A stretch of 64,000 bases of DNA from contig CM082576.2 in the NCBI GenBank assembly GCA_040954595.2, positions 10,109,129 through 10,173,128 of the forward strand. The letters are read 5' to 3'. Below are positions 1 to 64,000 of the stretch, one piece after another. Source of the stretch: Balanoglossus misakiensis (Eukaryota; Animalia; Hemichordata). The notes under the pieces were generated by a model that saw nothing but the letters and a program-made list of their open reading frames with translations, was not told the origin of the DNA and did no database searches. The first letter of the stretch is position 1; the number at the start of each line of letters is the position of its first letter. Position numbers and translations under genes: made by a program.

Positions 1-72
1 AATTTGCCCCCTTTAAAGTTAACATGTTGGAGAAATTCTCACTGCATAATGATCTGACCACATCTCTGTTAG

Positions 73-847
73 GTGCACGATGCTTACATCGAACTGGGTG
101 AATTGTTGGTGAAGACGGACCCTCTCAAGGCCGTGGATGTCTACGCCAAGTTTCCCTTCCCGGAGGGAGAGCCTTCCTTCGACGACGCCTACATCCACGG
201 CGAGATTGTGCGGCTGCTGATGAAGAAGGAACAGTTCGATGACCCCAGACTGGAGAAGTACATGATTGCCTGGGGGAGAGTCATGGGTATCGGTGAGTTG
301 GGGCAGGCTGCTTCTACACCTGTCACTGCCACAGTTTGGTGTGATCCCGTTGTTTTCACTGTGCATGGATCAATCCATTGACAGAGATATGAGGGTGGAA
401 GGGGCTACGAATGAGATGGAATCTTTAAAAAGAACGTGAATGCACTGCATGTTATGATACTGTTCAGAAGTGACAATACTGATTATGAACTATCACATGT
501 AGTATTCTATAACTTTTCATGGAATTAATGCAATACAGCAAGATTGTTTCATATGATTGCCCAAAAATTGAAACCAGTTCAAGTAAGAATTCAACAGTTT
601 ATATGAAATTAAGGTTTGTTTACTCAATTGGAAATATGAACACAGTTGGGCCATATCGCAGTGCACCAGTCTGTGAATCTTATATCTTGCTGTCTTTTTT
701 CCATCAGGTGCTCTTGAGAAGTATGTTGACATTCTGGATTCCAAGTTCAAGAGCAAGCTACTGATGAATGTCTATGCCGGGGTCAACAACAAAAGCCGTG
801 ATGATTCAGACATGCAGGCCTTCTTCAAATTTAAGATGTGGTTATGA
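73..847 (+). CDS. Last two coding exons of an uncharacterised helical (TPR-like) protein; gene starts upstream of the window
   Basis: Exon 73-292 (ag|VHDAYIELGELLVKTDPLKAVDVYAKF...RVMGI|gtgagt) splices in phase 1 to 708-847 (GALEKYVDILDSKFKSKLLMNVYAGVNNKSRDDSDMQAFFKFKMWL*). AYIELGELL resembles a TPR helix; family not recognised. Confidence 0.75.
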
Positions 848-2161
848 AGTGACCATGTCTTCGCTCTGAAGAGAGCGTCTTGAATCTGTCGTTAACAGCA
901 GAAATTGTGTGTTTATAACTAAGAATATTAACATGTGCAGATATGAGTGTGCTGTAGGGACGTACCATGTCCAGATTAGAGTGAGGTGTGAAGATTATTG
1001 GTCCATGACAGTCTCGTCTCTCCCTAGAGATTGATGTAGCCATGCCGAGATCGCAGAGTAGCGCGTAACTGAGATCAAGAAATGGTTATGCTGTCTATTA
1101 CCGATAAATATGCAGGTGTGGGGTGATTGCAGAGCCACATTCAAACTTTTTCTTGATCTGCACGAGTGGACATAAACATGCTAATGTGTGGCTGAAATTC
1201 ATCAGTGGGGGTCACTTTTGCAGAAGTATGCAAATACTAACTGATGAATTATTCAGGCTGTAGTTGAAAGGGGCGCGTGTTCTATGCATGCATGCGTAGG
1301 TAAAGAAGCAACATAATACAGATTTCTGTACTGCATGTTCTTGACAAGATGTACACAGGCTCCAGACGTACACAGGCCCTCATGGATGAAAAAATGACCA
1401 CTCGAACTAATGCTGCTCACAGATCCTGATATTGTAGCATAGTGGACATCTCATTTCTGACAAAAATAGAGATGTATGTACATGACATTACACATGTCAA
1501 CAAATGCTAGGCAAATGGCTGCAATTTCTGGAACTGCTTACAAACTTTCAAATTTCAAAATTGTGCGCCTCTGAAAGCCTCAAACTATGCAAATTATTTA
1601 CTATTAATTATTGTCAAGGAACATAACCTATACAATTTCTGATAAGAATTGATTGATGACCTCTGGTAAAGTATTCTTGTTTTCAATTTTCCGTCCAATT
1701 GACTTAGTGTGGTTGAAAATTGTTTCCGTTCAATAATTTAATGTAGAGGAATAACTTTCGATGAGATACACAAATGAAGCAAAAGTTTCTGAACATTCCA
1801 ATGAACTCAAGCAAGAACAAGTGATGTAGATTTCTATTTTAATACATTTAACATTGCTCAAGTTTTACTGAATACAGTTATTTTGTGTGTGCTCTCTCAG
1901 TTCTGACTAAAAATGTTGAATCATCCACGACTATACCGCCTCATAAACTTAAAGATAAACCACAAAAAGGCCTTTGATTGATGCCTGTGTGCAAGTATTA
2001 CTTTTTGCCACTTGGGGGCGCTCTCCACGATCTTCAAGTCACTTTTTCATGTCGTTCCACGACGCATCCATCTATTAACACTGATTTTGTTTTGCTTCGT
2101 AAATGCTTGAAGCACAACAATAACTTGGGCCGGTAAAATAATTGTTTCCAGTAAGCGTTGA

Positions 2162-2234
2162 AGCCTCAGATGGGGGTCGAACCCATGATCTTCGGTTTAC
2201 GAGACCGACGCCTTAGCCACTTGGCCACTGAGGC
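2162..2234 (-). tRNA. tRNA-Thr (anticodon CGT)
   Basis: Reverse complement GCCTCAGTGGCCAAGTGGCTAAGGCGTCGGTCTCGTAAACCGAAGATCATGGGTTCGACCCCCATCTGAGGCT: acceptor stem GCCTCAG/CTGAGGC, anticodon stem TCGGT/ACCGA with loop CT-CGT-AA, GGTTCGA T-loop, A/B boxes, TTTT run about 25 nt downstream. Confidence 0.95.
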
Positions 2235-2484
2235 GGTTGCTGGAAGATTTTGTGAGGAAAAAATACGTACAGACACTGGTTGTTAAATTCACCGTTCACC
2301 CACTGATTTATTTAGCATTTTGCTGAGCCATTCATGATAAAAGGCAATGAAGCCACAGGAAAGAAAATGAAACAATCTTTTCCAGCAATACAATTCCGAA
2401 GTAAGTAATTTGCTAACAATTGCCGCTCTATAACGTCTTTCAAAAATTATTCCATAGCCACGAACTGTGCGCGTTTTGTACCAT

Positions 2485-5400
2485 CTACAACGACGTATCA
2501 CCATAATAATCTGGGTTTGAACCAACTATTCCTGGTGTGGATGCTTGTCTTCCCGGTACATTACGAACTTTTTGCTGGTATTCGTTAACTTCGCGAGGAT
2601 CTTCATTATCCTGTTCGGCCTGCAAGTGTCCGCTTCTGGTCTTCCACTTCGATTGTCTAATTAGATGCAAAGACGCAAAGAACGAAATCAGATAAATCTC
2701 AGCAGATATTTTTGTAACGGCTGCTGTTATTGTTGCCAAATGAATTCAAGTCTTGACTTCACGCAATTGGCGGAACCTTCTCCCGTTGAAGCATTTTTCT
2801 CTTCGATCTGTTGCGATACCTACCGTACACATCTTGCCAGCAGCAGAGGGTGGACATACTTGATGTTTCCCCTGCGAACACAAAAGTTGATGACCTCGCT
2901 GCCCAAAATGCTAACCAGTATGGTGATGGTCGCGCCGTAAGCGGCGTACATCAAAAAGGAAAGCTGAAACAGAAACGAACTTGAGTATACGAAAAAAATA
3001 TTTATACATATTTACTAACATGTTCTGAAAACGATGAAATATTTTCTAAACATAAAACCGAACTTAACACGTGCTATTCGTACCCGGTTAAAGCTGCGAC
3101 TGCTGATGGTCGTAAGCATCCGAAACGTTCTAAAATCTAATCCTTTTTTTTATTTTAAAAATCATACATCATCATATTTCTGCCTCACCCTGTATATGGC
3201 GGGAACTTCTCCAGATGCACCAGGGTGAGCGTACGCCCCAAGGGAAACCCATAACCCGAATCCGAATCCGAGAAGAGTTCCAAGTAGTGTTTCACTGAAA
3301 ATGTACACCGAAATTTATGATAAGCAATGAGGCTAATCGTAAAATTGAGTTAATTAATCTTTTAGAATTACTGAACACAACTCTCAGATGAGGCAGAGCA
3401 CGAGGATTCATTGAAATTCGAAATTGCGCCGCAAATGCCAAATCGATGCCACTTACATCCCGTGGGCTCTCCTGTACAACATTCCAACGCCAAACGTGGC
3501 GATGATCGGCCCTCCAGTGACGCCGAAGATTGTCGAGGCGAGGACTAACAGACTTCCCACACGAACCACCAGGAAACCCACCCCAATGCCCGCCATGCCA
3601 TACACGCAAGCTGTGGGAATCAACAAGAACGAATGCAAACGTCGAGAAAGAAGAGCATTTGTGATGTTGTTACGGACTTGTTGTGAGGTAGTGGGCCTAC
3701 ACACCACAAAAAATTAAAACTTTCCTCATATTTTGCTCAAGGCAAATTAAGATTCTTCACTTTCAAATCTGAAAACTCACCGAATAAAAAAACAGACAAG
3801 AGATTTGTACGTACAGAAAATTGTTTCTATGATCGTACCACCACTTTAGCGACAAAAATTTTTTTTCGGCATATCGCGATAAATTTACTGACAATTCGCG
3901 ATGACCATCATAGCAATCAGTTTTGTACTGTTTGTAGGTTAGTTAAACCAACGTTATTCCACAACTGAACAAATTACACTTACTCAAAATTTTTGAAACG
4001 ATGGTGTCACGTTCGTCGTTTTCATATACCGTCCTCCCTGGTTTACGTCCCCTCCACTTCCGGTAGGTTTTGATGAAATCTTCCAGAGTGACAGCGGTCA
4101 TCGCGTTCAAAGACGACGACGCCGAACTGTGAACACATTATTTCGATAATATTGAAGACATAAGTGATGACGACGCCGAACACTATCATTGAGGACGTCA
4201 AATTTGAATATTAAGGACATTGTTCTTATTAATGGGCACGTATTACATAAGACACAAACTGATGGGACAAAACTGCAGGTGCAGTTATTCGTGGATCAAT
4301 CATAAATGCGAGGGCACGTGGGACGATATAGGCTCTACTTAGTACTTAGTCTAGCCACGGCCACCGTGGTCTAGCCCGATGTCGTAAGTTGATGTTACTT
4401 TATCTTTACCTCAGGGTTCCCGCGAAGAGACCAGCGATGAACAGTCCCTGGATTCCTGGTATCTCACCTAACTGGGAACTCACGAAATATACCAAAATCT
4501 GTGGGGAAGACAAGTCGTCGTCAATTGTATACAGTACCCGCCTGATCAACGTGTTTATTGCCAGGGATCTACCCAATCATGAATTACTAGTACCTTCTGC
4601 CTCTGACAACGGTATTTGTCTGTGTATCACAAACCACAAAACTCGCATATGAACCAAACGATGATGCGACACGAATGAATTGACACAAGATGGAACAAAC
4701 AAATTACCTGGTCGGCAGTGCTGAAGTTTGGTGCATACCTTGAATCAGTGTCGCCAGTCGGCAGGAGATCTGTCAATGAGACGAAAAATGATTAATTTTG
4801 AACGATTTAACGCAAATATACTTTGCCCGCGCGCGACCATCAGCAAATTTTAGGTTATTTAGAACTAAAAAATGAGAAAGACGAGTTATGCCCTATACCT
4901 TACCGTACATTACAGTAGCATTGATAGCAGGCTGAAGGGGAGTGGGGTTATCTGAAACAAAAAAAACACACGATACAATATAAAGTTTGGTGAATCTTAA
5001 ATGTCTTAGTGGTGTCTGGGACAATAGAAAAGTGTATGTGCTTATAACAATGTTATGGTTTACTTTTAATTCAACTGGCCAAACTCCATCATTTCCCAAA
5101 TTTGTCCGTCTGAAAACGTCCCAGTAATTCTATCATGTAGAGTCAAGACTTACTGTTGTAAAAGGCGAAAAGAACCTGTCCAGTAAAACACAAGGCGATG
5201 ATAACAAAGTACAAGAGAGGCAAGTTCAACAGCAAGCTTCTGCAAAATAAGAGGTCATTAGGAAAGTTAGTCATCTTCCAGTTTATGAACACAACCGATA
5301 ATAAGTAGATCAAACTTTTTTTTCCCGCTCATTATGCTCCGGCCGACCACGATGTTGGCGCCAACAAGGATATAAAAATCTCTACCGGTGTGACTCACGC

Positions 5401-7635
5401 TTGAGACTGTTTTACTGAAGGTAGAGTCATGTATCGCTGAACGGCCGTCTGGCTGACGAACGAGGGGCTGTAAGTGAAGACGGCGCCGATCAGAGTGGTG
5501 AAGACAGTAAGCCGTCGAGTGGGATCGAAGTCAAAGCTGTAGCATAAAATGAAGAAAGACGTAAAAGAACGAAGCAGGACAAACAAAACAAACAAACGAA
5601 CCAACCAAGAACGAGTGAGTAAGTGAGTGAGAGAGTGACTGACTGGATGAATGAATGAATGAATGAATGAATGAATGAATGAATGAATGAATGAATGAAT
5701 GAATGAATGAATGAATGAATGAATGAATGAATGAATGAATGAATGAATGAAGGGGATTGGACACAACACTCAAATGTTTGTAAATGTCATAGAGTGAGAC
5801 TTCACATTTCACTTTTTGTATCCATCTTTAAAAAGTGAAAAACTTTGAACAGGTATAATACAACAAAATCTACTCCTTCATTTAAGCTTGGATGTATTTT
5901 ACTTGAGTGACACAGAATGCAAATGAAGTTCACCTGGCACCATTCAGCCGGCGTCCATTCTCGGAATTAACTCTGATCACTTCGTCCATCCCACCGGCTT
6001 TCATCACTGCAATGACGATCACTGCCACTATGGTTCCAATCATCACGAAGAACTGGAAGACATCAGTCCATATCACCCCTTTCATTCCGCCCTGTTATAA
6101 AAAGCAATTTTTAAATTTATTTTATTAATAATCAAACACTTACTGTCAGTGATAAAATATCAAACAACATGCTATCTGGGTTTCACTTTACTTGCTCTCC
6201 ATGAAAAATATAGTTTGTGCAAGGCAACTTACGAGCGTAGTGTACGTGGTACACAGCACTCCAGTTATGACGATAGTTTTCCAGACTTCAAAACCGATGA
6301 CTATAAAGAAAGAAATAATAAAGGAGTAAAAATTAAATTCAAGATTAAATAAAAGATTGTTTCAACGACATCTTACAGGCTAAAACAACAAATTCCAAAA
6401 GTTTTCTGTTAAAACTTCGGCAACACGAGCTCACATGTAGAAGCTTGTAACATCATATATGGCCATTCACAAACTACTGTGAGTCTGTGTGGTGCGCACA
6501 TGTTTAAAATTACCTGCTTCTATTGCCAGTGCTGGTCCAATCAGACAGGCTGCTATGTAAAACACCGACTGAAGCATAAAAATCGTAGCAACGAGGATTC
6601 GGAGGGCGAAGTTGAAACGTAGTTCCATGTACTGGAAATTCAAAATAATTATATTTTATCGACAAATGCTGTGCCTCTGTGGGATTCACGTGGAGACAAA
6701 TAAGAGGGCAAAAGAAAGTTATCCACATTTGTTGATAATGATAGTCAGGAAAGTATATTAATTAAATATCACGGGAAACCCACTGTCCGATAGTTCCTTG
6801 TTATTCGCTTATTTCCCTCCACCCCTCCTTCTCATCCCTCCCCCATCTCTCCCCATACATAGTGAGTTTATTAATTACTAATACCTCATAGACGCTGGTC
6901 AACGTAATGTCATGAAATACGGGAACAAATATGTATGCCACCAAGGGTATATGCACAAGTCCGGCGGACAAAGTCTGCACATATCCGATGCCATGTACGA
7001 AGACTTCTGCTGGTGTGCCCATCATAGCTATTGGTGACGTGAACGACACCAAGATTGACATAGCAACGGGTAAATAATGCATTTTTCTATCGGCCAGGAG
7101 GTATCTGCGGATATCGAAGAAAAAAAACGACGTACTGAATTATCAGCACCGTCAGAATTATTTTATAACTCCCCATGTTTTGCACGGGGCCAAAATTAGA
7201 AAACACTGAACAGAATCATAAAAGGTCTCTGTACTTTTTTTTATTTACACGGTGTAGTAGCATTGGTCAACTTTTCGCGACGGGAATTTTGGTTCGTGAA
7301 ATCGATTTTCTGTCATTTTTATTACGCTATATAGTATAATAGCGATATATATCAATCGCGAGACTAGGGGACAATGGTAAAATCGATTTCCTGTTGGCAT
7401 ATCGTTTTTCAAGGTGACGGGGCGAGAGAAACCCGTCCAAATGATTTATCGCCAGTTGTTTGCCGGGTTGCGTTTGTTCTTACGTATAGGACTAAACCGA
7501 CCTGGACGTGGAGTGTTGGCCTCCTTTAGCAAAACCATGGTAGATGCCCGTCAGCGTGGAAATCGCTAACATTCCACCGAACACCACGTAGTCCCAGACG
7601 CCGAAGGGAATCGGATCATTGGAATAAGAAGACAT
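2485..7635 (-). CDS. SLC5 sodium:solute symporter (SLC5A5/A6/A8/A12 clade; sodium-coupled monocarboxylate/multivitamin transporter-like), ~15 exons
   Basis: Spliced translation: ...FGVWDYVVFGGMLAISTLTGIYHGF..RYLLADRKMHYLPVAMSILVSFTSPIAMMGTPAE..YMELRF..GGMKGVIWTDVFQ..SQTAVQRYMT..DQILVYFV..PGIQGLFIAGLFAGTLSSASSSLNAM..GGPIIATFGVGM..; C-terminus DTSL (class I PDZ-type). First exon 7635-7502; last exon ends at stop 2485; GT/AG junctions. Confidence 0.92.
5646..5751. repeat. (GAAT)n microsatellite in SLC5 intron
   Basis: About 25 consecutive GAAT/ATGA units; source of the spurious HSFI-repeat ORFs. Confidence 0.97.
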
Positions 7636-10600
7636 GGTCAGTCTAGGCTGGGCATACTATGGTATGATTAACAGAATCTGCAAGTTTTAAAAAAAGGAAG
7701 ATTTTACACAAAGACGACAAAATAACTGCATAAGAAGGTCGTATGTGAGGGACTGTGGTTGTAGTGATGAAGGCAAACGTATTATTAAAGGTGACTAATT
7801 ATCAATGGTCACGTAACTATTTACATGTATTTAAAAAACATCAAACATTTATCTGGCCGGCCAGTAGTTTCAGTGCAGACTGTGTGTTATCATTTTCATG
7901 ATTTGGCACTTTCCAAAAAAGTTTAATTTGCTCGCGGTAATGCATTTCTATTTTAAATGTTCTTCTCTTTTACTGAACCCAGTTGAACGCAATATTTAGT
8001 ACGATGTATGAGTTTAGCCACACGTCACACCACGGCTTTCAAGCGCTAGAACTTTCCTCTCATTTGGATAAAAAAAATAGATCCCGCAACTAATATTGAC
8101 TGATGCATCTAATGGAACCAAAAAGTAGTCTGAAAAGTAAGCAAAAGCCATTTGAAAATCGTGAAGTCGTATACTCACCCAGGTCCTTAGACTTACTGCC
8201 AGTTTATACAACAGCTACGGATCAAATCAACCGTCACCTGAACTTTAATCTAGTCCAAAAGTTAGGGAGTGGTCATGGTCTCCAGCCCCGGGGGGGGGGG
8301 GGGGGTTAGTGAATCTCGATGATGTGGACAAAAGGAAATGAAAGAAAATGACCAGTCCCTTATGCCAAATGCGGACTACGGTACACTTACTACTATGTAT
8401 ATAATGTATTCTATAAAACCAATGGCTTTATCACAGCCTTGTGTAACTACAGCCTATAGTATCAAAACCATACCGGTCACCATCACAAATAACTTGTTCT
8501 ATCGCCTGTGGCTCATTCACACAACTCAACAGCTATCACCTTGGAAAAAAAGACCTTTATTTGCGAAAAAAATGCATTTTTGGTACATTATATGAAATCC
8601 GTTCTTTTCCAGTAACAATAGGTCATCCAAGGAATAAATGTATAAAATAGTAATTCAGTTCAAACTAATTATGTACAGGTACGGTAATACATGATCTCTC
8701 TCTTGTTTTGTTGGTGGTTAGAATTTCAACAACACAGTAATTTTGCAGAAAGCCATTGAACTACACCTATCTAGCAGACACCTACAGAATCCCAATGCAA
8801 AGCTATAAATATGGCCGCTTGGCACAGCAAGAAGTGTCTTAACGACAAAACAAATTGTCTTTTTACATGAACTTTGATTGACCCAACACCTTTGTACTGA
8901 TATCAAACAGACTTTAAGGTAGTACGTGCCCCAGGGACAGAGTTTTAAGGAAAATATCAGTCCTCCAATCTTTTCAATTCGTTGCTTTATTAATGAGGTA
9001 CATGTACTGGGATTTAAAGGAAGTCCTGAGGCAGCAAAATTATTTTTTTCTCCTTTTTTATCAATAATATGTACAAGCTGCATGGTTACATGCAAGCGGC
9101 TGGTGAAAGCTGCACCCTACTGTTTTGCTGAATTTATACTGCCTTTCATACTGGATATCTTACAGCTTCTGAAACGAGCAGCAGACTGAATATCTGCTGG
9201 CGACATTCGTTTCAATATCAATCTGATTAACAATTGATCAAAAATGGATACAGAATTCACGCATTAGAGGGCACACCATGGTAAACCACTTATTTTAACT
9301 TTCAAACCAAGGATCTTTGACAACATATGTATCAAAGTACAGCGCCAATGATAGTACACCTTTAAACATTTGCACCATGATGCTCCAGTTACCTATGATC
9401 TCAGTTACAAGCCAGGGTTAAAGGCAATTCTAATCACAGAAAGCATGGTCATGAAAATCAAAGATCTAATTGAAAATTAATGACCCTCAAATCCACCAGA
9501 AAGCAAAATGATGATGAATATTTACACAGCGTAATTAAATTACTTTTTACCACCTTTTAAAAATATTATACTCTTTCATCCCCCCTCACTGGCTGTGAAC
9601 TCTATTGCACTGCTGAGGGAACTTGCAGGCATGAGGCTGTGAAATTAATAATCCACAGCAAGGGAGGGAGCGTGAAAGAGTCTAAGAAAAATATCTTCTC
9701 ATTTTTATAATAAATAAGGATGGAAACACACATGTATTGATAAAAAGATGGCTGGATTATCACAATCTAGTTAATGGTAGCAATCTGGGGCAATTGTCAT
9801 TAGATTTTGGCCACGGCCAGAAGCAAGTTACAACTTCACTCCTCATAATGTTTACACAGGAATTCATTCTCTGAGTGTGTTTTGCTGATTATAAAACATT
9901 TGGGAAATACTTGGAAAAAATTCATTGAAAAAATCAACATACAAGCAGTATCAACGAGCATACCTTGTTATGACTGACCTATAAAACCTATGTATGGAGT
10001 TAGGAAAACAATTGTTTCTGTTTTTTAAAAAAACTTTCAAGTAGCGCATGCATGAATATTATTGTCTGAATACAACTGACACAAATGTTGCAAAAGTAAG
10101 TACAGGAGCAGCAGGCAAACTGAGTTTGGGCATTTGACAGATGCCGACACAGAATTCTAACATCTGGTCTGATTACATTTATGCAGCGTAATTGCAAAAG
10201 GGAACCGATCACTCTGATGACAAACAGGCTGAGTGCCAAAATAATTTTGTCTGCCTTTGACTATGTTACAACTCTGTGAAAAAAAATGATTATAAAACGT
10301 AAAGAGACTGGAAAAGAATTATGCTGGACAACTGTTGCATTGGACGCTTGGCACCAGCACAAGACATGATTATGTTTTTTCCAAGTTCATCTGATACTTA
10401 ATTATGACACTCTGTGAGTACATTATTACAATCACAGAAGTGATTTGGGTTGAGTATACTGAGCTGCATTGTGATTTGCTGAAAAAACATGAGAGTTTGC
10501 TTCGGTTTTGAGTGCAGAAAAGCTGACACTGCCACAAAAGCGTGAAAATTGCCATGTCGCATACTGAAGGCCACACACACGTCATTACAGCAGTCAGCAA

Positions 10601-10816
10601 GGTCAGAAGTTGCAGTGGGCTCTGCAGGAAGCTTTAGCAGTAAAATCCGGCACTCAAGATTGGGTCTTCCAGTGATGGTCCTGTTAAATTAGTCTGACAG
10701 TGTCGCTAGATACACACACATGTAGTCCAAACGCTAGTCGGAAACACAGAAGAAAGTCACCACAAGTATTTTTCTACATGTATCTTCCACAAAACGAACA
10801 GGGTAGCTGAGATTCT

Positions 10817-13800
10817 TCAGATGAGTCCTCGCTTCTTCTTGTACTCTTCCAGGTTGAGCGACCTTCTTGGCGTGCCGTCTTTTCCCTGGTTTGCTGGTTT
10901 TGGAACTGTTAATGGACGCGAATCTACACAAAAAGTATTACACAGGTTATTACAGATTGCGCATTTCTGATTAGATGAACGAGAACCAAGGTTGTCCCAA
11001 CAGAGTATTAAATAGCAATATATTCTTGTGTGCCCACCACATTTTTTTTGTCCCACTTCCTACAGCAATTGCAATCACAATAAAACAGCCCACATGAGTT
11101 ACTAACTGCACACAAAACAGCTAAAAAGCCAGCTTTTTAAAAATACAGACCAAAGTATGATCATCAAAAATATAAGAAGAAGAACTCAATGTTGTATTTT
11201 ACCTCCAAGGGGTACATCCAAGTCTATTTTGATATCAAAATCGTGTGCTTCAAAGAGATCTTCAGATATTCTCCTTTCTGGCAGTGGAGCTGCTGACTTA
11301 CTTGCAGACGATCCCTCGACGAGAGATAAGATGTCCAAATCCTGCAAAGTCAGTGAAATGGGTGATTGTCCAAAGTGATAAATGTTGGGTTTCAAACACT
11401 CTACTTACATTATGTTGAAGAATACTGATACCAGGTTAGTTTATCTGACTGAAGTCACTTAGCTTTATATGACAAATGTATCACAAATTCCTAAGCATGA
11501 TATATCATGAACTTTTTCACTTACACCTTCAGATTCAGACGTCTTTGCTTCTTTCTTCCGATTCTCGATTTCCTGTTGAGCTTGCAGCTGTTTGAGGAGT
11601 TCCATGGATGCCTGCTGTTCTCTGGTCTGCAATAAAAAAAAAAAAAACCCATCAGCTGGCCAATAATTGTTCAGGAAATACTCTACTGGACATTAATTGT
11701 CTAAACAACACAGATCATCATCATGGAAATCATTCTGTTGACTGCTTTTTAGCCGAATTATAGTCAAGAATACAGTATGTACATACAATGCATATTTGCT
11801 ATTACAACACACTACAACAGAATACAACATACATGTACTAGTAATCTAATACAAATTTGCACACACATACACATATGAAACTGTAACACACAAGCTGGAT
11901 TCTATAAACGTGCAGAGCAAACACTGCCAACCTTGGTGACAAGCTGTGGCCTGGACTTTCTTCTGGTGAAGGGATCTGCTTTGGCATTCACTGACTCTTT
12001 AATCTCTTCCGCCATGGCTATCTCAGCTTCCTTGATATTTCGAGCCCTGTTCCTCTGATTAATATAACTGAACAGAGAGAAAAATAAAAAATAAAATCTC
12101 GTAAAAAAATCAGCCAAAGCAATGCTGGCTGAGCATTGATGATATGATGCAATTAGCCAGTCTCACATCAAGGCAACCTGTGAATATTAAGTGTTGATGC
12201 AAGATGCAAAGAATTCTGTATCCAGTTCCTATTACATATAATCATCAAACCATACCTTATGGCACTGATATTTTTGCTTCTCTGTTTATCAAGCTCTTCT
12301 GCTCGTTCTTCCAACTCTTCTAATTCTTTGGCGTACTGGTGTGCTACTTCACTATCTCCCTGCTGTTCTGCCTCATCCTTTGAATGTCAAAAAAAAAAAA
12401 GAATAAACATGGTTGGACTCAGAGGAACAGTCAACTCTAATTTACCTTGAAATAAAATTCTCTTACAAAGACATTTAGCGTGATCTACTCACCCTTTTCT
12501 TCATGAGGTCCGTCTTCCTCATGGCATAGTTTCGCGGAGTCTTCCTAAACTTCTGTTTTTCTTTAACAATCTGTTCCATTATTAGACATGCAAGAAAACA
12601 GAGGTAATATTGCACACAAACTACGAAATCACACTGTAGAAAACATGACATTTAATACAGAGAGTACAATCACATTTGAAATACCTGGTCGCACGCAAGA
12701 AAAAAAAATGTCAGCACATGCCAACTTGCTACTATAGTACTAATAAACAACAGCCATCACTCCAGAGCCAAAAAGGAAGAAGATTATGGAAACTGAAAAT
12801 TCTGAATCAAAGAACAGACCACATCATTACACGCTCTGAACAGCAAATCTTTACCTGTTCTACGTCCTCTTCTTTAAAATTATATTTCACAGCACTTTGT
12901 AGTTCACGGTATTTGTTGTCAATCTCTTCCCGCGTCGGTAGCTGAAGACCACTCAACATCATCTGCATTGACAGCGGAAATACACATAAAACAGTTGTAC
13001 AGTAGAGATGAGAGTTTATCTATTTTTTTGTCCCCCACAACGGAAAGTATCAAACCTAGACATCAGACACACCCGATGATCATGTAGATAATTTTTGTGA
13101 CAGTTGAACACGACCAGAAAATAGACACTCAGGCACAACCCAAAATACATTTTGCAATTGCATTGTAAACTTGAGTGTTTTATGGCAGTGAAAGCTAAAG
13201 ACCAATCACTGATGAAATACATAGGTATTCATGATCACAGATATCTCCTAGAATTATTTTACCTCTTCTTTCCATTTGAAAAACTCTGATTCTGTGATAT
13301 CTTGGTTGGACACAAATTCTAATCGGAACACTCTTTCTTGTGTCCCGTGTCTGAAAGGGAAAATACAAACTACATTAGATTTTCTCATTCGAGGGATCTG
13401 TTCTTCTCCATGAGCTCCACACATTGATCATTTGACACTCTTTCTGGGCAAACCACCTGATTTGCAGGGTGGTCAGAAGTTACACATTGGTGAGTAATGA
13501 TCTGCCTTCCCAGTCTAAATCAGACTTGTTTTTTAAACCCACCAATAATTCCAAGTCAGTGGGCACTTGTGTGTTGAACTGCACACTGTACATTATGTAA
13601 AAACACAAAGTCTTCTGGTTACTCACCTTAATCTGAGACCTTTGTTAGTTTTTGTACTCCCGAGGCTGTAAATTTTGGCAGTTTCTACAACATCTGTGAT
13701 TTCTCCCACCTTAGATAAAAAAAAATAAACATACAAGTCATATAAACTCAAGAAGCTGCTTAGTCTTCACATGGGGTGGAAAGAACATGTTCTCTTTTGC

Positions 13801-16800
13801 CTTGATGCCAATAATTAACATAAATTTGTAACCATGGCTGCACATAAAGTATTGGATTTGCCCACAACTCCCACAAAACATCGCACATGCAGCCCTCAAC
13901 CATATATGGGAATATTTTATAAGTAAACCTATATCTTACCCTGTAAACTGGCCTACCATCATTCGTACCAATACCTATCCTAACATAACAACCTTTCACT
14001 GTTTGTGTAAAGAATGGCATGTGTACCCATCTGTGTGAACAAACAAAAAATACATACCATGTTACTAAATTTAGTTTTGATTTCTACTGGTATTAACAGG
14101 GTAGTGGGTTAGTTCATTTGAAAATTGAAAATAGTAGAAAGAACAGTAATGTATGTACACTGTTACTGATGAATGTAGTCAATGAAGCTTTTGAAGAATG
14201 AACATTAATTGTCAAAAACAAATTACTAGTATTTCATGTAAAAAAAGTATAAGAAAGTGCAACACACATGCTGTTGTTGCATGTGTGTTGTCCAAGAATT
14301 CTTGGAAGCAGAAGTCTGCTTTAATGACAACTCCGCTTTCACAATGCATACCTTTCTAATTTGTGTCGCGATAACCGTATCTTTGCCAACTCTTCCCTGC
14401 CTTGTATCGTTTGTGCTCTGTGATCTTCATAGTCCCTGAAAGTGAAGAAACAATAATGTTAAAGTCTTGCCAACTATGACACCAATAAAAAATCCTGTTT
14501 CATTACAGTAGATTTAACAGTAGATTTTCTGACGAAGATCGTGAGCCTATCCACGCGAGTTTGCTCGGCCTCTGCATTAACCAACTGACTCTGATGCAAG
14601 TACTTACTCTTCATCATCCTTGTCAGAGGCCGCATACGACGCATCACTCTGACTCTCACTGGAATCGTCATTGTCGTCACTTTCATCGTCGGAATAAACG
14701 TCGCTGACCTTGACTGGCTGCTTCTTGGCCAGTGCTTCAGCTGTAACAACGACAAAACAACTATGAGCAATTGACTGAGACAATGAACTTACCAAGCAAA
14801 CAATGGATTTGGACCAAACCATGGTGGTTAAAAGGCTTAAACTTCCCCAAGCTGTTACTTTGTAGCATGGGTTACCGAAAGTCACGTGTTTGAAGGGGAA
14901 CGAAAAGCAAAGTCTAGTCTCCGACAGTGCTTTCAGAAACCTCCACTTTACTGTAGGAAGCTGTACAACGTTGTGTTGCAGGGTTTGGCTGTTACACATT
15001 GGAAGAAGCTTGTCAGCTTCAGTGTAACACCACCTGCAGCTTCCATTTCTAAGACTACACTGACACCTTTGGAGACAGTCAAACCTGTCTGTAGTGATCA
15101 GTCAAGGGACTTTTCTAAATTGTCTTTTATAGACAGGTGGCCTCTATAGACAAAATTCCACTAATATATAGAGGTGGTCACTAACACAGGTTTGATTGTG
15201 GCGAGTACACTAGCAGCATTATCACTGACCTGTCTTTCTCTTTTTCTCTCTTTCGGCCTTCAAGTCTTTGATAGCCTGTGCTTTTCTGTCTCTCTTCTCA
15301 TCTATTGTCCTCCTCCTTTCTCTGCTTCGCTCGGACGTCGTCTTGGCACGCTGTTTGAACTCATCTTCCCGTTTCTTCTGTCGTTTCATTTCTTTCTTCT
15401 TGGCCTGGCGAAGTTTCCTCTCTATTTCGAATCTGCGGTAGAGATCAGTAGCCATTACTTAACACTGGGCAAACTCATTTTCAACCCTGTGTTAGCTGAT
15501 CAAAACAGATTGCTTGATCTTTACTAGAGTACTGTAGATCACCAGGTTTCTGACCATTGCACACTTTCTGATAGACACGCCACATCTGGTGACCAACAAA
15601 ATCCAAGAAAACCCAGTAGACCATTGATACCTTCTTAGTTCTACATACCTTGTTTTCAAAACCTCTCTTTTCTCTATTCGGTTGTAAATTTCTTGTTCTC
15701 TTTCCTTTTCTGTCATCTGTTCCAGCCTCGCCCTATCTTCCTCGTCCCCCATGAAATCATCTCCATAGCCATCGAAGAATTCTTTCTCATCTTCACTGTC
15801 TGAGTCACTGGAATTTGAACCTGAGTACGACTTCTCACTCTCCGAATCTGAAACTTCCCCTGTGGGTGGATAACAATCAAATTATGCACATTAAAAAGGA
15901 TCCACATGGTGCCGCGTGCTAGTTTTTACACTTTTTTCCTAAGGAATACTCGGTAATTTACTTGTTACATTATGCAACATGGGTAATAATTGGGTACTTG
16001 CAAGGTACGAGATGTTCTTCTATACACTAACAGTTCTATTATGGATTGGGTATTGCTATCATTTTTCCTCCTTTACCTTCCTCTAGTGAGGATTTTTCTG
16101 AATCACTGGCAGCGGCTGAACTATCTGATGCTGCAGTCTTGACCGTCCTTTTCTTGACAGGTTTCTTTGTCGGTTTCTTTTTGGCTCCTGCTGTCCACTA
16201 ATGAATCAGGAGGGAGTAAAGGAATATCTGGTTATCTACAATTCTAGACCACATGAGTGTAAAAGTTACGTCTACCATAACTTCCAGGTTTGGCCAATAC
16301 TGGCACAGAAAGCACACTTTGTCTACATGTACTTTACCTCATCATCGCTGTCTGATGTCTCTGAATCAGAATCACTTTTTTGACTGTTTTCTTGGGGTTC
16401 GACCCTCTTCCTTTTCGTCAATGACAGAAGTTCCTGCAGCAAACCAAACAGACAAAAAGTTCAAATGTTAGTGATGGTGTAACATACACTGCCAGACTCA
16501 AAATTGACTCAGGTCTCAAGGGTTACCAAAAAGCTTTAACTTCCAGAATCAAACCCTTTTGGCAGTATTGAAGCCACCATCACGTGTAGTTTTGCACATC
16601 TGACACTTTTAGAACATATTTATCTTAGCTGTTTGATGGCCAAGTTTGAAACCCAACCTGCTGAGCAAAACATGTATAAGCTTTATATAATAAAATGTAA
16701 ATAATTTTGTGGGGCTTTACACAATAATTTCAATGGTAACTACTAGCAAAATATTCAAAGCGAAACTTTTCTATGTGAATTTAATAACCAGGAATAGTTA

Positions 16801-17487
16801 CTTCTATGTTATTGTGTGTTAGTCTACTCTTATAATCAATGAGAGGAAATAACTTAAATTATTACAAACAAAATACATTCAGCAACACTGAAGAATTTTC
16901 TGTATATTTGCCCTAAATCTATGATAAAACTGAAGTGAAAGTAGGTCTTCTTGCAAATGTGTTGTATGTAGTAGTATTTAAATTGGGCATGGATATGCGA
17001 AATTGAGCTTTACATCTGAGTAAACGTCTGTCCATACTGATGGTGTGAGTCTTTTTGGTTCGAAACTTGTCTTGGTATGGGGATCATCATTGTGTTCTGG
17101 GGTCTACCTGTTCTGCTACGTACAGTACATGGATCATTTGACAAGCGCGCATGGTCCCTGGATAACTGGAGTTCGGGCCGTCATAGTGGGCATGGTTATT
17201 GGGGCATGCATATTACGATTGGTGGGCTAAATTGGACGGGGTGGGAAGTTTCAGAACATTGCAAAGAAACCTGGTGCTGCCGCCACAGCTTCCAGGGGAC
17301 ACACATTGATATTGCTGGGGTATCCTTTTTGTTCGCACAAGTTGTATTCGTGCAACACTCTTTCAAAATTCGTGTCAGATGCCGTTTCCAGAAAATGTTC
17401 GACATGTACCTCTTCCAAATCTGCAGCACTGTCACTGCCGGAGCTATCAGAATCCACTAAAACTCTGCTCTTCTTTCGTTTGCTCAT
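10817..17487 (-). CDS. RTF1: RNA polymerase-associated protein RTF1 (PAF1 complex, Plus3 domain), ~17 exons
   Basis: [26 protein letters not shown]|[10 protein letters not shown]..; [34 protein letters not shown]; Plus3 [23 protein letters not shown]; YINQRNR; [19 protein letters not shown]; C-terminus [16 protein letters not shown]. Confidence 0.97.
15076..15198. mobile_element. Short MITE-like element with terminal inverted repeats (Tc1/mariner-pogo-type CAGT terminus), in RTF1 intron
   Basis: Left CAGTCAAACCTGTCTGTAGTGATCA versus reverse complement of the right end CAATCAAACCTGTGTTAGTGACCA; no coding capacity; TA target-site duplication not intact. Confidence 0.6.
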
Positions 17488-17943
17488 CTCGCCTCCAGTA
17501 TTGTTAATTTCAAATGTCGACTGCGAGCTTGTAAAACTGAGACTGGGAAAAACACTGCGCGTTGGTTCAAAATTACCCACAAGCCCTTGCGACATAGGAA
17601 TTTGGTGGTTCGTAAATACTTTACTCTTAGACTGATAGGCTCGTACGCGATTATTAATAATTGTTTTTCGTTTTTCTAAGACCATATAAATATTATGAAG
17701 ATATAACATTTACCACGTCATCTCTTTGACTTAAATATTATAATACACAGCTGATTACCTTTTTACCCAATGAACTACAGTATCAAACGATCATAACTTG
17801 TACTCAACAAATGTGTGTTACAATCATATGACCCAAGTTGACCTATTTCGTCATTGACAATCATAGAGGACGTCGTAGGTATTATTCACAAGTCATCATA
17901 ACATTAAATTTGGAGCCTGGGTACAGAGTTCACCGTTTCACGA
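17488..17943. promoter_or_regulatory. Putative bidirectional promoter region RTF1/ZFYVE1
   Basis: Divergent start codons at 17487 (-) and 17944 (+) separated by 456 bp. Confidence 0.65.
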
Positions 17944-20900
17944 ATGTCGATGTCAACCTTAGCCTTTCAGAACTTTCAAGAAGCTGGTCAGATGGCTGTA
18001 CGTTCTAAAGGTAAAGCTCTTGGGGCGTCTAAACGTCTGTGTCAAGAGAGGTTTGCCTGCACCGGAGATCCAGCCGAGTTCGATTGTGACGAATGCGGGA
18101 CTCTCCAGTGTGTACATTGCGAAAGTAGGTTACACGAGTCGCCTCGGTTCGTTTTTCACGACCGTAGAAAGATCAAACTCCCGCCGAAAATACAAATGTG
18201 TGGCATTCACTGCCGTCCAGCTAGGGAAGCCGCGCTTAGATGCGAGCAGTGCGATGTTTTTATGTGCCAAGATTGTGACGCTAAGATGCACTCGAAGGGG
18301 AAGAGGCGAACGCACGAGAGAAACATCATACAACAATCAGGGGTTCAAAGTCCTCCCCGGTCACAGGTACACCATGTACCTGAGTCAGAGAGACACGGCT
18401 ACGGCTCTGATCATGACTCGACAGACATTTTTCAAACCTGCAATTTTGGTATAGATGATTTTGTCAAACCGTCGTCCCCAGTTCAGTCGAAATCTAGCCC
18501 TATAGCAATTCCAGGAAAGGCTGCTTTTATTACTCCTACTGCAGTTGCTATGGTTACACCACAGTCATCAAAGGCAAAGTTAGAAAAACTCGATGACGGT
18601 CATGCAGTACACCCCAGCGCCGTTGACGCCGCAATGCAACCACTGGACAGTGAAATGAAACAGATTAGTTTAGATGATGATGAAGATCTCTATTCAACAT
18701 CGCTTCAAAGTACAATGGTTGGGGCGAGTCCAGATGGTGCTAAGACCCTGACTGAACCAGGCCAGGAGCCTATAGTAGGAGGGTTCCTATTGGTTGATGA
18801 CACAGAAACTCTGATGGTGAGTCATTGGAAGAGATGTCAAAGGGTGATGTGCACATAGCTCATTTCAAAGGATGGCCATGAGAGAGGCCAGGGTTGAAGA
18901 CATGCAACAGAAATGTAAATTAGACAGAGGGCAGATGCGGATGCTCAAAATACACAATTGTTGGGGAGTGATGTTAGTGCTCCTGACTTTTCAGGGGTAT
19001 TAATGCACAGACACAGTACATACAATTAGTGAATAACAATAATACCAATTTAAATTGCTTTACAGGTTAAGAATGGAACCGATTTCCTGGAGGCACTGAA
19101 ATGCTCCGACGAAGCTGTTGTTAAAGTGGTGTCAATTTTCGGCAACACGGGGGATGGTAAATCGCACACCCTTAACCATACATTCTACGGGGGCAAGGAG
19201 GTGTTCCACACTTCAGCCTCCCAAGATTCCTGTACAATCGGAGTGTGGGCTGCGTACGACCCACAGCTGAATGTGATCACCGTAGACACAGAGGGCTTGC
19301 TGGGAACCACACCAAACCAGAACCAGCGCATGAGACTTCTTTTGAAAGTGCTGGCCGTGTCGGACATTGTCATCTACCGAACAGCGGCGGACAGGTTGCA
19401 CAGCGACCTCTACAGGTTTCTGGGCGATGCATCTAAAGCGTATGAGAAACACTTCACCCATGAACTCCAGGCCGCTGCCAAGAGATGGGAAATGGACGTG
19501 CCTCTGAGCACTTTGGGGCCAGCAGTTATTGTATTCCATGAAACAACGCACACAGAACCCTTAGGTTCGTATACCTGTTCCTGCAGCAGAACATTCATTA
19601 CTAATGCAGTCTTTGTTTTTTTCCCCCATCATGTTCTGGAGTGATTCAGCACATTTGTAGCATTTGAACATGGAATGAACATATTTTGTAGCAGTCAACA
19701 TATATGTGATTACATGTAGTCGATGAGATCTATAGTTGTCAGAGTACTGTTTGTGTGATCTCAGCCCTCTGTGACAAACTGGAGAATAATTTTTGTCCTT
19801 TTGCATTCCTAGGGTATGGCAAGAGCAACAAACGTCCCGAAACTCAACTGAAGGAACGGTTCAGACAGGAAGGCAAGAATATAAACGCTTTCAGCTCACT
19901 GCATTATGTCGGTATAAGAAAGCAGAAGAAAGGCACCGACTTCACAGGTTTGCGAAAAGTCATCCAAGCGCAAGTGACAGATAGCTCAGTCAGATCACCA
20001 AGATCACCTGTCATTATATATCAAGCACTTAAGGTGAGTTTTGCCTGTGGATTTTTCCTCTATACGCCTTTCTCATAAAGAGGGCGGCCTTCCAAAACAT
20101 GGCGTCGTCTCCAAGGAGACAGTAGATCCGAGAAGGTGTTATTTGCAATACTGTAGTTATTATGCACCATTTGCGCAAGTTTCTGCTCAGACATTAATGT
20201 GGACACAACTGCACCAGCTCTAGGATCAGTACCAACAGGAAGTGAGAGTAACTCTTGTTTATTTGATTTCAGGTATTGAATGATAAATTTAATGACACAA
20301 TTAAGGGTGAAGTTCCCAATACTTTTCCTGACGAGTATTTCACCTGCAGTGCTCACTGTCTTTCGTGCAAGTAAGTCCATCTAAATATCATTTTGCAAAG
20401 TGGTCGTTTCTTCCTGAACTGAATCTATTTGTTGTATACATGTGATTTGCATTAGCATTTCAATGATGTGTATGGTAGATACCCCAGACCAACCAGCATT
20501 ATTCTAGTTTGTGCATTTATATACCGGTATTAATATAACAAATGCTGTTTGTCTTTGTATTGGAATTATTAGAATGTAACCCAAGGTGTCAGTCTTCATA
20601 ATGTTCATTGACCAATAAGTACATATACAGGATTTCTATAGTTCTAATTGCAGTTACATCAAAAGTAAAATGATCTTTTTTTTCTGCCTGGTAACACAGC
20701 AATCGCTGCACCCTCACAATGAACCATATGAAAGACAAAATTGGCCACGACTCGGATAAAAGATGCAAATATCAACACCAATATGACAACAATGTCTACA
20801 CATGCAAGGTAGGTCATTTGAACAAACAAGACAGTGACAAATTCAGTGTCTGTTTTTTGCCCACCATATCCTTCTTTGAATTTCCCATATAAAATGATGC

Positions 20901-23282
20901 AATGTATTTCAAAACCATTGTCCATTGTACATGTACCAGATTACTGATTAGAGAAAAGACTATTGTCTTGAATTTTGACAGGTACAAATACATGAATAAA
21001 TGTGTACAAATTGTCAATGTGCTCACTGATTGAATCATGAATTTCCAGCGCTGTTATGTGAGTGGCAAGGAAACATTGGTGGTACCTAAAACTTCGGCCT
21101 CCACTGATGCCTCCTGGCTGGGTCTGGCTAAATACGCATGGTCAGGGTAAGTCTCGCTAAGAATGATACTCCTACATCTGTTGCTAGAAGCTAAATAGAA
21201 CAAAAATATGATCCTTTATGGATCGTTGTTGAACAGTTAATGTCTCTACAACTCATACTGCCAGAAAAGCTGCTTTGTGGTCCGCCAAAGGAAGATTGAC
21301 ACTTTCCATTCTATCAAGGCAGCAGACCGTCCGTCCTCAGCACCAACCATCCTCTGCTGGTGCAAAATATTGTCTGTGTCGGTTTGGTGTTGTCCTTGCT
21401 TGGCTAGCGGAATTTGTTGAGCTTGCCCACCACTGACCACCGGAGTTATGCTGTCAGGTTGCCATGGTAATAGCCACAACACTTAATTCACACACACACA
21501 CACACACACACCCCAGTACATTTATCTCTATGGTGTGTGCTGTGAAACCCACAGGTATGTGATAGAATGCCCTCGCTGCGGCATTATATACCGCAGCCGG
21601 GAATACTGGTATGGTAACAAGGACCCTGTTGATGGTGCTGTCAGGACAGAAATACGGCACGTCTGGCCAGGGGTGAGTGGGTCTGATCAGTCAGAACAGC
21701 TGTACTGCCTGTCAATTTATTATTTGTGTGTGAATTTAGATCCCTGTCCATTTAAACCACTTTGCCATCATACTCAGAACCAGTCTTGTTTACAGTAATG
21801 AAGTCAGACCGATGTACAGTCAGGGTTTCTGAAAGTGACAGTGTTATCGATATTGTTGTGAGGCTTAATGCTTTAAGGTTCAACGTATTTCCTTTGTGTT
21901 GGTGTTTTTTTCCCCCAGGGCAATCCTGTACTGCAGGGTACTCACAACGCAGCCCGTAGATTACTAGATGGCCTGAGCCACGTTGCTGGTAGCGTTGGCT
22001 ATGTCAGTGCCAAACCGACAAAGATGCTGAGTGACTGGATGACCGACCAAATTGCCCCAGCCTATTGGGTTCCAAATAACCAAATTACAGTAAGTCGCAG
22101 TGACAATGAAATAGACTTTTATCGATCTTCTCAAGAAGCGAAAGAGTGTTGCAGGATTTTGTTCACTTTTACAAAAAATCAAATCTGCCATGAACTATCT
22201 CTATCCCAGGTATGTAGTAAGTGCAAGAAAGATTTTGCTGAGAAGGGCCTGACCAAACACCATTGCCGTGGCTGCGGTCAGGGATTCTGCAATGACTGCA
22301 CTTTAAAACGGCGAGCTGTGCCAGAGAGGGGCTGGGGCCAGGCATTGGTCAGAGTTTGTGATGAATGTTATAAAGTGGACAGCAATGCAGGTGATTAGTA
22401 CATCTTATTAGTGGTCGGATTTCATTTGACTTGTTGTGTTCTTTTGTCAGAAACACTTGCCAGAAATGATAGTTGTCACAGATATTCACAGATTCAAAGG
22501 AACTTTGATCAGACTTTTAAATGAATAGTCAATGTATATTAATGTTTTTACTGCGTATTCACATTATAATGCTTACTGTATATTGTTGTTAATCTATTGA
22601 AAATTATACTGAAATCTACAATTATAGTAGTGCAGACTACAATATAATAAAATGTCTTTCTTTGAGAATTAAGTTACTGTCACTTGTGTTCACATTCTGT
22701 GGCATTGACTTCACTTCAGTAAAGCCGTCATAATGATATATTTCATGTCTAACTGTGTTTTCTTTGCAGGACTAAATGAAAGTACGGAGTCTGGCATTGA
22801 CTCTGAACCACACCCAGTCACAGCCAGGAAAGTGGGGGAAGTTATCGGCAGTACCTTGAGTGTGGTGGCCTCTGCAATAGAATATCCAAAAGGTATGTTT
22901 ATCATTCTTCGATTTTATTTAAGGGTATATGGTCAGTTGTGAAGGGAGCTGGCAGCATGCACTGCCCTGATTTGATCGCACCAGAATGAGTTTGGCGTTT
23001 AATACTGGAGCTGTAAATCCCAGACTGCATTCTGCAACTGTACGTATTTCAGGGATCGTCGTGGATGCAGCCAGACCAGCCTACTGGATACCAGACAATC
23101 AAATCAAGAAGTGCTGTTGTTGCGGGGAAGAGTTCGGACCCAAGCTGACCATACATCACTGCCGTGCATGCGGCGACGGCGTCTGCAACGACTGCTCCCC
23201 GAACACCTTGCCCGTACCTTCTCGCGGATGGGACCACCCGGTCAGAATTTGTGTAAACTGTGAAAAGGCAGATGAACTATAA
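17944..23282 (+). CDS. ZFYVE1: Zinc finger FYVE domain-containing protein 1 (DFCP1): two N-terminal B-box-like zinc fingers, GBP/atlastin-like P-loop NTPase, two FYVE domains; 11 exons
   Basis: CQERFACTG..EFDCDECGTLQC; P-loop VSIFGNTGDGKSHTLN; DTEGLLG; RLLLKVLAVSDIVIYRT; YVIECPRCGIIYRSREYWYGN; FYVE motifs WVPN..KHHCRGCGQGFC and WIPD..HHCRACGDGVC. Exons ~17944-18816, 19066-19564, 19813-20033, 20273-20370, 20700-20808, 21049-21146, 21555-21672, 21919-22089, 22210-22390, 22770-22892, 23053-23282. Confidence 0.96.
21488..21511. repeat. (CA)n microsatellite
   Basis: cacacacacacacacacacacac run in a ZFYVE1 intron. Confidence 0.9.
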
Positions 23283-24673
23283 GCTTCAGCCATCATTTTT
23301 TTCCTTTTTTCAAAAATGTTGCCTTTTTTGCAACCTAATATTTACATCACGTTCTAGTTAATTTTCCTGTATGGTTAAGCTCTATAGCTGCAGTGGTAGC
23401 ATTGCAGTGTTTTCCATGCCACGGTTTCACCAACTCATCACTGTGATCCCTGATGGTTATCAGTTTCCACCGATTGGAATTACAGCAGCCATAGTCTCCA
23501 TAAAATATCATATAAATTATTAAATTCATTTCACAAAGGATTTAGATTATAATGCTAATATCAGCCCTTTTTTCGCCTTGCATCATTGCACACTTGGTTT
23601 TGTTTCTAAAATTCTACGTAAAATTGACGCTTCATTTCAAGTTGCCTGAATGAAGCAGCAATTGTGTGCTCAACAGATGATCACAGTATTAGCTGAATGC
23701 CAGTAAAAATAACTCGAGCAGAAACAATGAACGCTGGCATTCAATCAGTCAATCACGGATGTACCAGGATATACAGTGGACCATCGCTAAGTCGCGCCTC
23801 AATAAGACGCGGTTTCGACTAAGTCGCAGGTTTGCAGATGGTTGAAGGATTTTAATATGAGTAACAGAACGCCCAACTGCATTGATTCTACTCTCGTTTA
23901 CATTCATGGCATTTTCAGATGTGACTCTGGCAATGGCCCCAAAATAACACAAGCAATATATATGATGGGACACCGTGCCCAACAAGATTGACCATTGCAT
24001 GCATGCCACAAATTACTCTTCATAAAAGAAAGACAAATTATTAAGCCATGCATTACACAACTTTCATTTACATTACATTTGTCTGATTGAGAGGTGATTT
24101 TTATCCAACTTTTCAAAAATAATCAGTGTAACAGTCACTGTCACCAAATTGTATGGTCTCTTTTCATTTCAGGTAGGGTTTAAGGGGAGAGTATATGGTA
24201 CAGTTTGTCATATTACTTTTCAGTATTCAGGTTTTTCAAATGTTTATTTAAAGATCAGATGGATACTCCGCTAGTTGATGCGGAGCTTTGGAAACGAGAC
24301 TGTCAACAGTTGCTTGTGCCGTTTTCAAGTTGGCCTTTGTTTCATTTTGTAACCGTGCGCGAAGTTGGTGCAGTTATAATCTGGCACAGTCGCACACCTT
24401 TGGCGGTTGCACCTGTGCTATTGGCGCCTGTCTGTAACATGTTATCAATCACAGAATTCATGTTCATACTTTCCATCATCGCCTAGTTTAGACAAAAAAG
24501 GTGAGAGCCACTGCTTACAGTCACTAGTCTATGAAGACACCCTAACTTGTGACTTTCAGTTTCTGTGTATGGAAGTATCTGCAGAGCTGTCAAGTAATCA
24601 TCATAGTACTAGATACCGCAAGGGCATGCAAGGCGGTATTGGTTTACCACCGATCAAATCCAGATTTTACCCT

Positions 24674-24761
24674 TTCAACCCCCTGTTCCATCTGTAGAGG
24701 TTCGACTTTACCATAGAAAACAATGGATTTTGGATCAAACCATTGTGGTGAAAGGGTTGAA
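24674..24761. mobile_element. Copy of ~90-bp dispersed repeat with piggyBac-like TTAA/CCCT ends (reverse orientation to the 43626 copy)
   Basis: Reverse complement ttcaaccctttcaccacaatggtttgatccaaaatccattgttttctatggtaaagtcgaacctctacagatggaac aligns by eye with 43626-43720. Confidence 0.6.
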
Positions 24762-27119
24762 GGGAAATGTCTGTGTGTAGCATTTACGAGACACTGATAA
24801 AATGCTGTTTAAAAGTTACACATTGAAGCAGGATTTTGTCTGTCATCATCTGTCATTCATTACTTATTGATGTGGAACAGACATGAGAAGAAGTTTTTGT
24901 TGACTGCAAAATGGCCAGTTTATCATGGCATTTGTTGTGAAAAAATAACCGGGATATGATGCTTGTGTAAATAATTTCACCGATGTATTTCTTGTGTAAT
25001 CCCCCTCTAGTAAACGCAAAGACGTGTTTCAGTTACAACATATATAAGCTTACAAGTAAAAGTTCTAAAATTTGCAGTACTACCCATGATTTTTCAATGT
25101 CAAATACAGTCTTCACGAGTCTGTGGTAACTACGATGTAGAAAAGATGAGAAAGAGAAAGGTGTTTTTCAATTGTCATAAAAAGTTGTTGTAACATAAAA
25201 TTGTAATCCAATTTGTACAGCCCGGTGTGTGTATCTTATTGTAAAATACAATTTAGGCGAAAATGTCCAAAAACAGATGGACGAATGAAACCCAGCATTG
25301 AATTCTGTAAATCGCTGTGATATAACTAGTGTAATGTAAGATAGTGAAATTATTACATTGTAAATGCACAAATAATTGTAAGAATAAGAAAAGTTGCTTT
25401 TGCAGAATATTAGCCATGACAAACTCAATAAACTCTGACGAGAAATATGTATGTTCTTTTTTGTCAACTTAATGTACCAAAATGATGTCACTTGCGACCT
25501 CACTGATTGAGTTTCATAGTTTATTGCTAATGCGCATATTTCTAATATTTTTCCAAGAAAACACTTTGGGTGTAATCAGGTCTAGACTGCTTTAACCCTG
25601 ATACTTCTGTACAATTTGAGCTACCAGGGAGAAAAGTGATGCTATTTTTCTCGTCCTCGTAGCAAGATGCGTGGGCATGTGGGTCGGTGTGTTGGAACAA
25701 AGGAAACGAAAAAAATAGAAACATGAACTTTTGGTTTAGTGTTTTGTGATATATTGCCGTGATAGACACTGAGTCGACCGTCACGACTCGAAAGTGAAAC
25801 TTCCCCATCAAGTTCCACAAACGAAAGAAGTGTTTGTTCTCACCGCACACTGTAGTTGCGGCAGTATTTCAAGTTGGAGTTGTGATCAAGCAGCATAGCA
25901 ACCCGTTTTAAACAAAATCTTAATATTTCTGGGGAATTTTGTTTCGTTTCGTTTCGGGGTAATGGTGGAAAACATCACTTATTTACCTTAAACTTAAAAA
26001 CGGGAATGATTTAACGTTCGAGATATTGCCGCGTATCACTAGTATTTTCCATACCATGTTTCCGTCTTATATATAAGATTGAATTCCCGGCCGGGGGTCC
26101 TTGATTAAAAAGATCGCAATTATAATTCCCGCAATGATGCAAGAGTAACTGGGAAAGAATGAGGGAAAATGAAAGGCGAATTTTAATACTGACTACAATA
26201 CAATACTGGACTTTCCCTGCACCACCGATGATAATTTGCATAAACTCATGCGTAGGACGGTTGATGAATTCAACGCTCGGGTTACTTTTCATAATATAAA
26301 ATAGTTGTGATGTTATCGGGTATATTAATTTTTACCGGCTAACAACTAGTTTGTTATTCTACGGTGATTAAAAAGACGACCGCTTCCTGACCCGGGCATG
26401 GTAATTCGGTCAGACGTACACGTATCGCGAGTTTTTTTTCACAAGTTGCGCAAAACACGACATTCAGCGGAACCTATTAAAAAGACACGTGCCAGATCAC
26501 GTCTTTTGAAACACGAAATGACACATCACAACGATTGTCAAGGGTGAGAACGTCCAGACCCGCGAACCAGATCAGAATCATCAAACGAGTATTCATCTGT
26601 TGAAGTGTTCGGATGCGCAATATATGAAAACGTGTAAATATGTTGTACTACTCAAAATGACATCGATTGGTTTCGATCAAATTCTTCCCGCTTTTAGGTG
26701 GAACAGAATGATCGATTTTTGACTGTTTTAAACAATGCGATTGATATATAATTTAATTGCCGGAGGTTATATATTCGATTCAAATGAATTTTCTTTATCC
26801 TTTGATGTAATAAACATATATCGAGTATTTTTAGTGCCACATGGATGACGTGTCAAATTAAAGTACCAGGCATATTGCCCTGGTTTGATACCACGTAAAC
26901 TGCGACTGCGCACTACAGTGGGATGGCCAATAATACCGTAATTTTGACTATCGTCATTTACAGCACTCGTCAACCGGCGATGTGAGTGGGTGTGATCGCT
27001 GGAGTCTTTTGATTCCCATCTTTGCTATTATTGGCAAAAAAACGTACGGTGTGTTTTGTTGACTGCAATATAGTATATAGGGCTAGACATTGTATAGTGT
27101 CGATAAGCGTATTAACGTC

Positions 27120-28124
27120 ATGGGTTACGGGACTCATCGATTCGTCGCCACACCGGATCAAAATTTGCTGTGCGGAATCTGCAGCGGCGTAGTGGAGGAT
27201 GCTGTTTTGACCAGATGCGGCCACTCGTTCTGTGAAGCGTGTCTGGACACGTGGCTGGCACGGCCAAACACGGGCAACTGCCCGGTGTGCCGGGCCCTTG
27301 TCGTCAAATACCAGGTGAGCCCGGTCTGGTCCCTGCGTGCAATAGTCGGAAGCCTCAGCGTCGAGTGCAAAAATCGTGACCGGGGCTGCCAGATGATCGT
27401 CAAGCTGGAAACTTTGTCGTCGCATTTGGAGTCGTGTGGTTACACACCCGTGGACTGCATCGGTTGCGGCGCGACTCTGAACGGATTTCAGCTAGCGGCT
27501 CACCAGATCAAGTGTCCGAGAATACGTTCACTGGGATCATCATCTTCGGTCGTTACCACGGGAACCAACGTTACCACCCAAGGAGATGATAAAACGTCGG
27601 CCGGTGTCAGACTTTCCGAGTATAAAGAAATGTTTTCAAAAGTCGCTTCCCTGGAAGCTCAGCTAAAAGCGATGAAGAGAGATTTGGACACCACAAAGAG
27701 CAAAAACTCGAAGTTGGAACGAGAGCTCTGTAAAGTCAGACTAGACTTAGAGGCAAAGAGAGACGAATGTGAAGTTTTAAGAGCACAAAATCACGATCTG
27801 TATTCCGAGTACGACTACGGGTATACCCCGGAAAGTATTGCTCAGTTATCGCTGTTCATCGCCCGAAATTTATTGGACAAACCGGAATACGTCGAAAGGG
27901 ACCACATCTTCAACTGCATCAAGCGATCGTACGAGAATTTCGCGCGCTGCGGCAATGAGTACGAGCACGACGTGCACATGTTAATCGCCACGGCGTACGC
28001 CAGCGACTGGTTCAGCGAAAACCAGCGGATTAACTGCCACTGCTGGCTGCAGAGCATCGCCAGGTATCGCAAGTACGCCGATCTGCATCACGCCAGGGTC
28101 AGCAGTCGCTGTTCCCCGACATGA
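27120..28124 (+). CDS. Single-coding-exon RING-type E3 ubiquitin ligase (RNF41/RNF151/PDZRN-like RING + TRAF-type zinc fingers + coiled coil + unknown C-terminal domain)
   Basis: ATG at 27120: MGYGTHRF..LLCGICSGVVEDAVLTRCGHSFCEACLDTWL..CPVCR (C3HC4 RING), CKNRDRGC..HLESC, CIGC..HQIKC, heptad region KVASLEAQLKAMKRDL..; 334-codon uninterrupted ORF. Confidence 0.88.
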   Translation: MGYGTHRFVATPDQNLLCGICSGVVEDAVLTRCGHSFCEACLDTWLARPNTGNCPVCRALVVKYQVSPVWSLRAIVGSLSVECKNRDRGCQMIVKLETLSSHLESCGYTPVDCIGCGATLNGFQLAAHQIKCPRIRSLGSSSSVVTTGTNVTTQGDDKTSAGVRLSEYKEMFSKVASLEAQLKAMKRDLDTTKSKNSKLERELCKVRLDLEAKRDECEVLRAQNHDLYSEYDYGYTPESIAQLSLFIARNLLDKPEYVERDHIFNCIKRSYENFARCGNEYEHDVHMLIATAYASDWFSENQRINCHCWLQSIARYRKYADLHHARVSSRCSPT

Positions 28125-28154
28125 ATGTCGCGCTTCGGGAGATCGTCAGTCATC

Positions 28155-28215
28155 AATGAATGAATGAACGGGTAGATGAATGAATGAATGAATAAATAAA
28201 TAAATAAATAAATGG
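28155..28215. repeat. (ATGA)n/(AATA)n compound microsatellite
   Basis: atgaatgaatga...aataaataaataaataaataaa immediately 3' of the RING gene. Confidence 0.85.
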
Positions 28216-29554
28216 ATGGGTGGCTATAAATGTGATACTGGTACCCGCGATTGGTACTCTCAGCATGCAGGAAGATGCGTGTATCATGATCATCGCTGTA
28301 TAAAAGTCAACGTGACTAATCATTATAACATGACTTGCGATGTCAAGAAATGTTATCCAATACTCTACAGTCACAGACCAACATACCGTAGTTCCTGTGT
28401 TCCTACCTGACCCAGATTGATCAAATCTGTATTTGTGTATTTTAAAATTAATCCTCCTAAATCTACTTCTCTATAGATAATGGCGCCGAACTGTTTGATA
28501 AATTGCCTATATGCAGTATTTCAAATAAATTGGGTCGTTGACATTAATTTGGGTGTAATTTGGTGAAAGTATTATCGATAGTTTTCATTTTGAATTGTAC
28601 ACGTAACATGCATTTTTGTATCGCGGTTGTTAAATATTTATTTGGTATTTTTTATGTAAATGACATTCCCGGATGTGCTACCACTCATTTTTGTGCCAGC
28701 TGTTTTCTCTTAGAATTTGTAAATGAATAAAACATATACAATGGTGCATGTTGGTTAGCTTTTGAATCGATTCATAAAAATGCGTGATTACAATAGCTCC
28801 CAGTCATTGCGATGACTATACAGTATTGAATATGGCATTCATTTTCTGGGCCTTCCAAACTCCCGGAGAGGGGGGGGGGGGTCTTTAGAGTAGAAATTCA
28901 ATAAAGAACAAATGAATGGATGTAAGTAGCGCATAGGCCTTCAATTGGATTCCAGTCTTTGTGTGTAATTGTGTTTCATAACTCGGGCAAGGCGTGGCAG
29001 ACTGACTGACTGACTGATTGACTCTATACCTAATACCCGACACTGAATTTCACCAAATTACAATTGAAAATATATACGCTAGCGTGGTTATTACTGTGGA
29101 TGGGTTGAATTCCTTACTAAACGTGTGTCGAATTGTATGAACCGTTTGAGGTGTGGAGTGATGGGGTCGAAGTAGTAATATGCTGGAAAATTAACCAGGG
29201 TTCGGCTCCCAGGCCTCTCCCAAGAGAGATATCGTATACTAATGGAGACAGCTAGACTGGAATTGTACCGCAGGTATCACTGCGTCGACCTTGACACGGA
29301 AAACTGCCGTTCGATCACTTTGCCTTTAATGATTTGGTGACATTGCACACACGTGAACATGGTATAGCTTCAGGCTCGTAACGAGCTACTCTGGTCACAA
29401 GATTCAGTAATAACAGAACAAAACTCATTCAGCACACAAACGTTGGAAATCCCATGCCCGAGGGAGAGTGTACATGTTCTCGGAATTCTCCACCAATGAT
29501 TTATATTAAAGTGTGATTATTTCGTTGTGATTTGCGTTTGTCATGACAACAAAT

Positions 29555-29890
29555 TAAGCTCAATCACTCGGAAAGGCATCTTCGCCCGCAGAGGTCTTTA
29601 CCCTCCGAAAATTAGGGAGGCTGTAGTCGAGCTGACGACTCGTGCGATGTCGGAAAGGTAATCTGTAGAGATTCGGATCGGGTAAAAATAACCAACCTGG
29701 TCCGAAGACTTGCGGGGCAGATTTTTCCGAAATGCCCCACCGGTTTACCCGACAAAACTTGTTAAGATAATCCTTTCCACCTCCGCAGATTTTTGAATCA
29801 TATAAAGCGACAGTACGCAGACTCAAAAACTACTAAAATGTAGAAACGGCCTCAACGTTAGTAGCCTATTTCACAGTGGCAACTGAGTTA
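29555..29890 (-). ncRNA. Candidate ~335-nt highly structured RNA of unknown family
   Basis: About 12 mutually nested helices found by eye, ends pair with each other, C(UUCG)G tetraloop, non-WC pairs are G.U on the minus strand. No expression evidence; see findings. Confidence 0.5.
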
Positions 29891-31993
29891 TAATCTTTAA
29901 TAAGAAAATTTAGCGTTCCTGGGCTCGAATAGTGAAAAGAATGTCTCATATATAACAACTGCTTTTTTATGTTTGCAAGATATGTCGACTCGTGATCATT
30001 TGCCTTAAGTTCGGGTATATTTTGCCGGCCGTTTACTAATTATTTGTAGTCAATATCGTAACTATGGAATTAGCCATTATTAGGCCTTTACGTTTAATTT
30101 TGCGAATAAAACGCACATTTCGGGGAACTGCCAAAGGTTGAACATTTGCATTAATGCACTGCGTGTAATTTCAAACATCCAATATGCAAGTTATGCGCCT
30201 ATGTTTTGGAAAAATACTGTGTGACGTCACTATTAAAGGCAATTTATATCGTTTTTCGTACAGTAATTTGAATAAGCTTATGTGGCTTATTTAATTAAAT
30301 ATGCAGATTAGACGAATATTGATAACCATTACTAGATGTCTGTCAGTAAAAATCATATCTTAGTGAAGTCAGTATCTTCAGCATGTTTTCATCAAATTTG
30401 GTGCAGTAAATCAGATGCACAAAAATTCAAATGAGCAAATATGCCAAAATGATTCTCAGTTCAGCCAGATATTTGACAGACCCACGTAGGCTGCAAATCT
30501 TGAAGTAAAATATCTCACCATTTCTGTCATTATCTACAGGTCAGTAACAAATGAAATGATGCACTAAGGGTTAATAATCAAATTTATTTTTCATCACAGC
30601 TTTCTGATACACGTAAACCTTTTAAAAAGTGGGCGAAACCAAGAATTCATAAATGTATACATCTTCTGAAGTACAAACTATTATGTTTTGACAAAGTGCT
30701 GTGGTATCTGGCCCATTTAAAATGGACTTCATATAAATTAATTATTCAAAAAACACCACACAAAAAAACTACAGCGCTTACATTACAACCTTCTGTTCAA
30801 ATAATTTAAATTCATTTTAAAATAACATTCTGTTAACATTTCTCCTGATATTTCATATTTTGTGGAAGAATGGGCACCTGTATCAATTTTGCCAGACTTT
30901 CCATGAGTAAATTCATATTTCCATGACTTTCTCCGACTTTCCAGCAGTGGTATAGAATTCCAGAGCTGTTTGAAAGTGTGAACAATTATTGAATACAGCC
31001 TGGATTTCGTTTTCATAAATACAAAAATTAACATTAGGCAGTGTTCGGGTTTTCATGGGGACCTCAGTCTCTTCTGAAAATCTAAAATAAAGTTATAGTT
31101 CAATCAATGTGAACACTAGCCTCCAATTTCCAAACTGCAAAAAACTTAAAACGAATAAAATCACCTCAAATTTACATATGGCTATCAAAAACTCTTACCG
31201 GTGCACTTGTTTGTCATGTGACCATCCAGTACTAGTGAAGACCTGTGATTGGCTAGCGCTCCACTTTTCATTAATAACTGTTGCTAAATTTACATAGACA
31301 ATAATATACATGTACCTTTAAACTTCTATTTGCATAATTTTACACTTTTAACACTGAGCAACAAAACATATTGTCATCAATTAAAAAAACATGAATGTTT
31401 GCTTTTTTCTCTTGAAATAAAGCAGTAAAAAACCCTATGTGAAAATGTACTCAAACAGAAAAATTAAACCAAAAATTTCGGTGACTTTATATGACTTTCT
31501 TCTTTTGTCTCAGCAACCTGTCCCCAATGTGGGATTCTCACTTCAGTGGAATTTCATGACAACCAGAGTCTGGTTGCCAAATGTTTCTGGTAGTTGGATC
31601 TTGGCATGTACATAACACTCTTTAGCAGAATGTAAGGTTATTAATGCCCATTTTTCCGTGTTCCTCCTACCAATCTGATCAGTCACACTTCTGTATTTTT
31701 CTCACTGCACATGTACAAGCCTGGGTGCTTCTAGTGAAGGTATCCCATGGATTTTTTTTTGCATGAAACATTTTGACTGCTTGCATCATGCCACAGACTC
31801 TTGGATCTGCGATTGCATGAGTGACAAGTTTGTGGGCGAGACACACATGCAACATTTGAAAAAATCCGAGCCAGACCATGATGCCTGCAGCTGTTTGCAT
31901 TGGTAGTACGGGCCCAATGGGAAATGCCACTTCTCACACCACAGCTGTTGTGTCGATGTTGGGAATGGACTTGATTCTGCCATACTGTGATTC

Positions 31994-34900
31994 TTACTCC
32001 AGCAGCTTATCCATATCATAGTCATCTTGAAAATGATCCAATCCTGTAAAATCAAAGACATTTTTTATAACATTAAAGTGTGATTGTGCTCACATATCAT
32101 GGCTTTTCAGAGATAGAGAGATCTTCCAACAGCAATTAAAGTCAATTTGCATGGAAATCACACACCGAATATTAAAACAATGATTCCCATGATCAATGAA
32201 GTATAAAAGCCTTTAAGACGCAAAATGTGTCCCCAGTAACAACGACACACTTCCACAGTGAAGAGATGTGTCTCACCTGCATGGGCCATCAACTGCACAG
32301 CACTGACTGGCTCTTCCTCCTCCTCATAGTAATCAGCGTGCAATTCTTCCTCGTCCTCTATTACCCGTGTGTCTTCAAAGACGACTGGACCGCTCTCAAT
32401 AACCAAGTCTTCATCCTTGCCTGCCTGCTGTAATCGTGGTTCCGAATCCAGGCGAGGTCGCTTTGCTGTACTGCCCTGCACACATGTAAAAAATCACAAA
32501 AGTCAGCGTGAGTGGTTTCAGTTTATTTCAAAGTTCAACTCACCTCATCTTTCTTTTAGAGATTCTTTGAACTGTTTTATGCTGGGTTGGGGGGGGGGGG
32601 GGATTACTTCTATAGAAGAGCAATACCGGTGTATGAAGTACATTTGTATCCCCATCATAGGTTATATGTAGTAAGTTGTCACATTGATTGTTCCGATACA
32701 TTCAACATTCATCTGCAATAATTATACAATTTGTGAACAAAGATTAGAGCCAACACATCAATAAACTTCAATTCGTGAAAAGGTTACATTAATTTTTGAC
32801 CCTGTCTGCCATACTTGTGGGTCACTCAGTAAAACCTAAATTTAAAAAAAACCCCACAAAAATCCCCCTTCTTCCCGGTTCCAAGACAAGGTACATGGAA
32901 ACAAAAATCTAATGCGACGAGCAAACAGACCCTGCATGAATAGTAACCAAATTCCCATAAAAATATTCCAAATGATATCAAGACGCATTAGCAAAAACCT
33001 CACACTCTGACAGCGGCATCCTTTACAAATGTTATTGCATTCAGCTTGAAATGAAACATTCGCAAAGAATCAGCCAACACTCATAAAATCTGAATAAAAA
33101 ACACCAGACTGCCGAGTTGCGCGGACCCGCTTTGTGTCTGCATACCGATGTCATTTCAGCTGATTTAGCCCCGACAGGAAATTTCATGCAGCTACACAAT
33201 GGTAGTGGGCCATTTACGGCTCACAGACAATAACACATTTCCCGGCTCCTGACATGGAGAGCATTCCATTAATTATGCAACAATGCAGAATGCTTTTTAA
33301 GCACCCAGGGTTTTCTTTCCCTCTTTGCATCATTGATGCTCGACACAGCTGGGCATGGCAGTATCCTTCAACTGATATGTATACATGCAATACTGTGAGA
33401 CAGCCATCAAAGCATATTAAATATAATAGCTATAAGCCTTCGAAAAAAAAAATTGCCAGAATTATTGATTTTCTAAACATCAGTGCACATATCTTTCTTC
33501 TTACCTCTTCACGATAACCGGGTTTTTGTATCCGAGATCTGCTATCAATTCCAAGTCTAGCTTTGCTCCTCTGTGGAGGCAAAGGGGAAGTCAAGACAAC
33601 CGGCTGCTCAATGATGATGTCTGGGGTTGGTTGTGTTGCAGTCTCTCGTTTGGGAGTGTTGGCAACAGATCCTTCCCTGTTCAGATCTCGCAGAACATCG
33701 TAGTTGATTTTGCTGGATATCTTCTTTTCTTGCAGCATTTTTTCAATGGCTTCACCGGCAGTGTTTGCTTGGATTTGAGACTTTTTCTTGTATTTTCTTT
33801 TCTGTTTTTGGTAAAAAAAAATTATATTAATTGAGAAACATGCTGGAAAACTCTGGATAACATTTTCCTTGACTGAACCTCTCCTGCATTGTGTACTAGA
33901 CGATGGAATGATGATAATAATTTGCATAGACTGATAGAATCACTCGGTGTACTGACCTTTTTGGGTTCTGGTTTGACTATGCCCAGTTCTCTGTCCCTCT
34001 GCTCTTTTTCTTCCTTTTCTGTGACGAAAATAAATGCCAAAACAAAGACTGTATAATATTGTTCTGTGTTAGAGGTGGTACAATGCATCACACTTCAGTG
34101 ACATGACAGCTTATTGCCTGAAGGGATGGACGAAGAGATTGAGCACTATCTCTTTCACAGAAACAATAGCGTGCATGATTACAGATTCAAAGACACATTT
34201 CTTTCGCCATACGCAACTTTACTGCTAGGCCTAGGAAGCCAATACTATGGTAATATAGCTTGATAGCAATTGGACTTCCCTGCCGGTCACGTTTACCTTT
34301 TTGTATTTTTAAGTATTCAGCGTTTTCTTTTGTCCATATTTCAGTTTTGACTTTCACTTCATCTTCACTCAGAATAAACTGTAGAAAGGAATAAAACAAA
34401 AATTTCATGATCTCGTGGGTGCATCCAAGGTAAAACATTCAACATTATCAAAGTTTAATCATTACAAGATGCTCATGAATACACTTTGAATAAATCTATT
34501 TAACATCTTGCATTGGATGTGTGAGGGCGCCCTCTATATTAAATTCTTTCGTTGATGTGACCCACTACCAACGACAACACGTCCGAGTACTGAAATCAGT
34601 GTGAAATATTTCTGTGCCAACTTTTCAGGGAGAATCTACACGTACCCTTTCCAACTCGCTGTCGTCAATGCCGGTCAAATCTAACTCACCACTTTCTTCC
34701 TCAAGAGCTGTGTGCAAAGAGAAAAACACTGGTATAAGGAAGAAAGTTTTTGACAGAAAAGAAACACAGTGAAAGCATTCCTTAGCAACCAGCAGTCAAT
34801 ACAGTTCCACTCAGCTTTTTATAAAATTCCCCGGTTGCACTGTACCCATCACGACCTGCCTCGGCATACAAATCTCAATGATGTTAACTGTTATAACCCT

Positions 34901-37900
34901 CAGACATAGCTCAATCTGGTGATAATCGGCAAGAAAACTGTGTCTATGAATGAAAGTGACCCATGAGAGGTGTTTTCAGCAAGGATGATGTCACTCTGAA
35001 AACGAATTTGCAGTTCTGATAACAACCTGTACATCACCACAATTTTTTTACAGAAACTTTTTGTAACGAGACAAATTCAAACTTACGTTTGTCTTCGGGT
35101 AACATCATACACTCCTCTATAGTTTCTTTCAGCCCCAGACTGAGCGCCGACGGTCTTGGACCTGTGAAATACGGTGCCTCAAAAGTGCTATTTGGTCCCT
35201 CAAAAGTGTTATCTATCAAAAACTCTAAATCTGGGTCTTTGATTTGCTCGCCGTAATTTTGACTGTTTGACACAGTTGCGACAATGTCTACGGCGTCTCC
35301 CTGAGCAGATATCGTCTCATTGTGGTCAGTGTTGGTCCCAATATTACTGTCCAATACCGCAGAATCCGACTGTACAGTCTCTTGTAAAATTTCGCCGTCT
35401 ACAAATTTCTGTGCTTCTTGCAGTTCTTGGTCCGCGTCAGCCGCTGATTGTGAGGTGGTGTCTGCATTATCTGGAAGGGGGGAACAAATTAATTTATTGA
35501 AGGGATTTCCATGATTGTAGGATGAAGGTTTTGTCTCCATAATTATAGAAGTATCATTGAGTTCACCCTGAGCAAAATATGTAGTGATGGTAAGGCAAAA
35601 AGCGGTGGTGTTAAATTTATTATTTCACTTACCTTTTGTTCCCTTTTTACAGAGTTCTTTTTCAATTTCCGCTTGCACACATGAAACTTCGTCTTCAAGG
35701 TCAGGAAGTTTGTTCATTTCTTCCAACTTAAGTGCGAGGAGAACAAGAAAGAAGAGAAAAGCTTTCTGTAATTTTTGGCAGCATCTACTTTGGCAATGCT
35801 ATGTGCATAGGCGTAGACAACAGTACATTGTATAAATTCTGCAAGGGTTCATAACCAGCTGTAAATACACTCACCTGTGCCAGCTTTGCTCTTCTCCTGG
35901 ACTGTGTAAATGATGGAGGATCTTGTTCTTCTTCCAAGTCGATCTTCTGGAATTCATCGATGGTCAGTTGGCTGGATGGCGTTTCTTCGAATTCTGTCAG
36001 TCTGCATGGGACATGAGAAGCAAATCAACATGTTTTAATGGTAGTACATCTTCAGACTGTTCGTAAACTGAAGACAAACACTGAAATTGGCTCAAATTAA
36101 ATAATTATGCCTTTGCTTTGAGAAGACTTTTAACTTTTGATACTGTTTATTGAATCAATCTCCATGATACTCAAAATATTGTAGATTCCACTATGCAAGC
36201 AACATAAAGCCCACATAAATTCAGCGTGCTGTTAATGGTAATACCGGTATCTCTTTTGTCACACAATACCTTTTTCTCAGTGTTGCATCACAGACTTTGA
36301 CAACTCTAATGATCTCTTTTTGTGTCCTGTTGAAATCGTGGAGGCGTGCTGCAACAAGTAAAGCTGAAAAAAATACAAAATATGTTGAAAGACCATAAAT
36401 TAGGTTCATTTTATTCACTACTCAAAATAGACAATAAGTCATTGTCGGGGTGCCATAATTTTAAAGTGTTTGTCACAACTGTACTTACCCGCGCCACACA
36501 ACCCCGAAGGTCTTCTTCCCATGTGCATCCAATCTCTCTTCATTCTTGATACGAGTCGCAAAGCTGTCATCGACACCTCGTGTGTTTTCTCACTAAACTC
36601 TAACTTGTGCGCAAAACGTGCAATATACAGGCATGGGTCTGAAAAGGGAAAAGGGAAGCTATATTTATGGATTCTGAAAATATCAGAACACAGAATGTTT
36701 GCAGAAGTTAGTTGTACAGAGAAAAATAAATTTAATGTATCATCGGAAAAAAAACAAGAACTTTATTTCAGATACACCAAGAGATTTTGCAGAAGTTTTA
36801 CGAAGAAAAATAACGGATTATCATGGGGAAAAAAAAAACGCTTATCTGATAAATTGGATCGGATGGGACACTACACATGATTCCTGATTTTCTATTGTCA
36901 GTTTCACCCTTCAACTTCATATTAAACTATTATGCATATCATGCATATTTATTGGAGATTCCGCTATCCCTGCCCCATAGCATTGTGGGTAAACGAATAA
37001 ATTAAACATGGAGACCTGGTATTGTGATTGTTTCTGTTGATCAACTCTAGGTCTCAGTCGTGAAATAACAGTAGCCGCTCCCACTTTTTTACGTTTTGAA
37101 TAACAGACACACAAACTTCCCGGGTGCATAAACTTATCTGTTAAACTCACTTCGCGGAGAAGGGTACAGATTTACGTTACGACGGTCGTGTAAGTTGCAG
37201 CCTTCGTTGTTCGCGGTAAAATATCGACTCAACAGGCAGCGAAGCGAAGGCGAGCACTAATCTGTCGGCTACGACTGTCTGCTCAGCAGTGTAATGTTCA
37301 TGTATTCATTGGAAACACGGCTTCATTAGGGCATTATCGGCAACCATGGAGTTGGGTCTTGATAAGCATTTCAAACAAGTAGTTTTACCAAACAATGAAA
37401 AGCTCGTTCGCAGCATGATGGACGATTCCCAGATAACACCACCGGCGACCGTGCGGGAGAACTGGCAGGCAAACAAGGCAACTGTCCGCGAGCGAAACGC
37501 CTACATGTTTCAAAACGAGCTTATGTGCGATATATATTTCCTCGTCGGGTCGAAGAACTGCGCCCAGAGAGTTCCAGCACACAAGTACGTGCTGGCAACG
37601 GGCAGCTCGGTCTTCTACGCCATGTTCTATGGCGACCTGGCCGAGAATCGGTCAGAGATCGAGTTACCGGACGTTGAACCACAGGCATTCACCACTTTGC
37701 TGAAGTAAGTGTTGCAACCATTCACGGAAGGCATCTCTGAACTTTCCACAAGTACAGTCCATTCTGAATTGAATTATTCTCATCCTATGACATGACATGT
37801 AAACAGAGACCCTAGAGTCTATGATGGAAAGCACTGCCTGATGAAACTCATACTCCATCATCAAAATTGTTTTGTATTTGAGGTGCATGCTTTCTTTTTT

Positions 37901-40900
37901 ACTTTTCCAGGTATTTATATTGTGATGAAATTGACCTGACAGCAGACTCGGTCCTGAGTACACTTTATGCTTCCAAGAAGTACATAGTCCCTCATCTTGC
38001 TAGAGCTTGCGTTGCCTACTTGGAAACCAGCCTCACGGCAAGAAACGCTTGTATCTTCCTTAGTCAGAGCAGGCTGTTTGAAGAACCTGAATTGACCCAG
38101 CGCTGTTGGGAAGTTATTGACGCCCAAGCCGAGGAGGCACTGAAATCGGATGGTTTTTGTGACATCGATCACACAACGTTGGATTCTGTGCTGTGTAGAG
38201 AAACACTGAACGCCAAGGAGAGTGTCATATTCGAAGCTGCTTCTCTCTGGGCGGAGGTGGAGTGCGCAAGACAGGATCTCAAGCCATCGCCGGAAAACAA
38301 ACGCAAGGTGCTCGGAAAGTCGCTCAGTCTGGTCCGTATTCCCACGATGCCGATAGAAGAATTTGCGAACGGTGTGGCTACGTCCGGACTACTGACCCTC
38401 AAGGAAACCACTGACATCTTCTTGCACTTCACGGCACGCAGTAAGCCCAAGATCGACTTCTGCTCCAAACCGCGGATAGGTCTGAAACCGAGGCGCGTCC
38501 ACAGATTCCAGTCGTCCGCGTACCGCAGTAATCAGTGGCGGTATCGCGGCCGGACAGACAGCATCCAGTTCGCTGTCGACAAGCGCATCTTCATCGCGGG
38601 TTTCGGCCTGTACGGCTCCAGCTCGGGGGGACACGAATACAAAGTGCAGATCGAATTAAAACGTTCGGGTAAAATTCTCGGACTGAGACACACGCAGTTC
38701 TTCTCGGACGGCTCAAGCAATACTTTCCCGGTTCTGTTCGAACATCCAATCCAAATAGACCCCGATGCGTATTACACAGCTAGCGTGATACTGGACGGCA
38801 CCGAGCTCAGTTATTTTGGCCAGGAGGGACTGACAGAAGTGTCGTGTTGTGATGTCACTTTTCAATTCCAGTGTTCAACTGAGAGCACGAATGGGACAGG
38901 AGTGCAGGGTGGACAGATCCCAGAAATGATCTTTTATGCTTGATACAACTGTGCTACATATGAATATATTATATATACAATTATGTTTTTGGGTGTATTT
39001 GCCATGAGAATACACTCATCATTTCTGGGCTATTTTTGAGTTTCAAGATTTTGCAGAAGTTACCACATGTATTTACCTGTAAACTGAAATACTGATGGAG
39101 TCCTGGAAATTTTATTTGAATCAGTGACACTCATTTCTATGATGGGACTCCTGTGCTAAATGTACATTTACACGATGTTTAGTCAAAATGAAAGAATAGT
39201 GTGTACTGCGAATACAGCTATCTGAAAGTGCAGCTTTCAACCTGCCAAGTTGATAATTGCACATGTTGGCAGGAAAAGACTATAGATGATGAACTCAATG
39301 GAAGCACTTCCGACAAAGGAAAGGTGACAAATAAGTAATAACTGTGTGAATCAAAATTGTTGATCCTAACTTTTCTGTAACAGTCTTGTAGTGCACACAC
39401 AAGAATTCCATTTTAAAGTATTTTGGTGTTAAATTTATTATTTCATGTGAGGTATTTAAAAAAGAACACAGTCAATATTATCTTTACACATTCATACACA
39501 AGTCCCTCATGTGAACTGACACCTCATCACAATTTACAAGCAATGTGTTCTCTCATCACAACCATTAGTACCCTGGTACATAATTATATGTAATGTTATT
39601 TTGCTTGATTTACAATTGATGATTAAAGTCTGGTTTGATCACAGTGTTTACATACCTATTGCTGGAAGATTTATATGAAGCTCAGTTGACAGCTTCAGGT
39701 AAGTTTTACCCAGTACATAAACATTAACCTGTAATGTGAAATGATAAAATTGAACATAAAATTAATAATGACACTGACTAGTCTACATTTGCACTCTACA
39801 TTGTGTGGATAAATTTATGATGGAAAACCATGATAATGCCCTACAGGTTAACATTCATTGATCTAGATTAAAAAGTGATCACAACATAGAAAGGTATATG
39901 GCATATCTTGTTCATTTGAAATGTTTACTTTTGCCATGGAAACTACATACCTGCAGAATGTCACTGAAATCTAGTAACATATCTGAGAATCCAAATGTTA
40001 AGGAATGAACAATAATGAGACACGCTAGCATTTGTGAATGAGCCATTGGAGTCATTTCTAAAGTTTTGTACCTTTGACTGTGGACCCAAGGGGACTGTAG
40101 CTTTACCCTGGTCATCACCATGGTTATGCCCAAATCCATTTTTTGCTATGGACCAAAATGGGAGTGATCATGGAGAGCGCCCTCAAGTGGCCAATCTTAT
40201 ACACTGTATTCCATGTTCCCATGGAATCTATCTACAAAATAACAACTGAAGAAACACTCCTGCAACACACTATTATAGTAAGGATACGTGGTGTGCCTTC
40301 AGTCCTACACACTAAGTACAAACATGAAGCAACAACATGGTTGGTCTTTCTGCCACGTGTTAATCTCTTGGAGACGGCCATTTTGAAGAAGTTATACGCT
40401 GTATCTATGCAGTGTTGATTCAATTTCAGCTGAGCGCCAAGAGCTTGTATCTTTCTCTTACCTGAAATTTAAAAAAAGGAAATTAAACAATTTATTCTTT
40501 ACTTTAATGAAACATGCATATCATTACAGATCAATCATACAGATGATCAGAACTGGTTTCTGGTGCATTAGTAAAACATTTAAACACAGACAGCAAGCAA
40601 ACAGAGCAGAATGATCTTGGCACTCACCATTTTGAAGTGTCACTGCTCTTGATTCTTTTCCAAACCCGTGATGGAAACTACTTCCCAAGGAGTGGACTTT
40701 TCCACCTGAAAAGACAGAGAGACTTATCCTAATATAATACCAAATTAAACATACATTTATAGTAGATTTTCTCTACAATAAGGTACTTTGATATTTTGTA
40801 TCAGATTTCATTGCCCATACCACTTGACAATGTGCTTTGAGAGAGATGGTGGGGGGGGGGGGGGTAAATAGAAGTGGAGATAAGGCACAGCTAAAATTAA

Positions 40901-41323
40901 GGTTGTACAGTATATTCAAAACAGTTGTTATTCATAAACAATAATTAGCATATTAAGTAACCAATGACAACTGCTATAGGTAAGAGTGAACCGAAACAAC
41001 CAAATACTTGAGGTGAAAGACAAACAATAGTGTTTAACATTGGAGCTCAGGTGAAGAAGTGGTGGAAACCAAGTGGTGCATGCAGTGGCCAATCGTTTAC
41101 AGTAGAGTTGATGGATGGTGACAGGAATTTCACACCTACCTTCAGAAGAAACGTATTGGCCAACGACTGAAGAGCCTCCCAGAGCATTTTCGGTAAAGTT
41201 GACTTCTGAAACGATGATATTGTCTTCCAAAACTGACCCACAACCTACACATACTGCGTTCCCACGGGCTTGATCTGTGTCGATCTCACTCCCACCACAG
41301 TTAGGACACGCGGTTTTAGACAT
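31994..41323 (-). CDS. BRF1: Transcription factor IIIB 90 kDa subunit BRF1, ~15 exons
   Basis: Zn ribbon [43 protein letters not shown]; cyclin folds ([74 protein letters not shown]); [24 protein letters not shown]; ends [16 protein letters not shown]. Exons 1-6: 41323-41140, 40705-40628, 40461-40288, 39982-39951, 39728-39656, 36638-36489. Confidence 0.96.
37346..38943 (+). CDS. BTBD6: BTB/POZ-BACK-PHR protein, BTBD3/BTBD6 orthologue, nested antisense in BRF1 intron 5
   Basis: Exons 37346-37704 and 37911-38943: [37 protein letters not shown] (BTB); BACK; [46 protein letters not shown]. Likely a pro-orthologue of both BTBD3 and BTBD6; start codon tentative. Confidence 0.93.
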
Positions 41324-41816
41324 TTCAAAACGCTCACTCAAACATCAGACACTGTGACGAAATAAATTACCGGTGTTCGGTTTAAGGCTAGCTATCTGTG
41401 CGCTTTTAAAGTGTCCGATTTGGGCAAATCGGCACCAAGTCTGTCGCGTCAAAACGATCACTTTATATATTGCATGAGAAACGCGAAACGGCGAAAGCCA
41501 TGTCGCACAGCGCCCTCAATAAGTTCATGGGTCAAAGGTCACATCGTTGAACGACCCGGAAGTGTGCTGCTGCTGCTATCGAACGCGGTAGCTACTACTG
41601 TCGTTATTGTGCATTCTTGAGTGGAAGTGCCTGATCGTTGCTTGGTCTACATATTTGTAGAGGCTGATAGTCATTTTCCTTCACCCCCACTTTACTATGG
41701 CAGCTGGATTCGTTAGAAAGTGAAACCACTCAGAAGTGATTTTCCACTTCGACCAGGCATAACAATCAGCATCATCGATGGTCAGACACATTTCCTAGAA
41801 TTGATAGTGAAAGAAC
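41324..41816. promoter_or_regulatory. Putative bidirectional promoter region BRF1/CMTR1
   Basis: Divergent genes ~0.5 kb apart; CpG-richer segment with ETS/GABP-type CCGGAAGTG at ~41556-41564. Confidence 0.6.
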
Positions 41817-44800
41817 ATGGAGAAGAGAAGTCCAAGTATGTGATACTGTCTTACCGGTTGCTTGTTTTGTGTTTCTATGGGTTTGTTGCACTCGACGAGC
41901 AACCATACGCGTCTCAAACTACCTCCCTCCCGTCAAACTAATATATGTAGCCCGACTCTAGGGAACAGATGGAGAAAACTATCCTCTGTCTCATTATGGT
42001 ACATCCATTATTGCAGATCGTCACAACGAATCATGTATTCAATAAAATTGTAGTTGTTATAATTATGTTAGAGACCGAGGGTCATCACAACCCACATCTT
42101 CCACAGGCCCTCATGCTTCCCCTCACATTGACTGTCTGTGTATTGCTTCTGTTCATCTGTCTGTCAGACTGATATATTAAATTTAAAGCATTTGAAATGA
42201 CAAAAAGCAAAGTGTATTTTTATGCTTTATATCTTTGTCTTCATTTGTGGCAGGTAATAAACCTAGGCACAAGAGGCCCTATTATGATGCATTCACTAAG
42301 GCTAGTCAAGAAGATGAGCATGAACCAGCACAGAAAAAAATTACACCACATAGTGGACAGTATGGTGAGTTGATGAGACCATCGCTCAGTACCTCCATGA
42401 TGAGACAAGTGAAAATTTGCAATGGATAAACAGGTTTTTCAAGTTTTCATTTTTGCAAAGTTCTACTATAACATCCCGATTACTTCAGACAAAGAAAACT
42501 TTGAAAACCTCTGTTCATCGGTCATCCATTGTATTTTCTTTTTCCATCAGTCAATTAATCTCTACTGTACTCAACACATACCAGCAAAGAGTGTTGTAAG
42601 TACAATCGATCAAGATACATATTGACAAATCAAAATTGTGCATTGTTCATTCAAGTGATTGTATGTTGTCAACAGCAGATACGAGTGCCAGAGGATTTGG
42701 CTATGGACAGATGTTCGTGAAACAGGAGGGTGTCATAGGGTCTTCAAACAAACAAGGTGTCCCGGTCAAAGAAGAGAGTCTGAGCGAAAGCAGTGATGAT
42801 GGTAAGTCCTGTGACGTGTACAAATATTGTTAACGTTGAGCTTTGAACAGGCATATTGGCCATGAAAATATACAGTAAGGTTGTGGTTTGCCACTCTATG
42901 CTATCAGGGATGCCACTAACTATTCAGGAGTCGATGTACCGGTACATAGACAAAATAACATTGTATCCAGTGTTTTTTGAAAATAACTTTGAAATTTCGA
43001 TTGATACATTACTTATAGATACTCCCAGAGGATTTGGCTATGGACAAATGTTCGTGAAACAGGAGAATGCTGGAGGTTCTTCAAACCAACAAATAAAACA
43101 GTTGAAGGAAGAAAGTCTCAGTGACAGTAGTGAGGATGGTAAGTCAGTCATAAAAAAGGCATGCATTGTTGTAACCTGTCAACAAGGGTTCATGCAAAAC
43201 TCACTTCTACCACCTCCTGATCCCCTCACCAACTCCCATTTTCAAGAGATGTATAATTTGCCTGTACTCTTATGACTATCTTCATTCCTTAAAGAACACT
43301 GTTTCCCAATCATGCCCTCCCTTGTCAGCAGGAAGATCGGTAAAGTGTGTTGGTGAGACTGTTTTCACAGTGTTGTTCTGTTATTTCACCTCCCTATAGG
43401 TCATCACTGTCTCAAGTGCCTGTGGTCAGAATTGCAAGACCAGACTTGTTGAACATTTCAATCCATTCTTTTTCTGTTACTTGCAGAGTTGGATGTCAGA
43501 CCCAGCTTCGGTCTTGATGGAGCAGTCGGTGCTTCAGAAACACAAGGGAAGGGATCGACAGCAGGGATTGGCACATCATATGGATCATCTGTGGCTCAAA
43601 AAATGATGGTAAGAGACAGAACAATTAACCCTCCCTTTCACCACCATGGTTTGGTCCCTAGCCAATGTGTTCTGTGGTGAAGTTGGGCCTCTACAGAGGG
43701 AAATGGGGAGGAAGGGTTAAAGATGAATCAGCCTCCCAATCAGCCCAAACGTTTTGATTGCTTTGAAAAGAAATTATCAACATTACTGTGGAGGCACTCA
43801 TTTATAAATTGTATTTTTATGTGTAATAGACCCGAGTTTTGAGGTTAAACTGTTCCAACGACAATGTACTGTTGTACAGCCGTGCAAGTTATGCATCTGC
43901 TGTAAGGATTTTGCTTACTAGTGGCTTCTGTGTTATGTTTTTTTTCTTAAGGAAAGAATGGGTTATAAAAAAGGGAAAGGTCTTGGGAAACACGGAGAAG
44001 GCAGAGTGGAAATTGTGGAAGCATCTAAGCAGAGAGGAAGGAGAGGTCTTGGTCTGAAAGTGAAAGGATTTGAAGGTGGCGATGACATCAAGTGGGAAGA
44101 CGAAGATGAAGTAAGTTTCTCTTTTAAGCCAAACATTCACGTCCGGGGCATAAAGTCCTACAGTCCTTACAGTCCTATCGAACACCACTGAGAATTAGCA
44201 TACACAGGTCTATCAGAAAATGTTGGCAAGTCAAACATCTATATATAAAACCAGAAAATCTCATGATTTTTATTGGTGAAATATACCACTCAAAGTATTG
44301 TAAAGAGTACAGTGAAATTTCATGGTACATGTTGCATTCTACGATGACATTGGCTTTCCTGATTTCTCAGCCCTCACCATATGAGACGGTGGAATGGTTG
44401 CCGCAGTGTACAGAGCCTGTACCGCACTGTGAAGATCTCATCCAGTGGCTCAGAACAGGAGAGGTAATATAATTAATACTAAAAACATTCAATGAAAATT
44501 TTAGGGTTATAGACTACTGAATGAAACTTCCAGGCGAAGAGCACACGTCTTTCTTACTGCAAAGGTCTTGCAAATAACAAAATCAATGTGTCACATTGTT
44601 TTATGTGAAACTCCAGAATTTCAGTGTCCAAGCTGAAAGTGAACTCATTTGTTTTCTTATCTTTTCAGCGAAAACTAAGAATAGATGATGAGACAGAATT
44701 CTGTAGGCATGAGATTCTGTTAAATATGCTGGCTTGCAAGGTATGTAATGACGAACAAATAAGATGTCTTACTGAAAAGAAACGGCGCAATATATCAACC

Positions 44801-47800
44801 TTTGAGCTATGTGTGGTCCATCAACATCATGAGACACTCATTGTGTTTTCGCTGACTTCAGTTGCTTGTATGATTTCTAGAGCCAATTCGATGAGTTGGA
44901 CCCGGAAGAAATGCGTCAAGCGAGGACCCGATCCAATCCCTACGAAACCATCCGAGGAGGCATATTTTTGAACAGAGCTGCAATGAAAATGGCCAACATG
45001 GACTTTGTGTTCGACAACATGTTCACTGACCCTCAGAAGGCGAATGGGGTAAGTTTATGCCTTAGTTTCTTCAGTGAAATTGCACAACCTAGCCAAGTTC
45101 CACGGCCATGTGTTTCTGTTTCATAATGATCACAGAAAATATGCCAATGTGCGTTTTGATTAATAATTAATGAATCACCAGAATCCATTTCTGCTCTCAC
45201 TACATATTCCAGATTTTTTCAGAAAAGAAAGCAGATTTCATTGTTCCTTGTATCTTATCTGATATACTTGGCAAATTTATTCAGTATGCAGCAAGCAGAA
45301 AGCTTGAATGTGAGTCAACTACAATTATTTGTCAACAGTTTTCATTCTTGAGGATTTCTTGTGGTGATAATGTACACTTGTCTTTTAATCTAATAAAGGA
45401 GTCTGCAGTAGGTCAGAATGAATTGCTGTACTTTGCTGATGTCTGTGCCGGACCTGGAGGATTTTCAGAATTTGTTCTCTGGAAGAAAAAATGGAACGCC
45501 AAAGGGTTTGGCTTCACTCTGAAAGGAGCCAATGATTTTAAACTGGAAGATTTCTTTGCGGCGTCACCAGAACTTTTTGAACCTTACTACGGTAAGTCCA
45601 GTCGAGTTTACGTTTGTGAAAGAAGTGACATTTAGATATCTTATTCAGGATTCTACACAGGTATTGTGCATGTTAGTTGACATCCCAAAGAGGATAATTC
45701 AGAATCCTGGCAAATTAACTCCACTGCAGGTGTTGGCGGTCTCCAGGGTGATGGTGACATCATGCGAAGAGACAATTTGGAAGCGTTTCGAGAGTTTGTA
45801 TTCGAGAATACAGATGGCAAAGGTGTTCATTTTGTGATGGGTGATGGGGTAAGTGATCGAGACCACAGTTTTTGTCGTAGTACTCAGTGAAATGACTGCA
45901 GGCGAGTGTTTCCTTTGTCCATGCCAGGACAGACAAAGTACGGACAGCCTTCCTCCCTTTTTCAAGATTTCAGATTCATAAATGTGGCAGATGAGTTTTT
46001 GTCTGCTGTTGTGGCCATCAAGCGTTGGCAACCTTCTTCCTTGTTTTTTTCAGGGATTTTCTGTGGAAGGTCAAGAAAATATTCAGGAAATTCTGTCCAA
46101 GCAGTTGCTGTTGTGTCAGTTTCTGTGTGCATTGAATATTCTCAGAGAAGGTGAGAGTGAAAAATATTTGTTAAAATCATGTCCTGAGAGTGTACTACAG
46201 TAAAGACAGATTCAACATTTCCTGTCCGTCAATGATTTTACACAAACTTTAACATTTGATTAAGGTATAGCATTCTTAAAAACTACTGCTGCAATTTGTC
46301 AGAAGAATACATATTGCAAGATACTGACAATGTTGGTGATTGAAACTACAGAATTTAAAATTGTTCTTACTTGCAGGCGGCAACTTTGTGTGCAAAACGT
46401 TTGATCTGTTCACACCGTTCTGCATCGGTCTCATATACCTGCTGTACAGGGCGTTCGATCAAGTGTGTTTGTTCAAACCAGTCACAAGTCGGCCGGCTAA
46501 CTCTGAAAGGTAAACTGTCTCTTTGATTTCCATGCAAAGAAAGGTATACTCAAATTTAGCCACAGTTACCATGGAAAGTTGAGATCAAGCCAATTGTGGA
46601 TTTTCAGTGGGTGGCCCAGAAAAAAACCTTGCACATGGACATTCAAAGAATAAGACCACGCCCTTTTGATCATGTATGTAGATTAGAGGTGATTGTATTC
46701 CTTTAAATTTAGAAAACAGAGACAGAATGGCAAGATCATACCTAATTTGATACCTGTACACACCATTCCATAGTGACTGCAATATGGCAGTTATCATTGA
46801 CTAAGATTCAAAAATTCCTTCCAGGTATGTTGTCTGCAAAGGATTCAGAGCAGAAGGTCTTCAAGTCCGAGATTATCTCTTTGTCATCAATGATCGACTT
46901 TGGGAGCTGGCAAACACAAAGCAGGATGTGATCGAAGTTGTGCCGTTACACATCATGAAAGAAGACGCTGATTTCACTGAATACTTCACAACATCAAATG
47001 AAAGGTAAGTAAGTTCATGATAGCTGGCAGCAGTTTTGGACACAATGGCAAATTGGGTAAATGTGCACTTCAGTGATGATTTTAACTTGTTGGAAACATG
47101 ACTGTTTTAGTTTGCTTTGTAATATTATCTGTATCAAAAGTTTTTTTGAAAGAGATCACTGTTTATTTTCTTTTTCCTTGACTGTTTTGCTGAAAAAATA
47201 AATCTCTATGATTTCCAAGAGCATCTGTCTTCCTTATATCATCACTTGTCAGAAATTACTCTTGAATGTAGAATCTATAAAATGAATATACATGTATATA
47301 CCCCAGTGTATTGTATTCCATTCCAGCCTTGCCATTATTCAAGCGAGAGCTTTGAAGAAAATCCAAGCGTACGCCCGGAACACGACATTATTTGAAGTGA
47401 GGCAGGCCGACATGAGGAAGGAATGTCTCAAGCTGTGGGGTGTAAGTATCTCATCTAAGCCACAAACTCATTTCTAAATACAAAATACTCTAGCTGTAAT
47501 CATACATTTGCTCTAATTGCTGATTGTCCGCAGTATGAGGTAGACACGATAAACCGTGTATTGTATTTTCATGTATTCATTACAGATTCCAGGGGACACA
47601 AGATCGGCGCCGAAGATACCTGACCCGTCGACCAAATTTCAGGAACTGCTAAAAGTTAGTAGTGACTTTTCTCTGTTTTTGTAGTCATTTTAATTCATGA
47701 GTGATTGTGAAATACAGACTGTGGACCTCATTATAGTTGGCATGCATCTTCAAATACATAGATTTCCGGCCTGCCATAACAGTGAAAGTAATTGTGAAAA

Positions 47801-49940
47801 TACTGCATATAATGATGTTCATGCCATGTATACGGCACTCTAACATGCCACATCCCATAATGTAGAGTTTTGGAATAATTGTGAAACGAGAATAATGTAA
47901 TTATGTAAAAGCGAAACACATCAATAAACTTTCATAAACAATACTTTTTTGACAGGAAAGCAACAGTGACTACTTCCAGGTCAAGACTTCCATTCTAGAC
48001 AAGGAATCCCTGAACAAGATACGTAGTGTGTTTGATTACCGTTGTATGATATCTAATGGGGAGAGGTGTTTTATATTGAGTCTTGGGGTGAGTACAATTC
48101 CACTTTCCATTCGATACTTGATATCTGCCCCATGACTATCGACCATTCTCACATACATTGACCATATGTTTCATTTCTTCTTTCCTTCATTCACTCTTTC
48201 TTTCTTTGTATCACCAGAGAAGCCATGTATACAAGTGGGACGGTAAGAGTCACACTAAATGGAGGAAGCTGATAGATAGCATTAGTTTAGAACTTCCGAA
48301 GGACACATTGGTAGAGGCAGAGATTGTGCAAGAGTTGAAAGGCGAGGTAAGCATGCACCATTTAATGAGTGGTGTTTCTCCTTTTTTGCTTTTCTCATTG
48401 TCTGGGTCTTTCTTACTGTTGTCTTTACAGCATACCCGATACATTTTTTTTCCTGTCACTATGGTGCTGAATGTCCTTGCATAGTCAGTCTGTACCCAGA
48501 GATCATGACATGCAAAGTTTAAGACCTTACCCCTATATGTGTTCATCAGACCTTGGTATCAGGTAATTCTGGCACTTGTGATGGTTAAGGGGTTAAACAA
48601 GTAAAAGTTCTGAATTACAATTTTTCTTCAGGGCAAAGGTCAAAGGAAGATAGAGAGTGTTCACATTGTTGATGTGATGTGGTTGGGCGGAATCGATCTG
48701 CGGAATGAACATTACAATACAAGGTTAGTTATGAATCAAATTCTGACATCGTAAAAAAAATGGAATATCAAAGAATAAAGATGTTCATGTAAAGTTGGAT
48801 GTCATGTTGTCAGTAACAGAATGCTAATGTATATCGGACTGATTTTGTACCATTTCCAACTTTGGGGTACTATAAGGTGGTGATGTAAATGAAATCAACC
48901 ATGATATGTAGGTGCTGATCAGGCCCTGCTGTGGCTATGCATTTATAATGTCTTTACATATTTGGAGCTACAGTGTCACTGGTGCTATTTTCTATCCTGT
49001 ACAACTAACTCACAGAATGCTGAGAGCCGAGATGTTCGTCAAAGCCATCTCCAAACCCAGCAGACCAGATTTAGCACCATTAAGGACGAAACAGGTCTAT
49101 AAACTGGAAGAACTTCATCAAATATTTGACTGGTAAGGGTAATGTTTTAAGCAACGTTTTCATATTTTACACATTGGACATTTGAAGTACATAGCAAATA
49201 ATGCAATATTGTCAAATTAATGTTGTCAAGTTTGTTTCCTGCCTCAGCCTTGCAATGAAAATGGTGAAAGGGAGCAGATTTCCTAGATTATGTTACGTCG
49301 GCAAAGGAGACCGTTGCTTGATACCCACTGGTGTGTATTTCATCAAAACAACGAAAGGTAGGATTTGAACATTGTCAAGTCCACATGTAACTACCAACAC
49401 TATAGCAGCAGGTTGAGTAGATGACATTACTGTGATTTTTACTGAGAATATTGTGACTGTTATTGTTACTTTTTTCTACCCTTTATAGATCCATGGACGG
49501 TAGCACTGAGCCGATCACAGAATAGAAAGTACTTCTACAACACCAACACAAAACAGTCACTCTTTGAAATTCCCAAAGATTCAATTGGCTCTTTTAAGTG
49601 AGTACATGTAGATTCTATGATACAGGTTTGATTTTGTAGAGCAGATGTAACAACTGCAACATCAGATGAACATGTAGGTCACTAGATAGCATCCAAGCCT
49701 GTCAATAATTTCTTTTAATTTGCAAGGGCAGTTTCAAGAGAAGAGTAAAGAGAGATTTTCCAAATCACGTTAACATGGAAACTTAATTTCTGTCGTTTCA
49801 GATTTTGTCAACAGAACCAATGTCATTGGCTGTGGGGAGAAGGGGTCAAGGTTCATGATAATCAAAATATCAAACCAGATCCGAACAAGATATCAAAGGA
49901 CACTGTTCTAGACTTCATCCATGCAAGTACCCAGAGATGA
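41817..49940 (+). CDS. CMTR1: Cap-specific mRNA (nucleoside-2'-O-)-methyltransferase 1: G-patch, FtsJ/RrmJ MTase, guanylyltransferase-like, WW domain
   Basis: G-patch [32 protein letters not shown]; [27 protein letters not shown]; [18 protein letters not shown]; [23 protein letters not shown]; [12 protein letters not shown]; [19 protein letters not shown]; stop 49938-49940. Start (ATG 41817, MEKRSP|) is tentative. Confidence 0.95.
43626..43720. mobile_element. piggyBac-like MITE (TTAA-CCCT ... AGGG-TTAA), in CMTR1 intron
   Basis: ttaaCCCTccctttcaccaccatggtttggtcc...ggggaggaAGGGttaa; related copies at ~14780-14840, 24674-24761 and, more degenerate, ~40103-40150. Confidence 0.65.
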
Positions 49941-51904
49941 ACTGCTTACATGAAACAAGACTAAACATTCAACAGAATGCATCGAGCAGCTGACGAATCA
50001 ATGAAATATGCTTGAAGTTGTATCAACTGAGTTTGATTCTAAATTTTCTGACAAATGTGAAACTTGAATTAAGAAACCAGCCCTATAAAAGGAATCTGTC
50101 CTTTTTTTTCACTGCAGACGCATTGCCATGAGACTGTACACAATTCGATAATTTGTTGATTTATGGTATCCGATGAAATCATTGGATGAAGAGCCTTATC
50201 TTCATGTTTGGTGGTGCAGCGTATGGCATATTGACCCTTGTATGTTGTTTGTGTAAGTCTAACTCAGATCAAATTGCTCGAATTTTGTCTCAGTATATAG
50301 CATTTATTGTAATTCTGAAAATAATCCATGTCAGTCAGCAAAGCAGTTGCACTCATTGGCTGCTCTGGTCTCACTGACACTCACCAAGGTCTGAAAGTAG
50401 GCTTGAAATAGCTCACAGAGAAGACATTTTGTGAGCATAAGCTGTGATGTTATGTTATACAGAAAGTAGCCCAAGTACATGTATGTTCATGGGGAAAAAC
50501 CAGTACTTTGGGAGAATGTGTTAACATCCAAAACATCAGTCAGTGACATTTCAATTAGTGTGTCTACCAAGGAACACAAAATTGTTCTCATGTATCCATG
50601 GACATTTTTTGCACCATATTTTCCCAACTTTTCCAATATGAGCAAGTCCCATAACCTGGTACTGGAGCAATTCTAGGACAGTTATCCCTATAGCATTTAC
50701 CTCTTGCAAATACATGTGGTGAGTAATTGCATAACAAAGCTTTCCACCTTGACTAAACTCTACTAGAGATTCAAGTGAGATATTTCAAGTGATGCGCGTG
50801 TCATTTCACATGTCCAGTACTGGAGCAACCAGAGAGGCCAGGGGAAAACAATTGTTGAGTTTTGTGTCGATTTTACTGCCAGTTTGTACTCAAAATCCTG
50901 CTTTCAACAAAAGTGGAAATTTCACGCCCATGAATTTTTTTTCCTTTGCCGTTTCATGGGAAATAAAAGCCAAATCATTATTTTATTGTAAGATTGCTTG
51001 TATTTGTATTTAAAAACAATACTGCCATTATTTATGTACTTGTGTTGATAAATCTTGTGAGGTTGGGGGCGCTGTACTACTACCAGAATGACGTCGTTTG
51101 TGGCCAATATCCGTCACCCTCGAGGTGCAGCTTGGACATGGAAAAAGCAGAGAGAAATTGTCCACTTGCGCAATCGAAATTAGTGCCAACTCGTGAAAGT
51201 CATGGCCTAGTAACACAGATATTAACGTGGTGGGGGCGTGTAGACTTTGGACTAGCATGCTTAATATTGGATGCGCGATTTTTAAACTTCAGTAGAGTAA
51301 ATGGGTGGATGTTGAAAGGCAACGGTCGGAGGTGTTTTTGAAGTTTCGTCATCAGACATTTGTGTCTGCACAAAAAAGGAAAACAATGAATGCCAAATGA
51401 GGCCGATAGGATAACTAACCAGTGTAGGTTTGTCATTTTGTCAAACAAGCGAGAAGCACGAAATTTATTGTAATTTATTAGATTTGGCTCGTCCAGTCTC
51501 CATAGCTACAAGTTATCATGTGACGCTCACTACTGACGTTATGTTTTAAAAGCGAGAATGAATGACTTCAAAAATTGGAGATGTTTAAGGTTTGTGTCAA
51601 AATGTCAAGTTTTTTTCGCATCACATTTGTTTTAGAGAGAAGGTATTTGATTTTGGATGCGCATTTTTGTCGTAGCCAGGAAATTGCAAGAAGCATAGAC
51701 ATTCAATTACAACATATACACACAAAATTTTATGACAATAACTGCTCGATTTATTTCACACACATGTAGGTTGTATAACTACACTGTATTTTATAATAAT
51801 CATTATCAAATCAGAATGTCCAGGTATAAAACAAATTCATACTAAACGCGTCAGAGTCATTTGAAATTTGAAGTCTTGTCATCGTCGTCCACACTGCGAT
51901 GTTT

Positions 51905-52690
51905 TTATGCTCTGGAGAAGACGCGTGTTGTGGTGACGCCGCCAACGGTCATAGTGCAGACCAACTTTCCATCGGCGACTTCGTAGCTGGAAGTGGGCTC
52001 CTTGGGATAGTCGGCACCGGGCTTCACCACCAACTTGCTTCCTTCCATGCTGGCCACGCCCTTCTTGGTCTGTCCGGTGACTGAGTTGACCAGGTCGAAA
52101 ACTGGGCCAACCTACATGAAAGAAAAGATAGAGTGTATGAGATCATTTCAAGGGAGAGGTACAGAAAATCTTGCGGTTTGTTCAAAACTTATTCACAAAT
52201 ATTTTTTTACATTTCTACATTTTAGAACTAAATCGCAAACACGTGAGGTTTGCGTAGAATGATCAGTATGCGGCAAGGAATATCTCGAAAATCAGATTTT
52301 TCCATAAACTGTGATAAACATACAAGCTCCGGTCTGCCATGGAATCAAAGTGAACATTAATACCAGATATTGCAATACGATTTTTAAAATATGACTGCTA
52401 GACAAAACCAAACTTTGCGTCCTATATGATGTCGATGGAAGGTTCTAACGATATGAAAGTCGTGAACGTGGTTGAAACGGAGATCTTACCGGAACTCTCT
52501 GCTCCATGGTCTTCTCGGGTCCGGAAATCTTGAAGTTGAAGGCATCTCCATCTTTTGAGATGTCGACGGTGGCCTGGCCCTCGGCCGCCAGGAGCTTGGC
52601 CTTGGCGGGTGCTGGCACATCCATGGCATCGAGGAAAGCTGCCCAGTTGTCACTGTTGGCCAGTTTCCATGATCCTGCGAGGTTTGCCAT
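51905..52690 (-). CDS. Intracellular lipid-binding protein (FABP family), 135 aa, two exons
   Basis: Exon 52690-52490 MANLAGSWKLANSDNWAAFLDAMDVP..(GxW motif) plus exon 52111-51905 VGPVFDLVNSVTGQTKKGVASMEGSKLVV..EVADGKLVCTMTVGGVTTTRVFSRA*; TATA-like TTTAAATA at ~52800-52793. Confidence 0.9.
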
Positions 52691-53507
52691 GACGAAGAGT
52701 TGGAGTTTGTGGTGTTCTGGAAGAACTTGGAGAAGGAGATCTCGAGTTGCTGAGTGCAGAGTGGAAGTGATGAACAAGGGGAATATCGTCTGTATTTAAA
52801 GTTTTTTGGCCGATGGAGTGCTCCATTTTGGAACAGGGGCGGTCGGGGCAAATGTGCAAAAGTCCAATCCTGCGGCGGGATGTTCCATCATAGAATAGGG
52901 GTGACGGTAATTTATTTGCACAATCATCTCTTCGTATATGTATTTCAAAATGCGAATAGAAACCGTGTACGAGGTAAACCCGCCTCGCTAAGTACCAGAA
53001 TTTTATCAAAAACTTAAGATTCTTTCTTTTGTCTTACTAAACTTTAAACAATTTTACTTTTGTATCGGCAGCTCCCAAAAATGGGTCTTTACCCCTTTCT
53101 GCCTGGAACTGTTAACAGATTTAAGATGCCTCGATTTCTTGTCCCGATAAGCCCGCCTTATTGACAAGGGAAGCAGAAGTCCAATAAAGTCATATTGACA
53201 CGTGTTTGGCAGAGGCATGCCCGACAATCGCCTCCGTCGCGAACAACCCACTTCGCAAACACTGCGATGTGGGGGAAGCTGGCTATATACTCTAAAACAA
53301 ATTCGTTGTAGTTATGTAAGACATGCAATCGAAATAATGAAAATATTTGCAAATTGACACATGTTTGCAGGGGACCGTTAAGACCTGCCCATCCATAAAA
53401 TAAATTAACTTTTACGTTCTTGCGATTATCGCCAGCCTCAAACGAGTCTGCTTTCAAGCCAAAGTACTAAACATTATCAACCTATCGTGTTTTCTCAAAA
53501 TGGGTTA

Positions 53508-53603
53508 TTTTATCGTGAACTTTGTGCGGACAGACAAAACTGTTTCTGTACAAGTTTTTATCGTGAACTTTGTGCGAACAGACAAAACTGTTTCTGTACA
53601 AGT
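53508..53603. repeat. 48-bp tandem duplication
   Basis: ttttatcgtgaactttgtgcgRacagacaaaactgtttctgtacaagt present twice back-to-back with one mismatch. Confidence 0.92.
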
Positions 53604-56600
53604 ATCTACGTCTGCGAATAGTAAGGTGAAGGATTTATGTTGAATTTTGTACTATTTTATCACAGAACACAAAAAATGCAATATCACAGAAAAGGGTAGA
53701 AAAAGAAACACAAGAAAACACATATCAAAGGGGCATGAGCTTATGATCAACGGCCATTTTGTAAATGTCAGCTTTTGTCTGTTTTTTTTCTGGTTTATTC
53801 GTACATTAAATTTATTCATACTCGAGTTGACGTTGAACTACGAATACCAAATGCGCGTTCTCGTTCCGTAAATGTTTTTTCTTCAGATACGATCACGTGT
53901 CAGGCGTAAAAACAGCACACCTATACTGCTTCCTAGTTAACCCAAACAATGTTCTATCCGTGCAGACAGCAGTGCAAAGAATTACTTGACGGGGCATCCT
54001 CTACCTGACTTGACTTTATGTCAGTAACTTCATGTTTGATGACATTTATAGATTACAAATCTGACATTTCGGACTGATTCCAACTACTTAGACGTGTGCG
54101 ACTAGTGAAAAATCTTCTTTCAGGAATACATTCTATGTGAAACTGTTATTCTTGTCCAGGAGAGACTTGGGTCTTGAACGACAGAAAAGGTGCAATAATT
54201 GCTTCATACTTGCCGCACACCAGACAGTTATCTGAGTTATGTGCAAATTTACCCTTTGTCTCTCAAACGACAGAAAGAGCGACACCGGTGTTCAGTGGAT
54301 GCCTGAGATTTGTGGATTCTTTCCGCTGAATACATCACATTCTGAAGTTGCTCATGTTTTGCATGTTTGCATTGATTCCAGCTCGTCATGTCAGACAGAA
54401 AGATGCACTATGACCCGGGCTATGACACTCAGTGACGTGTAAACTGTGTACACATCCACGTGTACACGAATATTCAAAGCCCTGGAATGATTTGATTGCT
54501 TGACCGGCACTTGTTGACAGCTGGCTCGCTCGGGAATTACAAAGTGTAGATTTAGTTGTCCCATTATCGGTTCATAAATGCAAGTGTTGATAGAGTCAGA
54601 ATACGATAAACTTGTAACACGTGGAGACATGCCATGTATTCGGCGTCAATACAAACACACAATATGATCGAGTCAAGCTGATTTTCGACGGAACTTTTCT
54701 CGGCATAATAAAACCGCTCACTAAAAATTCAACACGCTGACGATTTTCGTCTCGAGAAATTCAATGACTGCGATTGGAATGAACACCATGGTGTCCAATT
54801 GTCTCAGTCGCAAATTTGCGTGAACGATAGAAATTTCTCACTTCGAGAGACTACAGCAAGCCTTGTGCAGAATTTGTTAATTTGTTAGTCTGCGGTTTCA
54901 TATCGACAAACGAAGGACATGTACTTGTATAGGCTAGAATGATAAAATATGACGGTGTGATCTAATGCGTTATTCGTAACGTCGTGTACATTCAGCTATG
55001 ATGACCCTTCCCCTACAGTCTTTATTGTGGAACTGTTCAAGATCTATCATGAAAATATCATCAACCAACTACTAAACTGAATCCTCCGGTACTGATTTGT
55101 GTTCATAGTTGTTAGACTTCAAAAGACACGATTTGGATAAAAATCGACACCTGGACACCGTGACCTTTCATACCAAGACATAACTATACGGCTGATACGT
55201 GCAAGGGTGTTAGAAATGGCGAGTGCCAATTGAAAGTTGCTTGGATGATTCCATCAAAACTACACGCGTCGCGTGTTTGAGTATCAAGTCACAGCTGCAT
55301 ATAAGATAACCAGGCTAATGCCTATTTATATATATATATTTATTCGAGTAACACACCACTCTGGAAGTCCTGGTGTACTCTGCGCCTTCTTAGATTTTAC
55401 CTAGCCAATTTACCAGGCCGAATATTTTTACATCTACGCATGTGCATTCATCATCTCCTTTGGATGGCTTGTGTTTTCTCTTGGTCGACATATTTATGAC
55501 AAAACACATATTTGGAGAGCATCGACGATCTCCGCGTGCCCTAAAACGAACGCATAATAAACGAGCCTGTGGCAAATATGTGTTCAGTCGTAAACATATC
55601 ATTTCTGATCGTAAGAAAAGAAAACAAAGTTCAAAGGGAGATAATGTCTCTGTCTCTGCCCACCCCACCCCATCTCAGCTGGAAGGGGGGGGGGGGGACA
55701 TAGAAGAATCTTACACGGTAGATAAAAAGCAGATTCTGCTGAAAAATAGAAATAATTCAAATGTTCGCTAGACAAATTGTAACTTTTTATGGACCTTCGA
55801 TCGCATCACATACATCTAGGTTCTCTAACATTGGGTTACACTGCGGGAATTGTATAACTTAAAAAGAGGAAACAAATGCATGGCCTGAAAAAAACTAGTT
55901 TTCATGTAAACTTTTCACCATCACTAAAAAGAAACTAGTTATCACAGTTCACATAGGTCCACTCAGAGTTGTTGAACCAATGTTCACGCTTTCTATACTA
56001 TCGCCACAGCATCGTCATCGAAAGATTCCACGCCGTGTTCGCGTATCCAATGATATCGTGTGTTGACATCTCGCATGGTCCTTTTATTGGTGTAGTACAT
56101 GTATTAGTCTCAACACAGTCCCTGTAATAGAGGGACTGTGGTCTCAAGAATTTGGTGATTGACCGAGTGCTTAGAACCATATTGTCGGAGTAAACGGGAG
56201 TCCTCCGATGGTAATATGGTGGGTTTTTTTTTATCGTACCAGGGCCTGAGTTTTGTCAAGGACACCGGTCAAGAATCCCGTCGCGTTCCAGGTGGAAACT
56301 GGGTGAGGGGTCGACGCCAATGCACCGCGTGTAAATGAAAAGTTACGTAATTATTTATTCAACAGGTGGTTCCCTATAACCGCTGATCTGCACACATGCC
56401 TACGCCCTCCTGCGTCCACATGAAAAGAGAGGGCTTGTGGTGAAAGTGTGGCGAATATGTTTAACAGTCACGGCGCAGAGACAACTGTAGGAATAACGAC
56501 AAATAAACGAAAGTTCAAATATTTTACACAAAGGACTAGACTGTACAGAATGGCACCCGGTATGCTGGTTGCAGTAAATAAACCGGTGTCGAGTCGACGA

Positions 56601-56799
56601 CTATATCACGTACCACCAGTCGTCGAATACGAAACTGGCAGATTGGACTTACATTGGGAACGTAACTATTTTGCCACATCGTGCATAATATTGCATTGAT
56701 CATGCCCCCAACACTACCACAATTATCCGTTCCTCTAAATGTAAATGATTAGAGTGGAGAGATGAAGAAGTCTTTCAATCTCCCTCCCGTTGTTCAAGT

Positions 56800-59098
56800 T
56801 TAGAAATGTGTCGTATACACGGTGGACGGCGTCGCTGTGTAGGGCGGCGGAGGAGTGTCGTATCCAGACGGCGGTGAATAAGGTGGAGGTTCCATCATGA
56901 TTGGGTAATCCGTCGCAGGAGGCGCTATACCCTGCGCATGGATATTGTAACTTATCGACGATATATTTGCATTTATTCCCGACATCTGTGGGGCTACGCG
57001 CCTGCGGTTGGCTGAAAAAAAAGAAGAATTTTCAATGTAAATAAATGAGAATGTTATGTATGCGCCATCACACGATTGAGTCGTTCAGTCTCAGTCAAAA
57101 CAGCCATTGCACAAGGATGTCATGCACAACAGATCATAATTCTACTTTACCTGAAGGTGGTCCGTTTCCATGGCTACCACTCTTTGCATAGTGAATGATC
57201 ACTGCGATCAGCGTTGCTAGTATGATAACAGAAAAAAGAGCTCCTAGTATGCCGACTACAATTTGCCATCTGTCAGAAATATAAAAAAACTAGTTTACTT
57301 ATATGGACTGTTCACAACCCATCACAAAGTTAAAGGGTTTATGACATGCTTTGAAAAGTTTTCATTTTTCATGTCTAAGTGCATGTCTACATATACAGAG
57401 CGACCAAAGCTTTTCGACTCAGATTTGTTATAAGACAATGCAAACTTGTGATGAGTAAGCTTTAAATTCTCCAAGGTCATGTTATGGAGGCCACCATCTC
57501 TCTCTCTCTCACTTTTTTAAACAATCAATGGACTAAACGTAAAACAGAAACACCAACTGTGATTTACCCAACAGAATTTGATATTCGAAAACGAGCGAAA
57601 ACTTGGTGTTTGAATAAGATTTTCACAAATAGAGTTTGTCGCCAATTTCAAATTATGACCCAGTCCAACGCTTACCCCGATGCGCCGGAATCGGGTGCCT
57701 GGCCGGTTTGGTCCGCGGTGCTGTCGACGTATTGGTCATAGTCGATGGACGAGTCCTGGTGTCCGCTCACCAACCAGGTGGAATAAGTGCAGCAGTATTT
57801 GGAAGAGGAGGATCCGCAGCAATGGGTCTCGTTCCACCAATCAAACCATCGCGGACAGGAAAACCTGGCCACCCAGTCACCCCACAGGTTGTAATATCCA
57901 CTGCAGTAGTCACAGTTACCTTGGGTTGGATGGGTGAGGGGTGACGGTTGGAGGGGGAGAGTACAACATTAACGAATATACAGACACACTCTTCTCAGAA
58001 ATAGTGTACATGCCATATTTTAGCCTCAGCCCTTTGCTTGTCACAGAGTGTTTACACTGCATTCAAATAAATTCCAGCTAAGGTCTTTACTGTGTTTTAC
58101 GCAATGCCGTAAGCTTAAGGACTAACACTTCTATTCAAGGGCTAGGGGTACGCATAACAGTTTTACTTTACCAAAAGCGTAACGGAAGTGTTCTATCGGT
58201 TATACACTGATCACGCATTTCACTAAAACGTGTCTAGAACCCCAGGCACTGCACCACTCTTAAATTGTGCGTTCTGCTAATAGTTCGTAACATGATTGTG
58301 GAATACGCCCAAAGCGGTGTTTTTCTTAACACTATCATGAATGCACAGTGGATGAATGGTTATGTAAAAGTTACGTGTTGTCTGTGGCGGCTTTGAGACA
58401 GCCATAGTTACTGTCACTGGAATCAAAACAAACCAATTTAGTTTTAATTTGAGGTACGGAAAATTGTATTCAAAGACTCAGATTCGATCGATAGGTTACG
58501 TCGCTTCCCATTATACCTTGTGGTATGACGTAGAACCCGAAATGCTGAGCATAATTAGTATTCGAACAATTATTTTATCAGTCTGTGGTAGGGTTACCAA
58601 ATTGAAAGTAATTTTCTGCAATTTGTACAGTCATGTTTTGGAGTCTAGAACTTGCGTTTTTCGTTGTTGACATAATGACCGACATGGCCACAAAATGGCC
58701 GAACACTTTATTGATTTTACTCGATTATTAACAAGTGACGTCTGCGTGGGGAGTTCCGTGTCTAATTATCAACCTCAAAGATATTCTAATATTTCACGAC
58801 GAAGCTTCATTATCTGTAGTGGAGACGTGTTCCCCGCACCGAAAACAATATATGTTCCTCTAAAGGTCTGTCACAATGTGTTAGTTACAAGGCAAACTGT
58901 GAGCATTCATTATAGCCATTCTGATCATAATGGCCTCCAAAGTAAGCATGATTTCGGGCATTATAAGCTGACGGGAATGAAGGGACCTCAGGCAAAAAAA
59001 GTGACAATAAGAAGGCTAATCTAAAGTATGTCCTTGTACCCACCTGGCTTTAACAGAAGTGCGAACGTCAAAACATGGATGATTTCACCATTCGCCAT
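56800..59098 (-). CDS. Shisa-like type I membrane protein (Cys-rich ectodomain, TM, PPxY tail)
   Basis: Exons 59098-59044 (signal-like MANGEIIHVLTFALLLKP, tentative), 57919-57676 (NCDYCSGYYNLWGDWVARFSCPRWFDWWNETHCCGSSSSKYCC), 57269-57151 (TM WQIVVGILGALFSVIILATLIAVII), ~57011-56800 (RRVAP..EPPPYSPP..PPPPYTA..TTHF*). Confidence 0.82.
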
Positions 59099-59456
59099 GA
59101 CAAATCACTTTCTGTATAGACGTGCGTTGTGTGCATAGTTCTGAAGTCATAATGGTAATCGATATCCGGCCTTCTTCCGTCGACGTCGCTGTTACTTTAT
59201 TGACTCTTCGGAGAGCAATATCGATTATGGATTAGACTTCCACGGACAAACAGCAAAGAGATTTATGCTCTTCCGGTAAACCATGCTAATTGGCCGTGGA
59301 CGGATTGAGAGAGAGTCTGCGCTGACAACAGTTATAGGACCTGGACAGAATTAGCAGGGGGAAGGGCATGGTGGTAAGATAGTGATCCTCCCCAAACTCC
59401 GCGCATGAAATATTTTGACCCTCCGCGGCGATATCGGTGTGATGTCTCCATCCCCT

Positions 59457-59505
59457 ATCCTCCTCCTCCTCCTCCTCCTCCTCCTCCTCCTCCTCCTCCT
59501 CCTCC

Positions 59506-59583
<78 letters not shown>

Positions 59584-59651
59584 CCACCATCACCACCGCC
59601 ACCACCATCACCATCATCATCGACATCGACATCATCATCGTCGTCGTCGTT
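59457..59651. repeat. Compound trinucleotide microsatellite (TCC)n(TCA)n(CCA/TCG)n
   Basis: Directly visible; intergenic between two membrane-protein genes. Confidence 0.97.
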
Positions 59652-60142
59652 GAATTATTTTCAACAAAGCATACTTTCATTATAGAAAGTCACACTTTGT
59701 TTACAAAATGAAAATCATTATACATTGCATGTATTTATGCGGATAAAAACATATATTTACAAGGTTTTCCGGGCTTACTGTTAGGACTATTTATTGATAC
59801 AAAATTATAAGTTTTTCATAATGTAATATGTAAATTACATTTGTATTACGATGGATGTGACGTCGCCGGTTGGACTACACCATCGTAAGCTTTAGTATTA
59901 TGGTGGCACTTTATGAAATCCTTCGCCGTTTACCAGTGAGCATATTTCAAATTACCGCTCATATTTTTTGCCTTTAAATTAACACAAAGGACCGGATGTT
60001 GTTTTTCCGGTGTTACGTCATATGTTGAACGATTACCCTCCCGTATAAACTCCAAACCCCGCGAGAATTCACAGAGTCTCGTGGAGTTCGGAAAATGGTC
60101 TATACTGGTTATCTGTTGTACCCAATAATTCATCAGCTAATA

Positions 60143-61988
60143 TTACGGGTAATGGCCGTATGGCGAGACATCTTCAACGACGCCCGGTAAAGTCGACGCT
60201 GCTGCCGTGCCTGCACTGTGCCCTTGCGCATGCCCGGTCGTGGTGATGGGTTGGTGGTGATGTGGGGTCATTACCGACTCAACTTGCCCGACGGAGACTG
60301 CGGGTTAAGAACACAACATCGTTTACAATGTAAAAGTTTGACGAGAAGTTAAAATGGAATGAGAGAATGCATACAATGCATACAAGACACGCTACATGCA
60401 AATGACGTCATCGAAACTTGTGTACACTGTGCATCACTTGTGCTCGTCCGTCATACAACTTTCGTGTAAGTTCCACTACTATGGCACGAACGGACTATTT
60501 TGAGCGCGTATGTTTCTGTAATAGGGTCGGTGCATTTCCAAGGTGTCAAAGCAATAGCCTGGATGTATTTCACTTACCGACAACTTCCGCGGAAGACTTT
60601 TTCACGAGCCAGAAACAAAGCACTCCGAAGGCGATGCCAATGAAGACGAGGGAGCCGACGACAGCAGATACAATGACAGTCAACGTCACTAAGTTAAAGC
60701 TACGGAGTGATAAACCAAATAATAAGAACTTTGTAAGTTTTCATATTTACATGTACGTGCATCATAATAACAAAGAAATCGTTCTCATATTTCACCATGT
60801 CCATCAAGACAGCTATACCTCAAAATACATGCATCAACTTGGCAACGTGTAAATTTCATGAAAGTGATCTCAATGTTGTTTTCACAAATTGTACATAGTA
60901 TAAATGTGTAAATCATATGATGCCACTGATAAAACTACAAATTTGCATATTTGAAGTAGATACCACCTGTTGATTATATATGTATTTGCATGAAATGTCA
61001 CCTATTGGACAGAGGCGGTTGCTATGACTCTATTTATAAGGACACGAATGCGTCGCATTGAAACATCGATACGGACAATACTAGTAGCTCACGCGTGTGA
61101 ACACGTGAACTAAAGAGGGATTGTTCTAAGTACGGCCTGAGGGGAAAATTCTTCTAACCCCCCCCCCCCCCCGGTCAATCATATAAAATTGTATGAACGC
61201 ATTTTGAGTATGACAAACAGTTCCTAGATTTGCATCTACCGAGACTTGGACAAAATATGCAAGAAAGTAACACACACTCAATTTTATTCGGGGGTTTGCT
61301 CTTTCGAATGTTGCTATCTGCGGTTACCATAACATACAACGAAGCCACGGAAAGAATTTGAAAAAATCTTTTCCAGCAAGAAACTTTCAAAGGAAATAGA
61401 AAATAGAAACTTATAGATTTGTAAGCTCTTCTTTTGAGAAAGTTTCTGATTGAATTTTGCCGTTAAGAAACGGATCACTGCGAGTATAACACCAGAATCC
61501 GTACAACAACAAAAACCAGTGAGATGATTGACAAACTTAGATTCATCGCTGAAATATGCACTCACTGCAACGTACCTGTTGGTGTCGCCATCATTTTCCC
61601 AATCAGAACTCGGAGAACTGATCGATTCCGACTCTTCGGATATGTCCGACACGAACGACGACGGCGGCGGCGGGAACCAGGAACTTGCAGAGAATGACCA
61701 ACTGTAGCTACTGTAGTAGCTATAGCTGCTGTAACTAGGCATGGGCATAACGGCAAGTGTTTCTGCGAATGAAAATCTTATATTTGTGAAATTCGTTTGG
61801 CGTTAACGTCAACGTGGAGGTGGTTGCGTGGTCGTGAAGGTTAGAAACACTGGTTCTATTAAACTACACCATGAAGAAGGAACGGCTCAACGTAGCAAAA
61901 TTAATAACGTTTTCTTCATTTTCTTACCTCGCACAGACAAAGTGACTAACAGAATCAGTCGTAGCAGAAGCCTCTCTTTCCATTCCAT
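60143..61988 (-). CDS. Small uncharacterised type I membrane protein with Ser/Tyr-rich, Cys-free ectodomain
   Basis: Exons 61988-61928 (MEWKERLLLRLILLVTLSVR), 61762-61576 (ETLAVMPMPSYSSYSYYSSYSWSFSASSWFPPPPSS..), ~60699-60578 (TM LVTLTVIVSAVVGSLVFIGIAFGVLCFWL), ~60297-60143 (..EDVSPYGHYP*); GT/AG junctions and frame consistent. Confidence 0.72.
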
Positions 61989-62540
61989 GATTCAAGTCGA
62001 CGAAATGATGATCACGGGGGCGAGCAGTCCTATCGGCCAACCTTCTATGCAGCAATCGCAACTCTGTCGCGTTTGTCTACTATGTGCGGGGAAACTCCCA
62101 CCGGAGTCCAGTGATGGTAGTACATGTAACTTGTGTGCGAGTTGTCCATCCATCAATTATTGAAGCGCAGCAATCGATGGCCTAATCCCCCAACACCCAG
62201 TGCGTTGTAAAGCCGAAATTACGCGTGAAATTGAAAAGAAGCGAGATGATTGTTTGCTTTATTGATATGATATTGTCCGGGCTGAAGTGACAATGTCCTT
62301 GAGTATTGTCCGTAGCAAAGCATTGCTAATGAGGCGCTATTAACAAGCAGAAACTCGGCTAAATTCCGAAACCACATGCATGGCCACGTTAGACATTAGC
62401 TTTATGTCGGTTGACTTAAAATAATCTTTACGGCCCTGATGGCGTTCAAGGTGTTCGGTGAAAGGTTCCCAACCTTGGGACAGAAGAATAAGTAAAATCG
62501 GTTCGAGCAACTGTCTCGGAAATCTTATTCAGTTGCACTC

Positions 62541-62655
62541 GTGGACAGATGGATGGATGGATGGATGGATGGATGGATGGGTTGGTGGTTGGTTGGTTGG
62601 TTGATTGGTTGGTTGGTTGGGTGTGTGGACGGACGGTGGATGGATGGACGGATGA
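62541..62655. repeat. (GGAT)n/(GGTT)n compound microsatellite
   Basis: Directly visible tetranucleotide runs. Confidence 0.93.
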
Positions 62656-63188
62656 ATTTAATAATCAATAAATCGATCAATAATAAAAATAATCTTTATT
62701 TTAACTCTTTTCACAAGGGTCAAGTACGAATAAAACTAATTACAGTGTACATAGATGATATACAGCACATAAACGACGAAATCAAGTAACACTCTGATCA
62801 ACTAGTAACATTATCTGTAAAGCTTTGTAGATAAAAACTTTTTTATTTCGGTGGGCAACTTGTTGTACAGGCCAAGAGTAATCACTGTAGAAGACTTCTT
62901 AACAGTCGGTTCCATTTGTACATAAAAAGGGGGAAAGCTTTTAAAATTCTACGCATAATTAATGTCATCAACTTCACATTGAGTGAAGCATTTATTTACA
63001 AACGCCTTTCGCTGGATTCGCCGTCAGTCTGTCTTGGGGATTATACATGCACACTCAAACGTGACATGTTTTCCTTACAAAAGTCGATCGAAATGTCAAT
63101 AATGTTTGAAGTGCAACTTAATCTATGACTTGTAAAATTGGTATGTGAACTTTCTATGCAGGTTAAGAACTTCCGCAGAGCGCGCTCA

Positions 63189-63840
63189 TCACGGCGTGGT
63201 GTGATCAAAATAGTTCGGAGGAGAGTATTCTGGTGGTGGCGGCACTTCTTGGGAATACAGTGGTGGGTTAGCTGCCGGAGGATTGTGTGCATTGGAAAAC
63301 GTCGGTTGTCGGTGGTAATTCGCTGGTTGTCCATTAACAGGTGCCACTCGATCTGTGTCGAACAAAACAAAGAGAATGCATTGTGTGTCGATGGTTAACA
63401 TTTTAAACCCAAGGGCTCTTTTTAAGCACTTTTAATTCATAGGATATCGTTGAATCTCAAGTTACTCTCTCTGACGCTTAACTATAGGCCGTTATGTTAT
63501 GTTAACTTTGCTGAAATTAATTTGCTTTAATTTTCAACCGTGCACCCCTCAATAATGTGGTTGGTTTCGCCTCGCATACCTCTAAATGTTTCATTTCATC
63601 CATTGTGGGTCATTTATGTGTACATATCGTCAGTTTTAAGCAGTTTAGTTCTTTGAAAATGATTAAGAGTCTTTTCTCAAGGAAACCGATGACCCTGTTT
63701 ACTCACTGTTTGCAGCCATCTTCGGTGCTGAAGGGGTTTTGTAGGTTTGAGCTATCCAGAAACATAGGATGCCGCCCACGGCGACCGAAAGTAAAAGGAA
63801 TGCGGTCACTCCACTGACCACACAGGTAATGGTGAACAAT
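63189..63840 (-). CDS. Last two exons of a single-pass membrane protein with PPxY-rich tail; 5' part lies beyond the window
   Basis: Exon 63840-63707 (TM LFTITCVVSGVTAFLLLSVAVGGILCFWI) splices in phase 1 to 63352-63189 (RVAPVNG..NPPLYSQEVPPPPEYSPPNYFDHTTP*). Confidence 0.75.
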
Positions 63841-64000
63841 CTGGGGGGAAAAACAATAATCATCATGACCTGTTCAAAAACGTGTAATAATGTCACATGG
63901 CATGAAGGATAATACCGAGAGATGAAAGCGAGTTGAAGGGCCGTCGTCCCTCCACCCGGAGGAGCTGTCATTTTTTACCCCCCCCCCTCCCCCAACGTAT

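What the first reader, a model, noticed from the sequence alone, without database searches (positions are those of the whole stretch)
29555..29890. Unannotated ~335-nt multi-domain structured RNA candidate on the minus strand between the RING gene and BRF1
Seen in sequence (minus-strand RNA, + coordinates): terminal helix CUCAGUUGC(29887-79)/GUGAUUGAG(29567-59), extended by AGGC/GCCU. A junction then carries hairpin CUACUAA(29864-58)/UUAGUAG(29836-30), hairpin UUUUUGAGUC(29829-20)/GAUUCAAAAA(29799-90) and long-range helix CUGCGGAGGU(29788-79)/ACCUCUGCGG(29595-86). Inside that: arm GGAAAGG(29778-72)/CCUUUCC(29658-52), AUCU/AGAU and UCGGGUAAA(29752-44)/UUUACCCGA(29686-78), capped by GUGGGGCA/UGCCCCGC and a GUC-UUCG-GAC tetraloop (29709-00), plus hairpins AGUCG/CGACU and CCUCC/GGAGG. 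All helices nest without conflict. The seven non-WC pairs I counted are G.U on minus but would be A.C mismatches on plus, which points to selection at RNA level rather than a DNA palindrome. Inference: internal U5 runs argue against Pol III; an Sm-site-like AAUUUGUUG and a further hairpin follow the 3' end; a TATA-like TATATA lies at ~29948-29953. It lacks the diagnostic motifs I know for RNase P/MRP, SRP, 7SK, U3, spliceosomal snRNAs and a TTAGGG telomerase template, so it may be a new ncRNA class or a structured mobile RNA.
Basis: partly seen in the sequence, partly recalled or inferred. Interest (0 to 1): 0.8.

Follow-up and report, generated by a model that had tools for sequence, protein, structure and literature searches.

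The report
Candidate folded RNA gene, acorn worm
Between two protein genes of a likely acorn worm lies a 330-400-base stretch that is predicted to fold into a branched RNA, matches no catalogued RNA family and has small-nuclear-RNA-type promoter words upstream, so it may be an undescribed nuclear RNA gene, but no transcript or relative was found and a chance fold remains nearly as likely.

Summary
The helices are in the sequence, and most long ones dominate the predicted ensemble (pair probability 0.6-1.0). Stability is modest: z -2.3 minus, -3.4 plus. The core 29585-29830 ranks 2 of 1040 window-strands, about the expected extreme for a hand-picked stretch. The G.U strand argument fails: plus folds with 8 G.U, minus with 7. 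The host is likely a hemichordate. No Rfam match, and defining motifs of telomerase RNA, RNase P/MRP and 7SK are absent. New points: the element sits between two convergent 3' ends in CpG-rich DNA, with an octamer (30151), ACTACAA (30050) and TATA (29955) upstream on minus. It carries a perfect branch point UACUAAC plus acceptor (29863-29830). The Sm-like site is 8 of 9 and is predicted to be buried unless the 3' end is trimmed. Internal T5 runs argue against Pol III. No relative turned up in any collection, so covariation is untested. Best reading (0.4): a stand-alone Pol II snRNA-type scaffold RNA. Rivals: chance fold in regulatory DNA (0.3), non-coding exon (0.15), transposon remnant (0.12).

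The parts
29559..29887 (-). Folded body closed by terminal helix P1 (29887-79 with 29567-59, 9 bp, 3 G.U)
   Evidence: pair probability 0.62-0.98 depending on ends and temperature
29839..29877 (-).
   Evidence: G29866-C29848 0.64-0.89; loop 57-68% unpaired
29830..29863 (-). Perfect branch-point word UACUAAC (branch A 29858), pyrimidine tract and tandem AG (29833, 29830): looks like a 3' splice site
   Evidence: 1 of 5 TACTAAC in the window, the only one with 9 of 12 pyrimidines before the AG (others 5-6, or no AG)
29789..29830 (-). Hairpin UUUUUGAGUC/GAUUCAAAAA (10-11 bp)
   Evidence: probability 0.96
29586..29788 (-). Long-range helix CUGCGGAGGU/ACCUCUGCGG enclosing the central arm and two small hairpins (29640-25, 29620-02)
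   Evidence: probability 0.69; core 29585-29830 z -3.43, 0 of 200 shuffles
29652..29778 (-). Central arm: GGAAAGG/CCUUUCC, AUCU/AGAU, UCGGGUAAA/UUUACCCGA, GUGGGGCA/UGCCCCGC and a cUUCGg loop
   Evidence: probabilities 0.89-1.0 except the UUCG stem (0.22); cUUCGg with a stem of 3 bp or more is 1 of 3 such among 19 CTTCGG sites in the window
29547..29555 (-). Sm-site-like AAUUUGUUG, 3 nt after P1
   Evidence: 8 of 9 to PuAUUUNUGPu (consensus from 10.1101/857334); about 0.2 unpaired with downstream sequence, 0.82-0.90 if the RNA ends at 29540
29521..29553 (-). 3' hairpin that sequesters the Sm-like site
   Evidence: U29551-G29523 0.76-0.99
29504..29902 (-). Possible outer helix UAUUAAAG/CUUUAAUA (8 bp) that would extend the unit to about 400 nt; as DNA an 8-bp inverted repeat with TTAA at both ends
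   Evidence: I8; 0.85-0.93; z -2.71
29948..29955 (-). TATA-like TTATATAT; would put a start near 29925
   Evidence: start position inferred from usual spacing
29925..29935 (-). TCACTATTCGA, a PSE-like word (resemblance to vertebrate PSE recalled); a similar word lies at 60998 (+) in another octamer/TATA cluster
   Evidence: 2 matches, 0.57 expected, 12 of 100 shuffles reach 2; weak
30044..30050 (-). ACTACAA, ZNF143/Staf-type word (motif recalled)
30144..30151 (-). Perfect octamer ATGCAAAT, 197 nt upstream of the TATA-like word
   Evidence: octamer plus ZNF143 motif make up the snRNA distal element in human (PMC3499247)
30222..30229 (.). CRE palindrome TGACGTCA (1 of 2 in the window), at the edge of the CpG-rich block
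27117..28124 (+). Flanking RING-finger gene (single ORF), converging on the element; AATAAA at 28191-28900
30583..32043 (-). BRF1 last exon: stop about 31996-31994 (read by eye), 3' UTR and first AATAAA at 30588, about 700 nt upstream of the element

Best explanation
This is likely a stand-alone non-coding RNA gene on the minus strand, predicted to be made by RNA polymerase II from an snRNA-type promoter and to fold into a branched RNA that would work as a nuclear protein scaffold rather than as an enzyme. Shown by the sequence: nested helices, upstream octamer, ACTACAA and TATA words, CpG-rich intergenic position, UACUAAC, an Sm-like word, and absence of catalytic or template motifs. Inferred steps: (1) Oct and ZNF143-type factors drive transcription from about 29925 or 29891; (2) the RNA folds with P1 closing a 5' hairpin, a second hairpin and a long central arm; (3) after 3' trimming to about 29540 the Sm-like site opens and would take an Sm ring; (4) the looped UACUAAC would dock SF1 or Quaking-type proteins, making the RNP a scaffold or decoy for branch-point-binding factors. 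Step 4 is the weakest.
For: Core z -3.4 to -3.8, rank 2 of 1040 window-strands. Long helices at 0.6-1.0 and several abut with no linker. Octamer with both a TATA 150-260 nt downstream and ACTACAA within 150 nt occurs at 4 of 30 oriented octamer sites (3 loci); one of them points at this element. CpG o/e is 1.21 over 29400-30240 against 0.37 over the BRF1 3' region 30240-32000. The element lies past the first polyA words of both flanking genes. cUUCGg loop, Sm-like word and UACUAAC all read on minus. No coding signal. Human snRNA promoters use octamer plus ZNF143 (PMC3499247); SF1 binds UACUAAC in the lncRNA Gomafu (PMC4255692).
Against: The stretch was hand-picked, and z near -3.5 is about what the best of about 1000 windows gives. 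On the unbiased grid it is the plus strand that ranks (5th and 12th), and no minus grid window of this locus is in the top 25. At full length it ranks 8 of 378. Direct 7-mers are as enriched as inverted ones (10 vs 3.6 each, 25 of 1000 shuffles). G.U counts do not favour minus. The Sm-like word is imperfect and buried, relaxed matches occur 72 times in the window, and a strict match lies on the plus strand at 29788. In vertebrates PSE plus TATA specifies Pol III (PMC9652321), which conflicts with the internal T5 runs. 24% of windows have CpG o/e above 1 and the RING gene is also CpG-rich. No clear 3' box downstream on minus. About 30 motif types were scanned, so some hits are expected. No homologue.
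Confidence: 0.4

Rival explanations
1. Unmethylated regulatory DNA (promoter or enhancer) with repeated short words in both orientations; the fold is a by-product and no structured RNA is selected.
For: Direct repeats AAAAATCTGC x2, CCTTTCCGA x2, GGGTAAA x2; direct and inverted 7-mers equally enriched, 8-mers enriched only as direct repeats (21 vs 236 of 1000); both strands fold; octamer/ACTACAA clusters also occur near 26200 and 60940 with no known RNA downstream of the latter.
Against: Inverted 6-mers are more enriched than direct (5 vs 63 of 1000); a long nested arrangement with abutting helices is not expected from scattered sites; a promoter between two convergent 3' ends needs a product.
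Confidence: 0.3
2. A non-coding exon entered at the acceptor 29833/29830, either of a spliced lncRNA or a minor alternative last exon of BRF1; the 5' hairpins would regulate acceptor access and the folded core would be exon.
For: Perfect branch point, 25-nt spacing, pyrimidine tract and tandem AG; the most stable core starts at the second AG; donor-like words AAC/GTAAAG near 30091 and AGG/GTAAAG near 29602 (read by eye).
Against: BRF1's AATAAA at 30588 and the CpG step at about 30240 lie upstream; splicing from BRF1's last donor would give about 10 codons; the 89-codon frame has no coding signal; P1 would lose its 5' strand.
Confidence: 0.15
3. Remnant of a non-autonomous transposon or SINE whose internal repeats or ancestral RNA give the fold.
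For: 8-bp inverted repeat 29902-29895/29511-29504 with TTAA at both ends; B-box-like TATTCGAGCCC at 29931, 2 mismatches.
Against: No second copy in the 64-kb window; terminal repeats short and AT-rich; no A box upstream of the B-box-like word on minus and no poly(A) tail.
Confidence: 0.12
4. A highly divergent copy of a known RNA missed by Rfam (RNase MRP/P, telomerase RNA, 7SK, U5/U11).
For: The order of helices can be drawn like the RNase P/MRP core, and the ends recall U5 (both recalled, not from a call); AAAAUCUGCG fits part of the recalled RNase P CR-I (2 mismatches).
Against: No Rfam match even on truncated sub-stretches; the P2 pseudoknot has only 5 bp; no GARAR pentaloop, CR-IV or matching CR-V; no telomere template within 2 mismatches; a single GAUC.
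Confidence: 0.03

Closest known systems
Sm-class snRNAs (U1, U11, U5 layout)
   Same: Closing helix followed within a few bases by an AAUUUG-type site; octamer and ZNF143-type words upstream (PMC3499247 passages; 10.1101/857334 passages).
   Different: About twice as long; no splice-site-pairing 5' end, no U5 loop 1; site is 8 of 9 and lacks a separate stable 3' stem-loop; TATA-like word present; no Rfam match.
Fungal telomerase RNAs with an Sm site (TLC1, TER1)
   Same: Long multi-arm RNA with a terminal helix and an Sm-like site at the 3' end (TLC1 Sm role: PMC7151599, search listing only; the rest recalled).
   Different: No template or pseudoknot; hemichordate telomerase RNA is known and is a 436-nt H/ACA RNA (PMC8480181 passages).
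RNase MRP / RNase P RNA
   Same: Similar size; the helix order can be drawn alike; UAGGCUAC recalls the human MRP P3 strand (recalled).
   Different: Lacks the catalytic pseudoknot motifs, GARAR pentaloop and CR-IV that define them (PMC13184271 sections 8-9); not Pol III-compatible.
Gomafu/MIAT lncRNA
   Same: Carries UACUAAC, through which Gomafu binds SF1 (PMC4255692 passages).
   Different: Gomafu has a tandem array; here one copy in a compact predicted fold, next to a real-looking acceptor.

Membership tests
Animal telomerase RNA | Template for the telomere repeat | tested here: not met
   No CTAACCCTAA within 2 mismatches on either strand of 29440-29990; no TTAGGG or TTAGG 1.3-repeat in 28500-31000
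Animal telomerase RNA | Pseudoknot, CR4/5 with P6.1, box H/ACA (PMC8480181) | tested here: inconclusive
   Looked for by eye only; no convincing H-hairpin-ACA end; no invertebrate TR model was available
RNase MRP RNA | CR-I/CR-V pseudoknot with adjacent 3-bp P5 | tested here: not met
   Best CR-I-like word on minus has 2 mismatches and sits in a tetraloop hairpin; best CR-V-like word overlaps P1 (motifs recalled); no Rfam match
RNase MRP RNA | P8 GARAR pentaloop and 6-nt CR-IV (PMC13184271) | tested here: not met
   No GARAR pentaloop in any fold; the bases before the candidate P2 strand do not start A-G (read by eye)
Nuclear RNase P RNA | CR-I and CR-V forming P4; CR-II/III | tested here: not met
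   Only 2-mismatch words, none placed before the P1 3' strand; no Rfam match
7SK | Paired GAUC-GAUC in the 5' hairpin (PMC2995076) | tested here: not met
   One GATC only, at 29679
Pol III type 3 gene | No internal terminator and a T run after the RNA | tested here: not met
   Two T5 runs inside on each strand; no run of 5 or more T downstream on minus to 29300; the window's tRNA-Thr has only T4 behind it
Sm-class snRNA | Sm nonamer PuAUUUNUGPu | tested here: inconclusive
   8 of 9; mostly paired unless trimmed
Sm-class snRNA | Adjacent 3' stem-loop of 5-7 bp | tested here: not met
   Sequence 3' of the site folds to -2.0 kcal/mol or weaker; the only nearby stem uses the site itself
Sm-class snRNA | PSE and distal element | tested here: inconclusive
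   Octamer and ACTACAA present; hemichordate PSE consensus not available; echinoderm U6 promoters diverge strongly (10.1101/2023.01.09.523328)
Sm-class snRNA | TMG cap and Sm ring | not testable with these tools
   Needs immunoprecipitation
U5 snRNA | Invariant loop 1 at the tip of stem-loop I | tested here: not met
   No match within 1 mismatch (motif recalled); no U5 hit on truncated ends
Box C/D, U3, SRP, hammerhead | C and D boxes; SRP helix 8; hammerhead core with stems | tested here: not met
   No CUGA on minus, no helix-8 word; CUGACGA on plus lacks stem II (read by eye); no Rfam match
SINE or MITE | Many genomic copies, target-site duplication | not testable with these tools
   No genome held; no second copy in the window
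Protein-coding exon | Codon bias or homologous protein for the 89-codon frame 29829-29563 | tested here: not met
   Score 0.04, reached by 27% of shuffles; such an ORF arises in 6.5% of shuffles; no Pfam; two hits are summed 20-residue matches to repeat proteins; none

The most novel reading that the evidence does not exclude
An undescribed animal small nuclear RNP: a Pol II, Sm-bound RNA of 330-400 nt built on an RNase P/MRP-like helix order but without the catalytic core, which displays a perfect branch-point sequence to capture SF1/Quaking-type splicing factors. It would be a new snRNA family in invertebrate deuterostomes that homology searches have missed.
Probability: 0.12. Interest if true: 0.85.

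Novelty: new variant of a known kind. Interest (0 to 1): 0.4.

Why it matters
New families of structured nuclear RNAs are rarely found in animals, because annotation depends on Rfam models built from vertebrates, flies and yeast. A real snRNA-type gene of this size with no family would show that invertebrate deuterostomes keep RNPs unknown from model species, and it is cheap to test with existing hemichordate genomes and total RNA data. At present it is a candidate only.

Tried and rejected
Whole genome: not held, so copy number is untested. Sequencing runs: no RNA holder listed; this is no evidence either way, and no reads could be laid. Rfam: 7 searches; the only match at a gathering score in the window is a tRNA. 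Homologues: an exact 23-mer gave 0 matches in metagenome contigs and 0 in prokaryote genomes; blastn of phages gave none; viral patterns gave 4 and 1 loci with no similarity beyond the pattern. Synteny: 80 loci fetched with the RING alignment (scan stopped at 10 of 64 parts); 4 are full-length orthologues with 0.4-2.2 kb downstream; none resembles the element (best blastn E 0.2, nhmmer E 2.4). Coding exon reading rejected. G.U strand test rejected. U5, MRP, group I intron, hammerhead and SL RNA likenesses came from memory and failed motif or Rfam tests. Earlier scan notes: nothing on this stretch. Ten paper searches listed no description of such an RNA; none was a sequence search, the library lacks most subscription papers, and no supplements were opened (TR and MRP alignments there could bear on membership). 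No covariance model was built, since only one sequence exists.

Full report
Setting. The window is animal DNA with introns. The RING ORF left of the element is 68% identical to a Saccoglossus kowalevskii protein and 38-54% to the other full-length hits, so the host is likely a hemichordate. BRF1 lies on the minus strand (Pfam BRF1 and TFIIB zinc ribbon). Its last exon stops near 31996 (read by eye) and its first AATAAA is at 30588. The RING gene has AATAAA words at 28191-28900. The element therefore sits between two convergent 3' ends, past the first polyA word of each.

Observation. Every helix named is present, with one single-base clash at 29864. The long helices have mean pair probabilities of 0.61-1.0. 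AGGC/GCCU (0.15), CUACUAA/UUAGUAG (0.26) and the UUCG stem (0.22) are minor. In the 5' part the ensemble prefers a different hairpin, 29877-29839, with UACUAAC in its loop. An outer 8-bp helix (29902/29504) could extend the unit to about 400 nt.

Is it more than chance? For 29555-29890, z is -2.29 on minus (3 of 100 shuffles) and -3.40 on plus (0 of 100). Against the window it ranks 8 and 13 of 378. The core 29585-29830 has z -3.43 (0 of 200) and ranks 2 of 1040 window-strands, but its ends were chosen after the fact; on the plain grid the plus strand ranks 5th and 12th and no minus grid window here is in the top 25. Nested long helices beat most shuffles (10 and 2 of 300), yet at least 6 of 758 real window-strands score as high, and high-confidence pairs are ordinary (29 of 100). 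Direct and inverted 7-mers are equally enriched (25 of 1000 each). So the locus is among the most folded in 64 kb, but not beyond what picking the best stretch can give.

Strand. The G.U argument is circular. The core's own best fold has 7 G.U in 75 pairs on minus and 8 in 70 on plus. A neutral test on Watson-Crick cores gave 2 G.U, 1 A.C and 2 other bridged pairs. What favours minus is other evidence: lower energy (-83 against -74), the cUUCGg loop (1 of 3 with a stem among 19 sites), the promoter words, UACUAAC and the Sm-like word.

Promoter. Upstream on minus lie TGACGTCA (30229), ATGCAAAT (30151), ACTACAA (30050) and TTATATAT (29955). Octamer with both a TATA 150-260 nt downstream and ACTACAA nearby occurs at 4 of 30 oriented sites, 3 loci; the criteria were set after seeing this locus. 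Human snRNA promoters use an octamer and a ZNF143 motif (PMC3499247, passages), and in vertebrates a TATA box selects Pol III (PMC9652321, passages). Pol III is unlikely here: each strand has two internal T5 runs, minus has no run of five or more T downstream to 29300, and the window's tRNA-Thr has only T4 behind it. A PSE could not be verified; echinoderm U6 promoters diverge strongly (10.1101/2023.01.09.523328, passages). CpG o/e is 1.21 over 29400-30240 and 0.37 over 30240-32000, but 24% of 379 windows exceed 1 and the RING gene does too.

Known families. Rfam gave nothing near a gathering score for the region, the element or its two ends. There is no telomere template, and hemichordate telomerase RNA is a known 436-nt H/ACA RNA (PMC8480181, passages). 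There is one GAUC, whereas 7SK needs a paired two (PMC2995076, passages). The GARAR pentaloop, CR-IV and catalytic pseudoknot of RNase MRP (PMC13184271, sections 8-9) are not met (motifs recalled). From memory, the helix order resembles RNase P/MRP and the ends resemble U5; neither survived testing. The Sm-like word matches 8 of 9 of PuAUUUNUGPu (10.1101/857334, passages). It is about 80% paired unless the RNA ends near 29540, lacks an independent 3' stem-loop, and relaxed matches are common (72 in the window).

UACUAAC (branch A 29858), a pyrimidine tract and two AGs (29833, 29830) form a textbook acceptor, the only such among 5 TACTAAC in the window. An 89-codon frame follows it, but it has no codon bias, no Pfam match and no credible homologue. 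The word may mark a non-coding exon, be a docking site for SF1 or Quaking (Gomafu: PMC4255692, passages; PMC13004596, search listing only), or be chance, since about 30 motif types were scanned.

Relatives and expression. None were obtained. The collections hold few animal contigs, so this says little, and covariation is untested.

Verdict. The best-supported reading (0.4) is a stand-alone Pol II snRNA-type gene whose RNA acts as a protein scaffold; the fold, Sm binding and SF1/Quaking docking are predictions. A chance fold in regulatory DNA (0.3), a non-coding exon (0.15), a transposon remnant (0.12) and a divergent known RNA (0.03) remain. It is not filed in any known family. Interest 0.4: a fair candidate that one comparative alignment or one total-RNA library would settle.

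Noticed in passing
window 60934-61045 (+): Second promoter-like cluster: ACTACAA fused to an octamer, another octamer, TCACCTATTGGA and TATTTATAAG 34 nt later. No Rfam RNA downstream; product unknown.
   Followed up: partly
window 26192-26241: Third octamer plus ACTACAA cluster, about 900 nt upstream of the RING ATG, in CpG-rich DNA.
   Followed up: no
window 2162-2234 (-): tRNA-Thr(CGT), followed only by a T4 run about 25 nt downstream.
   Followed up: partly
window 37295-38943 (+): BTB-BACK-PHR gene (BTBD3/6-like) nested antisense within BRF1; the same nesting is recalled for human BRF1/BTBD6 (not checked by a call).
   Followed up: no
window 55420-55760: Most stable 336-nt stretch of the window, with a 28-nt inverted repeat, 82% complementary; possibly a MITE.
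   Followed up: partly
window 17250-18860: ORFs that read like RTF1 (-) and ZFYVE1 (+) start head to head about 200 nt apart (names recalled, B-box confirmed).
   Followed up: no
window 27087-28124 (+): Single-ORF RING/SINA-type gene conserved in hemichordates, echinoderms, molluscs and lancelets, with a conserved C-terminal region that has no Pfam match.
   Followed up: no
window 59458-59639: (TCC)n joined to (TCA)n microsatellite, about 61 units.
   Followed up: no
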